NCBI GenBank assembly: GCA_903898755.1
Contig: CAIUGT010000125.1
Span: 2,386 to 66,385, forward strand
Direction of reading: 5' to 3'
Source of the DNA: an uncultured bacterium
GTDB lineage: Bacteria; Planctomycetota; Phycisphaerae; Phycisphaerales; SM1A02
Length of the DNA: 64,000 bases
Positions within the stretch are counted from its first letter, which is position 1, and every line of letters starts with the position of its first letter. The notes beneath the pieces were generated by a model. That model searched no databases and was not told where the DNA came from. It worked only from the letters and a program-made list of their open reading frames with translations. Both the position numbers and the translations under genes were made by a program. Positions 1 to 64,000 of this stretch are shown here, piece by piece.

Positions 1-2
1 GA

Positions 3-728
3 TTGACTGGCGTTGGTGGCGGTGCGCTCATGACGCCGATTTTATTGTTGTTGTTCGGCATCGCTCCACAAACTGCAATCGCAACCGACCTTTGGTTTGC
101 GGCCATCACCAAAATAGCCGCCATGCAAGTGCACAACCGCGGCGCGGGCGTTGATTGGCAAGTGGTGCGAAGACTGTGGATGGGTAGCTTGCCCGTGGCA
201 ATAGTCGTTGTGGCTCTGGTTGCGTTTGGAACCAGTGTGGGCAATATGCAGTGGCTCACCAAATCCGTTGGCGTGGTTGTGCTCATCACCGTGTTTGGTT
301 TATTGCTCTCACCAAAGTTGCGCTCGCTTGCGCGTGATCGCCGCGTCACGCAACCCGAGCACTTTAAAAAATTTCAACCCGCGTGGACCATTGCCGCGGG
401 CGCGCTGCTGGGTTTACTTGTCGCGCTTACTTCCGTTGGCGCGGGCGCGCTTGGCACCGTGCTTCTGCTTGTGTTGTATCCGCTGCGCATGACCACGCAT
501 AAATTGGTGGCCACCGATATCGCGCACGCCATTCCACTGGCGCTGATCGCGGGCACGGGTTATTTATTCGCCGGCATGGTGGACGGTCGCATGCTGATCA
601 GCCTGCTGTGCGGATCCATTCCCGCGACAATTGTTGCAAGTCTTTTGGCCCGCCGATTCTCATCGCGGTGGTTGCAAGTGTCACTGGCATTTGTATTGTT
701 GGCCGTTGGCATTAAAACGCTCTTGTGA
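3..728 (+). CDS. TauE/SafE (TSUP/DUF81) family membrane exporter, 5' end cut by the window edge
   Basis: The frame is open from base 3. The protein is polytopic and hydrophobic, with family-typical glycine motifs in both halves (TGVGGGALMTPIL near the N-terminus, TSVGAGALGTVLL mid-protein). Confidence 0.7.
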   Translation: MTGVGGGALMTPILLLLFGIAPQTAIATDLWFAAITKIAAMQVHNRGAGVDWQVVRRLWMGSLPVAIVVVALVAFGTSVGNMQWLTKSVGVVVLITVFGLLLSPKLRSLARDRRVTQPEHFKKFQPAWTIAAGALLGLLVALTSVGAGALGTVLLLVLYPLRMTTHKLVATDIAHAIPLALIAGTGYLFAGMVDGRMLISLLCGSIPATIVASLLARRFSSRWLQVSLAFVLLAVGIKTLL

Positions 729-832
729 TCTGGCAAGATGCGTCAGCATTGTTGTTTAGGTTTAGTAGCGGATTTAGAGCTAAAAATGCCCTATTTTACA
801 AATAAAGTCTTATAACAACAAAGTGGCTCGCC

Positions 833-861
833 TTGACTATGACTAAAAATATCTGCAAATT
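833..861 (+). promoter_or_regulatory. Candidate sigma70-type promoter (TTGACT-N17-CAAATT) for the PEP-CTERM gene
   Basis: TTGACT lies at 833-838 and CAAATT at 856-861. A 7-bp inverted repeat, GCAAATT/AATTTGC (855-878), overlaps the -10 element. A pyrimidine-rich leader of about 95 nt follows, ending in a GGAG SD before ATG 963. Confidence 0.25.
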
Positions 862-962
862 CCCAAACTAAAATTTGCGCGCGCTCGGTTTTGGGGCATC
901 CTCTATTTATCTTTCTTTCCCTTACTTCGCTCTGAATCCCTTTTCCTTCAGGAGTTTGAAAA

Positions 963-1691
963 ATGAATTTACGTACAGCATCATGTGTTGCAGCTGTTGC
1001 AGCCATTACATCTGTCCTTCAAGTGAACGCCAACCCTGGCGTGCTTTTCAGTGACGCCATTGGCGACATTGATGCCGGCCTTTCAACAGGCGGCGGAACG
1101 CTTGACCTTGTGTCAATGGAAGTTTCGCACACCGCGACTGACATTCAATTCAAGTTGACCGTGAACGGCAACATCGGCACCACCGATTGGGGCAAGTTCA
1201 TGGTTGGTATTGCCAACAACAAAGGCTATGGCACCAGCACCAGCGATGGTTGGACTCGTCCAATTACCATGAGTGCAAATGGTGGCATGACCAATTGGTT
1301 TGGTTCATGGGTTGATAGCGGCGGCGGTGCTGAAAATCGCAGCAACCAAACATCTTGGGGCCTAACCGGAGCAACCTACATGGGCAACTTTGGCAACTTC
1401 GCCTTTGTGGCGGGTGCGCAAAGCACTATCACCTATGGCGTCTCAATCGCCAGCATTGGCATGTCGATCGGCGACACCTTCAGCTTTGACGCCTACAGCT
1501 CTGGCGGCGGCAGCGGTGACAGCGCCATTGACGCGCTTGCAAACCCAAATGTTGCTGTTGCAAGTTGGGGCCAAGCGTATGACTCTGGCGCTTCGAACAG
1601 TTTTTCATACACACTCACAGCGATTCCTGCTCCAGGCGCCATTGCGCTTGTTGGATTGGCTGGTTTAGTGGCTCGTCGACGCAAGGCTTAA
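963..1691 (+). CDS. PEP-CTERM sorting-domain secreted protein
   Basis: Signal peptide MNLRTASCVAAVAAITSVLQVNA. The mature region is Gly/Ser/Thr-rich. The C-terminal tag IPAPGAIALVGLAGLVARRRKA has the PEP-CTERM architecture: a Pro motif, a hydrophobic helix and an Arg cluster. Confidence 0.75.
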   Translation: MNLRTASCVAAVAAITSVLQVNANPGVLFSDAIGDIDAGLSTGGGTLDLVSMEVSHTATDIQFKLTVNGNIGTTDWGKFMVGIANNKGYGTSTSDGWTRPITMSANGGMTNWFGSWVDSGGGAENRSNQTSWGLTGATYMGNFGNFAFVAGAQSTITYGVSIASIGMSIGDTFSFDAYSSGGGSGDSAIDALANPNVAVASWGQAYDSGASNSFSYTLTAIPAPGAIALVGLAGLVARRRKA

Positions 1692-1723
1692 TTCATTTCG
1701 GTCATTACTTTCATGTGACTTCA

Positions 1724-1765
1724 AACCCCGGTGCGAGCAACCCTCGCATCGGGGTTATTCTTTGG
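1724..1765 (+). terminator. Intrinsic terminator hairpin after the PEP-CTERM gene
   Basis: A 14-bp stem pairs AACCCCGGTGCGAG (1724-1737) with CTCGCATCGGGGTT (1743-1756), with one G-U pair and loop CAACC. It is followed by ATTCTTTGG. Confidence 0.6.
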
Positions 1766-1778
1766 CGACTTGTTTCCC

Positions 1779-3611
1779 ATGAATATTCTTGGCCTATCAG
1801 CATTCTTTCATGACAGCGCCGCCGCCTTGGTGCGTGATGGAGAAATTGTGGCGGCCGCGCAAGAGGAGCGTTTCAGTCGCCGTAAACATGACGAGCGATT
1901 TCCAACGCACGCCGCGCGCTATTGCCTAAGTGAAGCCGGCATTGACGCCAGCCAACTTGACGCGGTGGTGTTCTATGAAAAGCCGCTGCTGAAATTTGAG
2001 CGCATCTTGGAGACATCGCTGGCGTTCGCGCCGCGCGGGTTTGGTTCTTTTCTGCGCAGCATGCCACAGTGGCTGCAAAAAAAACTTCATCTTCCGCGGG
2101 AAATCGACGCGGGCTTGGGCGGCAACTACACCGGTCCCATTGTGTTCACCACGCACCATGAGTCGCATGCCGCAAGCGCGTTCTATCCAAGTCCATTTTC
2201 AAGCGCCACCATTCTTACGCTGGATGGTGTTGGTGAATGGACCACCGCAAGTTGGGGCGTGGGCAACGGCAACACCATCACGCTGCACGAGGAGTTGCGA
2301 TTTCCACACTCGCTTGGTTTGCTCTACAGCGCGTTCACTTTTTATTGCGGCTTTCGCGTGAATAGTGGTGAATACAAATTAATGGGATTGGCGCCGTTTG
2401 GTCAGCCGCGCTACGCCAATATGATTCTTGAAAAAATCATGCGCTTGAATGATGACGGTTCATTCTGGCTTGATCAACGCTATTTTAATTACTGCGCCGG
2501 TTTTACCATGACTAGCCGCGCCTTTCATAATTTGTTTGGCGGTCCGCCGCGCAATCCTGAAAGCCGTCTTACGCAACGCGACATGGATTTGGCGGCCAGT
2601 ATTCAGGCCGTGACCGAGGAAATTGTGCTGCGTATGGCAAGATATGTGCATGCAAAAACCGGCCAGCGCAATTTGTGTTTGGCCGGTGGCGTGGCGCTGA
2701 ATTGCGTGGCCAACGGTCGCGTGCTTCGCGAGGGACCATTTGAAAAGTTGTGGATTCAGCCGGCGGCGGGTGATTCTGGCGGGGCGTTGGGCGCGGCACT
2801 TTTGCATTGGCACGGCGATCAACCTGGACATTTGGGCAACGCGCGTCACGCGCAACCCACGGACTCACAGCGCGGATCCTATTTGGGGCCAGCGCACAGC
2901 GACGCCAACATTTGCGGCGCGCTTGACGCGCTTGGCGCCGTGTATGAAAAACTACACGAGGATGAGTTGGTCCAAGCCATCGCGGCGGATCTTGCGGATG
3001 GAAAAATAGTGGGGCACTTTTTTGGTCGCGCTGAATATGGGCCGCGCGCGCTTGGGCATCGCTCCATTCTGGGTGATCCGCGCGACGCCACAATGCAGCG
3101 GCGCATGAATGTGGCGATTAAGTTTCGTGAATCGTTTCGGCCATTCGCGCCCGCGGTGTTGGCGGAAAAACAAAGCGAGTGGTTTGATTTGCAAGCCGAC
3201 AGTCCATATATGTTGTTGGTCGCGCCCGTGGCCAAGCAACACGTGCTTGCGCCAGAGCCCAACGCGCCAAAGGTTGCTGGCATTGATTCGCTCAAGCAAA
3301 TTCGCAGTGTTGTTCCGGCCATTACCCACGTGGATTTTTCGGCGCGCGTGCAAACCGTGCACGCCCATACATCACCGCGATTTCACGCCATTTTGCAGGC
3401 ATTTGAGCGGCGCACGGGTTGTCCGGTGTTGGTGAACACCAGTTTCAATATTCGCGGCGAACCCATTGTTCACGATCCTGGCGACGCCTATCGCTGTTTC
3501 ATGTTCACCGACATGGATGTGTTGGTGGTGGGCAACCAACTCTTGCGCAAACAAGCGCAACCTTCCATGCCAGGCGCCGAGGCATACAAGCGATCTTTCA
3601 AACCAGATTGA
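1779..3611 (+). CDS. NodU/CmcH-family carbamoyltransferase
   Basis: The N-terminus MNILGLSAFFHDSAAALVRDGEIVAAAQEERFSRRKHD and the C-terminal VLVNTSFNIRGEPIV are typical of this family. I moved the start from GTG 1731 to ATG 1779 because the terminator hairpin occupies 1724-1756. Confidence 0.9.
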   Translation: MNILGLSAFFHDSAAALVRDGEIVAAAQEERFSRRKHDERFPTHAARYCLSEAGIDASQLDAVVFYEKPLLKFERILETSLAFAPRGFGSFLRSMPQWLQKKLHLPREIDAGLGGNYTGPIVFTTHHESHAASAFYPSPFSSATILTLDGVGEWTTASWGVGNGNTITLHEELRFPHSLGLLYSAFTFYCGFRVNSGEYKLMGLAPFGQPRYANMILEKIMRLNDDGSFWLDQRYFNYCAGFTMTSRAFHNLFGGPPRNPESRLTQRDMDLAASIQAVTEEIVLRMARYVHAKTGQRNLCLAGGVALNCVANGRVLREGPFEKLWIQPAAGDSGGALGAALLHWHGDQPGHLGNARHAQPTDSQRGSYLGPAHSDANICGALDALGAVYEKLHEDELVQAIAADLADGKIVGHFFGRAEYGPRALGHRSILGDPRDATMQRRMNVAIKFRESFRPFAPAVLAEKQSEWFDLQADSPYMLLVAPVAKQHVLAPEPNAPKVAGIDSLKQIRSVVPAITHVDFSARVQTVHAHTSPRFHAILQAFERRTGCPVLVNTSFNIRGEPIVHDPGDAYRCFMFTDMDVLVVGNQLLRKQAQPSMPGAEAYKRSFKPD

Positions 3612-3669
3612 TGCATGAACACATGTATGCTTGACCTACTCACGCACCACTTGATGCAGGAACTCACCC

Positions 3670-3825
3670 ATGCGACGACGATCATTTCTTTCTGAACTCT
3701 TCAGCTTCGTGATTTCTCACAAGACCTACTTGTTAATTCCAATTATTGTGGTTCTGCTTTTGGTGGGCGCGTTGATTATTTTGGGCGGAACAAAAGCCGC
3801 GCCATTTATTTACACGTTGTTTTAA
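3670..3825 (+). CDS. Small single-pass membrane protein (51 aa), DUF5989-like
   Basis: Hand translation gives MRRRSFLSELFSFVISHKTYLLIPIIVVLLLVGALIILGGTKAAPFIYTLF, which is below the 60-aa ORF-track cutoff. It has a basic N-terminus and one TM helix. It sits between the carbamoyltransferase and the SxtJ-like gene, as in the conserved cassette I recall. Confidence 0.6.
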   Translation: MRRRSFLSELFSFVISHKTYLLIPIIVVLLLVGALIILGGTKAAPFIYTLF

Positions 3826-3851
3826 GTCTCGCGGTTGGAAGAATTGTTTGA

Positions 3852-4343
3852 ATGATTGCGGTTAGGAATGTCGCCGTTGAAAATGTCGCTGGCTATGGCT
3901 CAACAACTACTCGTGGAGCGCGCAACTTGATTATTGTGAATTGGAAACCCAACTCAAACGAACTTCGCCGCTGGGCCGTTATGACCAGCGTTGCGTTGGC
4001 TTGCGTTGGCTCGTTATTTTATTTTGTGAATTGGGGAGTGTTCGCCAAAGCGCATGGTTTAGCGCCTATTTTGTGGGGCTTTGGCGCCTTCGCGTTGTTG
4101 ACCGCGGGCACGGGCACTCGCATTGGTCTGCCCGCCTATTGGATGTGGATGACATTTGTGTGGATCATGGGCACGCTGATTGGCACGGTAGCTTTGGCGA
4201 TTGTTTTTTTCCTAGTGGTCACGCCGCTCGGCCTTCTATCGCGCGTCATGGGCCGCGATAAGTTGCTTGTTCGCAACAGCGCCGCGCCATCTATGTGGAA
4301 GCCGTTGCCAAGCAAGCCGCACGATCCCTTGCGCCAGTTTTAA
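3852..4343 (+). CDS. SxtJ-like small membrane protein
   Basis: It has several TM helices (VALACVGSLFYFV, LAPILWGFGAFALL, WMWMTFVWIMGTLIGTVALAIVFFLVV) and a GGAAG SD before ATG 3852. The assignment rests on position in the cassette and general resemblance. The start is uncertain. Confidence 0.55.
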   Translation: MIAVRNVAVENVAGYGSTTTRGARNLIIVNWKPNSNELRRWAVMTSVALACVGSLFYFVNWGVFAKAHGLAPILWGFGAFALLTAGTGTRIGLPAYWMWMTFVWIMGTLIGTVALAIVFFLVVTPLGLLSRVMGRDKLLVRNSAAPSMWKPLPSKPHDPLRQF

Positions 4344-4383
4344 TTTCGTTGCAGCATGTCTATTCATTACGAGCACGCCAATC

Positions 4384-6627
4384 ATGACGTCAACCACAAC
4401 ATCAACTACAACGCCAACAATTACTCCCGCTAGGCGCCGAGTATTTATTCTGATCACCATCGCGCTTCCATTTATTGCGCTGGCGGTGGTTGAAATTGCG
4501 CTGCGACTCTTTGGCTTTGGCGGCTATCCGCCATTTATTCGCTCGGTGGGCACGCTGCCCCAGGGCGAGCAATTGTGCATCGTTGAACCCGCGGCCAGCA
4601 AGCCTTATTTCTTTGCCAATCCAACGCGGCCCGGCTACGCGGAGCAAAGCAGTTTTATAATGCCCAAGCCCAAGGACACGCTGCGCATTTTTCTAATTGG
4701 CGAAAGTGCGGCCAAGGGATATCCGCAGCCGCGCAATTTGGCCATGAGTGAATTTCTGCAGACCATGCTGGGTGATGTTCTGCCGCAAAAGCGCGTGGAG
4801 GTGATCAACCTTGGCACAACGGCCGTGGCCAGCTTTCCATTGGTGTATCAAGTGCAAGACGCGCTGCGCTATCAGCCGGATTGGTTGGTGTTTTATGTTG
4901 GCAACAATGAATTTTTTGGCGCCTACGGAACGGCATCTATCAATGCGGCGGGAACAATGCCGCTGTGGGCGTTGAAACTTATGCGTGCGGCGCGCGGCTT
5001 GGCGTTGGTACAGGCTGTAGAGAGTGTTGTGCGCGCGGGTGCTGACGAAAACAGAACGTTGATGGAGCAAATGATCGGGCAAACTTTTATCGCGTGTGAC
5101 TCGCCGTTGCGTGAGGCCGCCGCCCGAAACTTGCAGGCGAATTTAGGCGACATGTTGGACCAGGTGAAGGCGGCGGGCGTGGCGGCGTTGGTGTGCACCA
5201 CCGCAAGCAATGAATCTGGTTTAGCGCCGCTGGGTCAAGACGATGTGTCCAATCTTTCCGGCGCGTCGCAACAAGAATTCAATGAACTGCTTCGGCAGGC
5301 TGCTGCAGGCTGCTGCATGCAATCGGCGCAAGTGGTGGAATTGCTTGGCAAAGCCGCGCTTCTTGCGCCACGCAGCGCGTTGACACAATTCATGTTGGCC
5401 AACGCGCAAGCCAACGCCGGTGATCTTGTGGCGGCGCGCAAGGCATTTTTGTTGGCGCGTGATTTGGACACCATGCCGTGGCGGCCCATCTCCGTAACGG
5501 AGCAGGCCATCCGTGACACCGCCGTGGCGCACGGTGTGTTGCTGTGTGATATTGCATTCAAGTTTCGCAACATGAGCGCGCGTGGCGCAACAGATTGGGA
5601 ATTACTTGATGACCACGTACATCCATCGTTACAGGGACAAGTACAAGCCGCGCGCGCCATGGCGCAAGATGTTGCGCTGGCTATCGCCCACACGAATGGG
5701 TTGGCAAATACAGCAGCAAATGCAACTACAAACGCAACTGCAAACGCAACGGCTCCCACGCCAATCCCTGCGCAGTCTGGTGCCTCCATCACATCGCTGA
5801 ATGATCCTTCCAATTGGAACACATACGCGCAGCGCCTTGGCAGCAATCCATTTGACACCTACCGCGTCAATCACACGCTTCGCACGTTGTTTGGCATTGG
5901 CTTTATGAAAAATAATAATAAGCAAGCCTTTGATCGATATGAAAGCGCGTGCAAAAACTTCGAGTCCACATTGTCGCCCAGCATGCTGGAAGCGGCGCGC
6001 GAATGGCAAACCAGCAAGCCCCATGCGGGCGGAATGCGGCCATTGACTGGCATGGAAGCGCGTGTGTTGTTACGCGAGAATAAAACTGAGCAGGCACTTG
6101 CGCTCTATCAAATTGCGCAGACGCAAGTTCCCAATTACACATCGTGGAAGTTGGAATACATTTATTTCACCTTGGCGTGTCAGGAACGTTTGGCGCAGCA
6201 GCAATTCAAGGACTCCACCGCGCTTGTAAATGCGCAGGGGGCTTCCGCAGCCGCGCCTCCAAGCACGCAGACCAATATCAACTCCGCGCCCGTAAACTTT
6301 CTTACAGAATCCCAATTGCAGCAAGCCGCTGATGGAATTGCCGAGGGCAACTTTTTATTGCGCCAAGGTTTTTCCGAATCTGGCTTCACCGAGCGCTATG
6401 TTGGACGTCTTCACCAACTTCGTGGAGAGTGGTCGCAGGCCATTTCATATTTACTTGCGGCGCGACCGCGCATGGCCGCGGAGGACTTGGTGGCCTGCGA
6501 TCAAGCGTTATTTATGTCGTATATAAAAACTGGCAACACCTCCGCCGCACGGCAGCTGGTCAATGAAGGCATAGAAAAAAGCGGTCGATTTGCGCCCGTA
6601 TATCAACAATTGCGCAGCCAACAATGA
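4384..6627 (+). CDS. Membrane-anchored SGNH/GDSL-type hydrolase with a C-terminal TPR-like helical region
   Basis: An N-terminal TM helix (VFILITIALPFIALAVVEIAL) is followed by the SGNH blocks FLIGESAA (I), INLGTTA (II), YVGNNEF (III) and DDHVHPS (V). A helical repeat-like C-terminus follows. The start is set at ATG 4384, because the ORF-track start at 4267 overlaps the SxtJ-like gene. Confidence 0.65.
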   Translation: MTSTTTSTTTPTITPARRRVFILITIALPFIALAVVEIALRLFGFGGYPPFIRSVGTLPQGEQLCIVEPAASKPYFFANPTRPGYAEQSSFIMPKPKDTLRIFLIGESAAKGYPQPRNLAMSEFLQTMLGDVLPQKRVEVINLGTTAVASFPLVYQVQDALRYQPDWLVFYVGNNEFFGAYGTASINAAGTMPLWALKLMRAARGLALVQAVESVVRAGADENRTLMEQMIGQTFIACDSPLREAAARNLQANLGDMLDQVKAAGVAALVCTTASNESGLAPLGQDDVSNLSGASQQEFNELLRQAAAGCCMQSAQVVELLGKAALLAPRSALTQFMLANAQANAGDLVAARKAFLLARDLDTMPWRPISVTEQAIRDTAVAHGVLLCDIAFKFRNMSARGATDWELLDDHVHPSLQGQVQAARAMAQDVALAIAHTNGLANTAANATTNATANATAPTPIPAQSGASITSLNDPSNWNTYAQRLGSNPFDTYRVNHTLRTLFGIGFMKNNNKQAFDRYESACKNFESTLSPSMLEAAREWQTSKPHAGGMRPLTGMEARVLLRENKTEQALALYQIAQTQVPNYTSWKLEYIYFTLACQERLAQQQFKDSTALVNAQGASAAAPPSTQTNINSAPVNFLTESQLQQAADGIAEGNFLLRQGFSESGFTERYVGRLHQLRGEWSQAISYLLAARPRMAAEDLVACDQALFMSYIKTGNTSAARQLVNEGIEKSGRFAPVYQQLRSQQ

Positions 6628-6677
6628 ATTCAATGTCAATTCATGCGATTTCATGACCGAACATCATGGGTGACGGC

Positions 6678-6702
6678 GTTTCCAAGGCGAAACTAGTTTT
6701 TT
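6678..6702 (+). terminator. Weak hairpin plus T-run after the SGNH gene
   Basis: GTTTC (6678-6682) pairs with GAAAC (6689-6693) around a 6-nt loop, followed by TTTTTT (6697-6702). The stem is short. Confidence 0.3.
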
Positions 6703-6755
6703 AAAATTAAGGAACGCAATCAGGAAGGTGCGAAATTGAGTTGGCAATAATAGAT

Positions 6756-6783
6756 GAATAAAGTATCCTTTATTCTTAATTAA
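6756..6783. promoter_or_regulatory. Inverted repeat upstream of the porin gene (candidate operator)
   Basis: GAATAAAG-TATC-CTTTATTC (6756-6775) is a perfect 8-bp inverted repeat. It is followed directly by the palindrome TTAATTAA (6776-6783), about 40-70 nt upstream of ATG 6824. Confidence 0.25.
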
Positions 6784-6823
6784 TCTATTTTTCAGAAAAC
6801 TTATTTTCGTAGGAGTCAGAAGA

Positions 6824-8455
6824 ATGTTTCAAATCACATTGTCGGGGTTCCTCTCGGCCTTTGTAATTTCCGCTGCGCCGTTCGGTGGAGTCGTCCCTGG
6901 CTCCATACATGAAGATGCAACGACAGCGGCCTTGCGGGCTGAACTTGATCTTCTGCACAAATCACTTGAGCAAGTTCAAGTTGAAAACCAAGCGAACAAA
7001 CAAGCGTTGACAATCAACAATCAAGAACTTTCTGAACTCAAATCACAGAATGGCGACAAGTGGCTCACCCAAGAGCGTGCAAATCAAATCCGCGGAGTTG
7101 TGCAGGATGTCATGAGCGACGCTCAATCGCGCGCAAGTTTACAGACCGCAGGCGCGACATCTGGTTACGACAAGGGATTTTTTATTGCAAGTCCAGATGG
7201 CAATTTCAAACTTATGATTGGTGGACAAATGCAAGTGCGTTACGCGCTCAGTCGTTTAAGCAGCAGAAGTTTGAACGATTGGAATGCTCCCAGCACTGGC
7301 AAAAATATCCAAATTGAACGCGCCGCGTATGGATTTGAGTTGCGGCGCATGAAGGTTGAATTTTCAGGACACGTGATTGATCCAAGTTGGACTTTCAAGG
7401 TGACCACGGTGTATGTCAATCAGACCGCGACTCAAAATTCGGCGGGTGTTGGTGGCATTACACCGATCGCAGGGCTTGAGGAAACATGGATCAACAAGGA
7501 TCTTGGTGGCGGACTTGGTGTGCGTGTTGGACAGTTTAAAAGCCCATTTAATCGGGAAGAATTGGTCACTTCACGTCATCAATTATGTGTTGAACGGTCG
7601 CTCGTGAACATGCTGTTCACAACAAAGTTAACCCAGGGCATCATGCTTACGGCCCGGGGTGAAAATTTTTCTGCTGCATTCTCATTCAATGATGGCGGCA
7701 ACGACGGCAACACGTCGACTGTTGATGGAAACACAAACATATCGTATGGGTACACGCAATATGCAATGACCGGACGCGCTCAATATCTTGCGTTTGGAAA
7801 TTGGAAACAGTTTGACACGCTCACGAGCGCGCGCGGCGATGCACAAGGCTTGTTATTTGGCAGCGCGTTCAATTGGCAACGCGGTGGCGTATCAAATAAC
7901 ACAACGCCAACCAATGGCAACGGGGATGTCGCCATGTTTTCTTGGACCGCCGATGCAAATTGGATGTTGAGTGGTGCGAATATTTTTGGCGCGATCTACG
8001 GCAACACCGCAACCAGCGCGGCAGATGGCGGCATTCCACTGACAAACGTTGGCAGTTCAGTATTTACATATGGTTCCACGTTGCAGGCTGGTTACTACGT
8101 AAGCGATGATGTTGAAATGTTTGGGCGTTTCGAGTGGTACGACACTTTGAGCAACGGTTCAAATGGACAGGCGTATGTTGCCCCTGGCGCCGTTGTGCCT
8201 GCAGTCGGCATTGCTTCTATTCCCTCCAATCCGTTTTTTGCTCAGCACAACACCATCTATACGACAGGTTTGAATTGGTATCTCGGTGGAAAATCTCTCA
8301 AGGTGACAACTGATTGCGGATATTCGGTGAATGGCGTGATGTTCACGAATGGGTTCTATGGTCAGGCCATATCAAACGCAAATTATCGCCAAGATTCTGG
8401 CGTCAATAACGGCGGGCAGTGGGTTTTTCGCTGTCAGTTGCAGTTGCTTTTTTAA
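6824..8455 (+). CDS. Outer-membrane porin, phosphate-selective porin O/P-like
   Basis: A signal-like N-terminus is followed by a coiled-coil segment (LRAELDLLHKSLEQVQVENQ). The entry into the barrel, GFFIASPDGNFKLMIGGQMQVRYA, is typical of OprO/P-type barrels. The body has alternating beta-strand character, and the protein ends in an aromatic residue (LQLLF). Confidence 0.6.
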   Translation: MFQITLSGFLSAFVISAAPFGGVVPGSIHEDATTAALRAELDLLHKSLEQVQVENQANKQALTINNQELSELKSQNGDKWLTQERANQIRGVVQDVMSDAQSRASLQTAGATSGYDKGFFIASPDGNFKLMIGGQMQVRYALSRLSSRSLNDWNAPSTGKNIQIERAAYGFELRRMKVEFSGHVIDPSWTFKVTTVYVNQTATQNSAGVGGITPIAGLEETWINKDLGGGLGVRVGQFKSPFNREELVTSRHQLCVERSLVNMLFTTKLTQGIMLTARGENFSAAFSFNDGGNDGNTSTVDGNTNISYGYTQYAMTGRAQYLAFGNWKQFDTLTSARGDAQGLLFGSAFNWQRGGVSNNTTPTNGNGDVAMFSWTADANWMLSGANIFGAIYGNTATSAADGGIPLTNVGSSVFTYGSTLQAGYYVSDDVEMFGRFEWYDTLSNGSNGQAYVAPGAVVPAVGIASIPSNPFFAQHNTIYTTGLNWYLGGKSLKVTTDCGYSVNGVMFTNGFYGQAISNANYRQDSGVNNGGQWVFRCQLQLLF

Positions 8456-8476
8456 GGCATAGAAAGGTGTTTCATT

Positions 8477-9217
8477 GTGAACGACACAGCATCGCTTCAT
8501 TGGAAAACTGGCAGTAGCGAGCCCGCACATGAGTCCAGTGTCAGCAAAATTCAATCGTCTATTTCAGCGCAAGAAAACATACACGCTCTTCAATCAAGCG
8601 CCTCCGAGTTGGGTTGGAGCAAGTCCTTGCGCCACCGTCCCTATGAAGATGTTCAGGCCCTGATCACTGGCACTCTGTTCTCGGCTTTTGGTGTTGTCAT
8701 GTTTAGCAACGCAGGGCTAGTCACCGGTGGCACAGCGGGTCTGGTGTTCTTAATTCATTATTCGACAGGATGGAATTTTGGTTTGATATTTTTTCTAATC
8801 AACCTTCCTTTTTACGCGCTCGCTTGGAAACGCATGGAAAAAGCGTTCATGTTGAAAACATTTATATCGATTGGATTGGTTTCGATGCTGGTGAATGTTT
8901 TACCCGAGTTTGTTCGTTTTAAAGAACTGTCGCCCGTGCTTGCAGCAATTCTGGGTGGTTTATTCATGGGTATGGGCATGCTTATTTTGTTTCGTCATAG
9001 GGCCAGTTTGGGTGGATTCAATGTGCTGGTGTTGTATTTACAAGAAAAATATCGGTGGCGTGCCGGTCGCGTTCAAATGTTATTTGACAGCCTGATTGTG
9101 CTGAGTTCAATGGCTTTGGTCAGTTGGCAACAATTCGCTTTGTCGGTATTGGGCGTGGTGATTTTAAACCAAACATTAGCCACCAACTACAGGGCGGGGC
9201 GCTATTCAACGCTGTAA
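8477..9217 (+). CDS. YitT-family membrane protein
   Basis: GTG start. The core GGTAGLVFLIHYSTGWNFGLIFFLINLPFYALAWKRMG and about 5 TM helices are characteristic of YitT/DUF161. Confidence 0.65.
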   Translation: MNDTASLHWKTGSSEPAHESSVSKIQSSISAQENIHALQSSASELGWSKSLRHRPYEDVQALITGTLFSAFGVVMFSNAGLVTGGTAGLVFLIHYSTGWNFGLIFFLINLPFYALAWKRMEKAFMLKTFISIGLVSMLVNVLPEFVRFKELSPVLAAILGGLFMGMGMLILFRHRASLGGFNVLVLYLQEKYRWRAGRVQMLFDSLIVLSSMALVSWQQFALSVLGVVILNQTLATNYRAGRYSTL

Positions 9218-9290
9218 TTGAAACCAAGCGGTACTGTCATGTTTTCATAATCCAAATTCGTATGTGCTCGAAACTGAATGAGGTATAACC

Positions 9291-9737
9291 ATGGTGTTCA
9301 CGCCACACTTATCAGAAAGGGTAGAACCAATGTCCGTCAAGAAAAAAACTAAATCACTGCACAAATTAAATTCGCGCTCGACCGTCAAAGTAAAGCCATC
9401 CAAAGAAGTTTCCTCACTGCCTGAAACTTTCAAGAAATTTGCAGCACGCTTTCCAGAATTAACCAGTGCCCATGAAAAAATGGGCAAATCAATTTCTGTT
9501 GCAGGTTCGCTTTCAAAGCGAGAGCAAACTCTTGTCAAGATTGGATTGTGTGTTGGCGCGGGCATGGAGTCGGCGTTGCGCAGTCATGTTCGACGTGCTT
9601 TGCAGGGTGGAATTTCGGTTCGTGAAATAGAGCACGCAGTTGCTCAGGCCATGACCACGCTTGGATTTCCGCGCACGGTACAGGCATGGAGTTGGGCGCA
9701 CATTCAAATTGAACGCAGCGCGCGCGGCACTCTTTAA
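9291..9737 (+). CDS. Carboxymuconolactone decarboxylase (AhpD-like) family protein
   Basis: CMD-type helical motif KREQTLVKIGLCVGAGMESALRSHVRRALQGGISVREIEHAVAQAMTTLGFPR. An alternative start is ATG 9330. Confidence 0.7.
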   Translation: MVFTPHLSERVEPMSVKKKTKSLHKLNSRSTVKVKPSKEVSSLPETFKKFAARFPELTSAHEKMGKSISVAGSLSKREQTLVKIGLCVGAGMESALRSHVRRALQGGISVREIEHAVAQAMTTLGFPRTVQAWSWAHIQIERSARGTL

Positions 9738-9939
9738 GAAGCGAAAGCTCGCCCATTATATAAAGTCCGAATAATTACACTGATTTTGATCAATTTTATA
9801 AGTATTGAGTAAAATAATCAGGAATCCGCCTTGCAAGCAAGAGCTCACCCGCTACAATTTAAGAGAATAATATCTTTTTATCTGTATATAAAGAGTCAGA
9901 ATAAGTTTGCCGTCAATACAACTTTTTGAAAGGTCGCAC

Positions 9940-10647
9940 ATGGAACCAATTACTTTAACGCCCGCAAATTCCGTGGGTCAATGGGCTGCTTCTTCGCCGG
10001 CCGCTGCCCGCACCCTAGCTGACATTGGTCTTGATATTTGCTGTGGCGGAAAACGTGCGCTGCTCGATGCGTGCCGTGAAAAAAATATGGATCCATCCGA
10101 TGTGGTGCAAAAAGTGTGCGCGGCACAAAATGCGCGCCAGGCTGATGGAGAAAGTGATCCAGCTCTCATGCCATTAGCAGAGTTAACACAGCACATTGTG
10201 GATACGCATCATGCGTATTTGCGACAAGCGTTGCCTCGTATCGAATATTGGATAGAAAAAATGGTCAAGGCTCATGGCGACAAGAATCCATCTTTCAGCG
10301 AATTGCTTGAGGTGTTTAAGGGTTTGCATATTGAAATGCAAACACACATGGACAAAGAGGAAAATATTTTGTTCCCAATGGCGGCGGCTATGGAATGCGG
10401 TATTCGACCCGCAATGAATTTAATGTATCCCGTGGCGTGCATGGAGCAAGATCACCAAGAAGCTGGTTTGGCTCTTGCTCGGATCAAGGAACTCACAAGA
10501 AGTTTTTCTGCACCGCCCAACGCGTGCACGACATGGCGAGCAGCCTATTCAGCATTGGCAGAATTAGATGCAGACATGCACCGCCATGTTCATAAAGAAA
10601 ATAATGTTTTATTTCCACGCATTATTGAAATGCAAAAAATGAATTGA
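9940..10647 (+). CDS. ric: Iron-sulfur cluster repair di-iron protein (RIC; YtfE/ScdA family)
   Basis: It has an N-terminal ScdA-type domain with DICCGG, then a hemerythrin-like domain with His/Glu ligands (HHAYL, HMDKEENILFP, HQEAG, HVHKENNVLFP). ATG 9940 is preferred over TTG 9907. Confidence 0.85.
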   Translation: MEPITLTPANSVGQWAASSPAAARTLADIGLDICCGGKRALLDACREKNMDPSDVVQKVCAAQNARQADGESDPALMPLAELTQHIVDTHHAYLRQALPRIEYWIEKMVKAHGDKNPSFSELLEVFKGLHIEMQTHMDKEENILFPMAAAMECGIRPAMNLMYPVACMEQDHQEAGLALARIKELTRSFSAPPNACTTWRAAYSALAELDADMHRHVHKENNVLFPRIIEMQKMN

Positions 10648-10689
10648 ACACTGCTCAAGTTGAAAATTGAAATCAAAACAAGAACGCAT

Positions 10690-13600
10690 ATGAACAAGCC
10701 TTTACCAATGGTTTCCCGGAGAAACTTTCTAAGCACTCTTGCCGCCACAAGCATTAGTTCGTTGGCTATCAGTAGGCATGCAATGGCTGCCATTGGCGCA
10801 TTGACGCCCATGGATGTCGCCAATCCATTAGCCGCATATCCAAACCGTGATTGGGAAAAGGTGTATCGCAATCTGTATAAACATGACTCTTCATTTGTGT
10901 TCATGTGCGCGCCCAACGACACGCATAATTGTTTGTTGCGGGGATTTGTGAAGAACGGCGTGGTGACTCGTATTGGCCCAAGTTGGGGCTACAACAAGGC
11001 CACCGATCTAGCAGGAAATAAAGCAAGCGCGCGTTGGGATCCGCGATGTTGTCAAAAAGGAATCGCGCTTGCCAGAAGATTTTATGGCGACCGCCGCATT
11101 AAAGAACCATTAGTTCGTCAAGGAATGCTTGATTGGCTTCAAGCGGGCAAGCCGCGCGGTACTGATGGAGCCATCGATCCGAAATATTTAAAGCGTGGCC
11201 ACGATTCATTTGTGCCAGTGACTTGGGAAAAAGCGTTCGAAGCGACCGCTGAAACAATGGTGGACATTGCCAAGACCTACAACGGAAAACAAGGCCAAGA
11301 AAAATTACTTGCGCAGGGATATGACCCGCTCATGGTTGAAACAACAGGCGGCGCGGGCACGCAAGTGATGAAGTTTCGTGGCGGTATGCCGCTCCTTGGA
11401 TTGACGCGCGTGATGGCGCAGTACCGTCTTGCCAACAGCATGGCGCTTTTGGACAGCACGTTGCGCGGAGTCGGCCCCGACCAAGCGGTTGGTGCGCGCG
11501 GCTTTGATAATTATTCATGGCACACGGATCTTCCGCCAGGACACCCAATGGTCACTGGTCAGCAGACCAATGATTTTGATTTGTGCATGGTTGAACACAG
11601 CAAAATGGTGATTGTGTGGGGCATGAATTGGATCGCAACCAAAATGCCGGACAGTCATTGGCTGACGGAAGCCAGAATGAAGGGCACGAAAGTTGTTGTG
11701 ATTGCTTGCGAATATTCCGCCACGGCAAACAAGTCAGACGAGTTGATTGTTGTGCGGCCTGGAACCACGCCCGCGCTTGCGCTTGGATTGGCGCAAGTCA
11801 TCATGAGTGAAAAACTCTATGACGACGCTTTTGTGCGCCGCCACACGGATCTACCGCTATTGATTCGTTTGGATAACGGAAAAATGTTGCGCGCCGCGGA
11901 GGTGTTCCCTGGATATCAAGCCGCGGTATTGACCAATGGAATCACCGTAGTCAAAACAGGTGAAAAACCACCAAGTACGTTGGAGCAATCGGGTGCGTTT
12001 GTGTCGCAGGAAAAACGAGCGGAGTGGGGCGACTATGTTGCTTATGACGATGTGGCCAAAAAGCCAGTGGCGGTGAATCGCGACCAGGTTGGTGACAAGG
12101 CAAACGCGCTTCCCAAAGGGTTGGCGTTGGACATTCGCACAAAAATAAAGTTGGCCGATGGCGGAGAAGTGGAATGCGCCACCGTTTGGAACGCCACCAA
12201 GCAAATGCTTGACAACGCGTACACGCCCGATTCCGTGGAGAAATTAACGTGGGCCAAGGCGGAGGCCATTCAAAGCTTGGCGCGACAAATTGCGGACAAC
12301 GCTGGCGGCGTTGCTTTCGCATGCGGCATGGGTCCCAATCAGTTCTTCAACAGCGACCTGAAGGACCGCGGCGTGTTTCTTGTTGCCGCGCTCACTGGCA
12401 ATGTTGGTAAAAAAGGCGGAAATGTAGGCAGTTATGCGGGTAATTATCGCATTGCCTATATGAGCGGCTTGCCGCAGTACATCTTGGAAAATCCATTTGA
12501 TATTGAACTTGATCCCACAAAGCCAGCGCGCTCCAAGCGTTATTGGAAACCTGAAAGCGTTCATTACTTCAACCACGGCGACATGATTTTGCGCAAAGGC
12601 AAAGCTGTGTTGACAGGCAAGACGCATTTGCCAACGCCGACAAAGTCAGTGTGTGTTTCCAACTCCAACAGTTTGATTGGAAATGTAAAGGGGCACTATG
12701 ACTTTGTTATTAACACATTGAAGCGCGTGGAATTGATCGCCATCAATGAGTGGTGGTGGACCGCTTCCTGCGAATATGCGGATGTTGTATTTCCTGTCGA
12801 TAGTTGGGCGGAGTTTCGCTATCCAGACATGACCATGTCGGTCACGAATCCGTTTGTGCAAGTGTTTCCAACTTCTCCGTTGCCGCGCATTCACAACACG
12901 CGCGGAGATATTGAAGTGGCGAAGGGTCTTGGCGAAGCCATTGGAAAACTGACAAATGATTCTCGGCATGCGGACTATTGGAAATTCATCAATGAAAAAG
13001 ATCGCGCGTTGCCTTATTTGCAACGCATGATGGATCAGTCCAACGCCATGCGTGGTTACAAAATTGAGGCCTTGGAAAAGAATGCGGAGCTTGGCATTCC
13101 GGCGATTCTGAACACGCGCACTTATCCAAAGTATTCAAGCTTTGAGCAAATTGAGGAGTCAAAGCCGTGGTATACAAAAACTGGTCGTTTGGAATTTTAT
13201 CGCGAAGAAGCTGAATTCCAAGATGCCGGAGAGAACGTGGTCATTCATCGCGAGCCGATTGACTCCACTCCATACGATCCGGCTTCATTGGTGTCGGCGC
13301 CACATCCATTGTTGCGGCCCAAGTCACCAGAAGATTATGGAACAAAAACTTCCGATCGCGACGCTGATTCGCGTCAAGCACGGCATGTGATTTACACCAC
13401 TGATGAGTTGCTTCAAACAGCGCATCCCTTGACCGAGCATGATCCGAATTATCGATTTGTTTTTCACACGCCAAAATATCGCCATGGAGCACACAGCACT
13501 CCCGTTGATCTAGACATTATCGCGGTTTGGTTTGGTCCCTTTGGCGACATGCATCGCCGCGACAAGCGAATGCCATTTGTGAATGAGGCATACGTAGATA

Positions 13601-14232
13601 TCAATCCCCTTGATGGCAAGTCGCTTGGTGTTGAGGATGGTGATTATGTTTTCATTGACGCCGATCCGCACGATCGACCGTTCAAAGGTTGGCAAAATAA
13701 TCCAGAGGGATACGCCGTGGCGCGTTTGATTGCGCGCGCCCGTTATTACCCAGGCACGCCGCGTGGAATTACACGCATGTGGCACAACATGTATGGCGCA
13801 ACATTTAGTTCCGTGGCGGCGGCGAAGGTGCGAGCGGATGGTTTGGCAAAATCCAAGGATACGAATTATCAAGCCAGTTTCCGCTCTGGTTCGCATCAAA
13901 GTTGCACGCGTGGTTGGCTCAAACCAACATGGATGACGGATTCATTGGTGGTGAAGGAGTTGCTGAATCAAGGCATTACTCAAGGATTTGTTCCTGACGT
14001 GCATTGTCCGGTCGGTGCTCCTCGTGAATCAATGGTGCGCATCACCAAGGCGGAAAATGGCGGACTCGGTGGCGAAGGAATTTGGTCACCAGAGACTCTT
14101 GGATATCGCCCCACGTATGAAAGTGACGCGATGAAAAAATTTATTCTTGGAGGATTTGTGACTCGTTCATTCATGGCGAATGTCACAAGCCCGCTTGTTG
14201 TTCCAATCACAAAAATTACTTCTCCAATGTAA
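10690..14232 (+). CDS. Tat-exported molybdopterin oxidoreductase alpha subunit, NarG/NxrA-like (type II DMSO reductase family), 1180 aa
   Basis: It has the twin-arginine signal [33 protein letters not shown] and the FS0 region [19 protein letters not shown]...RCCQKG. Segments resemble NarG, for example [21 protein letters not shown] and [32 protein letters not shown]. The length is in the NarG/NxrA range. Confidence 0.85.
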
Positions 14233-14241
14233 GAAGCCACC

Positions 14242-15369
14242 ATGCCAAAGATTTTCAATAAACAGATTGATCGTGAAATGGATTATCCGTACGAAACCTC
14301 GCCACCGAAGCGGCAGGTGGCGTACATATTTGACACCAACAAATGTATCGCGTGTCAGACCTGCACCATTGCGTGCAAGACATGTTGGACATCCGGCCGC
14401 GGGCAAGAACATATTTTCTACAACAACGTGGAGACCAAGCCATACGGAAGTTATCCAATGGGTTGGGATACAAAATTGCAAGAGCAGCGTGTGCAGGTGA
14501 CGTGGAACAACAAGCGTTTAGAGTCGCCAACTATTTTCGAAGGCAATTCACCCAATTCTCCGCCAGATGGTTGGCGGCCAACAAGTGAGGATTATGCGCA
14601 TCCCAATCATGGTGAAGATGACATCTCTGGCATCATCGAGAAGACCGCGCACTTTGCAGGTGAGCACCCCATGTGGATGTTTTATTTGGCGCGCATTTGT
14701 AACCATTGCACAACTCCCGCGTGCCTGGCGGCTTGTCCGCGCAAGGCCATTTACAAGCGTGAAGAAGATGGCATTGTGTTGGTGGATCAGGAACGCTGCC
14801 GTGGATATCAAGAATGTGTTCGCGCGTGTCCATATAAGAAAGTTTTTTACAACGCAGTGAGTCGCGCCAGCGAAAAATGCATTGGCTGTTTTCCGCGTGT
14901 GGAGCAAGGCTTGCAGGCTTTGTGCGTGGAAGGCTGTATTGGGAAAATCCGCATGCATGGTTTTATTTCAACGCAGACACCTCCGCGCGAGGACAATCCG
15001 CTTGACTACATCATTCACATTCGAAAGTTGGCGCTTCCGCTGTATCCACAATTTGGAACTGGTCCAAATGTCTATTACGTGCCGCCGATCCATGTACCGA
15101 TTGGGTTTTGTGAGCAACTCTTTGGTCCAGGTGTGGAGGAGTCTGTTTCGTTGTATCGCAAACTGAAAGACGATCCAAAATTGCTTGGAGCATTGTTCCT
15201 GTTTGGTTCCACCGATCACATCATTGAGCATTTTGAGGTGAAGGACCAAGTTGCAATTGGTTGGAATGCCAAAGGTGATGAAGTTTCTCGCGTTCCATTC
15301 ACTGAATACACCTATGTGCGCCCACACCATGACAAAGAATTTCAGGTGTACAGGCATAACACGGCTTGA
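14242..15369 (+). CDS. NarH/NxrB-like iron-sulfur beta subunit
   Basis: There are four Cys groups: CIACQTCTIAC, CNHCTTPACLAACP, CRGYQECVRACP (an aromatic residue sits where NarH has Trp, implying a 3Fe-4S cluster) and CIGCFPRVEQGLQALCVEGC. The gene starts 10 nt after the alpha stop. Confidence 0.85.
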   Translation: MPKIFNKQIDREMDYPYETSPPKRQVAYIFDTNKCIACQTCTIACKTCWTSGRGQEHIFYNNVETKPYGSYPMGWDTKLQEQRVQVTWNNKRLESPTIFEGNSPNSPPDGWRPTSEDYAHPNHGEDDISGIIEKTAHFAGEHPMWMFYLARICNHCTTPACLAACPRKAIYKREEDGIVLVDQERCRGYQECVRACPYKKVFYNAVSRASEKCIGCFPRVEQGLQALCVEGCIGKIRMHGFISTQTPPREDNPLDYIIHIRKLALPLYPQFGTGPNVYYVPPIHVPIGFCEQLFGPGVEESVSLYRKLKDDPKLLGALFLFGSTDHIIEHFEVKDQVAIGWNAKGDEVSRVPFTEYTYVRPHHDKEFQVYRHNTA

Positions 15370-15407
15370 TTGCACAGCATGTTTTACTTTTGAAATAAGG
15401 AATTCAC

Positions 15408-16355
15408 ATGACATACAAAAATACTTTAAGCAGCAAACGAATGCTTCCGCTGCACGGATTGGCGGGCGCGGTGTTTTTGGTGATTGCGGCGGCGTTTGTT
15501 TGGCGCATGCCATCCAATTCCAAAGCCACAGATACCACGAAAGATATTGTGGCGGTCAGTCCATTACATGTGACAAAAATCGCAACCCTTGGTGCGCCGG
15601 ATCCAACGGCTTCCTATTGGAAATCCGCGACCGTTGCGGTGGTTCCATTGCTTCCGCAAACAATCACCAAGCCCACAATTGAAAAATCGGAAATACATTC
15701 AATGGAAGTCCAGGCCGTGAGTGACGGGACAAATATTGCATGGCGACTTGCGTGGGCGGATCCCGAGGCCGACTCCGCGGTGGATTCTGGAAAATTTTCA
15801 GATGCGTGCGCCATTCAATTTCCAATTGGAACCAATACAAATTTAATGATGGGTCATGGTGGCGAAGTTGAGATTTTCTTGTGGAAAGCGATTTGGCAGC
15901 GAGATGTGAATCTTGGATTTCAAGATATTCGCGACCTGCATCCAAATGCATGGACCGATTTGTATTGGTTTTCCAAAGGTGGACTTGAAACAAATATAAA
16001 AGACGCGTTCGCGGATCCGCGAGCCAAGCAATGGATGATTGCGTTGACCGCGGGAAATCCAATGAGTCAAATGGATCGCAAACAACCTTGCGAAGAATGC
16101 ACGGCGAAAGGCTTCGGAACAATCGCCACACAGGCACAGCAATCATCACAAGCTGTTGGTGTCTGGGCTGGCGGGCAATGGGCCGTTGTTTTTCAACGAC
16201 CCCTTCGCACAGAAGATGTCACGGATTATCAATTTGGACTTCACGCATCAGAGTTTGCGCTTGCTGTCTGGCAAGGTAGCGCCAAGCAAGCTGGCGGTCG
16301 CAAGCAATTTTCTGGATGGGTTCCATTTGAATTGCTAAACGGAAATATCAAATGA
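15408..16355 (+). CDS. EB_dh-type (ethylbenzene dehydrogenase gamma-like) haem-b subunit
   Basis: An N-terminal signal/anchor (LHGLAGAVFLVIAAAFVW) is followed by VQAVSDGTNIAWRLAWADPEADSAVDSGKFSDACAIQFP, which is characteristic of the gamma subunits of periplasmic Nar-type enzymes (NxrC/SerC/ClrC/DdhC/EbdC). Confidence 0.7.
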   Translation: MTYKNTLSSKRMLPLHGLAGAVFLVIAAAFVWRMPSNSKATDTTKDIVAVSPLHVTKIATLGAPDPTASYWKSATVAVVPLLPQTITKPTIEKSEIHSMEVQAVSDGTNIAWRLAWADPEADSAVDSGKFSDACAIQFPIGTNTNLMMGHGGEVEIFLWKAIWQRDVNLGFQDIRDLHPNAWTDLYWFSKGGLETNIKDAFADPRAKQWMIALTAGNPMSQMDRKQPCEECTAKGFGTIATQAQQSSQAVGVWAGGQWAVVFQRPLRTEDVTDYQFGLHASEFALAVWQGSAKQAGGRKQFSGWVPFELLNGNIK

Positions 16356-17080
16356 ACGACTCGATCAAATCCTATGCCACAGCCGATCTTTTGATGCTTC
16401 TGACAAGCGCGATTGCTGGAAAGCAATCAGAGGATCAAAATCCAAGCCATGATGAACTGCAGGAGTTGGTTCGTTATGCGCAATTGCCAGACGATGTGAT
16501 AGGCCCCATGCACGAAGCGCTGCGCGCATTTTATGAAGCGCCTGCGAATGAATTGCATATGGAACGAGGCAGATTGTATTCGGCGGCGCAAGCGTGTCCG
16601 CCATACGAGGCCGCGTATGTGCGCCGCGACAAGGGTGCATTACTAGCGGATATCGCTGGATTTTACCATGCATTTGGTTTGCATTTGGATGAGCAGGTCC
16701 ATGAACGTCCCGACCATATTGTGATGGAATTGGAATTTCTTGCGTTGGCATTTGTCATGCTTGGAAATGCGCAAAAAGATGAAAACAGCGATGGTCTGGC
16801 GGTGTGTTGGCACTCCATTGCATTGTTTGCCAACGAACATCTTGGTGAGTGGATTGAATCGTTTGCCACAGTGCTCAGCGCGACAAGCACGGATGACGTG
16901 CATCCACGTATAGCCCATGCGGTTGGAGTTTTCTGGGAAGCCTTGCGCGAGCGGGAGTGTTGGTCAAAACCAAGTTGCCCTGGAATTGCTCCAGATATTC
17001 AGAACAAAAGTGAACATGACAGTCAATGGGATTGCGTTGGCGCCCAAGAACATGTTTGTGAAAAGGAGATTCAATCATGA
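16352..17080 (+). CDS. TorD/NarJ-family redox-enzyme maturation chaperone
   Basis: It overlaps the gamma gene by ATGA. It has the family motif PDHIVMELEFLALAFVML and lacks a signal peptide. Confidence 0.7.
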   Translation: MNDSIKSYATADLLMLLTSAIAGKQSEDQNPSHDELQELVRYAQLPDDVIGPMHEALRAFYEAPANELHMERGRLYSAAQACPPYEAAYVRRDKGALLADIAGFYHAFGLHLDEQVHERPDHIVMELEFLALAFVMLGNAQKDENSDGLAVCWHSIALFANEHLGEWIESFATVLSATSTDDVHPRIAHAVGVFWEALRERECWSKPSCPGIAPDIQNKSEHDSQWDCVGAQEHVCEKEIQS

Positions 17081-17859
17081 GTGAAGAAGATCATCAATTT
17101 TCCCAAGCACAGCAGGCAACTCACCCCGCGCGGAAAATTGTCTTTGGCAGCCTGATTAGCTTAAGTGTTTTGCCCATTGCAATGCTGCTTATTGCCGTGC
17201 TGTGGAGCGTAAAGCCAATGATTAAACAGTCATCTGCGCAAAATGATACGGCGCAAGAAAGTGCGGCCACCAACGGACATGTGAAAGGTGCGCTGATTAA
17301 TTTTGCGACATGCGCAACGTGCCACGGCGTGAATGGTGAAGGAAATGCAAAAATGCATGCCCCGCGAATAGCGGATCTTCCGCCTTGGTATGTAAAAGCG
17401 CAACTAGAAAAATTTCAAAACGGTTTACGCGGCGTGAATCCAACTGATGTCTATGGCCAGACCATGCGGCCAATGGCGATGCAAGTGCAGGATGTGGACG
17501 CGATGGCGAAGATTGTCTCCGATTTAGAGGGACATCGCGGACGATTTGCGCCCACGGGACCAGTCATTACAGGCAATGTTGATCATGGTCGAGTTTTATA
17601 TGCACAGTGCGTGGCTTGTCATGGCGTAAATGGCTTGGGTGAGCGTGGCGTGAAAAGTCCCACTATTGCGGGGCAAGAAAGTTGGTACGTGCAACAACAG
17701 TTAATGAATTTCCGAAGTGGTACGCGTGGAATTTCTACTGCGGACCGGGAGGGAAATTTAATGAGGATCATTGTCGCTCCTCTCAGTGATGCAGACATCG
17801 CTGACTTGGCGATTTTTGTGAACGCAATGGGTAACAAAAAAACTGTGACACCACAATGA
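17077..17859 (+). CDS. Membrane-anchored dihaem c-type cytochrome (class I, c4-like)
   Basis: ATGA overlap with the chaperone gene. There is one N-terminal TM helix (IVFGSLISLSVLPIAMLLIAVLW). Two CxxCH sites (CATCH, CVACH) are each followed by a P-x-I-A...WY...QL..F..G.RG module. Confidence 0.85.
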   Translation: MSEEDHQFSQAQQATHPARKIVFGSLISLSVLPIAMLLIAVLWSVKPMIKQSSAQNDTAQESAATNGHVKGALINFATCATCHGVNGEGNAKMHAPRIADLPPWYVKAQLEKFQNGLRGVNPTDVYGQTMRPMAMQVQDVDAMAKIVSDLEGHRGRFAPTGPVITGNVDHGRVLYAQCVACHGVNGLGERGVKSPTIAGQESWYVQQQLMNFRSGTRGISTADREGNLMRIIVAPLSDADIADLAIFVNAMGNKKTVTPQ

Positions 17860-19679
17860 ACAAAGTTACTGGCGTGCCACACACATTTCATATACCGGTG
17901 ATGGGTTTGGCCTACACCATTGATACCCCGATCAAGGTCGCGCGATTTGGAATTGCGTCTGTGATTTCGATTATCGAAGATCGATTGGTAGAGATGATGA
18001 GAAGTTATTACTACCCCACACTCAACTTGGAATATAAACCCATTTCGGGACACGAGGACGATTCTCGAGCAAAACGAATCACTGATTATTTAAATCTGGT
18101 GAACACGATTGTGCAGGGCCAATTTGAAAAATTAAGAAACGCAACGTTTGAGGCTGGTTCTGAAATCGTAAAATATTTTGAATTGCTTCCCGACGACAGC
18201 TCTTTGAAATTGTTGTACCGAAAAATGATGCGGTGTAGCGACGAGCTTGAAAAGTTGGAAATGGCGAATTTTTTACGCAAGCACATGCGTCCCGGAAGCA
18301 TTGATGTGAACATCATGACAAAATTGGATCGGGAAAAGTATGTCAAAAATGGCGATGGGGTTGTGAAAGAAGATGCTTCGGATGCGGTGGCGGCGCTTCG
18401 TGGATACGCAAAAAGCGACCTTTCAAATTCATCGGTCATTTTTTCGGCTGGGATCAATCCAAGACTTTTTAATTACTTGGCCAGCCGCAAGGAATTCGAA
18501 ATGAACTCGGACGGTGAATTCACAAAGAAAGTTGTTGTGAAGGTGAGTGATTATCGTTCTGCGTTGATACAGGGGAAATATCTTGCCAAGCGCGGTATTT
18601 GGGTTAGTGAATTCAGAATTGAATCCGGACTGAATTGTGGCGGGCACGCATTCGCGACCGATGGTTTTTTGCTTGGCCCAATTCTTGAGGAATTTAAAAC
18701 CAAGAAGCAAGAACTCATTGACACGTTGTTTCAAACATACGGCATTTCAATTTTGAAAAAGGGCTCCGTGCAATGTGAGCAAGCTCCTCCAATTCGAATT
18801 TCGGTGCAAGGCGGAATTGGCACCCGTGATGAGGATCTTTTTTTACACCAGTATTACAAGGTCCAAAGCACCGGATGGGGAACCCCATTTTTACTAGTGC
18901 CCGAAGCGACAACGGTTGACGAAGCAACCTTGAAACTATTAAGCGCCGCGCAAGAAAAAGATATCGTGTTGAGCCATAACTCACCATTGGGGGTTCGTTT
19001 TTATTCGCTCAAGGGAACGACGGCCGACGCGGAAAAATCATTTCGTATTTGCACTGGAAAACCGGGAAGTCCCTGCACCGAAAAACATTTGGCATTCAAC
19101 ACGGAATTCACAAATGAACCTATTTGCACGGCTTCTCAAAAATATCAAAAACTTAAAATCGAGCAGTTGCACACATTTCAATTGCCTCAACTCGAACATC
19201 AATCCCGTTTGAATTCCATATTGGGTAAGGAATGTCTGTGTGTTGGACTGAGCAATTCCGCGGCAATTACTTACAACAAGGTGTTCATAAAAAAATTAAA
19301 CGCCGTCACGATTTGCCCAGGTCCAAACATTGTTCATTTTTCCAAAGTGGTATCGCTGCGAACCATGGTTAATCATATTTACGGAAGAGGCAAAAGTTTG
19401 GTTTCTCCAGGCAGGCCGCACATGTTTATTGCGGAATTACGTTTATACGTCGCATATCTAAAGGAGCAATTCCAAGGTGGCATTCGTGTTGAAGATCACG
19501 TTCAACATAAAAAATACCTGGCGTCTTTTTATAGCAATCTGAAGAGCGGTATTTCGTATTACAAAAATTTGCCTGGCGTTTCGAAACCTTGTGGAGATCC
19601 TTTTCACAGGGATCTGGCGCGTGCTGAAATGGAATTGGATTCTTTGAACCTGCAATATGCAACGCCTTTGAATGCGTGA
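17856..19679 (+). CDS. Uncharacterised 607-aa cytoplasmic protein; possible divergent FMN TIM-barrel (NMO/FabK-like) with a Cys-containing C-terminal region
   Basis: ATGA overlap with the cytochrome c gene. No signal peptide or TM helix. Motifs: ESGLNCGGHAF (18621-), VQGGIGT (18807-) and GWGTPFLLVPEAT (18873-). The coding call is confident; the function is not. Confidence 0.45.
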   Translation: MNKVTGVPHTFHIPVMGLAYTIDTPIKVARFGIASVISIIEDRLVEMMRSYYYPTLNLEYKPISGHEDDSRAKRITDYLNLVNTIVQGQFEKLRNATFEAGSEIVKYFELLPDDSSLKLLYRKMMRCSDELEKLEMANFLRKHMRPGSIDVNIMTKLDREKYVKNGDGVVKEDASDAVAALRGYAKSDLSNSSVIFSAGINPRLFNYLASRKEFEMNSDGEFTKKVVVKVSDYRSALIQGKYLAKRGIWVSEFRIESGLNCGGHAFATDGFLLGPILEEFKTKKQELIDTLFQTYGISILKKGSVQCEQAPPIRISVQGGIGTRDEDLFLHQYYKVQSTGWGTPFLLVPEATTVDEATLKLLSAAQEKDIVLSHNSPLGVRFYSLKGTTADAEKSFRICTGKPGSPCTEKHLAFNTEFTNEPICTASQKYQKLKIEQLHTFQLPQLEHQSRLNSILGKECLCVGLSNSAAITYNKVFIKKLNAVTICPGPNIVHFSKVVSLRTMVNHIYGRGKSLVSPGRPHMFIAELRLYVAYLKEQFQGGIRVEDHVQHKKYLASFYSNLKSGISYYKNLPGVSKPCGDPFHRDLARAEMELDSLNLQYATPLNA

Positions 19680-19682
19680 TCC

Positions 19683-20360
19683 ATGAAAGACAAATCCAAT
19701 TCTCATATTGTGAACGCCTTGACGCACTTGATTTCATGCGGCGATATACCCGATGATCCGCCACAGAATCCCATGGATTTATTTCAGGAATGGTTTACGA
19801 ATGCAGAGGATTGCGGTCAATATGTAAACCCAAATGCGATGACTGTTGCAACAAGCACATTGGATGGCGCGCCTTCGGCCCGAATTGTTCTATGCAAGTG
19901 TTTAGAAACGCAGCCTCCAGCGTTGGTGTTTTTCACAAGTTATGAAAGTAGAAAGGGTAGGGAAATAGAAGCAAATCCCAGGGCTGCGGCGGTGTTTCAT
20001 TGGCCGCACGCCAAGCGGCAGGCGCGCGTGGAAGGAGTTGTGGAGCGCGTCTCGTCTCAAGAAAGTGACCAGTATTTTAGTTCGCGACCACTCATCTCAC
20101 GCATCGGTAGTTCGGTCAGCCCACAAAGTCAGGTGATTTCTTCAAGAGCAAGCTTGGTTGCATCGGCGATTAAATTAGCGGGTCAAGCCACTCTTGCGGG
20201 AAAGCTTCCGCGTCCAGCGAATTGGGGTGGGTACAGAATTCATATTCGTGTTGTAGAACTTTGGTCGGCGCGTGAGGGCCGACTGAATGATCGCGTACGG
20301 TGGATACACGATGACTCAGATTCCACCACAAGTTGGAAAGTGACGCGGCTTGGATCTTGA
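19683..20360 (+). CDS. pdxH: Pyridoxamine 5'-phosphate oxidase
   Basis: PNPOx hallmarks are present: NAMTVATSTLDGAPSARIVLCK, FFTSYESRKGREIEANPRAAAVFHW, QARVEGVV, SDQYFSSRP and C-terminal PANWGGYRI...VELW...RLNDRVRW. The gene starts 3 nt after the upstream stop. Confidence 0.85.
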   Translation: MKDKSNSHIVNALTHLISCGDIPDDPPQNPMDLFQEWFTNAEDCGQYVNPNAMTVATSTLDGAPSARIVLCKCLETQPPALVFFTSYESRKGREIEANPRAAAVFHWPHAKRQARVEGVVERVSSQESDQYFSSRPLISRIGSSVSPQSQVISSRASLVASAIKLAGQATLAGKLPRPANWGGYRIHIRVVELWSAREGRLNDRVRWIHDDSDSTTSWKVTRLGS

Positions 20361-20405
20361 ACTGTATTTGTGAGCCGACGACTTCTCTATTGTTTGGTGA
20401 CGTTG

Positions 20406-20433
20406 GAGCAATCACAGTACTCATAGATTGCTC
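20406..20433. terminator. Hairpin in the convergent gap between pdxH and ccoS
   Basis: GAGCAATC (20406-20413) pairs with GATTGCTC (20426-20433) across a 12-nt loop. There is no clear U-tract, so the call is tentative. Confidence 0.3.
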
Positions 20434-20451
20434 ATGATTACGCGTGCAAAA

Positions 20452-20631
20452 TTATTTACTTTTTTGGCAGTCAGATTTTGTATGGATCAATGGCGCATCG
20501 TCTAGGAGCATGCGAATTGCTGGCGTATTCAGATCCTCATATTGATCGTTGTGGGCCGCCCACATAAATGCCAGCACGGCCGCTGCGGCTATGAAAAGTG
20601 CCACTGGAATGGCTATATAAATCAGAATCAT
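20452..20631 (-). CDS. ccoS: cbb3 oxidase maturation protein CcoS (59 aa)
   Basis: Hand translation gives MILIYIAIPVALFIAAAAVLAFMWAAHNDQYEDLNTPAIRMLLDDAPLIHTKSDCQKSK. This has one TM helix plus the CcoS signature W-x5-Q-[FY]-[DE]-DL-x2-P-x2-R-x-L-x-DD. Its ATG overlaps the ccoI TGA (ATGA). It is absent from the ORF track. Confidence 0.8.
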   Translation of the reverse strand: MILIYIAIPVALFIAAAAVLAFMWAAHNDQYEDLNTPAIRMLLDDAPLIHTKSDCQKSK

Positions 20632-23318
20632 GCGTGCACCTTGGTTGGAGATGTGTTGATTTCCAAGGCATTCTTCGCTGCAATTGGTGTCGTTGATCTT
20701 GCCGCAGACGAATTTGTTTTTTTCGTGTGAGATTGAATAATCGTCGCTGCGTTGTGAATTTCAAATCGTGGCATGCGCAACGCAACAGCCGTTACGGTCA
20801 AGCCACTGAGCGGCATCAGCACCGCAGCGATGAGTGGATTGATGACACCTGTTGCGGCAAGGGCGCCGCCGACAATGTTGTATGCCAGACTGATCGCAAA
20901 ATTCACATGTATTGTTTTCATGGTTCGTCGTGCGCCATCAAGCAGTGAAACAACTTGGCCAAGTCCGCCGCCTGTCAGCGCCACATCCGCATGTTCAAGA
21001 GTGACTCGCGCGCCTTGGCGTACCGCAATGCCGACATCCGCAGCGGCCATTGCGGGTAAATCATTCACACCGTCGCCAATCATGACAATCGGACCAACGT
21101 GGTGGCTTGCCCGGCATGCTGCAACAATTTCAACCTTGCGCTCGGGTGTGCATGCGCCCCACACTTGTTGATCAGGAATCTTTAACTGACAACCAATATT
21201 CAACGCAATTTCTGTGACGTCACCCGAGGCCATCCACATATTCCAACCGCGATTCGCTAGGTTGTGAACCAGTTCAAGTGCGTCGCTTCGAAGGGGATCA
21301 CCCACGCCAATCGCGGCGCATGTGACATGATCAATTGTCACGAAAACTGGTGAAAACCCCTCGCGAATCATGTCGTGTGCGTGTGCAATCACAACGGCGT
21401 TGCTGATGTCATCGTGAATAGATGAAAATTTTTGGTTGCCAACTTTCACTTCATGACCATTCACGATTCCAGAAATTCCGCCGCCAATCGTTTCGTGAAC
21501 GTCGGTCACGATTGCGCCCAGTTGATAATGTTGCGCAATCGCTTTCGCAATTGGATGCGTGCTTCGCGCCTCAAGAGCCGCCGCAAAATTCAAATCGGTT
21601 GATTCACCACATTCACGCAAGACGCGCATGCTGCCCTCGGTCACCGTGCCGGTTTTGTCCAAGATGATTGTTCCGCTGCGCGCTAGGCGCTCAAATACAT
21701 CACCACCGCGAATTAAAATTCCAATACGCGCGGCTTTTCCAAGCGCCGCCACCATGGTGAGCGGGGTCGCAAGACCGAGAGCGCACGGACACGTGACCAC
21801 CAACATTGCGATCACAATAGAGAGGGCCCGTGTTGGATCAATAAACCACCACGCACACCCTGTGATTGTGGTGACAATGATGACTGCAAGTAAAAACCAA
21901 CCTGCGATTCGGTTTGCAAATTCAACCACGCGTGGTCGTTCACCCGCCGCATTTTCCACCATGCGCGCAATGGCGCCCGCACGCGTTTCCACGCCGGAGG
22001 TTGTCACAAGAACACGGACTGGATGTTGCTCTAACAATCGAACGCCCGCAAAAATGGTTTCGCCACATTGCACCATCACTGGTCGCGATTCACCAGTGAG
22101 TAGTTGCATGTCAAAATTGGCGGCGCTATTCACAAGTGTTCCGTCGGCGCACACGGATTCACCCGCGGAAATTTCAACTATGTCACCAGGGCGCAAAGCC
22201 TCTGTTGGAATTTCTTCTATCGATTCAGCGTTTGATTCTGTTCGTATTTCGGTTGTCGTATCAATTGACTTCAAATTGTTGTTCATCACGCGCCGAGCGG
22301 TTTGTGGAACCAGCGCGCAAATCAATTCAAGATCATGCCGTGCCGATCGTTGTTGACGAAACTGCACAAATCGTCCAACAAGAAGCAAAAATACGAGCAT
22401 GGAGACGCTTTCAAAATAAACACCCGGACGATTTGCCGCCGTCATTGCGACGCCACCTAAAAGACCCGCCAGCAACGCAAGAGCAATAGGTAAGTCCATG
22501 TGCGGACTACGCGCGCGGATTGCGTTGAAGGCATTGGTCAGGAAAAGTTTTCCAGGCCAAAACACCGCCACCGTAGCCAACGCCACGCTTGTCCACTGCA
22601 GAAATTGACGCGTTGAATCATCCATCCAAGAAAATTGCGCGCCGTACAACGCGAAGGCAATCGCCATGACATTGCCACTGATGGCCCCGGCCACCGCGAT
22701 ATGAACCAACCACGCGCGATCCTGTCTACGCCACTCACTGCGCGAAGCGAGCGTTCCAATTGGTCGTACTTCATATCCCAGCGAAGCGATGCGCGTGGCA
22801 ATTGCGGACAAAGTTGTTTCGGTTGCTAGCCATTCCAGTGCGATAACGGAACGGCCAAGATCAACACGCGCGCTAAGAAGTCCTTGTTGCAAACGCGGAA
22901 GTGATTCCAGCAACCAAAGACATGCGCCGCATTTCAAACCATCAAGACGAAGTTCCGCGCACAGTCGGTCGTTATCCAGTTGTTGAACGTGTCTTTGCTG
23001 AAAATCCGCGTGGTCCAAATACAACAAAGAACCCTTTATTTGCGGTCTATTCGGCAAAAATCCATTGTCTTGTTGAAGCTTGTAATAGCCTTCCAATCCG
23101 CATTGGTGAAGCATGTGCCACACGGCTTCGCATCCTGTGCAACAAAATAATTCAGTCCTTGTTTGTGTGTTGGCTTGTGTATGCAAAGTTTCAGAGAACT
23201 GCAGGTTGTTGGTTGTGACAGCATTCGTCTTGCCAGAATTGAGTTGATGTTCGCTGAAAGCGTTTGAAACAGGTAACCCGCAATGCGCGCAAGAATTGGT
23301 CTTGTTCACAAATGTCAT
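20628..23318 (-). CDS. ccoI: Copper-translocating P1B-type ATPase, CcoI/FixI
   Basis: It has the N-terminal CAHCGLP and CCTGCEAVWHML motifs, the TM metal site CPC (VVTCPCALGLATP), DKTGT, and the GDGVND hinge. It sits inside the cco maturation cluster. Confidence 0.9.
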   Translation of the reverse strand: MTFVNKTNSCAHCGLPVSNAFSEHQLNSGKTNAVTTNNLQFSETLHTQANTQTRTELFCCTGCEAVWHMLHQCGLEGYYKLQQDNGFLPNRPQIKGSLLYLDHADFQQRHVQQLDNDRLCAELRLDGLKCGACLWLLESLPRLQQGLLSARVDLGRSVIALEWLATETTLSAIATRIASLGYEVRPIGTLASRSEWRRQDRAWLVHIAVAGAISGNVMAIAFALYGAQFSWMDDSTRQFLQWTSVALATVAVFWPGKLFLTNAFNAIRARSPHMDLPIALALLAGLLGGVAMTAANRPGVYFESVSMLVFLLLVGRFVQFRQQRSARHDLELICALVPQTARRVMNNNLKSIDTTTEIRTESNAESIEEIPTEALRPGDIVEISAGESVCADGTLVNSAANFDMQLLTGESRPVMVQCGETIFAGVRLLEQHPVRVLVTTSGVETRAGAIARMVENAAGERPRVVEFANRIAGWFLLAVIIVTTITGCAWWFIDPTRALSIVIAMLVVTCPCALGLATPLTMVAALGKAARIGILIRGGDVFERLARSGTIILDKTGTVTEGSMRVLRECGESTDLNFAAALEARSTHPIAKAIAQHYQLGAIVTDVHETIGGGISGIVNGHEVKVGNQKFSSIHDDISNAVVIAHAHDMIREGFSPVFVTIDHVTCAAIGVGDPLRSDALELVHNLANRGWNMWMASGDVTEIALNIGCQLKIPDQQVWGACTPERKVEIVAACRASHHVGPIVMIGDGVNDLPAMAAADVGIAVRQGARVTLEHADVALTGGGLGQVVSLLDGARRTMKTIHVNFAISLAYNIVGGALAATGVINPLIAAVLMPLSGLTVTAVALRMPRFEIHNAATIIQSHTKKTNSSAARSTTPIAAKNALEINTSPTKVHA

Positions 23319-24136
23319 TGCTCACTCATTTCTTTACAACACGCGTGCGGACCATTTGCGATGTTTGAAAGGGTCGAATTTTTCACCTCATCACCAACGG
23401 CCCCCGCGCGAATGTCTTGTGAGTGATTGTTGTTATTTTTTTCAGACAATCGTGTTGCCACAACTTCAGCAAGCGGTGCGCGAACGCCAGCGGTATACAC
23501 GCCAACGGCAATCATGAAAGCGCCAGCAATTGCCGCTAAAATTCTTCGCTTTTGCCCGCCAAGCGACGCAATACCCGCGCCAACAAGCGCCAGAATTGGA
23601 ACAGTTCCCAACCAAAATGCGGCCATGACCAACGCGCCCTCGACGACACGCCCAGTGCCCGCAGCCACCGCTGCAAATGCCCAAAGCCATCCACAGGGAA
23701 GCAGCGGTGTGGCCAATCCAATCACCAATGCGCGTGGAGTTGGCTGCATTGTTGCGGCCACTTTGTGTATTGCGCCAAGCGAGCGCTTCATCCAAAGTGG
23801 CAAAGGCACACGACCTGAATCAATTCCCGCGGATTGAAGCAGCATGCCAACTCCAACAAGTGCCACCGCAATACCAGCTGCAATGGCGGCGATGTGTTGC
23901 ACACCAACAAGCCCGCCGCCAGAATTCAGTAGCACTCCGCATGCGCCGGCGAGAGCGCCAACAAAAACATAGGAGGCAAATCGTGAGACGTGATAAACGC
24001 AACTCGCTATGGAACTTGCACGGCCGGAGCACTGACCAACTCCGCCACAGAATGCGGCGATTCCGCCACACATGCCTGCGCAGTGCGCGCTGCCCACCAG
24101 GCTGGCAAATAAAACACTCGCCAACAACGCAATCAT
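23315..24136 (-). CDS. DsbD_2/TauE-like membrane protein with HCxGMCGG motif (cco-cluster associated)
   Basis: The N-terminus is MIALLASVLFASLVGSAHCAGMCGGIAAFCGG and the protein is polytopic. ATGA overlaps occur on both sides, with fixH and ccoI. Confidence 0.6.
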   Translation of the reverse strand: MIALLASVLFASLVGSAHCAGMCGGIAAFCGGVGQCSGRASSIASCVYHVSRFASYVFVGALAGACGVLLNSGGGLVGVQHIAAIAAGIAVALVGVGMLLQSAGIDSGRVPLPLWMKRSLGAIHKVAATMQPTPRALVIGLATPLLPCGWLWAFAAVAAGTGRVVEGALVMAAFWLGTVPILALVGAGIASLGGQKRRILAAIAGAFMIAVGVYTAGVRAPLAEVVATRLSEKNNNNHSQDIRAGAVGDEVKNSTLSNIANGPHACCKEMSEQ

Positions 24137-24711
24137 GGCGTGGCTCCTTCTTGTTTTGCAACCTGCTCTTTGATTTCAGAGTTGTCTTGCATCACAACAG
24201 GTTCAGCCGGACGCGGCTTTCCAAATAAAAGATGCCGGCGAAAGCGATCGCAGTAAATGTGATTTTTTGCTTCAACCGTGGCGCGAATTTCCCACATGCC
24301 GTTTACGCGCAGTGGGACATCCGCGGCGTAATGACCAGCAGAAATTTCTTGAAGTGCCGTCGATATACGTGAATTGGCCGCAAGAATAGGAATACATTCC
24401 ACGCGTACCCGTGCTTGTTCAATGTTTACGCCGTACTTGTCCGCGACGGTCAGTTCTAATCGCGCCAGTGTTGGATCATTTTGTCCCGCGACAAATGTTG
24501 ACGTGACAACCCAGCCAAGCACTCCATTCTCGGCGAGTTGCTTGCGATAGTCGTCCCACGCAAGAGCCTTTCGGTAGTAGTCGGGTTCAACGGCGGTCAC
24601 ATTTGAATCCGAGAAAGCAAATGTAAGAATGACAATTGCCGCCGTGATGGTGAATGACAGCATGAGTACCGGAACCAAAGCCCACCGATTTTGTATGAGG
24701 CGAGAAATCAT
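24133..24711 (-). CDS. FixH-family protein
   Basis: It has a single N-terminal TM helix (WALVPVLMLSFTITAAIVILTFAF), then EPDYYRKALAWDDY and a beta-rich domain. It lies between ccoG and ccoI as in fixGHIS. Confidence 0.65.
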   Translation of the reverse strand: MISRLIQNRWALVPVLMLSFTITAAIVILTFAFSDSNVTAVEPDYYRKALAWDDYRKQLAENGVLGWVVTSTFVAGQNDPTLARLELTVADKYGVNIEQARVRVECIPILAANSRISTALQEISAGHYAADVPLRVNGMWEIRATVEAKNHIYCDRFRRHLLFGKPRPAEPVVMQDNSEIKEQVAKQEGATP

Positions 24712-26153
24712 TATTCACCTTTCTTTATTTTGTTCGCATTGCCAATTGCATTGTGAGCGTTGAAAGGACCCGCGATGGATATTGACACCGATTGAGAAAA
24801 GTGGGCAGGTCCTTTTATAAAAAGAACCCCCGATCGACTTCCACGCTCAAATGTGTCTGGTGCGCACACAACGGTCAGATCAATCGTGGCCGCGTCTAAT
24901 GCCGGCACCAACAGTGTGGTCTCTTTTTCTAATCGCACATTGTTTGTCCCTGTAATTGCGAATGTGCGGTCGTCCTCTGCGTAATTTTCAATCATGAGGC
25001 GAATGGGTGTGTGAATTCCATCAACGGCAGTGGTGAAATTGCCGCCAATAATTCTCACCTGTTCAATAGACGCGGGTTGACGGCGTAGCAGCAACACAAC
25101 CACCACGGACACAAGAATCAGCATAATCAAAGGGTAAATCAGCAGTCTGTAACGCAATCCAACAGATTTATTTTGGACAAGTTGATTCTGTCTTGCGTAG
25201 CGAATCAACCCCTCGGGTTTGCCAACTTTCACCATCACATCGTTGCACGCGTCAATGCACTGAGTGCAATTGACACACTCCAATTGCAGGCCGTCTCGAA
25301 TATCAATTCCTGTTGGGCACACCTGCACGCACATGGAGCAAGACACGCAATCGCCCGCATGTTTCTGCTGCGCATCCAACGCACGGCGTTGCGAACTGTT
25401 CGCCCTTGGTTCGCCACGCGCAATGTCATAGCCAATGATTAACGAATTATTGTCAAGAAGCGCGCTTTGAAATCGCCCGTATGGACAAACAATGGTGCAC
25501 ATTTGCTCCCTGAAAAAAACAAAGTCGAACATCATCAACGCAGTCGTGAGCGCGAACACCACGAAAGCGGCGGGGTGTTCGCCGGGCGAAGCGAGTGTCC
25601 AATGTATTAATCGATCTGTTCCCACAAAGTAGGCAAGAAATGTATTGGCTAAGTGAGCGCTCAAGATTAGGAAAACCGCGTACATCAACAATCTGCGCCA
25701 GCCAGCCACCGCAGAATTTTTTTTACCGTAAGCCTTTCCCAAAAACAATCGTTCAAGTGGGCGATAGACAAATTCCAAATAAATTGTTTGCGGGCACGCC
25801 CATCCACACCAAACGCGTCCCCACAATGCGGTGACCAAAAAAATTCCCACAAATAAAGCAAGCATGATCAGCGCCAACAACAACGTTTCGGTTGGTCGAA
25901 ATGTTGTTCCAAAGAATGTGAACTGTCGTAGCATGACATCAAGCAAAATGGTGGGTTTTCCCGCTATTCGCAGCCAAGGCAAGACCGTGAAAATGGCGAT
26001 CAGTACCCACGCCACAGCAAAGCGCGCTTTCCACAGCCGACCCCGCACTTCGCGTGGAGTTATCCAGCGACGCGAACCGTCTGCGTTGAGCGTTGACAGC
26101 ACTCGGCCATTCAACTGTGGTAGCGCAAAATTTTGGCCTACTTCGTTATCCAT
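24711..26153 (-). CDS. ccoG: Cytochrome c oxidase accessory protein CcoG/FixG (4Fe-4S ferredoxin-type)
   Basis: Motifs include GRVWCGWACPQT, REQMCTIVCPYGRFQ, CVSCSMCVQVCP and CVNCTQCIDAC. The start is set at ATG 26153 (MDNEVGQNF), because the longer ORF-track start runs through the 3' end of ccoP. Confidence 0.85.
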   Translation of the reverse strand: MDNEVGQNFALPQLNGRVLSTLNADGSRRWITPREVRGRLWKARFAVAWVLIAIFTVLPWLRIAGKPTILLDVMLRQFTFFGTTFRPTETLLLALIMLALFVGIFLVTALWGRVWCGWACPQTIYLEFVYRPLERLFLGKAYGKKNSAVAGWRRLLMYAVFLILSAHLANTFLAYFVGTDRLIHWTLASPGEHPAAFVVFALTTALMMFDFVFFREQMCTIVCPYGRFQSALLDNNSLIIGYDIARGEPRANSSQRRALDAQQKHAGDCVSCSMCVQVCPTGIDIRDGLQLECVNCTQCIDACNDVMVKVGKPEGLIRYARQNQLVQNKSVGLRYRLLIYPLIMLILVSVVVVLLLRRQPASIEQVRIIGGNFTTAVDGIHTPIRLMIENYAEDDRTFAITGTNNVRLEKETTLLVPALDAATIDLTVVCAPDTFERGSRSGVLFIKGPAHFSQSVSISIAGPFNAHNAIGNANKIKKGE

Positions 26154-26737
26154 GGCGGAATTGAAACTCCCTGTGGCGCCTTTGGTGCGGCAGGTGTTGT
26201 GCCACGCAGGTGCGCCACATACGACGTCAACAAAACAAGCTGAGGCTCGCTGAAGCGATTGCTCCACTGAGGCATTCCTTTGGAGACAACTCCGCCAGAG
26301 ACAACTTTGAAAATGTCTTCAACTTTTTTCACGTTGATGTAGTCATTGTCACACAGGTTTGGACCAGTTAATCCGCCACCATCTGCCGCATGACATACTG
26401 CGCAATTCGCGCTAAAGAGACCCTGAGCCGCCTTCATCATTTTTGGATCGCTTGACAGTTTAAAAATGGTCGCCGGGATTGGCTTCAGTTCACCCAGCTT
26501 TCCAAATTGCTCCTGGTAAAAAACACCAAGGTCAACTTGATATTCACGTTGAACACTGGCGCCAACGCCAATCACAAAATACGTGAAGTACACATAGGCG
26601 AATCCAATCGTCAGCCAAAAAATGGCCGACCACCAAAATGGCATTGGGTTGTCGAATTCTTGAATGCCATCTGATTCGTGCTCAAGAATTTTCTCTTGAT
26701 GGAATTTTGGCTCTTGATTGTGAAATGTGTCAGCCAT
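26138..26737 (-). CDS. ccoP: cbb3 oxidase subunit III (CcoP), monohaem variant
   Basis: It has the FixP N-terminal motif EHESDGIQEFDNPMPFWWSAIFWLTIGFAYVYF, but only one CxxCH (CAVCH). A strong AAGGAG SD lies 7 nt upstream of ATG 26737. Confidence 0.75.
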   Translation of the reverse strand: MADTFHNQEPKFHQEKILEHESDGIQEFDNPMPFWWSAIFWLTIGFAYVYFTYFVIGVGASVQREYQVDLGVFYQEQFGKLGELKPIPATIFKLSSDPKMMKAAQGLFSANCAVCHAADGGGLTGPNLCDNDYINVKKVEDIFKVVSGGVVSKGMPQWSNRFSEPQLVLLTSYVAHLRGTTPAAPKAPQGVSIPPWITK

Positions 26738-26939
26738 GATTCTTCTCCTTTTCAGATTGAGTTTGTTGAGGCTTTTCCAGTGGAAGTTGAGCGTCTTTTT
26801 GCCACGCTGATTTTGGAATAATGAACACATATGCCACAATTCCAGCGAAAATCACTAGGAAAATGATCAACGCCAAAGTGGGCATGAAGCCACTTTCAGC
26901 CAGCAACAAACAACGCGTCTGCATCTGTATGTGTGTCAT
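26730..26939 (-). CDS. Small single-pass membrane protein in the CcoQ position
   Basis: It has one TM helix (MPTLALIIFLVIFAGIVAYVFII). ATGA overlap with the ccoNO stop. An alternative start is ATG 26885. Confidence 0.5.
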   Translation of the reverse strand: MTHIQMQTRCLLLAESGFMPTLALIIFLVIFAGIVAYVFIIPKSAWQKDAQLPLEKPQQTQSEKEKNHG

Positions 26940-29248
26940 GGCGCGCTCCTTGAAGTGGTTTGCAGCGGCGCCGTTTTAGGTTCTGGCACCACTGGTGCCG
27001 CCGGCGCAACATCAATCGGCTTGTTTAAGTCCGTGCCAAGCCTTTGCATGTACGCAATCACCGCCAACACTTTCATGTCCTTTACGCCTTCCACGCCGGA
27101 GGCCGTTCCATTTTCTGTAACCAACTGCGCAAAAACTTTGTCCGATTGCGTATGCGCCAATTTCTCGGCATCCGCAATTGTTTGCGGGTTGTAAGGCACG
27201 CCAACTTTTGAAAGCGTTGTCACCGCGCGGATGGCTTGCGACCAGTCGATTGGTTGATCAACTAAATGCGCAAATGGCGGCATGATAGAACCTGGACTGG
27301 TATCCACGGGATTATTGAAGTGACGAAGGTGCCACAGCGCGCTTGGATTACGAACTCCTTCGCGCGCAAGGTCCGGACCAATGCGTCGGCTACCCCAAAG
27401 AAATGGATGATCAAACACGCTCTCGCCTGGCTTTGAATATTCACCATAACGCTCCGTCTCGGCTACTAGTGGACGAATCATTTGCGAATGGCAATTCACA
27501 CAGCCTTCGCTCACATAAATATCGCGGCCAATACATTCCAGCGGTGTGAACGGTTCCACGCTTGCAATTCGTGGAATGTCGCTGCGAATCGTGAACATGG
27601 GAATAATCTCAAACAGGCTGGCCACAACCACCGCAATCACCACCCAAATAGTGAATGTCAGCGGCAAGCCTTCAAGCCCGCGGTGCCAACGCAGTGCGGC
27701 GAAGCGATCCAAGGAACGGCCCATTTCAAGCACATTTCCGCTGGGAAGTGATGATTGCGGCGCAACCTCCGGCTTCCAAGATTTGGACAGCGCGGCGGCT
27801 TCATACACCGGAACTTCATAATGGGTGGGGCGCTTGAGCCAGGTCAAGATTAAATTCACACACCCAATGATCAGCGCCGCGAGATACAGCGTTCCGCCAA
27901 TCGTGCGGAGCCAATACATCGGAATTAAGCGAGTGACGGTGGAAAGAAAATCGTATTCCAAAATTCCGTCCGAGTTGAATGTGCGCCACATCAATCCTTG
28001 CATCAACCCGGCCGTGTAAATAGGAATGATGTACAAAATAATTCCAATGGTGGCTAGCCAGAAATGCAGATTCACCCACGATGGTTTGGCGATGGATGTT
28101 TGATACAGCCGCGGCGCAAGCCAATACACCATTCCAAAAACCATGAAGCCAACCCAGCCCAGGGTTCCTGCGTGTACGTGCGCTATGGTCCAGTCGGTGT
28201 AGTGACTGAGTGAGTTCACGCTTTTCACGCTCAACAGTGGCCCCTCAAATGTGCTCATGCCATAAAAGGTGATGGCCACCACAAAGAATTTCAGAACAGG
28301 ATCTTGCGCAACTTTGTGCCAAGCGCCACGCAATGTCAGAAGTCCATTGATCATTCCGCCCCATGAAGGCATCCACAACATCACGCTGAAGAGCATGCCA
28401 ACAGTGGAGGCCCAATCAGGAATGGATGTGTAGTGCAAGTGATGTGGCCCAGCCCATATATAGATGAACACCAAACTCCAAAAGTGCACAATGGACAGGC
28501 GATACGAAAATACAGGTCTTTCCGCGGCTTTTGGCAGAAAGTAGTACATGATTCCAAGGAACGGAGTGGTCAGAAAGAATGCGACCGCGTTGTGGCCGTA
28601 CCACCATTGCATGAACGCGTCTTGGCTGCCGGCATAAATGGAGTAACTGCGGTGCCAATCCGCTGGCATGGCGAGATTGTTGAAGATGTACAGCACGGCG
28701 ATGGCAATGACCGTGGCGATATAAAACCAAATCGCCACATACAAGTGTCGCTCGCGGCGCACGGCAATGGTGCCAAAGAAATTGACCGCGAAGACAACCC
28801 AAATCAAGACCACTGCGATGTCAATTGGCCATTCAAGCTCCGCGTATTCCTTGCCCTGGGTAAATCCAAGCGGCAGGCTGATGGCGGCGGCCACAATGAT
28901 GAGTTGCCAACCCCAGAAATGAATATTGCTTAATAAGTCGCTGAATACACGCGTTTTGAGCAAGCGTTGCGTTGAGTAATACACCGCCGCGAAAATGGCG
29001 TTGCCCGCGAAAGCGAAAATGACCGCGTTGGTATGGAGTGGTCGAAGGCGACCGAAAGAAAGATATTCGCCAAAGTTGGCTGCAGGCATGGTGAGCTGTG
29101 CCGCAATGAGCACGCCGACAAGCATTCCCACCACGCCCCACAACATGGTGACGAAAACAAATTTTCGCACAATGGCGTCGTTGAAACTGAATTGCTCCAG
29201 CGTTTGGGAATGGGCGGGAGGGTTTAATCCGTGAAGCGGGGGGTTCAT
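26936..29248 (-). CDS. ccoNO: Fused cbb3-type cytochrome c oxidase subunits I and II (CcoN-CcoO)
   Basis: The first ~480 aa are a haem-copper oxidase subunit I with conserved His residues (HTNAV, GPHHLHY, HVHAGTLGW). Then comes a TM helix and a CcoO-type monohaem domain (CVNCHSQMIRP...GPDL). Confidence 0.9.
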   Translation of the reverse strand: MNPPLHGLNPPAHSQTLEQFSFNDAIVRKFVFVTMLWGVVGMLVGVLIAAQLTMPAANFGEYLSFGRLRPLHTNAVIFAFAGNAIFAAVYYSTQRLLKTRVFSDLLSNIHFWGWQLIIVAAAISLPLGFTQGKEYAELEWPIDIAVVLIWVVFAVNFFGTIAVRRERHLYVAIWFYIATVIAIAVLYIFNNLAMPADWHRSYSIYAGSQDAFMQWWYGHNAVAFFLTTPFLGIMYYFLPKAAERPVFSYRLSIVHFWSLVFIYIWAGPHHLHYTSIPDWASTVGMLFSVMLWMPSWGGMINGLLTLRGAWHKVAQDPVLKFFVVAITFYGMSTFEGPLLSVKSVNSLSHYTDWTIAHVHAGTLGWVGFMVFGMVYWLAPRLYQTSIAKPSWVNLHFWLATIGIILYIIPIYTAGLMQGLMWRTFNSDGILEYDFLSTVTRLIPMYWLRTIGGTLYLAALIIGCVNLILTWLKRPTHYEVPVYEAAALSKSWKPEVAPQSSLPSGNVLEMGRSLDRFAALRWHRGLEGLPLTFTIWVVIAVVVASLFEIIPMFTIRSDIPRIASVEPFTPLECIGRDIYVSEGCVNCHSQMIRPLVAETERYGEYSKPGESVFDHPFLWGSRRIGPDLAREGVRNPSALWHLRHFNNPVDTSPGSIMPPFAHLVDQPIDWSQAIRAVTTLSKVGVPYNPQTIADAEKLAHTQSDKVFAQLVTENGTASGVEGVKDMKVLAVIAYMQRLGTDLNKPIDVAPAAPVVPEPKTAPLQTTSRSAP

Positions 29249-29366
29249 ATCTTTTGTTCTCCAACGTAAGCCGATTTGGAAGGGCCCAACAGCGAGCCCA
29301 TGAAATCCGAATCAAATCTGCGATAGAAAGTCTTTGATTTGGCTGTTTTTGCTTTTAGCGAATTGC

Positions 29367-29412
29367 AGATATCGATATCTTACTATATACTCTAATTAAA
29401 GATAGGGATATC
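29367..29412. promoter_or_regulatory. Candidate operator in the ccoNO / rrf2 divergent promoter region
   Basis: A perfect 14-bp palindrome, AGATATCGATATCT, lies at 29367-29380. A third GATATC hexamer lies at 29407-29412. The surrounding sequence is AT-rich. Confidence 0.4.
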
Positions 29413-29504
29413 ATAGATTGAAATTTAAAATGTTCGGATTGCAATTGAAGCGGTCTTCAATTACCGAAACATGGTCTGAAATCTCGCCTTCCAAAGGAAT
29501 GCCC

Positions 29505-29999
29505 ATGTATGGAAAACAAACCGAGCGTGCCATTGCGGCCATGAGTTATTTAGCGGAGGTATGGGACAATGGCAAAACCAAATTGTCCGCTGTTCAAATA
29601 GCGGACGCTCGCTTTTTGCCGCGGGCCATGGTGGCCAAAATTTTAACCACGCTTTCACAAGCTGGACTGATTATTGGTTCTCCTGGTCCGGGTGGTGGAT
29701 ACGCGTTAGCGCGGCCGCCTATTGAAATTTCATTTCAACAGGTGTTCGAATTGTTCGAGCGTGAAGACCGTTCGCATCTGTGTCCATTTGGTGGCGGAAT
29801 TTGCGGCGTGGGTACGCCTTGTGCCCTTCATGATCGCTTGGTGAGCGCGCAAGATGGAATTAAATCATTTCTTGTCGACAGCACATTTGAAATTTTCCGA
29901 TATGCCTCGCAGGTGGAGGGTTTAAAGCCCACCGATTTAACTATGATTCCGCCCAAGCCGCGCGAAAGTTTCCGCGCTCTTGGAAAAAGACAATCGTAA
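29505..29999 (+). CDS. Rrf2-family transcriptional regulator with a three-Cys cluster motif
   Basis: It has a winged-helix N-terminus (MYGKQTERAIAAMSYLAE...LSAVQIADARFLPRAMVAKILTTLSQAGLIIGSPGPGGGYALARP) and C-x6-C-x5-C (CPFGGGICGVGTPC). An AAGGA SD lies 6 nt upstream of ATG 29505. An alternative start is 29499. Confidence 0.85.
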   Translation: MYGKQTERAIAAMSYLAEVWDNGKTKLSAVQIADARFLPRAMVAKILTTLSQAGLIIGSPGPGGGYALARPPIEISFQQVFELFEREDRSHLCPFGGGICGVGTPCALHDRLVSAQDGIKSFLVDSTFEIFRYASQVEGLKPTDLTMIPPKPRESFRALGKRQS

Positions 30000-30159
30000 C
30001 GCCGACTTTAATTTCCCAACATACTTGTGAATTGGTCCAAACTTGCGCATTGGGTTCGATTATATTTTGTTCAATACAAGTCATTGCTCGCATCTAGGGG
30101 CGTGAATTGTTTGCGCAACAGGTCGTGTTTTCTTTACAGAACTTATGTAAGATATTTTC

Positions 30160-31563
30160 ATGATTGATTGGCGCAACACACTTTGGATTCAACGCTATAC
30201 CCCTCGATTGGCAGTTACTTGCGCCACCATCTTTATATTGTGTCTTTCGCTTTCAAGCATGCCTGGTTGCGCCGGTGGCGGCAAGAAAAAATCGCCCAAC
30301 CTTTCGGACCGCGCCGCCATGGTCACGGGGGGCACCAGTGGTTTGAAGGATGAGACTATTACTTTGCAGCAACTTGACGCAATTTCAAACGCGTTCGCTG
30401 ACCGCTATTACACGCTGATGTTGGCCGCCAGTGAACGCGTGATGTATAAGAATCCGTCGGTAGAGCAGCGGCGACTCATGAATGGATTGCGCCTTCTTGG
30501 CGTGTCCAGCATGTACGACATTGCATCAAGTCCAGATGTGTTCACGCAACTTATTGATCAACTTGTGGTGGTCACGCTGCAAAATTATTACTGGGTTGAT
30601 TCCGGCAGGTCGCAAAAGATTTTTGGTGACCGCGCGCAGCCGTTGGTGGAAAATCTTCGCCGTGCTCGCGAGGACGTTTGGGCCTCCGCCGCGCGCGTGT
30701 TTACCAAGGCGCAACTTGAGCGCCTGGATTTAATCATTGCCAATTGGTGGCGCACACGTGGCGGCACGGAGTTTGTTGCGTATGTTCGTTTTGCGGATAT
30801 TGCCACAAGCAAAGGCGTCGCTCTTGTGGAAGAAGTCAAAGATGGTGGCGGTTTGTTGGAGCCCGTTGATCGCGCAGTGGAGCGCGCCGCGGAGGCGCAG
30901 CAAACTTTTGAGCGCACATTATTTTATACCAAACGCCTGCCTTTATTCATCAATTGGCAGGTCGAAGCACTGTTGTACGACGTGCTGATTATGCCTGAAA
31001 CCCAGCAGGTTTTAGGCGATGTCAACCGCATCAACGCGGTCGTTGCTGACGCGCCAAACATAATTCAGAAGAACACCACCGTGGCGTCGCAGTTGCTCAC
31101 GCAGTACCAAGACTCCATCAACGCAACCAGTTTATTATTGGAGAAGATCACACCGCTGGCCAACACCGCGGAACGTATTACCAAAGAGGCTGGAACCAGC
31201 GTTGCCCAAGTGAACACCACGCTAAATACGATCAAGCAAATGCAACCTCCGCCCGACAAGAACGCGCCAGTCAGCAAGCCCGTTGAGATAGCGGATTACA
31301 TTAAGTTGTTGAACGAAATGCAGCAGAATTTGGAGGAGACCAGCAAGATCTTGTCCACCACCGATTCTTTGTTGGGCTCCTCGGAAATGGCGGAGCGCCT
31401 AAAGCCAATCGAGTCGCTTATGCGCGCGCGTGTGGATGAGGTTCACAAAGCCGCGGATCAAGTGGTGAATGATATTTTCATTCGAGTCATTGCTGTCGTG
31501 TTGGGAATATTCGCGCTGATTGCATTGCTGTTGTGGTGGCGCGGCAAAGGAGTGAAATCATGA
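30160..31563 (+). CDS. Hypothetical lipoprotein with a C-terminal TM anchor and coiled-coil region
   Basis: It has a lipobox-like LSSMPGC after a hydrophobic N-terminus and a C-terminal helix VIAVVLGIFALIALLLWW. I recognised no family motif. Confidence 0.5.
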   Translation: MIDWRNTLWIQRYTPRLAVTCATIFILCLSLSSMPGCAGGGKKKSPNLSDRAAMVTGGTSGLKDETITLQQLDAISNAFADRYYTLMLAASERVMYKNPSVEQRRLMNGLRLLGVSSMYDIASSPDVFTQLIDQLVVVTLQNYYWVDSGRSQKIFGDRAQPLVENLRRAREDVWASAARVFTKAQLERLDLIIANWWRTRGGTEFVAYVRFADIATSKGVALVEEVKDGGGLLEPVDRAVERAAEAQQTFERTLFYTKRLPLFINWQVEALLYDVLIMPETQQVLGDVNRINAVVADAPNIIQKNTTVASQLLTQYQDSINATSLLLEKITPLANTAERITKEAGTSVAQVNTTLNTIKQMQPPPDKNAPVSKPVEIADYIKLLNEMQQNLEETSKILSTTDSLLGSSEMAERLKPIESLMRARVDEVHKAADQVVNDIFIRVIAVVLGIFALIALLLWWRGKGVKS

Positions 31564-32786
31564 ACAGTGTTTTGTACGCATTGACGTTGACTGGCGCGCT
31601 TTTAGGCGCGACAACTTCTCCTGTAACTCAGACCGCTCCAGTTGCCCCCGCCGCCAAAACAATTCCCGCAACTCCGTTGGTTCCAGCTCAATCCGTGGCG
31701 CCTGCTGTAACGGTTGCTCCTGCGGCTAATGCAATTCCTTCAAAAACACAGGGTCCAGACCAAGTCATTCCACCCGAGCCCGTAATCATTGACGAAGAAA
31801 TTGCAAAAATCATCTATGATTTCCCTGATTATGTGCCCGTTCCGTCGTTGAAGGGGTCCATCACAATCCAGGGTTCCGACACCATGGCGTCAACCCTGAC
31901 GGGTCTGGCGGAAGCTTTCAACAGGCTGTATCCAGATGTAAAATTTAATATTCGTGGCGGAGGTTCAGGCCAAGCTTTGGAAGACCTTGTAGCGGGGACG
32001 TGCGACTTTGCATCGGTGTCGCGCGATCTGACGGACGCCGAAGTGGCGCAGATTAAAAAAGATTCTGGTGTGGATGTTGTTGAAATTAAAATTGCTTCAG
32101 GCGGCGCGTGCGTGATTGTGAACGCGGATAATCCAATCACAAAAATTACGCGCGAGCAACTGAATGGAATTTTTGCCATTACACACTCCATGACCAAGGA
32201 CCCCATTTTTGCTTGGAAGGAATTGGATCCAACTTCTCCGATTGGTCAAGAGTGGATTGCGCTGTATGTCACGGATGAGAACTCAAGCACAATGAAAACA
32301 TTCACGGATTTCGCCATGCCCAACGAGCGCTTCACCACAAGTTACTTTTACCGCGAGCCCTCGCCTTCTTCGGTAGTGAACGCGTGTTGCGCCTACAAGA
32401 CCGCCATAGGTATTGGATCGTTCAAGCACATGCAGCCGCGCGCCAAGACACTGGCTGTTTCCGCCGACAACGGCAAGACGTTTGTGGCGCCTACAGAAAT
32501 GAATATTTACACCGGCGAATATCCCATGTCGCGACCACTGGAATTAGTGGCGGTGCTGGACAAGCAAGGAAACCTTCCGCCGCTTTTGGTGGACTTTGCG
32601 CGCTTTGCGCTGTCTGAAACCGGTCAAGACGAAATCCATGACGAGGGCTATTCGCCCGCGGATCCAAAGAAATTGCCTACGTTTATTGTCAAGGCTCACG
32701 CGGCGGCGGCGGCTGCCGCGCCTCATGCTGTGCCTAAGAGTTTGCCTAGCGCCGAGCCAAACGCAACGCCAACCGTTGCTCCCTAA
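31560..32786 (+). CDS. PstS-family (PBP_like_2) periplasmic substrate-binding protein with a Pro/Ala-rich N-terminal linker
   Basis: ATGA overlap with the upstream gene and an AAGGAG SD. The core is GSITIQGSDTMASTLTGLAEAFNRLYPDVKFNIRGGGSGQALEDLVAGTCDFASVSRDLT. There are no pstCAB genes in the window. Confidence 0.7.
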   Translation: MNSVLYALTLTGALLGATTSPVTQTAPVAPAAKTIPATPLVPAQSVAPAVTVAPAANAIPSKTQGPDQVIPPEPVIIDEEIAKIIYDFPDYVPVPSLKGSITIQGSDTMASTLTGLAEAFNRLYPDVKFNIRGGGSGQALEDLVAGTCDFASVSRDLTDAEVAQIKKDSGVDVVEIKIASGGACVIVNADNPITKITREQLNGIFAITHSMTKDPIFAWKELDPTSPIGQEWIALYVTDENSSTMKTFTDFAMPNERFTTSYFYREPSPSSVVNACCAYKTAIGIGSFKHMQPRAKTLAVSADNGKTFVAPTEMNIYTGEYPMSRPLELVAVLDKQGNLPPLLVDFARFALSETGQDEIHDEGYSPADPKKLPTFIVKAHAAAAAAAPHAVPKSLPSAEPNATPTVAP

Positions 32787-32955
32787 AAGCGTTTCGCACT
32801 TCAACGCACGCCGCGTTCATTATTGTGTCCTGCGCACTGCCAACTACAACGCGAGCTATTACTTCTAACAAAGCACCACCTCTGCAACAATTCATCGGCG
32901 AACTTCTATGAAGTATGTGTGTCAACACGGTCATCATCACAGCTTCGCTTTCAAA

Positions 32956-34764
32956 TTAAAATTCAAGTAACAGCCTAGACACATCGGATGAATCAACTTC
33001 TCCGCTGTTGTCAAGATCTTCAACGCAGCAGGGGCAAGGACCAAAAGATAAAAGCATCACGCTGAGATCCGCAGAGTCAACACCTCCTGAACCATCCACG
33101 TCCGCTGACTGCTCCACGGAAAAACTATTAATCGCGGTGCTCCAACTGCTTCCACCAGTTTCGCCAATACACCAGAAGGTGCAATCATTCACGGGGTCAA
33201 CGGCAATTCCAAAGTAATCACCCCAGCGATTACCAGCAGTAGTTGGACTGGTGCTTCCCGTGGCAAGCATGGTGGATTGACTCATGGTTCCATTTGCATC
33301 CAAGGCGCGGCGCGCAGAAATGCTGACGTTTGGAAAAACAGTCAGCGAACTTGCTCCGTAGGCAACGGCAACATCGCCGCGCGCATTGGCCGCAATAGCT
33401 GGAAAGAAAGTGGACTCGCCAGTGCTTGGCAGAATGGTGCCGCTTTGACCAAGCGTTGGTGTGGCGGTGGAAGTGGTTGGCCAATTATTCAAATTCACTT
33501 GATACCAACGCGCGGCCGCTTTGCTTGAACTGCTAATGCAATGCGCGGCGTACAACTTTCCATCGCGAATGTTGGCGTTCATGATGCGACCATCAAGCGT
33601 GTCAAGTGTGCCAGTGGTGGAACCCTTTACCGGAGCGGTCGGCGGCGCGGCGCCTGTAGCAACTATGATCGTCTTAATAGAAACCACAGGACTAGTGAAT
33701 GGATTTGCAATGGAGTGCACGCGCATGGATGTGTTTGTTGCACGGCTTACAAAGAGAGCCTTGGCATCTGGATACGCGCTGGCCACTTGTACGCTGGAGG
33801 AGCTGGAGTAATTCACATCGGCATAGACCGCGGTGCCACCTGTAAGCAGCGGAGTTTTATTAAAGCTGCGGAACCACGCGCCCGCAAAGCCACTGGTGAA
33901 ACCAAAGAGATTGCCCGTGATATAGATGCCGTTGGCGTCAACGCCAAGACCGGGATAATCCACCCAATAATTAACGCCACCAATGGTGACCACGCATGGG
34001 GTGCGGTACTTGTACCACGTGCCATTTGGATCGCTGTCATCGCTAATGGCAATGTCCATGTACGCAGTGGACGTTGAAGAATAATATTCAGGCGAAATCA
34101 CAATGAAGCGATTTGAATGTTGGTCATAGATGCATTTGGGATCAAACACAAAGGTGCTCGCGCCAACGGGCTCAAAGAATCCAGGCGCGCCGGTGCTGTC
34201 CAGCGCCACTTGGAAAGTTTTTGTGCCACTTTTGGTGAAGAAGGCAATTTGACTATTCACCGTTGCAATGACGTGGTTTGGGCCAACGGCCAGCGTGCAA
34301 TCTGGCGGTGTCCAACCTGAATTGCCAATGCCCGTGAAATATTCTCCGGGCTCAATTTGCGTGTCGTTGATTTCGGTTGGGGCCACAAGCGTGTTTGGTT
34401 CGCCATCTGGAATCACGCGACCCATTTTGTGCGGCGGAAGATACGCGCCCTTACGCATGCCCTCGAACTTTGGCGGAGCGTCTTGAATTTGCGGATTAAA
34501 TGTGTTGGTGTTGATGATGGTGGCAACGCATTCGCCGCGGGCAACGCCATCAATAAGTTTGGTTGGTTTGCACTCTGTGGGGCGCGGATCTTGAAAGACC
34601 AGTGGCATTGCTTGGCCGGATTTTTGTGGCATGGCCGCGGCGGGTGAGTTGGCGGATGTGTTTGTAAGCGTGACGGTCGGCGCGGTTTGATTGCTGTTCA
34701 TAACGCAGGCGGAGGTCAGCAACCCAGCGACGCAAGACAAAGCGATATTGGCGGCGGTCTTCAT
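32956..34764 (-). CDS. Secreted lipoprotein, probable beta-propeller, with a C-terminal dockerin/EF-hand-like repeat pair
   Basis: It has the lipoprotein signal MKTAANIALSCVAGLLTSAC, the Asp-box-like SDDSDPNGTWYKY, and NRWGDYFG. The C-terminus is DVDGSGGVDSADLSVMLL...DLDNSGEVDSSDVSRLLLEF. Confidence 0.55.
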   Translation of the reverse strand: MKTAANIALSCVAGLLTSACVMNSNQTAPTVTLTNTSANSPAAAMPQKSGQAMPLVFQDPRPTECKPTKLIDGVARGECVATIINTNTFNPQIQDAPPKFEGMRKGAYLPPHKMGRVIPDGEPNTLVAPTEINDTQIEPGEYFTGIGNSGWTPPDCTLAVGPNHVIATVNSQIAFFTKSGTKTFQVALDSTGAPGFFEPVGASTFVFDPKCIYDQHSNRFIVISPEYYSSTSTAYMDIAISDDSDPNGTWYKYRTPCVVTIGGVNYWVDYPGLGVDANGIYITGNLFGFTSGFAGAWFRSFNKTPLLTGGTAVYADVNYSSSSSVQVASAYPDAKALFVSRATNTSMRVHSIANPFTSPVVSIKTIIVATGAAPPTAPVKGSTTGTLDTLDGRIMNANIRDGKLYAAHCISSSSKAAARWYQVNLNNWPTTSTATPTLGQSGTILPSTGESTFFPAIAANARGDVAVAYGASSLTVFPNVSISARRALDANGTMSQSTMLATGSTSPTTAGNRWGDYFGIAVDPVNDCTFWCIGETGGSSWSTAINSFSVEQSADVDGSGGVDSADLSVMLLSFGPCPCCVEDLDNSGEVDSSDVSRLLLEF

Positions 34765-35168
34765 GTGATAAATTTAGTACATACACGCCGCAATTCCGTG
34801 GAAATATTTCAACTTTTGAGCATTTGGGCGAATTTTGGTTCGGATTAGGACGCGCTTTGGGCAGGATTGCGCTGGGATTTGATGGTGGGGGGAGAAAAGT
34901 TGTTTGTGTGGGAACTTTAGGCAAGTTGTCTTCAATCAAGTCAATGCCCATCTGCGCAGAACTTTTTTGTGCTGCAAAAATAAATCAGCGCGGTTGTTCA
35001 ATTCATGTCAGGCGTCCGTTGCGGATTTATTCACTGGCGTAATTGCGGCGCGTAGGTTCTGCATCCATGTTGGTTGCTTTCATTGGGTTGTATGCAGATT
35101 CGAAACATGAAGGCGGTCCGCACCTATTGGATAGAAATCGAGTTCTGGCACCCCACACGTCCAAACTT

Positions 35169-35912
35169 CTATCCGCCAACAATCCAGTAATACACGCGGC
35201 CGTAGATTTCTTTCAGCGCGGTATCGGTTTGCTGCAGCGTGCCGCCGCTTGGAATGAACGAGCGCGGCGTCATGCCAAGTTTGGTTTGAAAGTCCACGGG
35301 GAAGGGGATTACTTCCAAGCCAGCGCGACGAAAAAGCATTTCGGCGCGGCTCATGTGATATGCGGATGTGACAAGAAGAATGCGCGGGATGGTGGGAGAT
35401 TGTCCAACGCCAAGCAACTCCGCAATGCCCGCGGCTTCTTGTTCGGTGTTACTAGCTTTACCAGTGGTGGATAGCGCTGATGCAGGCACACCAAAGTCGC
35501 GGGCGCGTGCGATCAATACATCGCCGATGAAGGGCATGTCAGGTTTCCAAGCGGACCAGCCCCCCGTGAATATCAGTCGCGGCGCTTTGCCGGCTTTATA
35601 CAAATCAAAGCCACCAAGAAAGCGGTCGAAGTCGTCAAATTCAAATGATGTTGCGTCACCAGGCACATCGCGAATGCCAAAGCTCAGCACCACAATTGCA
35701 TCGGCGTTTGGAGCCTCGCTTGTCACTTGCCGCACTCGCCAACCTTCAATGGCGCGCATAAGCACATTACTGACCACGGGCGTACTTGCCGCCCACAGCA
35801 GAACCAGCGCAACAACAACGGGCCAACGCCGGCGCGTGCCCAGTGCAACCACAAGCAGCACCAGCGCAACAAACACTGGCATTAAAAACAGAGGAAGTAT
35901 TTCGCGAAGCAT
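35169..35912 (-). CDS. YdcF/DUF218 (ElyC/SanA-like) family protein
   Basis: N-terminal TM helices are followed by DAIVVLS, RLIFTGG and LLVTSAYHMSRAEMLFRRAG. Confidence 0.8.
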   Translation of the reverse strand: MLREILPLFLMPVFVALVLLVVALGTRRRWPVVVALVLLWAASTPVVSNVLMRAIEGWRVRQVTSEAPNADAIVVLSFGIRDVPGDATSFEFDDFDRFLGGFDLYKAGKAPRLIFTGGWSAWKPDMPFIGDVLIARARDFGVPASALSTTGKASNTEQEAAGIAELLGVGQSPTIPRILLVTSAYHMSRAEMLFRRAGLEVIPFPVDFQTKLGMTPRSFIPSGGTLQQTDTALKEIYGRVYYWIVGG

Positions 35913-35915
35913 GGG

Positions 35916-37109
35916 TCAGCCACCGCGGCCAGACTCAGCGCGAGTTGCATCCACAGACTCAAGCGCGCTGCGAACTTCACTAGCGTGTCTGTGCATAGTG
36001 ACTTCATCAATAGTGTGATGCACCATAAGCGCAATGCTGGTCTCGCCGAGCGTATGCGCCACCGGCAGCGCGTTGGTGGGCGCAAGTCCATGTTGCGCAA
36101 AGATGGGCTCGCGATAAATCTCCGAGCACGAACCGGTGTTGGCTTGAAGCCCCGCGCGTACTAAAGCCGCAAGCAACTTTGGTCTGTCAGCGGCAGCATG
36201 CGCATAAGCCATGCAGCGATAGTGCGCATGGCCAGCAGGCGTAGCAGGCACACGCACACCACGAAGACCGCGCAATGTCTCTTGCATAATTGCGGAATTG
36301 CGCGCGCGGCGATCAACCCAATCATCCAGTTTGCGCAACTGACACAAGCCAATCGCGGCCTGCATTTCCGTCATGCGAAGATTGGTGCCTTCATGTGCAA
36401 TCAGCCAGCGGAATCCTGGGTCGCCAACTTTGGCGTGCGATAAGTCATAGTCCTTGCCGTGCTGCGAATACTGCCACGCCTTTTTCCACAGGCGCAAATC
36501 GGGCGTGCACAACATTCCGCCTTCGCCACCCGTTGTCATGATCTTGTCTTGGCAGAAACTCCAACTAGAGAACACGCCCCATGTTCCCACGGACCTTCCG
36601 TCTATATGCGCGCCGTGCGCTTGCGCGCAATCTTCAATAATGTGAATGCCATGTTGCGCGGCCCATGCGCTTATGGCGGGCATGTCGCAGGGCCAACCCG
36701 CAATGTGCACCGGTATGCACGCCTTGGTGCGCGATGTGCGAACCGCTTCTATGCTGGCAACGGTCATGTTGCCGCTGTTGGCTTCAACATCAGCGAAGAC
36801 GGGCTTGGCGCCTGCAAGTACCGCGCACATGGCGCTTGCAACATAACTGCGCGGGCTCACAATCACTTCATCGCCCGCGCCAATGTTCAGCACTCGAAGC
36901 GCGGTATCTAATGTGAGAGATCCGTTTGCCATTGCAAGCGAGTGCATGCCGCCGTGATAATCGCTCCACGCGCGCTCAAATAATTTGCATTGATCGCCCG
37001 TCCAGTAGTTCACGCGACCAGAGCGCAACACTGCGTCAACGGCGGCGATTTCATCTGCTTCAAAGATGGGCCAGGGGGGCAGCGCGGTTGATTGTGGATG
37101 CTTTACCAA
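35916..37109 (-). CDS. DegT/DnrJ/EryC1/StrS-family sugar aminotransferase (PglE-like)
   Basis: It has the family N-terminus WPIFEADEIAAVDAVLRSGRVNYWTG, and IIEDCAQAHGA follows. The start codon is TTG. Confidence 0.85.
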   Translation of the reverse strand: MVKHPQSTALPPWPIFEADEIAAVDAVLRSGRVNYWTGDQCKLFERAWSDYHGGMHSLAMANGSLTLDTALRVLNIGAGDEVIVSPRSYVASAMCAVLAGAKPVFADVEANSGNMTVASIEAVRTSRTKACIPVHIAGWPCDMPAISAWAAQHGIHIIEDCAQAHGAHIDGRSVGTWGVFSSWSFCQDKIMTTGGEGGMLCTPDLRLWKKAWQYSQHGKDYDLSHAKVGDPGFRWLIAHEGTNLRMTEMQAAIGLCQLRKLDDWVDRRARNSAIMQETLRGLRGVRVPATPAGHAHYRCMAYAHAAADRPKLLAALVRAGLQANTGSCSEIYREPIFAQHGLAPTNALPVAHTLGETSIALMVHHTIDEVTMHRHASEVRSALESVDATRAESGRGG

Positions 37110-37744
37110 GGTTCAAGTTCTCTCAGTGGCTTGGCGGGATTGCCGACAACAAGTGTATTGGCTGGAACGTCTTTTATAACGACGGAGCCCATGCCGATGC
37201 CGCAACCATTGCCTAGCAATATTCCTTGGCGAATTGCAGCTGAAGTACCAATATCAACGCCTTGGTTCGCAGTGACATTTCCAGATATAGAAGCAAGTGG
37301 AGCAATTGATGTGTAATCACCAAGAGCGCAGTCATGACCAAGTGCCACCAGGCGGTTCATGCTGACAAAGTTTCCAACCGTGATATTCACTGTCATTTCC
37401 ACTCCACCCAAAATCATGACTCCGTGGCCGATTTTCACTGAAGTATGAATAGAGACATTCGGATGGATCACGCATCCCCAATTTGGATTGCCGAGCGCCT
37501 CCACAGATTTCACAACATTTCGCCGAATTCGTGGATCGTTAATCCCGACAACAAATTCGCAGTCCTTCCATCGGGTCCAATCCGCAACTTTCCCAATGAT
37601 TGGCCATCCCTCAGGGGTGGAGCCACTGCGACCATCATCAAGAAATCCAAGAAAGTCTTTGGCGCCATGGTTAAGTAAATAGGTGTGTGCAACTTCACGA
37701 CCGTGACCACTTGCCCCAATAATGACAAGAGCCCTTGTAGTCAC
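37103..37744 (-). CDS. NeuD/PglD-family sugar N-acetyltransferase (left-handed beta-helix)
   Basis: With GTG 37744 as the start, the protein begins MTTRALVIIGASGHGREV, the usual NeuD N-terminus. That GTG overlaps the upstream TGA (GTGA). Hexapeptide repeats occupy the C-terminal half. Confidence 0.8.
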   Translation of the reverse strand: MTTRALVIIGASGHGREVAHTYLLNHGAKDFLGFLDDGRSGSTPEGWPIIGKVADWTRWKDCEFVVGINDPRIRRNVVKSVEALGNPNWGCVIHPNVSIHTSVKIGHGVMILGGVEMTVNITVGNFVSMNRLVALGHDCALGDYTSIAPLASISGNVTANQGVDIGTSAAIRQGILLGNGCGIGMGSVVIKDVPANTLVVGNPAKPLRELEPW

Positions 37745-38358
37745 TTTGCTGCCCCACGAAATGGCGGCATCGTCGTGTGACCATACGCAGCAATGTGGCG
37801 GCGCGCCACCACTTGCCACACGGTCATCCACAAAATTTTCAAGTCAAGCAAAAAACTTCGATGGTCCACATACCAGACATCAAGCTCAAATTTTTCTTCC
37901 CACGAGATGGCGTTGCGCCCATTGACTTGCGCCCAGCCGGTGATTCCAGGTTTCACTTCGTGCCTTCGCATCTGGTGAGCAGTGTAAAGCGGTAGGTATT
38001 CCGGCAACAGTGGGCGAGGGCCGACAAGCGACATGTCGCCGCGCAAGACATTCCACAGAGTGGGGAGTTCATCTAGGCTGGTTGAGCGCAGGAAACGACC
38101 AAGGTGCGTCAGGCGCACGGAGTCGGTGGAAAGCAAATCCTCGCCCGTACGCGGAGTGCGCATGGTTCTAAACTTTCGCAGCATGAAAAGTTTTCCGTGC
38201 AGACCTGGGCGCGTCTGGCAGAAGAGAATGGGGGAGCCGAGGCGCAGGAGAACAGTGATCGACACGACAACGAGCACCGGAAACAGGAGTGTGAGACCTA
38301 GGAGTGATGCAAGGATGTCAAAGATCCGCTTCACCGTTTTTTTGCGGTGGTCACCCAA
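37741..38358 (-). CDS. Undecaprenyl-phosphate sugar phosphotransferase (PglC/WbaP C-terminal type, initiating transferase)
   Basis: KRIFDILASLLGLTLLFPVLVVVSITVLLRLGSPILFCQTRPGLHGKLFMLRKFRTM and DELPTLWNVLRGDMSLVGPRP. An alternative GTG start at 38334 would overlap the upstream stop as GTGA. Confidence 0.85.
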   Translation of the reverse strand: MGDHRKKTVKRIFDILASLLGLTLLFPVLVVVSITVLLRLGSPILFCQTRPGLHGKLFMLRKFRTMRTPRTGEDLLSTDSVRLTHLGRFLRSTSLDELPTLWNVLRGDMSLVGPRPLLPEYLPLYTAHQMRRHEVKPGITGWAQVNGRNAISWEEKFELDVWYVDHRSFLLDLKILWMTVWQVVARRHIAAYGHTTMPPFRGAAK

Positions 38359-38969
38359 CCACCCGCGATTTTCGTCACCCTCAGATTCGCGGCAGAGATT
38401 CCAGATATTGCGTGAATTTTTTGAATCTGTTCAAGGTCGTAATGAAACAACGGGCAGGTGTAGCGATGGCGGCGCAACCGCATGCGGATCCCGTTCTCTG
38501 GCCATGAAACGACGAATGCATTTGTCGTGAGCGCGCTAATCCGCGTGATAAATTGTTGCGAATCTTCGGTGTAATCTAAGACACCGAGTGCCATCGAAAA
38601 ATCAAATACTTGTCCGGCAAAATTATGGGTCAAGACATCCCCAAGGATGAATTTAGTCTTTACGTCGACGTTCTCAGACTTCGCTACTTTCTCCGCAAAA
38701 TCAACCATCTGCTGAGAGAAGTCGATGCCAGTGACATGGGATGCGCCTGCATTTTTGATCAGGGAAACGCTGTTGATACCGGGTCCTGAACCGGCATCAA
38801 GTACGGTCGCGCCCGGAATGTCTCGGCAACATTTGATTGCCTCGGCCACCCGTCCATACACCCCAGATCGAAACATCCGATCGAAGAGCGAAGGCTTTAT
38901 GTAGTAGTTTGCAAAAAGCGCGCTTCTAGCATCCCAGTAACTTTGTGCTGGTTCCATTTGTTTTGACAT
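38331..38969 (-). CDS. Class I SAM-dependent methyltransferase
   Basis: SAM motif I, VLDAGSGPGINS. The N-terminus overlaps the 3' end of the upstream gene by 44 nt, so the start is uncertain. Confidence 0.7.
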   Translation of the reverse strand: MSKQMEPAQSYWDARSALFANYYIKPSLFDRMFRSGVYGRVAEAIKCCRDIPGATVLDAGSGPGINSVSLIKNAGASHVTGIDFSQQMVDFAEKVAKSENVDVKTKFILGDVLTHNFAGQVFDFSMALGVLDYTEDSQQFITRISALTTNAFVVSWPENGIRMRLRRHRYTCPLFHYDLEQIQKIHAISGISAANLRVTKIAGGWVTTAKKR

Positions 38970-39834
38970 TGAGAGCTTTCTCCAAGCAGGTGATAAATCG
39001 ATGCTGTTTCAACAAATCCCGAATCTTGAACCGGACCGAATTCCTGAAGAGATTCCAACGAAAATTTAGTGCCAACACTCTCAATGAGTATCTCGAAACA
39101 TCCAAAGGATAGTTGGAAGATACGTCTATTTTATGCGTGTCGAATTCATACGGATGCATATATATCATTTTATTTCGATTTGATTTGATCTGATCATTGA
39201 AAATTTTGTTGACCAGAGCCTTCGGCATTAGGCGAATGTAACCCCCACCAGCCACGGGGAACTTCCTTCCCAAATAGGTTGCGACGGTGAGAGGAAGTTC
39301 GACGAGTTGCTTACCGTCTGGCAGTTCATAAAGAGTGTCCTTTTCGCTGAAGCCGTCGATGCCATAGCGTGGCATCTTTAACGGGAAAATGCTGCTGTCA
39401 TAGATGAACCCGAGGTCGGCGAGAATGTTCAGAAGATATAAATTATCTTGATTTACTGAGAAGAATGGAGCCCGATAGCCGAGGATCTCACCTCCGGTGA
39501 TGTCGGTCACAAGTTTGAGGCAATCTTCGATGTCCTTGCGCGCGGCTTGTGGGTTCATGGAAAACATGGACTCGTGATTTTGCCCGTGAATGGCGATCTC
39601 GTGCCCGCGCGCGGCGATTTTTTTCACCAACTCAGGCCGGTATTTCGCAAGTATTCCTAAAATAAAGAACGTCGCTTTGTTATTTGTCTCGCTCAATAAA
39701 TCCAGGATGATTTCAGTCTGTCTCTCGATCGCCCCATTTGCTGGTTCCGACTCATACCCATAGTGGTATTTTCCAAACAATTGACCGAAGTCTTCCCAGT
39801 CGATTGAAAGTGTCGTCTTGCTCGAATCCATCAT
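38926..39834 (-). CDS. Polysaccharide deacetylase with DUF3473-type C-terminus (the type found in exosortase-associated EPS loci)
   Basis: LSIDWEDFGQ, the NodB-like HEIAIHGQNH, and C-terminal FPVAGGGYIRLMP. The start is set at ATG 39834 (ATGA overlap with the upstream stop). Confidence 0.7.
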   Translation of the reverse strand: MMDSSKTTLSIDWEDFGQLFGKYHYGYESEPANGAIERQTEIILDLLSETNNKATFFILGILAKYRPELVKKIAARGHEIAIHGQNHESMFSMNPQAARKDIEDCLKLVTDITGGEILGYRAPFFSVNQDNLYLLNILADLGFIYDSSIFPLKMPRYGIDGFSEKDTLYELPDGKQLVELPLTVATYLGRKFPVAGGGYIRLMPKALVNKIFNDQIKSNRNKMIYMHPYEFDTHKIDVSSNYPLDVSRYSLRVLALNFRWNLFRNSVRFKIRDLLKQHRFITCLEKALNVKTNGTSTKLLGC

Positions 39835-40967
39835 GTCTTTCGCCGTTTGAAGGCGATTTGGTAGCAGCGAAGCAAAGAATCCCAAAGGAGCTTCTCAGAG
39901 GGGTAGAAATCATGCGGAATTTCCGGTCGGGCCAGATAAGTTTGGAGCTGTTCGCGCGACCATCTCATTTTTTTCAGGAAATAAAGTACATCGTCCTCCA
40001 TAGCCTTTTCGTTCGGGTAAGGGATTCCATCGATGCCGCGCAGAGCCGCTTCTCTAGTCATCTGTCCGAATGCAACCTGCGTCGCAAAATGAAGGCGACG
40101 CTTATCGACTCCGAATTTTTTTGGCAGCAAATAGCCTTGGTAAAATCGGGTAAAAATGGATTCGTAGTGTTTGAACGGATAGCGCTTGAAGCCGAAATCG
40201 CGCTCCAGTTCTTCCAGTACCTCACTTTTGTTGTAGCCGAGATAATCCAAGAAGGAAATCCATTTGATTCTCTTTACAAGTTCGTAGTAGGCAAACCCCC
40301 ATGTTCCGATCGCAGGGAAGGTATCAAGGCGCATCCCGCCAAATTGTCGACCTAGCGCGCGGATATTGCGGGCATCGTGTTTGAACCAGTTCCATCCAGG
40401 AGGCATTGGCATGCCTTCGGTCGCTTGGTTAGATCCGGAAAGAATGAATTGAACGCCGTGTATGTCAGCTTGCTGATAGTTCACGGAGAGCATTGCGTTG
40501 TCGTAGAGCAGTTCGATATCGATCACGTCTGCGTCGAAGAAAGACTGCATTAGGCCACGGTATTCTTCCCAGTTGATTACATGGGTGTAAAGATCCACTC
40601 CAAGTCCGCGGACCAGATTGGCGATGTTGTTCTGGGCCAGCTCGGAATTCCATCCGTTGTCCATGTGTACGGCGAGCGGCCTTAATCCCAAGCGCACGGA
40701 TTGAATTAGCGCCCAAGAACTGTCCACGCCGCCAGATACCCCAACCACACAGTCATACCGCTTGGTTTTTCCAGCAGATTTAACCTTCTCGACTAGCATG
40801 TGGAGCCGCGCCTTCCTAGTGTCCACGTCTTCGTGACGGAGGTGGCCCGATCGCGCCAGAAACTTTGTGCAGTAACTACAGACACCGTGCTCGTCAAAGG
40901 AGATGTCGGAGGCACTGGTGTCCATCACGCATCGTGTGCAAATTTGATAGGCCTTTTCGAAAGTCAT
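39831..40967 (-). CDS. N-acetyl sugar amidotransferase (WbpG/PseA/LfnA-type PP-loop enzyme)
   Basis: It has the zinc-ribbon-like CTRCVMDTSASDISFDEHGVCSYC and the PP-loop DCVVGVSGGVDSS. ATG 40967 abuts the hisF-paralogue stop (TGATG). Confidence 0.85.
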   Translation of the reverse strand: MTFEKAYQICTRCVMDTSASDISFDEHGVCSYCTKFLARSGHLRHEDVDTRKARLHMLVEKVKSAGKTKRYDCVVGVSGGVDSSWALIQSVRLGLRPLAVHMDNGWNSELAQNNIANLVRGLGVDLYTHVINWEEYRGLMQSFFDADVIDIELLYDNAMLSVNYQQADIHGVQFILSGSNQATEGMPMPPGWNWFKHDARNIRALGRQFGGMRLDTFPAIGTWGFAYYELVKRIKWISFLDYLGYNKSEVLEELERDFGFKRYPFKHYESIFTRFYQGYLLPKKFGVDKRRLHFATQVAFGQMTREAALRGIDGIPYPNEKAMEDDVLYFLKKMRWSREQLQTYLARPEIPHDFYPSEKLLWDSLLRCYQIAFKRRKT

Positions 40968-41737
40968 CAACAGAATTCCAAAAGTCGCTCGAGTTCGTCA
41001 TAACGAGGATAAGTGATTAGTACGGCACGATGTGGACCATGGAAGACGAAGAACGCGCCTGCGGCGACGGCACTCGCTCCAGCCTCGACCGCCGCGCGTA
41101 TGTCTGCCATGCTGCCTACGCCGCCGACTGCGATTAATGGTACCGAGAGCGCCTCGCTCGCCTGCCGGATGAGTCCCAAGTCCATTCCCTTCATCGTGCC
41201 ATCGCGATCGACGGCATTCAGCAGAACCTCGCCAGCTCCGGCAGCGACGGCTTTTTGAACGAACTCAAGCCAAGGAATCGACTGCGTCTTTCCATTCGCC
41301 GCCGCATACAACTGTGGCTTACCTAGGATATTGCGTTTCACATCTACTGACAACATGACACTTTGGCTGCCGACCTGCTCTGAGAGGCGAGTTATCAATC
41401 CGAGGTCCTCCAATGCGGCTGTCTGCAGACAGACTTTTTCCACTCCCAGATCGAAAATTCTATATGCCTGCTCGACGTTTCGAATGCCCCCTCCATAACA
41501 GATCGGCATGAAGCATTCTCCAGCGAACTGTTCGATGAGCGCATAGTTGGGTTGCTGCCGTTCTTTGCTGGCGGAGATGTCGAGCACCATCAATTCATCA
41601 ACCTCCTTGTCGTTGAAGATGCGGATGGCATTGATCGGATCGCCGACATACTTCGCGTCCTTGAACTGACGCGTCTTGACCAGACCTCCATCATGCAGGA
41701 GCAGTGCAGGAATGACTCTATGCTTAAGCAAATTCAA
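40967..41737 (-). CDS. hisF: HisF paralogue (AglZ/HisF2/WbuZ-type cyclase subunit for acetamidino sugar modification)
   Basis: RVIPALLLHDGGLVKTRQFKDAKYVGDPINAIRIFNDKEVDELMVLDI and ICYGGGIR. Its position beside a WbpG-like gene, not his genes, points to the glycan-modification paralogue. Confidence 0.8.
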   Translation of the reverse strand: MNLLKHRVIPALLLHDGGLVKTRQFKDAKYVGDPINAIRIFNDKEVDELMVLDISASKERQQPNYALIEQFAGECFMPICYGGGIRNVEQAYRIFDLGVEKVCLQTAALEDLGLITRLSEQVGSQSVMLSVDVKRNILGKPQLYAAANGKTQSIPWLEFVQKAVAAGAGEVLLNAVDRDGTMKGMDLGLIRQASEALSVPLIAVGGVGSMADIRAAVEAGASAVAAGAFFVFHGPHRAVLITYPRYDELERLLEFC

Positions 41738-42344
41738 ACTCCAAAAAACGCCTCATTAAATCGGTTCCAAATCGATGGCTCTTTTCGGGATGAAACTGGA
41801 CGCCGAAGAGATTATTCCGCTGGAACGCAGCGACGAAGTCTTCGCCATAGTGAGTGAATGCGATCGGATCGGATGGGTCATTGCACATCACCCGATACGA
41901 GTGGACAAAGTAGAAGCGTTGCTCGTCGACCGTAGAAGCGATAATGGGATTGCTCCGAACCACGCGAATGGTATTCCAGCCCATGTGCGGCACGTGCAAT
42001 CCACTTGAACTTTCGAATTTAAATTGTCGCGACTCGGCGTCGATCCAGCCCAAGCCCGGCTGCGTTCCTTCCGAGCTCGAGCGGCACATTAACTGCATTC
42101 CGAGGCAGATTCCCAGGATCGGAATTCGCCTTTGGATCGCGGCCGAATTCAGCGCTGGAAGCAGCCCGCGTGAGATCAGGTGCGACATTCCAAAATCGAA
42201 CGCGCCTACACCTGGAATAACAAGTTTTTTCGACTCTGTGATCTCTTCCACAGTAGATATACGCTGGGCTTCGCCGCCCGCACGTTCGAACATACGAATC
42301 ACAGAACCAATGTTCCCAGCGCCATAATCAAGAACGGAGATCAT
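41724..42344 (-). CDS. hisH: HisH paralogue (WbuY-type glutamine amidotransferase subunit)
   Basis: MISVLDYGAGNIGSV, GICLGMQL (catalytic Cys) and VQFHPEKS. ATG 42344 has an AAGGTGG SD 7 nt upstream. Confidence 0.8.
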   Translation of the reverse strand: MISVLDYGAGNIGSVIRMFERAGGEAQRISTVEEITESKKLVIPGVGAFDFGMSHLISRGLLPALNSAAIQRRIPILGICLGMQLMCRSSSEGTQPGLGWIDAESRQFKFESSSGLHVPHMGWNTIRVVRSNPIIASTVDEQRFYFVHSYRVMCNDPSDPIAFTHYGEDFVAAFQRNNLFGVQFHPEKSHRFGTDLMRRFLEFEFA

Positions 42345-42380
42345 TTGCAAACCACCTTTTTTGAGACGTTCAGTATAGTT

Positions 42381-42416
42381 ACGAATCCCAACTCGTGAAT
42401 CAGAGCAGGGATTCGT
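42381..42416. repeat. Perfect 9-bp inverted repeat spanning the stop codon of the GT4 gene
   Basis: ACGAATCCC (42381-42389) pairs with GGGATTCGT (42408-42416) across an 18-nt loop. It lies between the GT4 gene and the hisH paralogue. Confidence 0.3.
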
Positions 42417-43611
42417 CTAGGACACTGGCTAGTCTTTTCGCAATTTGCTCAAAGGAGTGGTTCGCCTCGACGTATGCGCGCCCCGAGCGCCCCATTCGAA
42501 TTCGCTCTTCGATAGGAAGCGACGCCATCGTCAGGATCGATTTCGCAAGCTCCTCTGATTGGTTCGGTGGAACGGTTAAGCCCGCATGCGCCTCGTTGAC
42601 TGGATTGTTGCTCGCCTTGCAGGAGAAAATGATCGGCCGCGATGCGGCAAGAAAATCGAAAAGTTTGTTGGAACTGATTCCGAAGCGGAAGGCCGGTCCG
42701 TCGACAAGGTTGAAAATAAACGCATCTGCAGTGCTTGCCAAGGCTGGGATCTCGCGTTTGGACACGGGAGGCTCGAATTGTACGTTGTCGAGATCAAGTT
42801 TTTTTGCGAGTTCTACGAGGCCCGGCTTCAGCGAACCGTTGCCTATCAGGCGTAACCGTATCCTCACAGCGAGTGGATTCCCCTTTAAATGATGCATTGC
42901 GCGAAGTACGCAATCAAGACCATTCGGCTGTCCGTGGGCGCCGAAATACATAAGCGTAAAAATATTTTGATCCGTCGGTGGTGCAGGTATTTCGCACAAC
43001 TCCACGCCATTGGGCAGATAGACTATCCGCTCTTTCGGTATTCCTATGGGCACGATGTATTTGTCGGCTTGGGGCAATAGAACAATAATGCGTGCGGCTC
43101 CGCGAAGCAGTAGCCGTTCCAGCAAGTACAGTGCGCGGGCAGAGAAGCTGCTAGCCCGCATTTTTCCAATATCGATCAGGGACTGGGGCCAGAGATCCCT
43201 CACTTCATAGATGAACGGAATGCGAAATCTCCGTGCGAGCAGCATGCCAGACAGCGCTGCAAGCGGATGCACAGTCGAACCGATGATTACATTTGGGCGA
43301 GGAAGCGCGCGAGTCGTAACTGGCCTGAGCGTCCGCCAGAAATAGACGAGTATATTTTTTATTCGCCCGCCGCCATTGCCCTTGTAGCCCGGAGTGCGCA
43401 CCCAGAGAAATGGAACCCCATCGAAATTTTCCAATCTGGTTTTCTCGCCCTCGGCCAACCGCTGTCGACCCGTATTGTGTTCAACGCTCGCCGCAATAAT
43501 AAAGGCCCGCCAGCCGCTTGTAGGTAAATAACGGCTCAAACTAAAATGGCGCGTCCCGCCGGGATGGCCAGGTTCTTGCGCGTAGTGGTTTAGGATCCAA
43601 ACGGTTTTCAT
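42400..43611 (-). CDS. Family 4 glycosyltransferase, WbuB-like
   Basis: The N-terminus MKTVWILNHYAQEPGHPGGTRHFSLSRYL is characteristic of WbuB-type GT4 enzymes. ATGA overlap with wecB. Confidence 0.75.
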   Translation of the reverse strand: MKTVWILNHYAQEPGHPGGTRHFSLSRYLPTSGWRAFIIAASVEHNTGRQRLAEGEKTRLENFDGVPFLWVRTPGYKGNGGGRIKNILVYFWRTLRPVTTRALPRPNVIIGSTVHPLAALSGMLLARRFRIPFIYEVRDLWPQSLIDIGKMRASSFSARALYLLERLLLRGAARIIVLLPQADKYIVPIGIPKERIVYLPNGVELCEIPAPPTDQNIFTLMYFGAHGQPNGLDCVLRAMHHLKGNPLAVRIRLRLIGNGSLKPGLVELAKKLDLDNVQFEPPVSKREIPALASTADAFIFNLVDGPAFRFGISSNKLFDFLAASRPIIFSCKASNNPVNEAHAGLTVPPNQSEELAKSILTMASLPIEERIRMGRSGRAYVEANHSFEQIAKRLASVLDESLL

Positions 43612-44690
43612 GAAACTACAACCGATTCTAGAACATCGGCTATCCGCTGTGCCGCGTATCCGTCGCCGTAAGGCTGGATGGGTGAGCCCTTTGCCCCCAT
43701 CGCCTTCTCAAGTCCAAGGCGAATGTGATCTACAGAAAGCGGGGGCGCGAGAAAATTCCATTCAGCCTCCACCAATTCCGTCCACTCTGTTTCTTCCCGC
43801 AGCGTGACACAAGGTGTTTGATAATAAAAGGCCTCCTTTTGCACGCCACCGGAATCGGTCGCGACAATTCGTGCGTTCAGTTCCAACACGATCATGTCGA
43901 AGTAGCCGACCGGTGCAACTGCGCGAACATTTCTAGGCAGATCAATTCCGAATTCTGCAAGACGTGATTTAGTCCGTGGATGCATCGGCATTACAACAGG
44001 AAGTTCGAAATTCGCAAAAGACTCAAGAATTATTTTCATTCGACCTGCATCATCCGCATTTTCTGCGCGATGAATCGTTGCAAGAACGAATTTTTTTGTT
44101 GATAGTCCAAGCGTTTCCAGCACACGGCTTTTCTTCAACGCCATCGGCTCGTAGTGCATGGCCGCGTCGAGCATTACATCACCAACCAAATGGACGCGCG
44201 AATCGGTAATGCCTTCGGTTTGCAGGTTCGTGACAGCGGTTTGCGTCGGAGCAAACAGCAATGTCGAAGCGTGGTCGGTCAGGATACGGTTGATCTCTTC
44301 GGGCATTCTTCGGTTGAAACTGCGAAGACCGGCCTCGACATGGGCGACAGGAATATGCAACTTGACCGCCGCAAGCGCCCCAGCCAGAGTCGAGTCGGTG
44401 TCTCCGTAGACGAGCAGGCAATCAGGCTTCTCTTTCATTAGCACCACTTCGACTGCCTCGATCATCTTGCCGGTGTTGCTGCCATGGGTTCCTCCCCCGA
44501 TTCCCAGATGGTGTGTCGGTTCCGGAATTTCTAATTCCTTAAAGAAGATATCCGACATGTTGGCATCAAAGTGCTGCCCGGTATGCACGATCTGTTCCGT
44601 GATGTCCCGATCGATCTCACGAAACGCGCGCGAAACTACCGCTGCCTTGATGAATTGTGGCCTAGCTCCGATGACAGTGATGATTTTCAA
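43608..44690 (-). CDS. wecB: UDP-N-acetylglucosamine 2-epimerase (non-hydrolysing)
   Basis: MKIITVIGARPQFIKAAVV, VHTGQHFD, LVYGDTDSTLAGALAA, HVEAGLRSF and DSGGVQKEA. The TTG start overlaps the upstream TGA (TTGA). Confidence 0.9.
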   Translation of the reverse strand: MKIITVIGARPQFIKAAVVSRAFREIDRDITEQIVHTGQHFDANMSDIFFKELEIPEPTHHLGIGGGTHGSNTGKMIEAVEVVLMKEKPDCLLVYGDTDSTLAGALAAVKLHIPVAHVEAGLRSFNRRMPEEINRILTDHASTLLFAPTQTAVTNLQTEGITDSRVHLVGDVMLDAAMHYEPMALKKSRVLETLGLSTKKFVLATIHRAENADDAGRMKIILESFANFELPVVMPMHPRTKSRLAEFGIDLPRNVRAVAPVGYFDMIVLELNARIVATDSGGVQKEAFYYQTPCVTLREETEWTELVEAEWNFLAPPLSVDHIRLGLEKAMGAKGSPIQPYGDGYAAQRIADVLESVVVS

Positions 44691-46564
44691 TTTGCACCTT
44701 CAATAAATTCCGAGAAACACTCGAGCCACACCTCGAGTGCGATTACTTGAAAAATGTCCTTGCTCCACACTCGACCTTGTTGCGGCTTCTGTGCACAATA
44801 CCGCTCGTATTCATTTAGCACAGCTTCGCGGTTTAACAGACCAAGTCGGAAGATTCTTGCTTCGGGATGAAGGAAGTCCCGTAAAATGGTTTCCTTGAGA
44901 GTGGTCTTCATCCACACTCCCTCTGGGTTCGAAAATCCTTGTTTGTCTTTGCGCCAGGTAATTTCTGGTGGAAGAAGATCGACGACCGCAGATCGCAGCG
45001 CGTATTTGGACCAACCTTTGGCGAGTTTATATTCCGCCGGCGCGGAGATGAGCATTTCAATCAGGCGATGATCGAGAAAGGGAAGGCGGATTTCGCGCGA
45101 CCAGGCCATGGACATCCTGTCCTCGAAGTGGTTTAGGGTGGGCACAGAGAGTTGCATTAAATCGCGGCGTTGCCTCGCACCAAGCGATTCGTCCGGCAGC
45201 AGTCCGACTGCCGCAACTGCGCACATTGAGAGGCGGGGACCAAGATTCGACTGTCGTCTTGCGAAATTTTTTGACGGAAGGTACCGCTTCGCCTCCGCAA
45301 ACCTGAACTGATTGACCATGGTTCCGTTTCTCAAAAACGAACCAAGGGTTCGTAGGGCGGTGAAAGGATGATTTTGACGCACTAGGGATTGCAAATGAAA
45401 CCCAAGATACTTGCGATACCCGCAGAAAACCTCGTCACCACCCTGACCGCTCAGGACAACTGTGATGCCATTATCGCGCGCAGCTCGCATCAGTAGATAG
45501 TGTGCAACATTTGACAAACTTCCCACGGGCGCCTCCATGTGCCAGATCACTTCTTTCAAGTGACCGAACAATGTTTGCGGATCGGAGGGAAGCTTGATCT
45601 TGGTGACGGGCCAACCAAAATGCCTCCCAACCGCTTCGATAAATGGCGATTCGTCGACGCTTGGATCGTCGCTGACCAATGAGAGCAGTGTCATGTTTTT
45701 CGCACCCAATGCATGTGCCGCACCCGTGATGGATGAAGAGTCGAGTCCACCAGAAAGCAGTATGCCTACAGGCACATCGCTGCGTAGCCGAATCTTGACG
45801 CTGTCGAGAAAAATTTCGCGGACGCGATCGACGAATTGCGGGAATGGTTCAACAGCGTTGTTCGTAACGGGACACTGCCAATAGATGCATTCATGCGTAA
45901 CGATGTTGGATCCATCTAATGAAAGTGTCAATAATCCGCTTGCCGGCACTTGCTCGATGCCCAAAAACATCGTGTGCCGATCTGCGTCAAGAATGCCGAG
46001 CTTCATGAATTCCGCAACAGCCTGCACATTTAAGGCGCGCCTGCCACCCGTGAGACGAAGGATTGCTTTCATCTCAGAGGCGAAAAGAACGCGGTCGCGC
46101 TGAACCGCTATGTAAAGAGGCTTCTCTCCGCATCGATCACGGCACAGGTGCACCTTGCGTTTGGCGCGATCGATCCATGCGAATGCCCACATCCCGTTTA
46201 GTTTTGCAAGCGTGGCCTCGATGCCCCAATGCTCTAATCCATGCAGCAAAACTTCCGTGTCGGAGTGCCCGATGAAATTGACACCGGCCGCTTTGAGTTC
46301 GGCCTTCAGCTCGACGAAGTTGTAGATCTCTCCGTTGTAAACGAGAACGGAACCGGTTACAGGATGGATCATCGGTTGCGCACCCGTCGGGCTCAGATCA
46401 AGAATTGAAAGTCGCTGATGCGCGACCGCAATATTCCAATCGCCTACGCGCGAGTTCCATTCGCCCGAATCATCGGGACCTCGATGCGCCTGCATTTTGC
46501 ATGCCGCCGTCCAGAGTGCTGGCGAGACAGGTTCGCGGCCAATGGATCCAAGAAGACCGCACAT
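44687..46564 (-). CDS. Asparagine synthase family (glutamine-hydrolysing) amidotransferase, copy 1
   Basis: It has the Ntn start MCGLLG, then HRGPDD and a PP-loop-type SGGLDSS. Confidence 0.85.
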   Translation of the reverse strand: MCGLLGSIGREPVSPALWTAACKMQAHRGPDDSGEWNSRVGDWNIAVAHQRLSILDLSPTGAQPMIHPVTGSVLVYNGEIYNFVELKAELKAAGVNFIGHSDTEVLLHGLEHWGIEATLAKLNGMWAFAWIDRAKRKVHLCRDRCGEKPLYIAVQRDRVLFASEMKAILRLTGGRRALNVQAVAEFMKLGILDADRHTMFLGIEQVPASGLLTLSLDGSNIVTHECIYWQCPVTNNAVEPFPQFVDRVREIFLDSVKIRLRSDVPVGILLSGGLDSSSITGAAHALGAKNMTLLSLVSDDPSVDESPFIEAVGRHFGWPVTKIKLPSDPQTLFGHLKEVIWHMEAPVGSLSNVAHYLLMRAARDNGITVVLSGQGGDEVFCGYRKYLGFHLQSLVRQNHPFTALRTLGSFLRNGTMVNQFRFAEAKRYLPSKNFARRQSNLGPRLSMCAVAAVGLLPDESLGARQRRDLMQLSVPTLNHFEDRMSMAWSREIRLPFLDHRLIEMLISAPAEYKLAKGWSKYALRSAVVDLLPPEITWRKDKQGFSNPEGVWMKTTLKETILRDFLHPEARIFRLGLLNREAVLNEYERYCAQKPQQGRVWSKDIFQVIALEVWLECFSEFIEGAN

Positions 46565-46565
46565 G

Positions 46566-47519
46566 TCAGTTTCTCACCAGCGATTTATAGATGTGTATCA
46601 ATCTTTCGCATGATGGTTTTAGATCCATGTGTTCGACATGGCGGCGCAAGCTTGGTGACCTTGGACTTCGGAGGACTTCGCAGAGATTTCTAGCGAGTGA
46701 ATTTGGATTTGGTTCACATACGCGGCAGGTATTTTCTTGATCGGCTATTTTTGAAAGATCACTCACATCCGTGGACACAAAGGGCACATTGCACGCCAGG
46801 GCTTCTTTTACAGAGTTTGGCCAACCCTCTGTTTCAGAGGTGCAAAGCACTGCGTCGCAGGTGGCGACGAAGGAGGGCATGTCCGTGTGTGAAATACCCG
46901 ACGCTATTTTTAGCGTGACATCGCCGATGTTTTGTTTCACGATCGCAATCGTCCGTTCACACAAAGAAAACCTTTTGATCGGATCGCGCGGAGCGTTGGC
47001 TGTGAATAGCACATTGCGGGTGACATGCGTCGCATACATCCTCGGTTTCCAAAGAGCCAAATCAATTGGCGACGGCATGACATTGATCTTCGATTCCGTT
47101 ACTTCTTGGGCGATTTCTTTTGCCAATCGGTTCGACACGGGCAGTACGGCAGAAAATTTCCCTAGCGAGCCGCGCGTCATGGCCCGTGCTAGGCGGGTGT
47201 GGAAATACAGTGCATGGAAGGTCTCGTTGTGCAAGTTCCAGTCGTTGCCGCGAACAGTAACCGCGGTCGGTCGGTCGTCGACGCCCGCAGTCACAAAGGC
47301 GCAGGCCGATCCATACTGAGCATGGACGACATCGAAGTCACGTGCGCGCAAACGGACGCGCTTGCGTGCCGCAAGAACATTCCATGGCGAGCGGAGATTT
47401 CCAAGGAATTCAAATTGGACATCAACTCCAAGCGCCCTCAAACCATTCGCCGATGTGTGCATGAAACAGCCCGTATTCGGCTTTAATGGGTTAAAATTAT
47501 GGGTCCAGAGCACGCGCAT
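46566..47519 (-). CDS. Family 4 glycosyltransferase
   Basis: The C-terminal motif is E-x7-E-like (SETEGWPNSVKEALACNVPFVSTDV). Confidence 0.6.
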   Translation of the reverse strand: MRVLWTHNFNPLKPNTGCFMHTSANGLRALGVDVQFEFLGNLRSPWNVLAARKRVRLRARDFDVVHAQYGSACAFVTAGVDDRPTAVTVRGNDWNLHNETFHALYFHTRLARAMTRGSLGKFSAVLPVSNRLAKEIAQEVTESKINVMPSPIDLALWKPRMYATHVTRNVLFTANAPRDPIKRFSLCERTIAIVKQNIGDVTLKIASGISHTDMPSFVATCDAVLCTSETEGWPNSVKEALACNVPFVSTDVSDLSKIADQENTCRVCEPNPNSLARNLCEVLRSPRSPSLRRHVEHMDLKPSCERLIHIYKSLVRN

Positions 47520-47534
47520 CTAATGCACGAAAGA

Positions 47535-48524
47535 TTAGGCGACCTTGCGGCAGCGTGCTTCAACTCCATTGCCCCCAGTGACAACATGAATCTCGACGGC
47601 TCCCAGTTTATTGAGCGTTGATTTAATCTGAGTCGTGGTGCGCAGATGCTTATACCAATCCGTCAAACTGTCGTGAGTATCAAGCAACGCCCATTCGTAC
47701 TGTAACTGGTCATTGAGTTGGGGCAGTTCATGAAAATAGGTGAGCATCGGTGAGACACGGGATAATAATTTTTGCGCGAGCGGCGCATGCCGGAAAAATT
47801 TGTGAGCTGGTAAGAACATCGCGGTGAGGATTTCGCACGCGCGCATGCGAGAACTTGGCGAAAGGCGTTTTAGAATCGGTCGAAGCAGCATGGCGGTTAT
47901 CTTGGTGTAGTGCTTGAACGACGGAGCATAGTGATCGAACACCAACCAACCGTTCGGCTTCACTTGCTCGAACAGTTTTCGTATTGTCAATTCAGGATTA
48001 GGAGTGTGCTGGATCACGCCAAGGCAGACCACCACATCGAACGAGTCGGGCTTGAATGGCGCGAGGCATATATCGCACTGGACGATCCGGTGGCGCTGAT
48101 CCTGCGGAAAGTTGATCTGGTTGGATTCGACCGCGGAACTGAGATCTGCTGAAGTCAGTCGAACAACGGGGTAACCCAGCAAAATCTCAGTGAAACGCCC
48201 CGCGCCGCAACCCGCCTCAAGAATTTGAATTTCTCCTTGACCCGACAACTTATGAACCAATTCGTCGCCGAGACAGCGGTTCAGTCGATCTGCTGTGATG
48301 GACGTCCCGGTGTGCGAATCAAGTTGTGTTAGCCGCCAGCGTTTCCACTGTTCGCCAAAGGCGTCTGCGTAGTTGGTCAATTTGGGAACGACTCGTGGAA
48401 TTCCAGAAAGCACTTGGTAGTTGGCACCGGATTTGGAACATAGCCCGGCATCGCAAGGCAAGAGTGGCTGCAGATTCTGCGGATCGACCAGTGGGGGAAA
48501 GGATTCAATGTTTTGGTTTGTCAT
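47535..48524 (-). CDS. Class I SAM-dependent methyltransferase with an N-terminal Trm112-like segment
   Basis: ILEAGCGAGRFTEIL (motif I), and N-terminal YQVLSGIPRVVP. ATGA overlap with the upstream asnB-like gene. Confidence 0.7.
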   Translation of the reverse strand: MTNQNIESFPPLVDPQNLQPLLPCDAGLCSKSGANYQVLSGIPRVVPKLTNYADAFGEQWKRWRLTQLDSHTGTSITADRLNRCLGDELVHKLSGQGEIQILEAGCGAGRFTEILLGYPVVRLTSADLSSAVESNQINFPQDQRHRIVQCDICLAPFKPDSFDVVVCLGVIQHTPNPELTIRKLFEQVKPNGWLVFDHYAPSFKHYTKITAMLLRPILKRLSPSSRMRACEILTAMFLPAHKFFRHAPLAQKLLSRVSPMLTYFHELPQLNDQLQYEWALLDTHDSLTDWYKHLRTTTQIKSTLNKLGAVEIHVVTGGNGVEARCRKVA

Positions 48525-50416
48525 GTGTCGAATCGAATTTTGAATCGGTTTGCCCAGATCGTAAAGTTATACAGTTTCCAAAGTAGCGAGGAAAAGTCAG
48601 CTTTGCCTTGTTCTGTCATCGCGAACCTCTGGTCGATTACGCTTCTTTGAATCACTCGGGGATTGGCGCGCTCGAACAATTCAAGATGGTCGACGAAATG
48701 CCCCCGAAGCGGACCCATGAGCCAGTGTTTAAATGGCACATTGAAACCGGTCTTTGGTCCGTCGAGCACAAAGTCTGGCACGATGCCGCGGAGTGCCTTC
48801 TTTAACAGCCACTTCTTCTGGCCCAGCGGCATCTTGCGGTATCCAGGGATTCTCGAGACAAAGTCGACAAGTTCGTGGTCAAGAAAAGGAACGCGAACTT
48901 CCAATCCATGAGCCATAGTTGAGCGATCAACCTTTTCAAGATAAATGTCGGGAAGCTGAATGCTCAGATCCACCATGGACATCTGCTGCCCAGCGTCGAG
49001 GTGTGCAAAACGCGCTCGTACCTCACGGTATCTCGCCATCGGATCGGATGTCGCGATTCGCTGTCTGAATGATGCATCGAACACATCGAGCGCCTCGCCA
49101 CCGAGATCTTCCGCGGTCAAGAGAAGTCCGATTGTAACTCCAAGATCTTTTTGCCCAAAGATGTTGCAATATCGAAGGATGCGCTGGCGAAGCGAAGAGG
49201 CTGGAAGCGCGCCAGCCGCAATGCGTCCGACTCCCGCGAATGCGTGCAGTAGTGAATGCATGCGGAGAGTGGCGTAGCGCCTGTATCCACCAAAGACTTC
49301 GTCGCCGCCGTCGCCTTGCAAGACCACCTTGATTTCACCGGAGACTTTTTTCGCCATCAGGTAGAGCGGAATATTCGCCGCATCAAAGAATGGCATGCCG
49401 TGATGGTCAATCAGCGTCTCAACAACTCCTGCAATTTCACGGCCCTCTATGAATAGTTCGTGGTGGTCGGTTCCAAAGTGTTCTGCTACTTGTCGGGCCT
49501 TCGGCCGCTCGTCGGGATAGAGCGGGTCATCGAACCCGGCCGAGAATGTGGATAGGCGACTCGCGTGATGTCGCGAAGCAAAAGCGGTGATGGCGCTCGA
49601 GTCGATGCCGCCTGAAAGAAAAACGCCCACGGGCACATCGCTCACGAGTTGGCGCGCAACGGCCGCCTCGAGTAGATCGCGCGTGGTGGCGATCAAATCC
49701 TGTGCCGGTCTATGAACCTGTCTTGCGATCGCCGACTCTTTCTGTAGCGACCAGTATGCGGAAGTTTCTGATTTAAATGATTCGAGATCGAGTCGCAGAA
49801 AATGCCCAGGTAAAAGTTGACAGATGCCGTGGTAGAGCGTGCGCTGGCCGAGCGAGTTGCCATAAAGGAGCCACTCGTGAATTCCAGAAGTGTCACAATC
49901 GGGAGTGCGGCCGAGCAATGCAAGCAGCGCTGGAATTTCTGAAGCGAAGACAAGACGTTCATCGTCCAAAAAGTAGTAGAGTGGCTTGATACCTAGTCGG
50001 TCGCGCACTAGCCACAACTGGTTGTCTCGCTGGTCGTGCAAGGCGTACGCAAACATGCCGTTGAGTTGCCGGAACGACAATGCGCCGATCGCAGTGAATG
50101 CGCGAAGCACAACCTCCGTGTCGCAGGTTGAGTGAAGGTTTGAGAGACCAAGTGATGCAGAGAGTTCGCGGTAGTTGTAGACCTCGCCGTTGTACGTGAT
50201 TGTCAGGCGACCATCTAACGATGTCATGGGTTGGTGGCCAGCCTCTGATAGATCGAGAATGCTTAAGCGGGTGTGTCCGAACCACACGGAATCACGCGTG
50301 CATTCACCGCGAGCATCAGGTCCACGGTGGCGTAGTAAGGACAATGCTTTCTCGCGCGAAGAGGAATTTTCTAGAGCGAATCCAGTGCGGACGACTGAGC
50401 CGGCGATTCCGCACAT
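48521..50416 (-). CDS. Asparagine synthase family (glutamine-hydrolysing) amidotransferase, copy 2
   Basis: The start is set at ATG 50416 so that the catalytic Cys is residue 2 (MCGIAGS). HRGPDA and SGGIDSS are present. The upstream gene stops at 50421. Confidence 0.85.
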   Translation of the reverse strand: MCGIAGSVVRTGFALENSSSREKALSLLRHRGPDARGECTRDSVWFGHTRLSILDLSEAGHQPMTSLDGRLTITYNGEVYNYRELSASLGLSNLHSTCDTEVVLRAFTAIGALSFRQLNGMFAYALHDQRDNQLWLVRDRLGIKPLYYFLDDERLVFASEIPALLALLGRTPDCDTSGIHEWLLYGNSLGQRTLYHGICQLLPGHFLRLDLESFKSETSAYWSLQKESAIARQVHRPAQDLIATTRDLLEAAVARQLVSDVPVGVFLSGGIDSSAITAFASRHHASRLSTFSAGFDDPLYPDERPKARQVAEHFGTDHHELFIEGREIAGVVETLIDHHGMPFFDAANIPLYLMAKKVSGEIKVVLQGDGGDEVFGGYRRYATLRMHSLLHAFAGVGRIAAGALPASSLRQRILRYCNIFGQKDLGVTIGLLLTAEDLGGEALDVFDASFRQRIATSDPMARYREVRARFAHLDAGQQMSMVDLSIQLPDIYLEKVDRSTMAHGLEVRVPFLDHELVDFVSRIPGYRKMPLGQKKWLLKKALRGIVPDFVLDGPKTGFNVPFKHWLMGPLRGHFVDHLELFERANPRVIQRSVIDQRFAMTEQGKADFSSLLWKLYNFTIWANRFKIRFDT

Positions 50417-50420
50417 TGGC

Positions 50421-51443
50421 TTAGATGGTCTGCTTGGCGGCAAATTCCGACAGCGCCCAGTCGAGCGTCGTGTTCAGACCCCGTTCGAAATCCCGTTCGA
50501 ATTCGAGTCCAAGTTCGCGCTTGATGAGCGAATTGTCCACGTCGAATTCGCGAATATCACCGGGCAGTGGGTCGCCGTGTGTGATCTTAATTTTCGGATT
50601 GACCCTCTTGAGAACCATGGAGGCCAGTTCGTTAACCGTCACGCGGATTCCTGACGCGCAGTTGTAGATCTTGCCGCGCGCAACTGGCATCGTTGCGGAA
50701 CGGATGTTCGCCTCGACGATGTCACCTACCCATGTGAATGTCCGCATCTGCTGACCGTCTCCATGCACCAACAGTGGCTTGTCTTGCAACGCGCGTCGAA
50801 GAAAAATGGAGACGACCCCGCCCACATCGCTGCTCTCTTGGCGTGGACCATAGACATGGAAGTAGCGCAGAATTGTCGCGTCGATTCCAAACTGCGCAGC
50901 GAAGGTGTTGACATAGTTCTCACCGGCAAGTTTGCTGACACCGTATAAGCTGACAGGATGCAGGCGGTGCTGTTCGTTCTGCGGCATTGTGACGGGCTCT
51001 CCATATACGGAGCCAGTGGAGGCGTGGACATATTTTTCCACACCCGCCGCAACTGCTGCTTGGAGCAACCGAAGCGAACCTCCCGCATTCACTTCGAGAT
51101 CCCTTGAAGGATCACGCATACAGATCGTTTTCTTCGAGGCTGCCTGGTGGAAGACAGTGTCGACGCCTGTCATCGCGTCGCTCACCGCCTTGGCATCGGT
51201 GACATCGCCGTGGATATTTTCAAAATTTTTCATTCCCCGAAACGGATTCAGGTTTTCTGGCTTTCCAGCCGAGTAATCGTCGAAGGCCACAACCGAAATT
51301 TCCTGCTTGAGAAGAGCCTCTGTGAGATGGCTGCCTATGAATCCGGCTGCGCCAGTAACAAGTGCGCGACGAATTTTTCGATTATGACCCGTGTTCGCGA
51401 GCATTTGGGAATTCCTTGGTGAATCGATCGAATCTATTCCCAA
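50421..51443 (-). CDS. NAD-dependent sugar epimerase/dehydratase (extended SDR)
   Basis: VTGAAGFIGSHL Rossmann motif and YGVSKLAGE (YxxxK). The start may instead be the internal Met at 51404. Confidence 0.85.
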   Translation of the reverse strand: MGIDSIDSPRNSQMLANTGHNRKIRRALVTGAAGFIGSHLTEALLKQEISVVAFDDYSAGKPENLNPFRGMKNFENIHGDVTDAKAVSDAMTGVDTVFHQAASKKTICMRDPSRDLEVNAGGSLRLLQAAVAAGVEKYVHASTGSVYGEPVTMPQNEQHRLHPVSLYGVSKLAGENYVNTFAAQFGIDATILRYFHVYGPRQESSDVGGVVSIFLRRALQDKPLLVHGDGQQMRTFTWVGDIVEANIRSATMPVARGKIYNCASGIRVTVNELASMVLKRVNPKIKITHGDPLPGDIREFDVDNSLIKRELGLEFERDFERGLNTTLDWALSEFAAKQTI

Positions 51444-51468
51444 CGATTGGGAGGAGAATCAATTTGAA

Positions 51469-52626
51469 TCAGGATGATACAGCTAATGCATTGTGTATAG
51501 AGACGGAATCTTCGTAGAGGGTTTCCAGGTAAGCCACGTGCGCATCCGCCGAATAATCAGTCCGACTCCGTTGCGATGCGGCTGCGCCACGTTTTTTCGT
51601 GTGAAACGGATCCCTGACCATATTTGCGATTGCGTCCGCAAGCGCATGTTTGTCGTGCCGAATTCGCGTGCCGACGGATTCATCCACAAGCCGTAAGGTG
51701 TCGCCGACATCTGTTGCAATGATCGCGCATCCGGCACCCATGGCCTCTAGTAGCGATTGACTTCCGTAGTTGTCTCCAGTTTGAAGCGAAGCAAAGATGG
51801 CGGCTCGTGAAAGATGCTCCAGAGGATCACAGACAAAGTCGATCGACACGCAGGATTCAAGGGCGAGCTCTTTGATTTTGAGTTGCACTTCCTGAAGCAT
51901 CGGACCCTGACCAAGGATTAATCCTCGCACTACGGCGCCCTTCTTCCGCGCTTCCGCGAGACCTTCTAGAAACAGGATCGGAGATTTCTCGGATGAAAGT
52001 CGCCCGACGAAGACCACCAGTGACGGATCGCGCAGAACCGAAGGAGGCTCCTGGCCATATTGGGCAAAATAGGAGGGGCTTGTAATGGTTTTCCACTTTG
52101 GATCGGAGATCGCAACCGCCATTTCAAGCGCGACACGAATGCGATTCGTTTGGCAGTGAATAATGCTTGCTCGGGTCGCGGCCCGTTGAAAATGCCTGCG
52201 GCCCAAGCCTTCTAAAGTCGAGTCCACGCATTCGTATACCAGTGGAACATTGGGCGGCACAAGGGGACCGCAGGGCAAGCCGATGTGCGCAACGGAATTC
52301 TTGTCCGCCTCAATTTTTTTCCAAAGCTCGTGAAACCGAGGGACGATCATTCGCGTGCGTAGCGCACCGGCGATGGGATTTTTCTCAAGACTTTTCCATT
52401 TTTCGAAAGAAGCTCGCACGGGTGTCGGTTCATTCACCGCCCATATATCTGGATCTTTGGCGCTTTCAATGAGCCCCGCCTTGACAAGCCCAGCCAGCAT
52501 GGTGTCGGGGATTACGAGCACGGGACGGACATTCCCGCGACTACGCAGTATGCGCCAAATGTTCGCAAATCGCCGTTCCGTTCCGGCGACACCGAAGCCG
52601 ACATTTATCAGGTAGACATTTCGCAT
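51469..52626 (-). CDS. Glycosyltransferase (GT4-like)
   Basis: GT-B layout, with C-terminal GDNYGSQSLLEAMGAGCAIIATDVGD. Confidence 0.6.
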   Translation of the reverse strand: MRNVYLINVGFGVAGTERRFANIWRILRSRGNVRPVLVIPDTMLAGLVKAGLIESAKDPDIWAVNEPTPVRASFEKWKSLEKNPIAGALRTRMIVPRFHELWKKIEADKNSVAHIGLPCGPLVPPNVPLVYECVDSTLEGLGRRHFQRAATRASIIHCQTNRIRVALEMAVAISDPKWKTITSPSYFAQYGQEPPSVLRDPSLVVFVGRLSSEKSPILFLEGLAEARKKGAVVRGLILGQGPMLQEVQLKIKELALESCVSIDFVCDPLEHLSRAAIFASLQTGDNYGSQSLLEAMGAGCAIIATDVGDTLRLVDESVGTRIRHDKHALADAIANMVRDPFHTKKRGAAASQRSRTDYSADAHVAYLETLYEDSVSIHNALAVSS

Positions 52627-52675
52627 GGCAAGAATGGCGAATGTATATGATTCTTAAAAGCGAGAAAATTTGAAG

Positions 52676-53233
52676 ATGAATCCTTTTAAAGAACTTGCTA
52701 GACATATTTACAGATTTCTGCGGAAGATGTGTCGTGCCTGTATTTACACCATTCGGTGGGGCGGGCGGGGTGTGAGAACGAGCACGAACTCGTGGATTTC
52801 CATGCGGGCGACCATACAAGGACATCGCGGGGCAGAAATCACGATCGGCCGCGACTGCGAGATCCATCCCTATTCTATGATTCTCGGTTATGGGGGAAAC
52901 ATTCGAATTGGCGACCGAGTAAGCGTGAATTCATTCACCGTCATTAACGGAATTGGGGATGTGTGGATCGGATCCGGTGTGCGCATGGCGACATCTGTCA
53001 CGATCATTCCTGGGAATCACATTCAGGGAACCGACGTGATTCCGCTTACCGAGTCTGGCATCACAAAGATCGGAATTCGCATCGAGGACAATGTCTGGAT
53101 TGGCGCGGGCGTCATTATTCTTGATGGCGTGACCGTGGGCAGGAATGCAATCATCGGGGCAGGAAGTGTTGTGACCCGAGATGTGCCAGCCAATGCGAAG
53201 GTCGTAGGTGTTCCCGCGCGCCCGTTGGTTTAG
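52676..53233 (+). CDS. Hexapeptide-repeat acyltransferase (LbH, WcaF/Maa-like)
   Basis: Repeated [LIV]-G-x4 turns end in IGAGVIILDGVTVGRNAIIGAGSVVTRDVPANAKVVGVPARP. This is the only plus-strand gene in the glycan cluster. ATG 52676 is preferred over TTG 52670. Confidence 0.8.
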   Translation: MNPFKELARHIYRFLRKMCRACIYTIRWGGRGVRTSTNSWISMRATIQGHRGAEITIGRDCEIHPYSMILGYGGNIRIGDRVSVNSFTVINGIGDVWIGSGVRMATSVTIIPGNHIQGTDVIPLTESGITKIGIRIEDNVWIGAGVIILDGVTVGRNAIIGAGSVVTRDVPANAKVVGVPARPLV

Positions 53234-53260
53234 GCGCCGGCTCGACACAATTAATCGGGA

Positions 53261-54721
53261 TCAAGTTGCATGAATTTGCTTTTCAGATTTTGCGATCACG
53301 GTCGACAGTAAAACATTATTTCGGTGATATCTGCAGCCCACGGCTACTGCCACCGGAATCAACATCAACTCGGCTTTTAGCAGTGTGGGAACGGTCAGAA
53401 AGACGATGAAAAATGCCAGGCCTGTGAATGTGACTACAAACACACCGACCATTCCGAAAGGCTTGAGACCTCGAAACATCGCGAGCCAAAGAAGAAAGAA
53501 TATGACAAGGCAGAGCCCGCCTCCGAAGAATCCTCCAGCTGAGGAGTAGTAAAGCAAAGTGGAGTGTGGATTCGATTCGCCAGCGGCGCCGACGTCCGCG
53601 TCTTCGATTGCCGCATAACCACCGCGGAGATATGTATCGGTCGACGTCATCGCATCGTAAAAGCCGGAATATCCAACGCCCAGTGGATGCGCCATCATGA
53701 TCTCCCCCACACCTAAGTAATAGGCTGTGCGGGCTTGATTGGATGCACTTTGTTGTGATTGATCAAGTGTCAAATCTAGTGACGATGATTTGAGATAAAA
53801 AAAATTGTTCAGTGATTCAGCTATCGCAACTCCGTGCGTTGTTCCTAGATAGAAAAATATTGCAGCGCACATCAGGATCCCCGTTGCTCGCAGGAAGTCT
53901 CCTCTCTCGCGTTTCGATTTGAACAAAATCACCAAGATCATGCAGCAGACGCCTGCCAACGCCGTCCCCATGCCAATCTTCGAGTAACTGATCCCCGCAC
54001 CGAAGCAGCACGCCAAGCCGCCGACAAGAGCAAGAATAATGTCTATTCGTCTTGTTGAGATCAATGCTAGCCAGGCCGAAAGGCAGACTCCCATTCCCAT
54101 GCTCGTTCCAGGGCCATTTTGTCCCATTAGGGTTGGTAGCACGCCAATCATCAAGGTGTTTCCCCTGAATGTTGAAATGAGATTTACACATGTGGACGCA
54201 ACTAATCCAATGAAAAATGCGCGCAAGACAAAAACAGGGTTTTTTACAGCCCATTGTGTTACAACAATCAGCAAAATCACCATAAGAATTATGCGACCCG
54301 ACTCGGCGGCGTCCATAAATGGACGCGGTCCGAAGAAGCCGATGATCGCGCACCACACAGCAAGTCCCACTAAATATTTGCACGCAATATTTATTATGTG
54401 ATCAGGCTGATGAAAATTATTTTTCGCCCTAGAGCACAAACGCAAGACCAAATAGGCTATAAAAATAATCTCGTGTATAAAAATTCCGTAAACCACTTGG
54501 ATGGGGGTCAGCCAATAAGGCACCGAATCATCTGTGGGCAAGCACAGGCGCCAGCCGCCTAAGGAGAGAATGACGAAAGTAAAAAGGGCATCTAATTTAT
54601 TCGAGGTATCCGCACTGCCCGTCACTTGTCCTTTAAAATTCTGCAAGGGGGCTGAGCGATATCGAACCTCTCTTTGGCTCGAAGGGGTGATGATGTAATC
54701 AGGCATCGTCCGTTGACACAC
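53261..54721 (-). CDS. O-antigen polymerase/ligase-like (Wzy-type) polytopic membrane protein
   Basis: It has about 10-12 TM helices and a larger loop in the C-terminal third, and it sits in a glycan locus. These families have weak sequence signatures. Confidence 0.55.
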   Translation of the reverse strand: MCQRTMPDYIITPSSQREVRYRSAPLQNFKGQVTGSADTSNKLDALFTFVILSLGGWRLCLPTDDSVPYWLTPIQVVYGIFIHEIIFIAYLVLRLCSRAKNNFHQPDHIINIACKYLVGLAVWCAIIGFFGPRPFMDAAESGRIILMVILLIVVTQWAVKNPVFVLRAFFIGLVASTCVNLISTFRGNTLMIGVLPTLMGQNGPGTSMGMGVCLSAWLALISTRRIDIILALVGGLACCFGAGISYSKIGMGTALAGVCCMILVILFKSKRERGDFLRATGILMCAAIFFYLGTTHGVAIAESLNNFFYLKSSSLDLTLDQSQQSASNQARTAYYLGVGEIMMAHPLGVGYSGFYDAMTSTDTYLRGGYAAIEDADVGAAGESNPHSTLLYYSSAGGFFGGGLCLVIFFLLWLAMFRGLKPFGMVGVFVVTFTGLAFFIVFLTVPTLLKAELMLIPVAVAVGCRYHRNNVLLSTVIAKSEKQIHAT

Positions 54722-56129
54722 TTTTTCTTGTATTCGAGACTGTGTGCTCTCTTAGTCGATCAAAGCACGCCGTGAATCTCGCCACGTCCTCATCGGATAG
54801 CGGTTTAGTCCAATCGTTGTACTTGGCAGGCATGAAACGGGCTAGGTACTGAACATACGCGGCGAGAATTTCTGAGCGATCTGGCTTTGGTTTGGAAATT
54901 GCCGCACGAATCTGCTTGGAAAGATCCGTGATTCGACCGGTTCTTTCGACGCTTGGGAAATGCAAGTAGGGAGATTCACCGAACATCAAAACGGGCTTGC
55001 CAAGCAGTGCGGATTCCAAACAGATCGTCCCCTGAATTCCAAAAATGAGACCAGCTTGATTTATAAAGTCGCGCGACGAAGCGGTTGGGTGAACAAGTTG
55101 AACATTGGGAAGCGCGAGGAGTTGTCGAAGTTGCCTTGGCGAATAATTATCGGCGTCGCTGATGTGCACTTTCACCAGCAACCGCATGTTTGGCGGCATG
55201 GCACGCACAATCTGTTGGATCAGATGGAACTGGTCAGAGAAGAAAGGAGCCCATGCGTCAATGGACGATTCGGGCTGCATGTGCAGCGCAAAAAGAGCGA
55301 AGAGAGCTGCCGGCGGTTGACGAACGAACAACTTGTTGGGAAACAAAAGAGTGTTTCGCCGTTTACGCATGTATTGGATGCTCATTTGCATTGGACTCGC
55401 TTTTGTGAAGCGATCAAAAAAGCCGTTGAATGCCAGCGTTGTTCGTTGGATCACCGTTGAGAGGTGTGTCGGCAATTTCTTGAGCACCATGCCTATCGAA
55501 TGAGCGGAGACAAATGCGGGGGTTTGTGACCGTAGCGACTCAAACGCTACAAGTGCCTCCGTGGCCTCATGCTGAAGAGATTCATCCAGAGGTCGCAGAA
55601 TTTTGAGTTGGGCATCTGGGCAAATCTGGTCGCAGAAAGCTAGATAGCCTCGGGGAATTGTTGTGAAAGCCATTGCCACCCATGGAATGTCGAGAGATCG
55701 ACAAACCGCAAGCCCAATGCCCGCATCCAAGCTGTCAAATCCACCGATCACGACATCTGGTTTCTTTGCTTTCAGGATGCTTGTGATTCGTTGGGCGAGA
55801 AGAGTAGCGTAGGACAGTGCTTCCGAATTCGGAAGTTTGCGCAGAATTCGATCGCCAAGGATCATGTTGTGAATCGTCGGGATCCCATCGGCCTCGAGTG
55901 ACGCAAGAAGGTCGAGATCTGGCGGCGGCAACGGGTCGCCCCTCGCCTTGCGAACGGGAATCACATCCGATCGATGTGACTTCTTGTTCAGGATGGCGGC
56001 GTCAATGTCGGTGTGGACGATGTGTGTGAATCTAAAATCCGAGGATTCCTGGATGCGGTCGAGCATCTTTTCGATTAGAAGCGCGTCCCAGCCAATACTT
56101 GTGATATTGAAATGGGTGTCCGATGGCAT
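54699..56129 (-). CDS. Capsule_synth (KpsS/KpsC-like) domain glycosyltransferase; candidate nonulosonic-acid transferase
   Basis: FALHMQPESSIDAWAPFFSDQFHLIQQIVRAMPPNMRLLVKVH and GIQGTICLESALLGKPVLMFGESPY resemble the Capsule_synth fold motifs. The gene lies directly downstream of pseI. Confidence 0.45.
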   Translation of the reverse strand: MPSDTHFNITSIGWDALLIEKMLDRIQESSDFRFTHIVHTDIDAAILNKKSHRSDVIPVRKARGDPLPPPDLDLLASLEADGIPTIHNMILGDRILRKLPNSEALSYATLLAQRITSILKAKKPDVVIGGFDSLDAGIGLAVCRSLDIPWVAMAFTTIPRGYLAFCDQICPDAQLKILRPLDESLQHEATEALVAFESLRSQTPAFVSAHSIGMVLKKLPTHLSTVIQRTTLAFNGFFDRFTKASPMQMSIQYMRKRRNTLLFPNKLFVRQPPAALFALFALHMQPESSIDAWAPFFSDQFHLIQQIVRAMPPNMRLLVKVHISDADNYSPRQLRQLLALPNVQLVHPTASSRDFINQAGLIFGIQGTICLESALLGKPVLMFGESPYLHFPSVERTGRITDLSKQIRAAISKPKPDRSEILAAYVQYLARFMPAKYNDWTKPLSDEDVARFTACFDRLREHTVSNTRKSVSTDDA

Positions 56130-56187
56130 CGGAGATCAGCATAACAAAGGGACGAAGCAAATTTCTCTTCGAACGAGTTTGAAGAAA

Positions 56188-57264
56188 TTATGACGACGGG
56201 AATCGCTCGAGCAGATCCCACGCCAGCGCGGTGCCTCGCGGAATATCGGTTTTCACCTTTAGTCCCAGTACATCGTCTAGATGTTTCGGCGACAACCCTA
56301 AACCTGGCCGAATAGCCCGAACACCCTCTTGTGTCAGTACATCGCCGGCTTTGAGATCCTTCACGATGTAGAGCGATCGACGAAAAATAATGGAAGCCTT
56401 CTCCGCCTGTGTTGGTCCATAGCTGACTTCGCCGAGTGATTGCCAAGCTCGTTTGGTTTCTACCACTAAACGAGCCATCTCCGCGGGTTCCATAGAAAAG
56501 GTGCTGTCTACGCCACCGTCGGCGCGACTGAGCGTGAAATGTTTTTCGATCACCGTTGCGCCAAGAGCAACACTAGCGACAGAAACTCCTACGCCCATAG
56601 TGTGATCGGAGAGACCGACTTCGCACTTGAATCTGTCTCTCAGATGCGGGATGGTTAGAATATTAGTGTTTTCCGCAGTGGCGGGATAGGTACTTGTGCA
56701 CTTCAGCAGAATAAGATCCTTGCATCCTGCCAAGCGCGCCGCAGTGACGGTGTCATCCAATTCAGCTTCGGTTGCCATGCCTGTTGAAATAATAATCGGC
56801 TTGCCTGTTGCTGCGACTCTGCGAATCAGGGGTATATCAGTATTCTCGAATGAGGCAATTTTATAACATGGAACATTCAGGCCTTCAAGAAAGTCAACGG
56901 AGGTGTCATCAAACGGAGTGCTGAAGGCGATCATTCCATGTTTCCTCGCGCGCTCGAAAATAGATTTATGCCACTCCCATGGGGTGTAGGCTTGACCGTA
57001 CAGTTTGTAAAGAGAAGTGCCAGTCCACAAACTGTTGGGATCACTAATGTGAAACTCGCGCTCATCCAGATCCAGCGTCATTGTGTCGGGTGTATAGGTC
57101 TGGATCTTCAGCGCATGGGCACCGGCCTTGGCAGCCGCCTCGACAATTTCAAGCGCGCGCTCTAGCGACTGATTATGGTTGCCGGACATCTCGGCGATGA
57201 TGAAGGGGGAATGATCAAGATCAATCGCTCGCCCAGCGATAACGATATTTGGTCTACTCGTCAT
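56188..57264 (-). CDS. pseI: Pseudaminic acid synthase
   Basis: IIAEMSGNHNQSLERALEIVEAAAKAGAHALKIQTYTPDTMT, YKIASFE and LLKCTSTYPATAENTNILTIPHLRDRFKCEVGLSDHTMG, plus a C-terminal SAF domain. Confidence 0.85.
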   Translation of the reverse strand: MTSRPNIVIAGRAIDLDHSPFIIAEMSGNHNQSLERALEIVEAAAKAGAHALKIQTYTPDTMTLDLDEREFHISDPNSLWTGTSLYKLYGQAYTPWEWHKSIFERARKHGMIAFSTPFDDTSVDFLEGLNVPCYKIASFENTDIPLIRRVAATGKPIIISTGMATEAELDDTVTAARLAGCKDLILLKCTSTYPATAENTNILTIPHLRDRFKCEVGLSDHTMGVGVSVASVALGATVIEKHFTLSRADGGVDSTFSMEPAEMARLVVETKRAWQSLGEVSYGPTQAEKASIIFRRSLYIVKDLKAGDVLTQEGVRAIRPGLGLSPKHLDDVLGLKVKTDIPRGTALAWDLLERFPSS

Positions 57265-57904
57265 TCTTGTCCTTTTCGATTCGAATCAGATATCGACAGC
57301 CGCGATAATAGAAAAATGCAGGGAATCGTTCGGTGTCGACCACGCGCAATAGTTCGAATTGATCGGCGATCGATTTATCGGGGTCGAGGCGGCTGTCTTC
57401 TGGAGATCGTTTGACCATGTACGAGCCCGAATTACCCAGTTGGGGGATGGGTCGAATAGTTTCAAATTGATCAACTGCTTTGGTCATCAGTGAAAGTTCC
57501 GCTTCAAACAACTTTGCGTTGATTTCAGGAAGGAGTTCGTGACCTTCAAGCGAGAATTTCGTCTTGAGCCAGATGGCACCACTGTCCACGGGTTCGCTGG
57601 CTTCAATCAGGCTTACTGTGATTTGAGATGCTCCGGCTAGAATCGACCAGATATAAGGTGACCATCCTCGGCCTTGCGGTAAGTCGCTGGCATGTAGAAC
57701 AAGGGTTGCCTTGTACTTTTGCCTGACGGAAATTTCGATCAACTCGCCGCAGGAAACAAGGAAAAGAATATCTCCACCCTTTAATTCTGATTTACGATGA
57801 TCAAGTCGAACAATGTGTCCCTTGACTGACATCTCGGAATTCCATCGCTTGAGATGATTTACCACAGGATGATGCGGATCGGTGCAAAGGACGGAAATAT
57901 TCAT
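57254..57904 (-). CDS. Formyltransferase-like protein (Formyl_trans_N fold) occupying the usual PseH slot
   Basis: DILFLVSCGELI and LHASDLPQGRGWSPYIWSILAG fit the SLYxxHxSLLPxxRG-type formyltransferase core, followed by ITVSLIEASEPVDSGAIW. There is no GNAT motif. Confidence 0.65.
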   Translation of the reverse strand: MNISVLCTDPHHPVVNHLKRWNSEMSVKGHIVRLDHRKSELKGGDILFLVSCGELIEISVRQKYKATLVLHASDLPQGRGWSPYIWSILAGASQITVSLIEASEPVDSGAIWLKTKFSLEGHELLPEINAKLFEAELSLMTKAVDQFETIRPIPQLGNSGSYMVKRSPEDSRLDPDKSIADQFELLRVVDTERFPAFFYYRGCRYLIRIEKDKNDE

Positions 57905-57905
57905 A

Positions 57906-58979
57906 TCAATAGCCCAGGGCTAAACAGAGCCTGTCAACACCAAGTCCATCAACTAGTGAAAAGGCTTTAGTAGACATTGTGAACGTTCGATCCGGATTTC
58001 GCAGTATTTCAAGAATAGCATGGCGCATGGTGGCGTCGTTGGCAACGCTTTGCGAACCTAGATATTGGCAAGCGCCAAAAGAGTCAAGTGCAGACGTGAT
58101 TTCAATTTGATTGTTGGCGAGTGACACAATAAGGGAGGGTAATCCCAAGGAACAGCGCTCCCAAGTTGCGGACCCGCCTGCGCCAATGCAAAAATCAGCA
58201 TTTGACATGAGCTCCGCCATTCGTGATGTTTCTACATGACAATTAAAATTATATTGTAAGCATTGAGAATTAATTTCTTGAAGTTGTGAATGTTCAGCTC
58301 CGATCACTACGTCGACCGCGATCTCTGTGCCGCAAATTTGGCTGAGAACCTCGATGGTGCGGCCAGTGTGGTTCCCCGCATCCATTCCGCCAAAGAAAAC
58401 CAAGATCTTTTTCACGGGGCCAGTACGCGGGTTTGTTTTTGTGCGCCAAACTCTAAATTCATCTCGCAGTAGTGCATAGCGTGGACCTAGTAGCAGCGCG
58501 CAGGTTGTAGGAACCTTGCCGACATATCGTTTGTCCGCGTTGAGATAGAAGTTTTGGTCAAGGAGTACATCACAATCATGCATTCGATCCGCGGTGTCGT
58601 CGATAGCCATGATGCGTGAAGCCTTGGCGCGTAAAGAAGTTTCCCATCGCGCATCTATGCCATAGTGATCGACAATAATCCAATCTAATTTTACGTTATC
58701 TAGAGCCGCAATTGTTTCGGTTGCATCTTGATGCTGAGATACGCCAAGCAATTTGGATTGAGGAAGATCGTCAAGAGGGTCGCTATTGGGTGCACTGTTG
58801 AGACGCAAGACTTGGTGCCCACTTGAAGTCAAGATGCTTTCTAAATATTGCGGTAAATGGCGGCAAATAAAGACGGACTGGACGTCACGTTTTTGCAGGG
58901 CGTTCGCCAATGTCAAACAGCGCATCACATGGCCCACGCCGATTTGGGTCGAGGCATCGGCTCGGAAGGTAATGTTCAT
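57906..58979 (-). CDS. pseG: UDP-2,4-diacetamido-2,4,6-trideoxy-beta-L-altropyranose hydrolase
   Basis: MNITFRADASTQIGVGHVMRCLTLANAL has the N-terminal PseG signature. GT-B fold. Pse locus context. Confidence 0.8.
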   Translation of the reverse strand: MNITFRADASTQIGVGHVMRCLTLANALQKRDVQSVFICRHLPQYLESILTSSGHQVLRLNSAPNSDPLDDLPQSKLLGVSQHQDATETIAALDNVKLDWIIVDHYGIDARWETSLRAKASRIMAIDDTADRMHDCDVLLDQNFYLNADKRYVGKVPTTCALLLGPRYALLRDEFRVWRTKTNPRTGPVKKILVFFGGMDAGNHTGRTIEVLSQICGTEIAVDVVIGAEHSQLQEINSQCLQYNFNCHVETSRMAELMSNADFCIGAGGSATWERCSLGLPSLIVSLANNQIEITSALDSFGACQYLGSQSVANDATMRHAILEILRNPDRTFTMSTKAFSLVDGLGVDRLCLALGY

Positions 58980-58991
58980 AACTTCGCCCCG

Positions 58992-59618
58992 TTATAAAAC
59001 ATTTCGTTCCATGAGGAACCAAGTAATATCGTCCTGGGGAAAACAGGGATCTCTTCGATATGCGAACCCATAATCTAAGAGACGCATTTGAGAATGACGT
59101 TCCAGAATTTCTCCCGCAAAGTCGCGCTTGAAGAGTCGATCATTGTGTCCGCGATAAGGAATGGCTATTGGAGTGGGATTATAATATTCCGCAACCAAGA
59201 GGTATCGCGCGCATGATGCCACCAACTTGTCATAAACGCTCAGTAGTGAGGCGGGGTTGATGTGAATCAACACTCCTTTTATGAGGACTAAATCCCAGGT
59301 TCGCAGTGGGGCAAAATCCAAAATTGAGCTGTTGACTACATTGCTTGCGGGAATCACTCGCGCGAGTTCGTTCGAAGCCCCAGTATTGATTTCAATGCCA
59401 TGCAATTCGACGGCCGGATAGAGCAGTTTCATCGCTTTGAGGTTCATGCCAATATTGGCTCCAAACTCAATGCAACTCTTGACTCCGCCAGCCGTGCGCA
59501 AGGCCGTAGAGAAGAAATTCAAATTCGATGCCAATAGCGCATCACCCTGATTCCGTTGAATATATTCGTTGCCGAAACTCCCAGCCCAAAATGTTTCTTG
59601 TTCCGTCTTGAATTCCAT
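58992..59618 (-). CDS. Pseudaminic acid biosynthesis-associated methylase
   Basis: The N-terminus is MEFKTEQETFWAGSFGNEYIQRN and the SAM motif is CIEFGANIGMNL. It lies between pseF and pseG. Confidence 0.7.
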   Translation of the reverse strand: MEFKTEQETFWAGSFGNEYIQRNQGDALLASNLNFFSTALRTAGGVKSCIEFGANIGMNLKAMKLLYPAVELHGIEINTGASNELARVIPASNVVNSSILDFAPLRTWDLVLIKGVLIHINPASLLSVYDKLVASCARYLLVAEYYNPTPIAIPYRGHNDRLFKRDFAGEILERHSQMRLLDYGFAYRRDPCFPQDDITWFLMERNVL

Positions 59619-59621
59619 GAC

Positions 59622-60341
59622 TTAGCCTTCTTGGTGGCGATTGCGCTCGCTTGATTGAAGAATGCGGAAAAGTTGCTCTGCGCGTTCCCAATCTTCGATC
59701 GTATCAATGTCTTGCACTCGAAATGAGGGAAGTCTGATCGCTGCTGACCCATGTCCAAAGATGACTTTGCCGGCGATCCAAGCATCTGAACGTCCCCAGT
59801 AAAACTGTCCAGCATCGTGGAATGAATCTTCGAGATCTTGAGAACGCGTGTTGAACTGCTTTGGGTCAAACATTTCTACAGTTCCTTGATCTGTAATACG
59901 GATTGCTCTTTGAATTGGGAACGGGTACTTGGTCACCGAGAAAGCGTAGTCGAAGTTGGTACTCGAATTGACGAGTTGATCGAATCCGGCGCGGAGATCG
60001 GGTGCTTGAATAAACGGCGCAGTGGCGTAGATGCAGCACGTATGCAGCGGCGCGATCCCTTGCTCACGAAGCCAGTCGATGGCATGGGTGACTACGGGAA
60101 TTGTCCCAGTGTGATCGTCCGCAAGAGACTTCGGGCGCATGAACGGGATTTCGGCGCCATACGTCTTTGCAACATCGGCAATCTCTTCGTCATCCGTCGA
60201 CACGATGATGCGCTCGAAACAACCGCTAAGTTGCGCCGCCTCGATCGACCAAGCAATGATCGGCTTGCCATGAAAAAGACGAATATTCTTTCTTGGAATG
60301 CGTTTGCTGCCGCCGCGTGCGGGGATCACGGCGATGTTCAT
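59622..60341 (-). CDS. pseF: Pseudaminic acid cytidylyltransferase
   Basis: MNIAVIPARGGSKRIPRKNI and CMP-sugar synthetase fold motifs. ATGA overlap with pseC. Confidence 0.85.
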   Translation of the reverse strand: MNIAVIPARGGSKRIPRKNIRLFHGKPIIAWSIEAAQLSGCFERIIVSTDDEEIADVAKTYGAEIPFMRPKSLADDHTGTIPVVTHAIDWLREQGIAPLHTCCIYATAPFIQAPDLRAGFDQLVNSSTNFDYAFSVTKYPFPIQRAIRITDQGTVEMFDPKQFNTRSQDLEDSFHDAGQFYWGRSDAWIAGKVIFGHGSAAIRLPSFRVQDIDTIEDWERAEQLFRILQSSERNRHQEG

Positions 60342-61498
60342 GTCTCAATTGCCTTTCTTAGCGCGGCCACGACTCGATCTTGTTGATCTTCTGTGATGCC
60401 CGAATACATTGGAATACTTATCGCGTCGGCATAATATCGCTCCGACTCTGGAAAGTGCGATGGATTGAAACCCATTTGTGCATAGTACGGTTGGCGATAG
60501 ACAGGAATGTAGTGCAGATTGACGCCGAAACCAGCTGCTCGTAGCGCTTCAAAGACTTCACGATGCGATTTTTTGGTTTTAGGTAAGCGCAAGCGAATGA
60601 CGTACAAATGAAATGCCGAATAAACATCCAGGGGTTGCAATTGAACCGTCACGGGTAAGTGCGCAAGCATTTTTGTGTAACGATTTGCGATTTGATTTCT
60701 AGTTTCCACAAACTCTTCAAGCCTTTTCATTTGGCTGAGACCTAGCGCGGCATGGATATCTGTCAATCGGTAATTCAACCCTAATTCTAGTTGCTGGTAG
60801 TACCATGGACCGTCTGGTTCGTGGGTCATTTCAGCGGGGTCGCGGGTAATACCATGCGTGCGTAGTCGCGCCATATGACTGGCCAGTTTGTCGTCATTGG
60901 TGACAGCCATGCCACCCTCGCCTGTGGTGATGATTTTAACTGGATGAAAGCTAAATACAGCGATGTCGCTGAAGCGGCAATTGCCAACTGGTTCACGGCG
61001 ATATGTCCCTCCAATAGCATGCGAAGCATCTTCAATAATTTTGAAACCGTATTGTTGGCCAAGCTCATGAATGGCGGCCATGTCGCACGATTGTCCGCAA
61101 AGGTGGACTGGGATGACAACTTTTGGAAGTTTCCCAATTTTTTGCGCGCCCTTTAGTTTGGAACGAAGGCACTCAACACTCATGTTGTAGGTGAGGGGAT
61201 CGATGTCAACAAAATCAACAGCAGCCCCGCAATATCGAGCGCAATTTGCACTGGCGACAAATGTGATGGGGGATGTCCAAACGAGATCGCCATTGCCGAC
61301 TCCTAAAGCCAGGCAAGCAATGTGCAGAGCACTAGTAGCGCTATTGACCGCCACTGCATGGCGAACGCCACAGTGCATGGCGACGGCATTTTCAAATGCT
61401 GGAACAACGGGGCCTTGTGTTAGAAAGTCAGAGCGTAATACCTTGACAACCGCGTCAATGTCTGCTTGATTAATGTCTTGACGTCCGTATGGGATCAT
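60338..61498 (-). CDS. pseC: UDP-4-amino-4,6-dideoxy-N-acetyl-beta-L-altrosamine transaminase
   Basis: MIPYGRQDINQADIDAVVKVLRSDFLTQGP, IIEDASHAIGG and FSFHPVKIITTGEGG (PLP lysine). Confidence 0.9.
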   Translation of the reverse strand: MIPYGRQDINQADIDAVVKVLRSDFLTQGPVVPAFENAVAMHCGVRHAVAVNSATSALHIACLALGVGNGDLVWTSPITFVASANCARYCGAAVDFVDIDPLTYNMSVECLRSKLKGAQKIGKLPKVVIPVHLCGQSCDMAAIHELGQQYGFKIIEDASHAIGGTYRREPVGNCRFSDIAVFSFHPVKIITTGEGGMAVTNDDKLASHMARLRTHGITRDPAEMTHEPDGPWYYQQLELGLNYRLTDIHAALGLSQMKRLEEFVETRNQIANRYTKMLAHLPVTVQLQPLDVYSAFHLYVIRLRLPKTKKSHREVFEALRAAGFGVNLHYIPVYRQPYYAQMGFNPSHFPESERYYADAISIPMYSGITEDQQDRVVAALRKAIET

Positions 61499-61504
61499 GG
61501 AAAA

Positions 61505-62503
61505 TTATATCTTGCCAATTTTCGCGCGGTTCTGCTCGATCCACGCGCGCAAGGAATCGGGGCTCATCCAATCGGGATTATTGTCAGAGCAATATGTGAA
61601 ATCCGCCGCGACCAACTTGCCGCCGTGGTTTCTATTGGTGTCTTTACTCCAGTTATGTATGGCTGGAAGGATTTTAAAGTGGGAGTCATATTCGTATGTG
61701 TGGGGAGCATCTTCGGCACCAATCATTTGCTCGTGCAACTTTTCACCAGGGCGAATACCAATAACATCGTGCCGAGCACTCGGCACTGTTGCGCGCGCGA
61801 TCTCTGGCAATTTCATGGATGGGATTTTTTTGACATATATTTCCCCGCCATGCATATCTTCAAAGGCATGCCAAACAAGCTCAACACCTTGTTCCAAGGT
61901 GATCATGAAGCGGGTCATACGCGCATCAGTAATAGGAAGTATCCCCTTATCGGCAAGGCTTAGAAAATATGGAATGACAGAGCCCCTTGAGCCCATGACA
62001 TTTCCATATCTCACTACGGCAAAGCGCGTGGAATGGCTGCCAGAATATGAATTACCAGCAATGAAAAGTTTGTCAGCAGTGAGTTTGGTGGCGCCATAGA
62101 GATTGATGGGACTGCTAGCCTTGTCCGTTGAAAGGGCGACCACGCGCTTCACGCCTTGGTCAATAGCCGCGTCAATGACATTCATTGCGCCTATGACATT
62201 GGTTTTGACGCATTCAAATGGATTGTATTCCGCAGTAGGCACAATCTTGGTGGCTGCTGCATGAACAACATAATCAACGCCATCAAGGGCGCGAGAAAGA
62301 CGATCTTTGTCGCGGACGTCGCCAATGAAGAAGCGGACTGCATTATTGTTGCCGTAAATCTTGGCCATTTCCCATTGCTTCATTTCGTCGCGGGAGTAGA
62401 TGACTAGCCTACGTGGCTTATATTTTTCCAAAGTCATTGGCACAAATGTGTGGCCGAAAGAGCCTGTTCCACCGCTAATTAGGATTGATGAATTAGTAAG
62501 CAT
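61505..62503 (-). CDS. pseB: UDP-N-acetylglucosamine 4,6-dehydratase (inverting)
   Basis: ILISGGTGSFGHTF, VVHAAATK, YGATKLTADKLF and RYGNVMGSRGSVIP. Confidence 0.9.
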   Translation of the reverse strand: MLTNSSILISGGTGSFGHTFVPMTLEKYKPRRLVIYSRDEMKQWEMAKIYGNNNAVRFFIGDVRDKDRLSRALDGVDYVVHAAATKIVPTAEYNPFECVKTNVIGAMNVIDAAIDQGVKRVVALSTDKASSPINLYGATKLTADKLFIAGNSYSGSHSTRFAVVRYGNVMGSRGSVIPYFLSLADKGILPITDARMTRFMITLEQGVELVWHAFEDMHGGEIYVKKIPSMKLPEIARATVPSARHDVIGIRPGEKLHEQMIGAEDAPHTYEYDSHFKILPAIHNWSKDTNRNHGGKLVAADFTYCSDNNPDWMSPDSLRAWIEQNRAKIGKI

Positions 62504-62534
62504 AATTTTTTATGTTTGCAAAGTCTGAGGAAGA

Positions 62535-64000
62535 TTAACAGTTTGGAAAGGCTTGGGGTCTCAGTTCAGTCTGAGTCATAGCTCCGCTTTCTAATCGAAA
62601 TAATCGATCGCAATGTTCTACAGTACTAAGGCGGTGGGCGACAATAAGAATAGTTTTCGTTCCACGAAGAGCGGTAATGGCGTCCATGACACCCTGCTCG
62701 GTTTCGGTATCAAGTGCGCTAGTTGCTTCATCAAGCACAAGCACGCTGGGGTCGTTATAAAGTGCGCGAGCAATACCAATGCGCTGACGCTGACCGCCCG
62801 AAAGCCGAATTCCGCGCTCGCCGACAATAGTTTCGATACCAGAGGGAAGCGTGCCTACAAAACCTTCAAGTTGCGCGGAGCAAATTGCGCGGGCAACGGC
62901 CTTATTATCGATCTTGTCATCAGCAAGGCCAAAGGCAACATTGCGCCGCAACGAATCGTCGGTTAGATAAATGGACTGAGGTACATAGCCAATTTGATTT
63001 TGCCAGCCGCGCAGATTGTTCTGGATGTCACTGTTGTTCACCAGAATTGTTCCAGCACTTGGTGTTAATAGACCCAACACGACATCGACCAAAGTGCTTT
63101 TGCCAGATCCACTTGGACCAATAAACCCAACAGTCTCGCCTCGGCGAATTGTCAGCGAAACATTGGTCAGTGCAGGGACCTGTGCCTGTGGATAGACGAA
63201 TGTTAAGCCAGTAATTTCAATTTCCTTCCAAAACTTATACGCAGCACTGTCATTGGAAACCGTTGTTGGAGCAAGAGGCGCAAGATCAAGCTCGTTATAA
63301 ATTGTTTCAATTGTAATTTTTCCAAAACGTAGTGACTGCATCGCTCCGAGTAGGCGATTCACCGCAGGCATGAGTCGAAATGCGGCGATAGCAAATAGAC
63401 CTAAAGTTGGTCCGATGCTTGCCAATGGTCGACCTTGTGCAATCATTAGGATCACGAGCCCTGAGAGGGCCATGATTGCTAATAATTCGAGCCAAAGACG
63501 CGGAAATTGTTGAAGCGTTAATTGGTTTTGAAGGACTCGAGCGCTTTCGTTGCTGTGCAAGCTGTAATTCCGAATAAATTCATATTCGCGACCACTTAAT
63601 TTTATTTCTTTGGCTCCACCAAGGCCTTGTTGAAGATGTTGGAGTCTGAGTTGTTCGTGGAACTTTCGTTCTGTGCCCCAATTTGAAATACGCGTACGAG
63701 TGGTTCTATGAAAAAAATATGCTGCAATCGTCAAGATGAAAGCAATGAGTATTGCACCAAGCGGTTCCATTGTTAGAAGAAGCACCGCTAATCCAAGAAA
63801 CACAAAACACTCTCCAAGTGTTGTTATCAGAGGCAGTATTGTGTTGAATGTCAAAAGTTGAGTTTCGGCAGTCGCGATGTGGATGAGATCTGACGAATTT
63901 CTCTGAAGGTGAAATGTATAGGGTTGGCCAAGGTAGGTTTTAAATAGTCTTTGCGAAAGTTCGGCTTGGGTTCCAAACGCAAATTGAAATTGGCTCCACC
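62535..64000 (-). CDS. ABC transporter, fused permease/ATPase (MsbA/PglK-like), 5' end beyond the window
   Basis: Walker A is GPSGSGKST, the signature is LSGGQRQR and Walker B is LVLDEATSALD. The minus-strand frame stays open from the ORF-track TTG (63854) to base 63998, and reads ...LSQRLFKTYLGQPYTFHLQRNSSDLIHIATAE..., so the gene continues upstream of the window. Confidence 0.85.
   Translation of the reverse strand, partial: WSQFQFAFGTQAELSQRLFKTYLGQPYTFHLQRNSSDLIHIATAETQLLTFNTILPLITTLGECFVFLGLAVLLLTMEPLGAILIAFILTIAAYFFHRTTRTRISNWGTERKFHEQLRLQHLQQGLGGAKEIKLSGREYEFIRNYSLHSNESARVLQNQLTLQQFPRLWLELLAIMALSGLVILMIAQGRPLASIGPTLGLFAIAAFRLMPAVNRLLGAMQSLRFGKITIETIYNELDLAPLAPTTVSNDSAAYKFWKEIEITGLTFVYPQAQVPALTNVSLTIRRGETVGFIGPSGSGKSTLVDVVLGLLTPSAGTILVNNSDIQNNLRGWQNQIGYVPQSIYLTDDSLRRNVAFGLADDKIDNKAVARAICSAQLEGFVGTLPSGIETIVGERGIRLSGGQRQRIGIARALYNDPSVLVLDEATSALDTETEQGVMDAITALRGTKTILIVAHRLSTVEHCDRLFRLESGAMTQTELRPQAFPNC

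What the first reader, a model, noticed from the sequence alone, without database searches (positions are those of the whole stretch)
9940..17859. Tat-exported NarG/NxrA-sized molybdoenzyme operon (A-B-C-D plus anchored dihaem cytochrome c) with no quinol-oxidising subunit
Seen:
- The 1180-aa alpha subunit has a twin-arginine signal (SRRNFL).
- The beta subunit is NarH-like with four Cys groups.
- The gamma subunit is EB_dh-type, followed by a TorD/NarJ chaperone and a TM-anchored dihaem cytochrome c.
- Gamma, chaperone, cytochrome and the next gene are chained by ATGA overlaps (16352, 17077, 17856).
- A RIC (NO-damage repair) gene ends 43 nt upstream of the alpha ATG.
- The window holds no NarI-like dihaem b subunit, NarK transporter or chlorite dismutase.

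Known:
- Periplasmic type II DMSO-reductase-family enzymes with EB_dh gamma subunits exchange electrons with c-type cytochromes rather than quinones. Examples are Ser, Clr, Ddh, Ebd, Pcr and Nitrospira/anammox-type NXR.
- From memory, their alpha subunits are roughly 900-980 aa, except NarG and NxrA, which exceed 1100 aa.

Inference: this is either a periplasmic nitrite/nitrate oxidoreductase of the Nitrospira/anammox type in an organism that otherwise looks like a PVC-type aerobe, or a Nar-sized enzyme acting on an unknown substrate.
Basis: partly seen in the sequence, partly recalled or inferred. Interest (0 to 1): 0.75.

Follow-up and report, generated by a model that had tools for sequence, protein, structure and literature searches.

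The report
Periplasmic nitrate/nitrite molybdoenzyme operon, Beggiatoa type
This is an intact operon for an exported molybdenum enzyme that interconverts nitrate and nitrite; it belongs to a widespread, long-known but never purified sister group of the nitrifiers' nitrite oxidoreductase and most likely works as a cytochrome-c-fed nitrate reductase.

Summary
Window 9940-20360 (+) is one tightly packed gene string: RIC, Tat-signal alpha (1180 aa), four-cluster beta, EB_dh haem-b gamma, NarJ/TorD-type chaperone, membrane-anchored dihaem cytochrome c4, a conserved 607-aa protein and pdxH.

The alpha, beta and gamma subunits have as best solved relative the Kuenenia NXR (7B04). However, alpha is only 39% identical to KsNxrA. 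In an NJ tree it falls in a sister clade (95-100% bootstrap), not inside the anammox/Nitrospinota NXR clade. That sister clade holds Beggiatoa, Thioploca, Thiomargarita, Pirellulaceae, Phycisphaerae, Myxococcota, Acidobacteria and Bacteroidota (57-73% identity; 585 GTDB species loci).

This lineage was described in 2007 and is often reported in MAGs; its direction of catalysis is unproven.

Context favours nitrate reduction:
- RIC lies in the operon.
- RIC, Rrf2 regulators and quinol:cytochrome c modules (ACIII, Rieske/cyt b) recur beside homologous operons.
- The two closest relatives sit among NrdD, NnrS, an FNR-type regulator and Nap.

The adjacent cbb3 oxidase is unique to this locus, so nitrite oxidation is not excluded.

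Verdict: new member of a known kind, of moderate interest.

The parts
9786..9858 (+). Two sigma-70-like promoter matches in the 200-nt AT-rich gap before RIC; probable operon promoter region
   Evidence: 9/12 matches each; the number of such sites in the region is not above the shuffled expectation, so this is weak. Sequence.
9940..10647 (+). RIC/YtfE-type di-iron protein (repair of iron centres, NO stress); first gene of the string
   Evidence: TIGR03652 228 bits, above the 204.7 cut-off; PF04405 + PF01814. RIC homologues lie within 10 kb of the operon in 11 other loci.
10690..14232 (+). Alpha subunit: Tat-exported Mo-bisPGD catalytic subunit with FS0 [4Fe-4S]
   Evidence: 7B04_B KsNxrA 849 bits over the full length, 39% identity. 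RR motif, [11 protein letters not shown]0 motif and Mo-ligand Asp aligned. Clade placement.
14242..15369 (+). Beta subunit: four Fe-S clusters, no signal peptide (co-exported with alpha)
   Evidence: 7B04_A KsNxrB 332 bits; PF13247; four Cys groups.
15408..16355 (+). Gamma subunit: EB_dh-type haem b protein with an N-terminal hydrophobic signal or anchor
   Evidence: PF09459 84 bits. 7B04_C 70.8 bits with the Met/Lys haem ligands conserved. Hydrophobic segment at residues 11-36.
16352..17080 (+). Delta: NarJ/TorD-type cytoplasmic assembly chaperone
   Evidence: PF02613 61 bits; TIGR03482 55 bits, below cut-off. ATGA overlap with gamma.
17077..17859 (+). Membrane-anchored dihaem cytochrome c4-type protein; proposed redox partner of the gamma haem
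   Evidence: 1ETP cytochrome c4 E 1.6e-16. TM segment 19-50 and two CxxCH motifs. Found only in the window and L001 among 80 loci.
17856..19679 (+). Conserved 607-aa protein of unknown function; start overlaps the cytochrome stop (ATGA)
   Evidence: No Pfam or NCBIfam hit. The 120 best of at least 8000 scored homologues are 67-70% identical. In Bacteroidota it lies next to Rrf2, NorB/NorC-like and RIC genes. Weak fold hint to PfaD/NMO-type FMN barrels.
19683..20360 (+). pdxH (pyridoxamine 5'-phosphate oxidase); last gene of the string, 3 nt after the 607-aa ORF
   Evidence: TIGR00558 205 bits, above cut-off.
20628..29248 (-). Context: cbb3-type cytochrome oxidase cluster (fused CcoN-CcoO, CcoP, CcoG, FixH, DsbD_2-like, CcoI ATPase), convergent with the operon
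   Evidence: Pfam hits. No cbb3 genes lie beside the operon in any of 78 other loci.
29418..29999 (+). Context: Rrf2-family regulator with a C-x7-C-x5-C-x2-H cluster motif; homologues sit directly upstream of alpha in other lineages
   Evidence: PF02082 74 bits. Generic Rrf2, not an NsrR equivalog. 46-52% identical homologues lie next to alpha in Pirellulaceae and others.

Best explanation
The operon encodes a periplasmic, soluble or N-terminally tethered alpha-beta-gamma nitrate/nitrite oxidoreductase. It belongs to the 'Beggiatoa-type' clade, sister to the Nitrospira/Nitrospina/anammox NXRs.

Shown:
- Alpha carries a Tat signal, an FS0 cluster site (3Cys/1Asp), an Asp Mo ligand and the substrate-positioning Asn.
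- Beta has four Fe-S cluster sites.
- Gamma is an EB_dh haem b protein with Met/Lys ligation.
- Delta is the cytoplasmic chaperone.

Inferred:
- Folded alpha-beta is exported by Tat and gamma by Sec.
- The complex exchanges electrons with c-type cytochromes rather than with quinol. Here the partner is the operon's own membrane-anchored cytochrome c4.
- Its main physiological job is respiratory nitrate reduction at low or zero oxygen. The proposed path is quinol, then a quinol:cytochrome c oxidoreductase encoded elsewhere (bc1 or ACIII), then c4, gamma haem b, the beta Fe-S chain, and finally Mo, where nitrate is reduced to nitrite in the periplasm. No nitrate transporter is then needed.
- RIC, and possibly the 607-aa protein, are co-expressed to cope with NO formed from the nitrite produced.
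- Like other NXR/NAR enzymes it is probably reversible in vitro.
For: Identity:
- Full-length matches to KsNxrA, B and C.
- Cofactor motifs conserved.
- A-B-C-D order conserved in most of 80 loci.

Clade:
- NJ tree of 72 taxa with 100 bootstraps: the window sits with Beggiatoa, Thioploca, Thiomargarita, Planctomycetota and others at 96-100% support.
- This clade is sister (95%) to the Kuenenia/Nitrospinota clade.

Direction:
1. RIC is the first gene of the string. RIC lies in the flanks of 11 other loci and Rrf2 regulators in 16.
2. Quinol:cytochrome c modules abut the operon in 13 loci (ACIII ActB) and 4-6 loci (Rieske/cyt b). A cbb3 oxidase does so in 0 of 78.
3. The two nearest relatives (72% identity) lie among anaerobic ribonucleotide reductase NrdD, NnrS, a CRP/FNR regulator, RIC and NiFe hydrogenase (L084), or beside NapAB plus NrdD (L087/L088).
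4. The D-L-P-P motif after the Mo ligand is shared with the more distant type II DMSO-reductase-family outgroup sequences of the tree, not with the NXR clade.
5. Nitrate-respiring sulfur bacteria carry close homologues.
6. Thermogutta terrifontis grows on nitrate with only a deep-branching enzyme of this radiation, encoded next to bc1 (PMC5673643, PMC10732223).
7. The Hydrogenobacter enzyme of the NXR sister clade is a characterised periplasmic NAR (PMC6050957).
8. From my own knowledge: cytochrome c4 haems lie around +240 to +330 mV, below the nitrate/nitrite couple. Cytochrome c4 carries electrons from bc1 to the related selenate reductase SerABC in Thauera selenatis.
Against: - No enzyme of the Beggiatoa-type subclade has been purified or knocked out, so direction rests on context only.
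- Relatives often co-occur with Nap or NarGHI (PMC1951784). That makes a third nitrate reductase look redundant and prompted the original suggestion of nitrite oxidation.
- The sister clade as defined in the literature also contains the true NXR of Ca. Nitrotoga (PMC6050957).
- In this window an operon-encoded c4 and an adjacent cbb3 oxidase would equally serve nitrite oxidation.
- No bc1 or ACIII genes are present in the 64 kb.
- The tree is neighbour-joining only. It lacks Nitrospira, Nitrotoga and Hydrogenobacter sequences, which I could not fetch.
Confidence: 0.58

Rival explanations
1. The complex works physiologically as a nitrite oxidoreductase. Periplasmic nitrite is oxidised to nitrate, and electrons pass from gamma haem b to the tethered cytochrome c4 and on to the neighbouring high-affinity cbb3 oxidase. 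This would give microaerobic lithoheterotrophic energy gain or nitrite detoxification in a non-nitrifier.
For: - The closest solved structure is an NXR, with a shared 3Cys/1Asp FS0 site and a high-potential Met/Lys haem b (PMC8387239).
- An operon-encoded c4 lies next to a complete cbb3 cluster. Cytochrome c4 is a known donor to cbb3 oxidases (own knowledge).
- Kitzinger 2018 notes that members of the sister clade could oxidise nitrite if they have high-potential cytochromes, and Ca. Nitrotoga does so (PMC6050957).
- Relatives co-occur with Nap/Nar, which argues for a non-redundant role (PMC1951784).
Against: - cbb3 adjacency is unique to this locus (0 of 78 other loci), and the two clusters are convergent, not co-transcribed.
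- The nearest relatives sit with strictly anaerobic NrdD and FNR/NnrS/RIC genes.
- Recurrent neighbours are quinol:cytochrome c complexes and NO-stress genes.
- The active-site-adjacent motif differs from that of the proven NXR clade.
- No CO2-fixation or other nitrifier genes occur in the window.
Confidence: 0.25
2. The enzyme reduces another oxyanion (chlorate, perchlorate, selenate) or oxidises a non-nitrogen substrate, as do the Ser/Clr/Pcr/Ddh/Ebd members of the type II family.
For: - Same subunit architecture and the same cytochrome-c wiring as Ser/Clr/Pcr.
- KsNXR-type enzymes are poorly sampled biochemically.
- All NCBIfam hits are far below their cut-offs.
Against: - Only 165 bits to PcrA and 121 bits to EbdA, against 849 bits to NxrA.
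- The substrate Asn, which is Ile in EbdA, is conserved (PMC8387239).
- No chlorite dismutase in the window.
- The clade is present in 585 species from ordinary nitrate-bearing habitats.
- It is linked to RIC, NnrS and Nap, that is, to nitrogen-oxide biology.
Confidence: 0.07

Closest known systems
Kuenenia stuttgartiensis NXR-ABC (PDB 7B04; Chicano et al. 2021, PMC8387239)
   Same: - Alpha, beta and gamma are homologous over their full length (849, 332 and 71 bits).
- Tat signal present.
- FS0 ligated by 3Cys/1Asp, substrate Asn and Asp Mo ligand all conserved.
- Met/Lys haem b in an EB_dh gamma subunit.
- No membrane quinol subunit.
   Different: - Only 39% identity in alpha, and a different clade.
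- W-H-T-D-L-P-P instead of W-H-G-D-Q-A-P next to the Mo ligand.
- No tubule-forming NXR-T in the gene string, and nothing comparable to the 15-gene kustd1699-1713 nxr cluster with its additional proteins (PMC8387239).
- The host is not an anammox bacterium as far as the window shows.
Beggiatoa / Ca. Parabeggiatoa / Thioploca / Thiomargarita 'second NarGH' (Mussmann et al. 2007, PMC1951784) and the NXR-like genes of non-anammox Planctomycetota (Suarez et al. 2023, PMC10732223)
   Same: - Same clade (64-69% identity).
- Same A-B-C-D order.
- Same active-site motifs.
- The direction of catalysis is equally untested.
   Different: - The window adds RIC in front of the core genes and a cytochrome c4, the 607-aa gene and pdxH behind them.
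- Planctomycetota instead have an Rrf2 gene and ACIII genes alongside.
Periplasmic NAR of Hydrogenobacter thermophilus and NXR of Ca. Nitrotoga fabula (sister clade of the Nitrospira/anammox NXRs, Kitzinger et al. 2018, PMC6050957)
   Same: - Tat-exported alpha, with a gamma subunit lacking a transmembrane quinol site.
- Placement outside the 'exclusively NXR' clade, in a group where both directions of catalysis occur.
   Different: I could not obtain these sequences, so how close they are to the window's subclade is unknown. The stated identity of those enzymes to KsNxrA (about 40%) equals that of the window (39%).
Selenate reductase SerABC of Thauera selenatis with cytochrome c4 and bc1 (own knowledge), and the Pcr/Clr enzymes
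   Same: - Type II architecture and a periplasmic location.
- Electrons delivered from a quinol:cytochrome c oxidoreductase through a dihaem c4-type cytochrome. This is the wiring proposed here.
   Different: - Alpha is about 900-980 aa and only distantly related (PcrA 165 bits).
- Different substrates.
Membrane-bound NarGHI of E. coli (PDB 1Q16)
   Same: - Asp-ligated Mo-bisPGD.
- NarH-like four-cluster beta subunit.
- NarJ-like chaperone.
- Alpha of similar size.
   Different: - Faces the cytoplasm and has the dihaem b quinol oxidase NarI.
- FS0 is ligated by 3Cys/1His.
- The TIGR01580 score of the window's alpha is 167, against a cut-off of 1084.
- Needs a NarK transporter.

Membership tests
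Type II DMSO reductase family (Asp-ligated Mo-bisPGD, alpha-beta-gamma plus chaperone) | Alpha with a twin-arginine signal, an N-terminal FS0 cluster motif and an Asp ligand to Mo | tested here: met
   S-R-R-N-F-L. C-x3-D-x3-C plus a distal Cys. The Asp in Y-x4-D aligns with KsNxrA D275.
Type II DMSO reductase family (Asp-ligated Mo-bisPGD, alpha-beta-gamma plus chaperone) | Beta with four Cys groups, EB_dh gamma with Met/Lys haem b, NarJ/TorD-type delta | tested here: met
Type II DMSO reductase family, Ser/Clr/Ddh/Ebd/Pcr subfamily (TIGR03479) | Score above the curated subfamily cut-off | tested here: not met
   302 bits against a cut-off of 985. PcrA 165 bits, EbdA 121 bits.
Periplasmic NXR of the Nitrospira/Nitrospina/anammox type | Alpha branches inside the clade that holds the proven NXRs | tested here: not met
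   In the NJ tree the window lies in the sister clade (95-100% bootstrap). It is 39-42% identical to the Kuenenia/Nitrospinota group, against 57-73% within its own clade. No Nitrospira sequence was available.
Periplasmic NXR of the Nitrospira/Nitrospina/anammox type | FS0 coordinated by 3Cys/1Asp, and a conserved substrate Asn | tested here: met
   C-A-P-N-D-T-H-N-C aligns with KsNxrA C67/N70/D71/C75 (PMC8387239).
Periplasmic NXR of the Nitrospira/Nitrospina/anammox type | Nitrite-oxidising activity in vivo; host is a nitrite oxidiser or anammox bacterium | not testable with these tools
   Uncultured source. The window holds no CO2-fixation, hydrazine or other nitrifier genes, but it covers only 64 kb.
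Beggiatoa-type NXR/NAR-like clade (putative periplasmic NAR) | Alpha within the clade, shared signature motifs, A-B-C-D gene order | tested here: met
Beggiatoa-type NXR/NAR-like clade (putative periplasmic NAR) | Nitrate-reducing activity | not testable with these tools
   No member has been characterised. The inference rests on gene context only.
Membrane-bound NarGHI | NarI dihaem b quinol oxidase, cytoplasmic alpha, narG equivalog score | tested here: not met
   No NarI among the scanned window ORFs. A functional-looking Tat signal is present. TIGR01580 scores 167 against a cut-off of 1084.
(Per)chlorate reductase systems | PcrA/ClrA-like alpha with a chlorite dismutase nearby | tested here: not met
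   PcrA 165 bits only. No chlorite dismutase in the window.

The most novel reading that the evidence does not exclude
The operon is a self-contained nitrite-oxidising module. In this reading, an NXR-like enzyme outside the classical NXR clade hands electrons through its own tethered cytochrome c4 to the neighbouring cbb3 oxidase. An abundant, non-nitrifying lake bacterium would then oxidise nitrite at the oxycline, an unrecognised nitrate-forming guild. The same could hold for the hundreds of Planctomycetota, sulfur bacteria and others that carry the clade.
Probability: 0.15. Interest if true: 0.75.

Novelty: new member of a known kind. Interest (0 to 1): 0.38.

Why it matters
Enzymes of this clade are routinely counted as 'nxrA' or 'narG' in metagenomic nitrogen budgets for oxygen-deficient zones, aquifers and lakes (PMC10359470, PMC10732223). 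Nobody knows in which direction they run. If they reduce nitrate, many 'novel nitrite oxidisers' in MAG surveys are mislabelled. If they oxidise nitrite, nitrate formation is far more widely distributed than nitrifier counts suggest.

This window adds two things:
- A clean, complete example with an in-operon cytochrome c4 and RIC.
- A census of gene neighbours that leans towards nitrate reduction.

It does not settle the question, and the organism is uncultured.

Tried and rejected
- Rfam and tRNA scans of the window found nothing: no Moco riboswitch and no taxonomic marker.
- Exact-sequence look-ups of the window's 607-aa protein and of P0434 were not on record.
- The Hydrogenobacter NAR paper (10.1111/mmi.13756) is not held, so that enzyme is cited only through Kitzinger 2018.
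- Nitrospira, Nitrotoga and Hydrogenobacter NxrA/NarG sequences could not be fetched. The Kuenenia-seeded search returned only hits of 64% identity or more, without Nitrospira labels. The 50%-identity representatives are unnamed or come from other taxa.
- I tested whether the 607-aa protein is a remote homologue of the NMO-family gene found beside Planctomycetales operons. BLASTP gave E 0.075 and hhalign a probability of 0.8%, so this is not supported.
- The AF2 model of the 607-aa protein is poor (pLDDT 57.5), so its PfaD-like Foldseek hits are only a hint.
- I looked by eye for FNR (TTGAT-N4-ATCAA) or E. coli-type NsrR boxes upstream of RIC and found none that was convincing.
- The Rrf2 protein is not an NsrR equivalog by NCBIfam.
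- Promoter and terminator scans are not above the shuffled background.
- Taxonomy could not be resolved. One cluster member of 90% identity or more is labelled 'Actinobacteria bacterium'. I reject that label as a binning error, because the window encodes a porin and O-antigen genes.

Full report
**What is there.** Between 9940 and 20360 on the + strand lie nine genes. The gaps are 43, 9, 38 and 3 nt, and there are three ATGA start/stop overlaps at 16352, 17077 and 17856.

- RIC, 9940-10647: TIGR03652 228 bits, above its cut-off.
- Alpha, 10690-14232: 1180 aa, PF00384.
- Beta, 14242-15369: PF13247.
- Gamma, 15408-16355: PF09459 EB_dh.
- Chaperone, 16352-17080: PF02613.
- Dihaem cytochrome c, 17077-17859.
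- A 607-aa ORF with no family hit, 17856-19679.
- pdxH, 19683-20360.

The alpha N-terminus reads [34 protein letters not shown]. This is a twin-arginine motif, a hydrophobic region and an AxA site. The RR motif aligns with that of nearly all 70 other sequences that cover this region (one reads G-R-T). This argues that the long start is right. Many database gene calls of 1149 aa therefore wrongly begin at Met32.

Beta has four Cys groups. Gamma has one N-terminal hydrophobic segment and keeps the Met and Lys that ligate haem b in Kuenenia NxrC (PMC8387239). The cytochrome has one TM helix and two CxxCH motifs. Its best solved relative is cytochrome c4 (1ETP, E 1.6e-16).

**Surroundings.** Convergent with the operon is a full cbb3 oxidase cluster: CcoI, a DsbD_2-like protein, FixH, CcoG, CcoP and a fused CcoN-CcoO (20628-29248, - strand). 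It is followed by a divergent Rrf2-family regulator gene (29418-29999) with a Cys3-His cluster motif. Upstream are a porin, a YitT membrane protein and a CMD/AhpD-like protein.

The rest of the window (35-64 kb) is polysaccharide biosynthesis. No NarI, NarK or chlorite dismutase was found in the ORFs scanned. No RNA genes were found.

A GTDB species representative, the MAG Loc080925-8m_bin-397 (contig CAJACJ010000518.1), is 97-98% identical to window 726-23886. From my own knowledge, the MAG name points to an 8 m sample of stratified Lake Loclat. Taxonomy remains unresolved.

**What it is related to.** All three structural subunits have the Kuenenia stuttgartiensis NXR (7B04) as best solved relative:
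- alpha 849 bits over the full length;
- beta 332 bits;
- gamma 71 bits.

The next best alpha hits score 165 bits (PcrA), 153 bits (NarG) and 121 bits (EbdA).

Identity to full-length KsNxrA is nevertheless only 39%. In contrast, at least 2603 database proteins match at E below 1e-50 (only the 8000 best candidates were scored), and 585 stretches in the one-genome-per-species GTDB collection encode a relative. The best of these are 57-73% identical. They come from:
- Thioploca, Ca. Parabeggiatoa and Thiomargarita;
- Pirellulaceae (including cultured Stieleria sedimenti and Novipirellula sp. SH528), Phycisphaerae and Singulisphaera;
- Myxococcota, Bdellovibrionota, Acidobacteria and Bacteroidota;
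- a non-anammox-like Brocadiia MAG.

I built a neighbour-joining tree (72 sequences, 1126 columns, Kimura distances, 100 bootstraps).
- The window lies in a clade with all of these relatives (96% support).
- This clade, together with Gaiellaceae and SAR202 sequences, is sister (95%) to the clade that holds Kuenenia/Brocadia NxrA, a Nitrospinota sequence and many MAG proteins.
- More distantly related type II DMSO-reductase-family sequences (unnamed or from Ammonifex, Thermincola, Halorussus and Obscuribacterales) are outgroups.

Clade signatures are clean.
- Both clades share the unusual FS0 motif with Asp (C-x-P-N-D-T-H-x-C) and the substrate Asn described for KsNxrA (PMC8387239).
- Next to the Mo-ligand Asp, the window clade has [17 protein letters not shown], whereas the NXR clade has W-H-G-D-Q-A-P-G-H.
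- D-L-P-P is shared with the more distant outgroup enzymes.

**What is known about this lineage.**
- Mussmann et al. (2007, PMC1951784) found this 'second NarGH' in Beggiatoa. They called it a novel lineage closest to the Kuenenia enzyme and speculated on nitrite oxidation.
- Chicano et al. (2021) include Beggiatoa sp. 4572_84 (my L005) in their alignment as a nitrate reductase related to the NXR clade.
- Kitzinger et al. (2018, PMC6050957) describe a sister clade of the 'exclusively NXR' Nitrospira/Nitrospina/anammox lineage. It mixes a proven NXR (Ca. Nitrotoga), a characterised periplasmic NAR (Hydrogenobacter) and many uncharacterised proteins. They stress that high-potential cytochromes c would be needed for nitrite oxidation.
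- Suarez et al. (2023, PMC10732223) report such genes in non-anammox Planctomycetota. They could not assign a direction, and they place the nitrate reducer Thermogutta terrifontis in the same large clade. Its enzyme is encoded next to bc1 (PMC5673643).
- Surveys of oxygen-deficient zones count such genes as nxrA in Planctomycetota, Marinisomatota and Chloroflexota (PMC10359470).

The finding is thus a new member of a known but biochemically untested kind.

**Which way does it run?** I used gene context across relatives.

*The conserved core.* The A-B-C-D core is conserved. By tblastn, alpha is found in 80 of 80 loci, beta in 74, gamma in 66 and delta in 52; many loci are truncated. The cytochrome c4, the 607-aa gene and pdxH occur only in the window and its near-identical MAG.

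*Flank census.* Within 10 kb of the operon in 78 other species loci:

| Neighbour | Loci |
|---|---|
| RIC | 11 |
| Rrf2 regulators (often divergent and directly upstream of alpha) | 16 |
| ACIII ActB | 13 |
| ACIII ActC | 10 |
| ACIII pentahaem ActA | 5 |
| Cytochrome b (four of these loci also have a Rieske protein; a multihaem cytochrome c lies directly upstream of alpha in seven loci, a GltD-like subunit in five) | 6 |
| cbb3 oxidase | 0 |

*The two closest relatives of alpha (72% identity).*
- The first lies between class III anaerobic ribonucleotide reductase genes, NnrS, a CRP/FNR-type regulator and a monohaem cytochrome c on one side. On the other side are a cytochrome c, RIC and a NiFe hydrogenase (L084; Pfam check).
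- The second lies beside NapAB with NrfD/FeS partners and the same NrdD genes (L087/L088).

*What the context says.* The context is therefore anaerobic nitrogen-oxide respiration and NO stress, with quinol:cytochrome c oxidoreductases as the recurrent electron-transfer neighbours. The cbb3 adjacency in the window looks incidental.

The 607-aa gene, although unique to this operon, points the same way. In Bacteroidota its 68-70% identical homologues sit with Rrf2, NorB/NorC-like proteins, RIC/hemerythrin proteins, PTPS and DGC genes.

**Mechanism proposed.** The cofactor sites and subunit set are shown. The flow of electrons is inferred.
1. Delta holds apo-alpha in the cytoplasm.
2. Alpha-beta with its cofactors is exported by Tat. 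Gamma goes through Sec and either loses its signal or stays anchored by it.
3. Electrons from the quinol pool pass through a bc1- or ACIII-type complex, which is not in the window.
4. They then pass to the tethered c4, to gamma haem b, through FS4 to FS0, and to Mo.
5. At Mo, nitrate is reduced to nitrite in the periplasm, so no NarK is needed.

This is the wiring known for the related selenate reductase, which uses bc1 and cytochrome c4 (own knowledge). Typical c4 potentials lie below the nitrate/nitrite couple, so this direction is downhill.

RIC would protect or repair cytoplasmic Fe-S proteins from NO derived from the nitrite produced. I put this reading at about 0.58.

**Rivals.**
- *Nitrite oxidation to c4 and cbb3, about 0.25.* This is kept alive by the NXR-like FS0 site and the in-operon cytochrome next to an oxidase. 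The redundancy of this enzyme with Nap/Nar in relatives, and the Nitrotoga precedent, also support it.
- *A different substrate, about 0.07.* This is disfavoured by the score gap to Pcr/Ebd, the conserved Asn, the absence of chlorite dismutase and the nitrogen-oxide context.

**Limits.**
- The tree is NJ only and lacks Nitrospira, Nitrotoga and Hydrogenobacter sequences.
- No signal-peptide predictor was available.
- Only 64 kb of the genome is visible.
- The census uses a crude ORF caller and BLAST thresholds.
- The promoter matches are not above background.

**Verdict.** I rate it a new member of a known kind, with interest 0.38. The interest lies in the unresolved direction of a very widespread enzyme clade. 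That question could be tested in cultured Stieleria or Novipirellula strains that carry 65-66% identical operons. Stieleria sedimenti has so far been described only as an aerobic heterotroph, with dissimilatory nitrate or nitrite metabolism untested (PMC9692418).

Noticed in passing
window 17856-19679: The 607-aa ORF, whose start overlaps the cytochrome c4 stop (ATGA), belongs to a very large, highly conserved family without any Pfam or NCBIfam model (the 120 best of at least 8000 scored homologues are 67-70% identical). The named members are Chitinophagaceae and Saprospiraceae. In Bacteroidota the gene lies in islands with Rrf2, NorB/NorC-like, RIC/hemerythrin, PTPS and DGC genes (L081-L083), which suggests an uncharacterised NO-stress protein. 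The AF2 model is poor (pLDDT 57.5), but its only significant PDB fold hits are PfaD/DfnA FMN enoyl reductases, which have NMO-type TIM barrels.
   Followed up: partly
L034, L038, L044 (for example L044:7558-9096, - strand): A genuine NMO-family (PF03060) flavoprotein gene lies beside the Rrf2 gene and the NXR-like operon in Planctomycetales. No detectable sequence homology to the window's 607-aa protein was found (hhalign probability 0.8%).
   Followed up: partly
L022, L038, L044 Rrf2-alpha intergenic regions; window about 29352: Pirellulales loci share an inverted repeat, GAATTGC-N6-GCAATTC, between the divergent Rrf2 gene and alpha. This is a candidate operator. The window has a single GAATTGC half-site and a 14-bp palindrome, AGATATCGATATCT, upstream of its own Rrf2 gene.
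   Followed up: partly
L071, L073, L074, L077-L080 (upstream of alpha): In Acidobacteria, Binatia and a Brocadiia MAG, a seven-haem cytochrome c lies directly upstream of alpha. In five of these seven loci it follows a cytochrome b and a GltD-like NAD(P) oxidoreductase, and in four also a Rieske protein. From my own knowledge, this resembles the anammox R/b complexes.
   Followed up: partly
window 9291-9737: A CMD/AhpD-like gene lies just upstream of RIC. Homologues (39-50% identity) recur within the NXR-like loci L010, L013, L042, L048 and L051.
   Followed up: no
window 26936-29248: CcoN and CcoO are fused into one 770-aa protein. Together with the weak or absent Shine-Dalgarno sequences before the operon genes and a TAAGTTTG (TAnnTTTG-like) element about 35 nt before the RIC start, this hints at Bacteroidota-like expression signals rather than a PVC organism. 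Taxonomy is unresolved.
   Followed up: no
window 10690 versus 10783 (Met32): Most public gene calls for this protein cluster (1149 aa) start at Met32 and omit the Tat signal. Such calls would make the enzyme look cytoplasmic in automated annotation.
   Followed up: yes
window 35169-63854: A large polysaccharide/nonulosonic-acid biosynthesis cluster on the - strand (DegT, PglD-like, NeuB, CMP-sugar cytidylyltransferase, two asparagine-synthase-like amidotransferases, HisF/HisH-like pair, Wzy-like ligase, glycosyltransferases). It is unrelated to the finding.
   Followed up: no

What the first reader, a model, noticed from the sequence alone, without database searches (positions are those of the whole stretch)
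17856..19679. Uncharacterised 607-aa protein translationally coupled to the NXR-like operon, with faint nitronate-monooxygenase/FabK-type FMN-barrel motifs
Seen:
- The ATG (17856-17858) overlaps the cytochrome c stop (ATGA), and pdxH starts 3 nt after its own stop, so it is embedded in the operon.
- It has no signal peptide or TM helix.
- Three motifs occur in the order expected for an FMN TIM barrel: ESGLNCGGHAF, VQGGIGT and GWGTPFLLVPEAT.
- The last ~230 residues carry scattered Cys residues (CTGKPGSPC, ICTAS, ECLCVGL, ICPGP, KPCGD).

Known: NMO/FabK-type enzymes carry an (E/S)-[AG]-GGH catalytic segment, a GGI phosphate-binding turn and a G-T-x-F-L-x-x-x-E segment. Nitronate monooxygenases release nitrite from alkyl nitronates.

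Inference (speculative): it may be a flavoenzyme acting on a nitrogen-oxide or nitro compound that is functionally tied to the periplasmic molybdoenzyme. It could also be a new maturation or electron-transfer factor. I do not recognise it as a named family.
Basis: partly seen in the sequence, partly recalled or inferred. Interest (0 to 1): 0.7.

Follow-up and report, generated by a model that had tools for sequence, protein, structure and literature searches.

The report
Unnamed FMN-barrel enzyme, anoxia/NO-linked
The 607-residue protein is real and founds a large, unnamed family of flavin enzymes with a FabK/nitronate-monooxygenase-type barrel plus a four-cysteine domain, and in Bacteroidota it sits among low-oxygen and nitric-oxide response genes rather than serving the neighbouring molybdenum enzyme specifically.

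Summary
Every sequence observation checks out: the ORF, the ATGA overlap, the 3-nt gap to pdxH, the lack of TM segments, the three motifs and the Cys positions.

No Pfam, NCBIfam or PDB sequence match exists. A confident AlphaFold model (pLDDT 93.7) hits only NMO/FabK-superfamily FMN TIM barrels in Foldseek (DfnA-ER, PfaD, FabX, FabK, NMO, PA1024; E down to 6e-10). The motif-based fold guess is therefore right, but the homology is visible by structure only.

The family is large (at least 8000 clusters, at least 599 species, mostly Bacteroidota). GGH, GGI and four C-terminal Cys (C407, C424, C460, C487) are invariant, and one lineage fuses X to a diflavin reductase.

The NXR-like operon link is real (alpha subunit matches Kuenenia NxrA, E 4.5e-254) but rare. 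It occurs only in this lineage and, independently, in one Elusimicrobia genome.

In Bacteroidota, 34 of 80 loci place X among RIC, NOR/oxidase-like, Nos, Rrf2 and Fnr genes. An FNR-type palindrome, TATGAY-N4-RTCATA (17 exact sites against 1.2 expected), precedes X, RIC and qNor.

Best reading: an FMN plus probable Fe-S oxidoreductase of the low-oxygen/NO response, substrate unknown. It is a new variant within a known fold.

The parts
17856..19679 (+). CDS of X (607 aa), an unnamed NMO/FabK-fold flavoprotein family member
   Evidence: ORF and translation; at least 8000 homologues; AF2 and Foldseek
17880..18920 (+). Residues about 9-355: (beta/alpha)8 FMN-type TIM barrel (PVMG, VNIM, ESGLNCGGH, QGGIG, GWGTPF elements)
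   Evidence: Secondary structure of the pLDDT 93.7 model; Foldseek hits to FabK, FabX, NMO, PfaD and DfnA-ER; invariant residues
18021..18293 (+). Residues about 56-146: helical insertion between barrel strands beta2 and beta3, longer than the equivalent stretch of FabK (inference)
   Evidence: Helices 70-94, 103-109, 116-126 and 130-143 in the model. In the FabK sequences the stretch from the GGM element to the VN element is about 50 residues, against about 135 from PVMG (M16) to VNIM (N152) in X
18621..18653 (+). ESGLNCGGHAF (residues 256-266): loop carrying invariant C261 and H264, the proposed equivalent of the NMO-family catalytic His
   Evidence: role of the His in FabK/FabX from PMC8626469; the equivalence is inferred from motif order
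18804..18911 (+). VQGGIGT ... GWGTPFLLVPEAT (residues 317-352): proposed FMN phosphate-binding turns
   Evidence: Invariant Q318, G320 and G340; the only hhalign local match to FabK (AAGGI...QVGTRF) falls here; the sub-threshold NMO hit of P0208 falls here
18921..19415 (+). Residues about 356-520: C-terminal Cys-bearing subdomain with invariant C407 (19074-19076), C424 (19125-19127), C460 (19233-19235), C487 (19314-19316) and near-invariant C462 (19239-19241); a proposed [4Fe-4S] or other metal site
   Evidence: Conservation; FabX precedent; metal binding is inferred, not shown
19422..19640 (+). Residues about 523-595: long helices forming the C-terminal tail
   Evidence: Model; compositional apolipoprotein A-I hits only
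9907..10647 (+). First gene of the operon: RIC/YtfE-type di-iron Fe-S repair protein
   Evidence: TIGR03652 228 bits, above its cutoff
10660..17859 (+). NXR-like type II DMSO-reductase-family genes: alpha (10660-14232, Tat motif), beta (14242-15369), EB_dh gamma (15408-16355), NarJ-like delta (16352-17080), dihaem cytochrome c (17077-17859)
   Evidence: (7b04_B NxrA, E 4.5e-254)
19683..20360 (+). pdxH, last gene of the operon
   Evidence: the next gene (20628-23318) is on the minus strand
9780..9793 (.). CTGATTTTGATCAA: FNR-box-like site in the only intergenic promoter region of the operon (weak evidence)
   Evidence: the pattern is not enriched window-wide (18 sites against 11.5 expected)

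Best explanation
X is a cytoplasmic flavoenzyme of a previously unnamed family. Its N-terminal two thirds form an FMN-binding TIM barrel of the NMO/FabK/FabX type, with a catalytic loop carrying invariant Cys261 and His264. Its C-terminal third carries four invariant cysteines that most likely hold a [4Fe-4S] cluster (or another metal centre). That centre would exchange electrons between the FMN and an external ferredoxin- or flavodoxin-type partner, so X would need no NAD(P)H site of its own. In Bacteroidota the gene belongs to the low-oxygen/nitric-oxide response, under an FNR-type regulator and/or beside Rrf2 regulators, together with RIC, NOR/oxidase-like and Nos genes. In this MAG it has been appended, together with RIC and pdxH, to an NXR-like nitrate/nitrite oxidoreductase operon, so that it is made whenever nitrite and NO are being turned over. 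It is a co-expressed stress or anoxia enzyme, not a subunit or maturation factor of the molybdoenzyme. The chemistry at the FMN is probably His/Cys-assisted reduction or dehydrogenation of a C=C or nitro/nitronate-type organic substrate; the substrate is unknown. Shown here: the fold, the conservation, the contexts, the palindrome and the fusion. Inferred: FMN binding, the Fe-S cluster, the direction of electron flow, the regulation and the substrate.
For: Fold: model pLDDT 93.7, pTM 0.94. All 30 Foldseek PDB hits with E <= 1e-3 are NMO/FabK-superfamily barrels, with TM-scores up to 0.63 normalised to the target.

FMN and catalytic elements named for FabX/FabK in PMC8626469 (GGM, N99, the GxH loop with the catalytic His, GG, and Q-x-x-T) have family-invariant counterparts in the same order in X: G17, N152, G262-G263-H264, G319/G320, G342-T343.

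Metal site: C407, C424, C460 and C487 are invariant in 137 sequences while the other Cys vary. FabX shows that this fold can carry a C-terminal [4Fe-4S] subdomain 13.4 A from the FMN.

External electron partner: the fusion of X to Flavodoxin_1, FAD_binding_1 and NAD_binding_1 is seen in 3 assemblies. In four loci a small ferredoxin gene lies on the same strand just upstream of X, with a YhbP-like split-barrel gene between them in three of the four.

Physiology: 34 of 80 Bacteroidota loci have RIC, hemerythrin, qNor, divergent HCO, NosD/NosY, DUF2249, Rrf2 or Fnr genes within 5 genes of X. The palindrome TATGAY-N4-RTCATA gives 17 exact sites against 1.2 expected, all intergenic; with up to one mismatch, 14 lie upstream of X, 4 upstream of RIC, 2 upstream of qNor and 2 upstream of Fnr-like genes. 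It recurs within 250 bp upstream of X in 7 independent metagenome loci. The regulator's best match is Fnr, and it has an N-terminal CxxCxxxC.

Window: RIC heads the operon, and a cbb3 oxidase operon and an Rrf2 gene lie within 10 kb.
Against: Sequence-level homology to NMO/FabK is not significant (hhalign probability 1.3%; no Pfam hit). The NO/anoxia context is strong only in Bacteroidota: 7 of 79 loci in the diverse set, where BioB-like, ThiC, NadA/NadB, class II RNR, beta-eliminating lyase and lipid genes appear instead. The window has no copy of the palindrome within one mismatch, and its FNR-like box is a weak match. The regulon is predicted from sequence alone. An FNR-type regulon indicates low oxygen as much as NO.
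Confidence: 0.5

Rival explanations
1. X is a lipid or acyl-carrier enzyme: a FabK/FabX/PfaD-like enoyl reductase or acyl dehydrogenase acting on acyl-ACP, acyl-CoA or lipid chains, for example an oxygen-independent route for modifying fatty acids under anoxia.
For: The best structural matches are enoyl reductases and dehydrogenases of fatty-acid or polyketide synthesis: DfnA-ER, PfaD, MlnA-ER, FabX, FabK and the FAS ER domain. One lineage fuses X to a PlsC-type acyltransferase domain (P0152). Neighbours include an acyltransferase and an AMP-binding ligase in Polyangiaceae, a fatty-acid desaturase three genes away in a Planctomycetes contig, and 4HBT thioesterase plus GNAT genes on the same strand upstream in Chitinophagaceae.
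Against: No fab, ACP or PKS genes recur near X in 163 loci. The lipid-related neighbours are few and scattered. The FabX cluster motif (C300, C304, C308, C320) is absent. Foldseek ranks by barrel similarity, which does not fix the substrate.
Confidence: 0.2
2. X is a dedicated accessory of the periplasmic NXR-like molybdoenzyme (a maturation, cofactor or electron-transfer factor), as the operon position suggests.
For: X is translationally coupled inside the operon and the arrangement is kept in an 89%-identical relative. Independently, an Elusimicrobia lineage places X (48% identical) last in a same-strand cluster of beta, NarJ-like delta, EB_dh/cytochrome c gamma, TatA, Moco biosynthesis genes and TatC. 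The subunits there are 31-38% identical to the window's.
Against: 79 of 80 Bacteroidota loci and about 80 of 83 other loci have no such enzyme within 10 kb. The family occurs in at least 599 species. X is cytoplasmic whereas the enzyme is exported by Tat. The operon already encodes a NarJ-type chaperone.
Confidence: 0.08
3. X is a true nitronate monooxygenase that oxidises alkyl nitronates with O2 and releases nitrite.
For: Motif resemblance. NMO and 2-nitropropane dioxygenase structures are among the Foldseek hits (2gjl, 5lsm, 3bw3). One divergent member gives a sub-threshold PF03060 hit (E 1.4e-4).
Against: X and 72 of 73 members do not match PF03060. NMO proper ranks below the enoyl reductases in Foldseek. 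X has an extra domain of about 250 residues with four invariant Cys. Its FNR-type low-oxygen context fits poorly with an O2-consuming reaction.
Confidence: 0.07
4. X is a general low-potential redox helper that supplies or removes electrons for oxygen- and NO-labile Fe-S or radical-SAM cofactor-biosynthesis enzymes under anoxia.
For: Recurrent neighbours are NadA plus NadB on the same strand, BioB-like, ThiC, HemN-like, MoaA, U32 with ferredoxin, class II RNR, OFOR, FeS_assembly_P, RIC and pdxH. The fusion to a flavodoxin/FNR-type module fits too.
Against: These associations are heterogeneous, each in a few loci, and may only reflect shared anaerobic regulation. The invariant Cys261/His264 active-site loop argues for a substrate-converting enzyme rather than a pure electron carrier.
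Confidence: 0.1

Closest known systems
FabX of Helicobacter pylori (PDB 7e1q, 9lt5): an NMO-family FMN dehydrogenase/isomerase with a C-terminal [4Fe-4S] subdomain
   Same: An FMN TIM barrel followed by a C-terminal Cys-bearing subdomain. Foldseek E 2.6e-9 to 7.6e-9, TM 0.59-0.61 normalised to FabX. A GxH catalytic loop and GG/G-T phosphate turns occur in the same order.
   Different: 12-15% identity. The FabX cluster motif is C300-x3-C304-x3-C308-x11-C320 in a 97-residue subdomain. X has C407-x16-C424-x35-C460-x-C462-x24-C487 in about 250 residues, a helical insertion of about 90 residues in the barrel, an extra invariant Cys261 in the catalytic loop, and no ACP or fab context.
FabK enoyl-ACP reductase II (PDB 2z6i, 5gvh, 7l00) and the Pfam NMO family PF03060
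   Same: The same barrel (TM up to 0.63 normalised to the target). The local hhalign match covers QGGIGT...GWGTPF against AAGGIADG...QVGTRF.
   Different: No significant sequence or profile match. X is about twice as long and carries the Cys4 domain. FabK uses NAD(P)H directly, whereas X appears to rely on external Fe-S or flavodoxin partners (inference).
Trans-acting enoyl reductases PfaD, DfnA-ER and MlnA-ER (PDB 4z9r, 6lkc, 4cw5, 4z38)
   Same: These give the best Foldseek E-values (6e-10 to 7e-9). They are larger NMO-fold proteins with extra elements around the barrel.
   Different: 13-18% identity and no PKS or PUFA-synthase genes near X in any of 163 loci. They are not known to carry a Cys4 site (my own knowledge, not tested here).
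Nitronate monooxygenase / 2-nitropropane dioxygenase and PA1024 NADH:quinone reductase (PDB 2gjl, 6e2a, 5lsm, 3bw3)
   Same: Barrel fold and a GGH-type loop.
   Different: Weaker structural matches (E 2.5e-6 to 1.8e-4). They have no Fe-S domain. Their chemistry depends on O2 or NADH, whereas X sits in FNR-type low-oxygen contexts.

Membership tests
NMO/FabK structural superfamily (FMN-dependent TIM barrels) | (beta/alpha)8 barrel superposable on solved members | tested here: met
   AF2 pLDDT 93.7. Foldseek probability 1.00, E 6e-10 to 6e-4 for 30 hits, all from this superfamily.
NMO/FabK structural superfamily (FMN-dependent TIM barrels) | FMN-binding elements and the catalytic His, in order: GGM-type turn, Asn after beta3, G-x-H loop, GG(I), G-T | tested here: met
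   PVMG (G17), VNIM (N152), GGH (262-264), QGGIG (318-322) and GWGTPF (340-345) are invariant or nearly so. The residue list for FabX comes from PMC8626469. Structural equivalence is inferred from order and spacing, not from superposed coordinates.
NMO/FabK structural superfamily (FMN-dependent TIM barrels) | Actually binds FMN | not testable with these tools
   Needs purified protein or cofactor modelling.
Pfam NMO (PF03060), sequence family | Scores above the gathering threshold of PF03060 | tested here: not met
   No hit for X. 1 of 73 members reaches 21.8 bits against a cutoff of 28. hhalign against FabK gives probability 1.3%.
Nitronate monooxygenase (enzyme activity) | O2-dependent oxidation of alkyl nitronates to nitrite | not testable with these tools
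   Biochemical assay required. The context argues against it.
FabX-type NMO enzymes with [4Fe-4S] | C-terminal cluster motif Cx3Cx3Cx11C | tested here: not met
   The spacings between the conserved Cys of X are 16, 35, 1 and 24 residues, against C300/C304/C308/C320 in FabX.
FabX-type NMO enzymes with [4Fe-4S] | Sequence relationship to FabX or FabK detectable by HMMER | tested here: not met
   A FabK query finds FabX at E 1e-14. The X family profile finds neither FabK nor FabX in the PDB.
Trans-AT PKS / PUFA synthase enoyl reductases (PfaD, DfnA-ER) | Encoded in or beside PKS or PUFA synthase clusters | tested here: not met
   No such neighbours in 163 loci.
Subunit or accessory of type II DMSO-reductase-family (NXR/Nar-like) enzymes | Consistent co-occurrence with alpha, beta, gamma and delta genes | tested here: not met
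   Adjacent only in the window's lineage and in one Elusimicrobia lineage.

The most novel reading that the evidence does not exclude
X is the prototype of a new enzyme class: an FMN-[4Fe-4S] oxidoreductase induced by anoxia and NO. It would draw electrons from ferredoxin or flavodoxin and detoxify or convert a product of nitrogen-oxide chemistry, for example nitroalkenes/nitronates, nitrosated thiols or NO itself. That would be a missing component of nitrosative-stress defence in Bacteroidota and several other phyla.
Probability: 0.2. Interest if true: 0.8.

Novelty: new variant of a known kind. Interest (0 to 1): 0.6.

Why it matters
This is one of the larger protein families still without a name. 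It has at least 8000 clusters at 90% identity, at least 599 species representatives, about 70% identity across Chitinophagaceae genera, and no Pfam or NCBIfam model.

Placing it in the NMO/FabK fold with a distinct four-Cys domain would give, after FabX, only a second likely case of an Fe-S-bearing member of that superfamily.

The predicted FNR-type regulon (X, RIC, qNor-like, Fnr) and the repeated attachment to NXR-like operons give directly testable hypotheses about how environmentally abundant Bacteroidota cope with nitrite and NO at low oxygen. This is a poorly mapped part of the nitrogen cycle. Cultured carriers such as Fulvivirga marina, Terrimonas pollutisoli and Sphingobacterium siyangense make the experiments feasible.

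Tried and rejected
1. Pfam, NCBIfam and PDB sequence searches with X and with family profiles found no real hit. The apolipoprotein A-I hits are compositional matches to the helical, E/K-rich tail.

2. The first AF2 run, on 30 near-identical sequences, was unusable (pLDDT 61). It was replaced by a run on a 137-sequence alignment.

3. hhalign of the family against four FabK sequences taken from PDB alignments gave probability 1.3%, so sequence-level homology is not claimed.

4. A regex search for bona fide NMO/FabK genes in all the DNA held found none.

5. Mean-field DCA on 564 sequences (Meff 361), meant to test proximity of the Cys segments, was dominated by hub positions and was discarded as noise.

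6. The model coordinates are not exposed, so the Cys geometry could not be measured.

7. I first labelled a 460-aa COX1-family neighbour 'NorB-like' and took the window's 770-aa gene for a NOR. Pfam and NCBIfam show the window gene is a fused CcoN-CcoO cbb3 oxidase, and the 460-aa cluster is a divergent heme-copper oxidase/NOR-superfamily protein of uncertain type.

8. The palindrome was compared with the published NsrR box (gATGyAT-N5-ATrCATc). The spacing differs, so it is not an NsrR site; its core is FNR/HcpR-like.

9. The palindrome is absent from the window within one mismatch. Relaxed FNR-box searches of the window are not enriched over shuffles.

10. The terminator scan around X is at chance level (15 found against 15.3 expected), so the hairpin at 17797-17813 is not evidence of termination.

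11. Literature searches found no description of this family.
Full report
**Observation.** The ORF at 17856-19679 (+) encodes 607 residues. Its ATG overlaps the TGA of the upstream dihaem cytochrome c gene as ATGA. pdxH, confirmed by NCBIfam above its cutoff, starts 3 nt after the stop of X. The highest 19-residue hydropathy mean is 1.35, so there is no TM or signal-like segment. All descriptive claims are confirmed.

**Operon context.** Upstream, on the same strand with gaps of -4 to +38 nt, lie a RIC/YtfE di-iron protein, a Tat-signal alpha subunit, the Fe-S beta subunit, an EB_dh haem-b gamma subunit, a NarJ-like delta subunit and the dihaem cytochrome c. The alpha subunit matches Kuenenia nitrite oxidoreductase NxrA over its full length (7b04_B, E 4.5e-254, SRRNFLS motif). 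The next gene after pdxH is on the other strand. The 'NXR-like operon' is therefore real. An 89%-identical relative keeps the overlap, X, 3-nt gap and pdxH layout.

**What X is.**
- Pfam-A and NCBIfam give no family. PDB sequence and profile searches give nothing real.
- X nevertheless has at least 8000 homologous 90% clusters, all 'hypothetical'. Identity is about 70% across Chitinophagaceae, Saprospiraceae and relatives.
- There are 1238 representatives at 50% identity and at least 599 species representatives carrying both signature peptides, mostly Bacteroidota. Planctomycetota, Myxococcota, Elusimicrobiota, Omnitrophota, Zixibacteria and Chlorobiota also have members.
- A shallow alignment gave a poor model. 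A 137-sequence alignment at 35-69% identity gave pLDDT 93.7 and pTM 0.94.
- Foldseek against the PDB returned 30 hits with E <= 1e-3, every one an NMO/FabK-superfamily FMN barrel: DfnA-ER, PfaD, MlnA-ER, FabX, FabK, TM0800, PA1024, 2-nitropropane dioxygenase, NMO and the FAS enoyl-reductase domain. Identity is 10-18% and TM-scores reach 0.63 relative to the target.
- At sequence level the link is invisible. Only 1 of 73 members touches PF03060 below threshold. hhalign against FabK gives probability 1.3%, and its one local match aligns QGGIGT...GWGTPF with AAGGI...QVGTRF.

**Anatomy.** The barrel spans about residues 9-355, with a helical insertion of about 90 residues (56-146). Then come a Cys-bearing subdomain (356-520) and long terminal helices.
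- Invariant across 137 sequences are G17, N152, S197-A198-G199, K224, K229, E252, R254, E256-S257, N260-C261-G262-G263-H264, Q318, G320, G340, C407, C424, C460 and C487. C462 is nearly invariant, and the other four Cys vary.
- The elements that bind FMN in FabX and its catalytic His182 (PMC8626469) have ordered counterparts in X.
- FabX is described there as the only characterised family member with a [4Fe-4S] cluster (C300, C304, C308, C320; 13.4 A from the FMN).
- The Cys spacing and subdomain size of X differ, so this is an independent or much diverged solution. Whether it holds an Fe-S cluster is inferred, not shown.

**Electron partners.**
- One lineage fuses X to a Flavodoxin_1, FAD_binding_1 and NAD_binding_1 (CysJ/CPR-type) reductase. 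The fusion is seen at an identical length of 1167 aa in three assemblies.
- In four loci (L002, L007, L011, L020) a U32-family gene and a small ferredoxin gene lie on the same strand just upstream of X. A YhbP-like split-barrel gene sits between the ferredoxin and X in L002, L007 and L020, while in L011 the ferredoxin gene directly precedes X.
- The YhbP-like gene also directly precedes X in several further loci.
- In the window the neighbour is another split-barrel flavoprotein, PdxH.
- This pattern suggests that X exchanges electrons with external carriers.

**Is X tied to the molybdoenzyme?** Mostly not.
- In 80 species-level Bacteroidota loci, the NXR-like genes, the cytochrome c and pdxH occur next to X only in L001, the window's own lineage.
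- In 83 further loci only one case appears, but it is striking. An Elusimicrobia genome has beta, NarJ-like delta, a propeller protein, EB_dh/cytochrome c gamma, TatA, MoaD, MoaE, MoaC, MoaB, MoeA, MobA, MoaA, TauE, TatC and then X, all on one strand. Its subunits are 31-38% identical to the window's.
- Two independent recruitments to the 3' end of NXR-like operons suggest a physiological link (nitrite/NO turnover), not a structural one.

**What recurs instead.**
- In Bacteroidota, 34 of 80 loci have Rrf2, Fnr-like, RIC, hemerythrin, qNor (with the NorB cytochrome-c-like domain), divergent heme-copper oxidase plus cytochrome c, NosD/NosY, DUF2249/DUF1858 or FeS_assembly_P genes within 5 genes of X. 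The figure is 25 of 80 for the effector genes alone.
- A 16-bp palindrome, TATGAY-N4-RTCATA, occurs exactly 17 times in 1.33 Mb against 1.2 expected, always in intergenic DNA. With up to one mismatch, 14 sites lie 20-130 bp upstream of X, 4 upstream of RIC, 2 upstream of qNor, 2 upstream of Fnr-like genes, and others upstream of a 12-TM protein and a cytochrome c.
- The palindrome recurs 44-250 bp upstream of X in 7 independent metagenome loci.
- Its core, TGAy-N4-rTCA, is that of FNR/DNR/HcpR boxes and not the NsrR box (PMC1274295). The adjacent regulator's best match is Fnr, and it has an N-terminal CxxCxxxC.
- X is thus a predicted member of an FNR-type low-oxygen/NO regulon.
- The window lacks the palindrome. 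It has only a weak FNR-like box, CTGATTTTGATCAA, upstream of RIC. However, RIC heads its operon, and a cbb3 oxidase operon with a divergent Rrf2 gene lies 1-10 kb downstream.
- Outside Bacteroidota the NO theme fades to 7 of 79 loci. There the neighbours are BioB-like, ThiC, NadA plus NadB, class II RNR, OFOR, beta-eliminating lyase, and occasionally acyltransferase, AMP-ligase or desaturase genes.

**Mechanism proposed.** X is a cytoplasmic FMN enzyme whose Cys4 centre relays single electrons between a ferredoxin- or flavodoxin-type partner and the flavin. The substrate would be converted at the flavin with H264 and C261 as acid/base. The enzyme would be expressed under low oxygen or NO, and here it is co-transcribed with an NXR-like enzyme and RIC. 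The substrate is unknown. Candidates are nitroalkene/nitronate-type or enoyl-type compounds. The rivals (a lipid enoyl reductase or dehydrogenase, a molybdoenzyme accessory, a true NMO, a general redox helper) are weighed in their own section.

**Novelty and score.** X has a known fold but belongs to an unnamed family with a distinct architecture and a new predicted regulon. I classify it as a new variant of a known kind. Interest is 0.6: the family is very large and conserved, has no annotation and comes with testable hypotheses, but its function remains inferred.

Noticed in passing
window 9907-17859: A Bacteroidota-like lake MAG (Loc080925-8m_bin-397) carries a complete periplasmic NXR-type operon. 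Its alpha subunit matches Kuenenia NxrA over the full length (849 bits). The operon is headed by a RIC gene and ends with a dihaem cytochrome c. Whether it oxidises nitrite or reduces nitrate is open.
   Followed up: partly
window 20628-29999: A cbb3 oxidase operon on the minus strand: fused CcoN-CcoO (770 aa), CcoP, CcoG, FixH, a DsbD_2 protein and the CcoI P-type ATPase. An unclassified Rrf2 regulator (29418-29999) is transcribed divergently from it.
   Followed up: partly
window 30160-31563 and 32956-34764: Two further sizeable ORFs (467 and 602 aa) with no Pfam or NCBIfam family.
   Followed up: no
L039 (Fulvivirga marina) 835, 4429, 6078, 9923, 13196, 13990; also L023, L026, L046, L058, L068: The predicted FNR-type regulon marked by TATGAY-N4-RTCATA includes an unannotated 12-TM membrane protein (about 427 aa, cluster c26, no Pfam or NCBIfam hit) and a small cytochrome c (c30), as well as X, RIC and qNor.
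   Followed up: partly
L002, L007, L011, L020 (upstream of X): A same-strand run of (GNAT) > 4HBT thioesterase > Peptidase_U32 > small ferredoxin > YhbP-like > X. From memory, it resembles the E. coli yhbS-ubiT-ubiU-ubiV/yhbP region for oxygen-independent hydroxylation.
   Followed up: no
P0128, P0130, P0152: Natural fusions of X to a CysJ-type diflavin reductase (1167 aa, 3 assemblies), to an N-terminal TetR regulator (812 aa) and to a C-terminal PlsC-type acyltransferase (981 aa).
   Followed up: partly
L012, L018, L027, L035: MAG records titled Bordetella parapertussis, Asaia bogorensis, Rhizobium sp. and Sphingobacterium thalpophilum carry X genes 60-66% identical to the Chitinophagaceae-type query. 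The first three look like mislabelled bins.
   Followed up: no
L056, L070, L136; L039, L110, L143: nadA-nadB and class II ribonucleotide reductase genes repeatedly lie on the same strand directly beside X in unrelated lineages. No explanation so far beyond shared anaerobic regulation.
   Followed up: no
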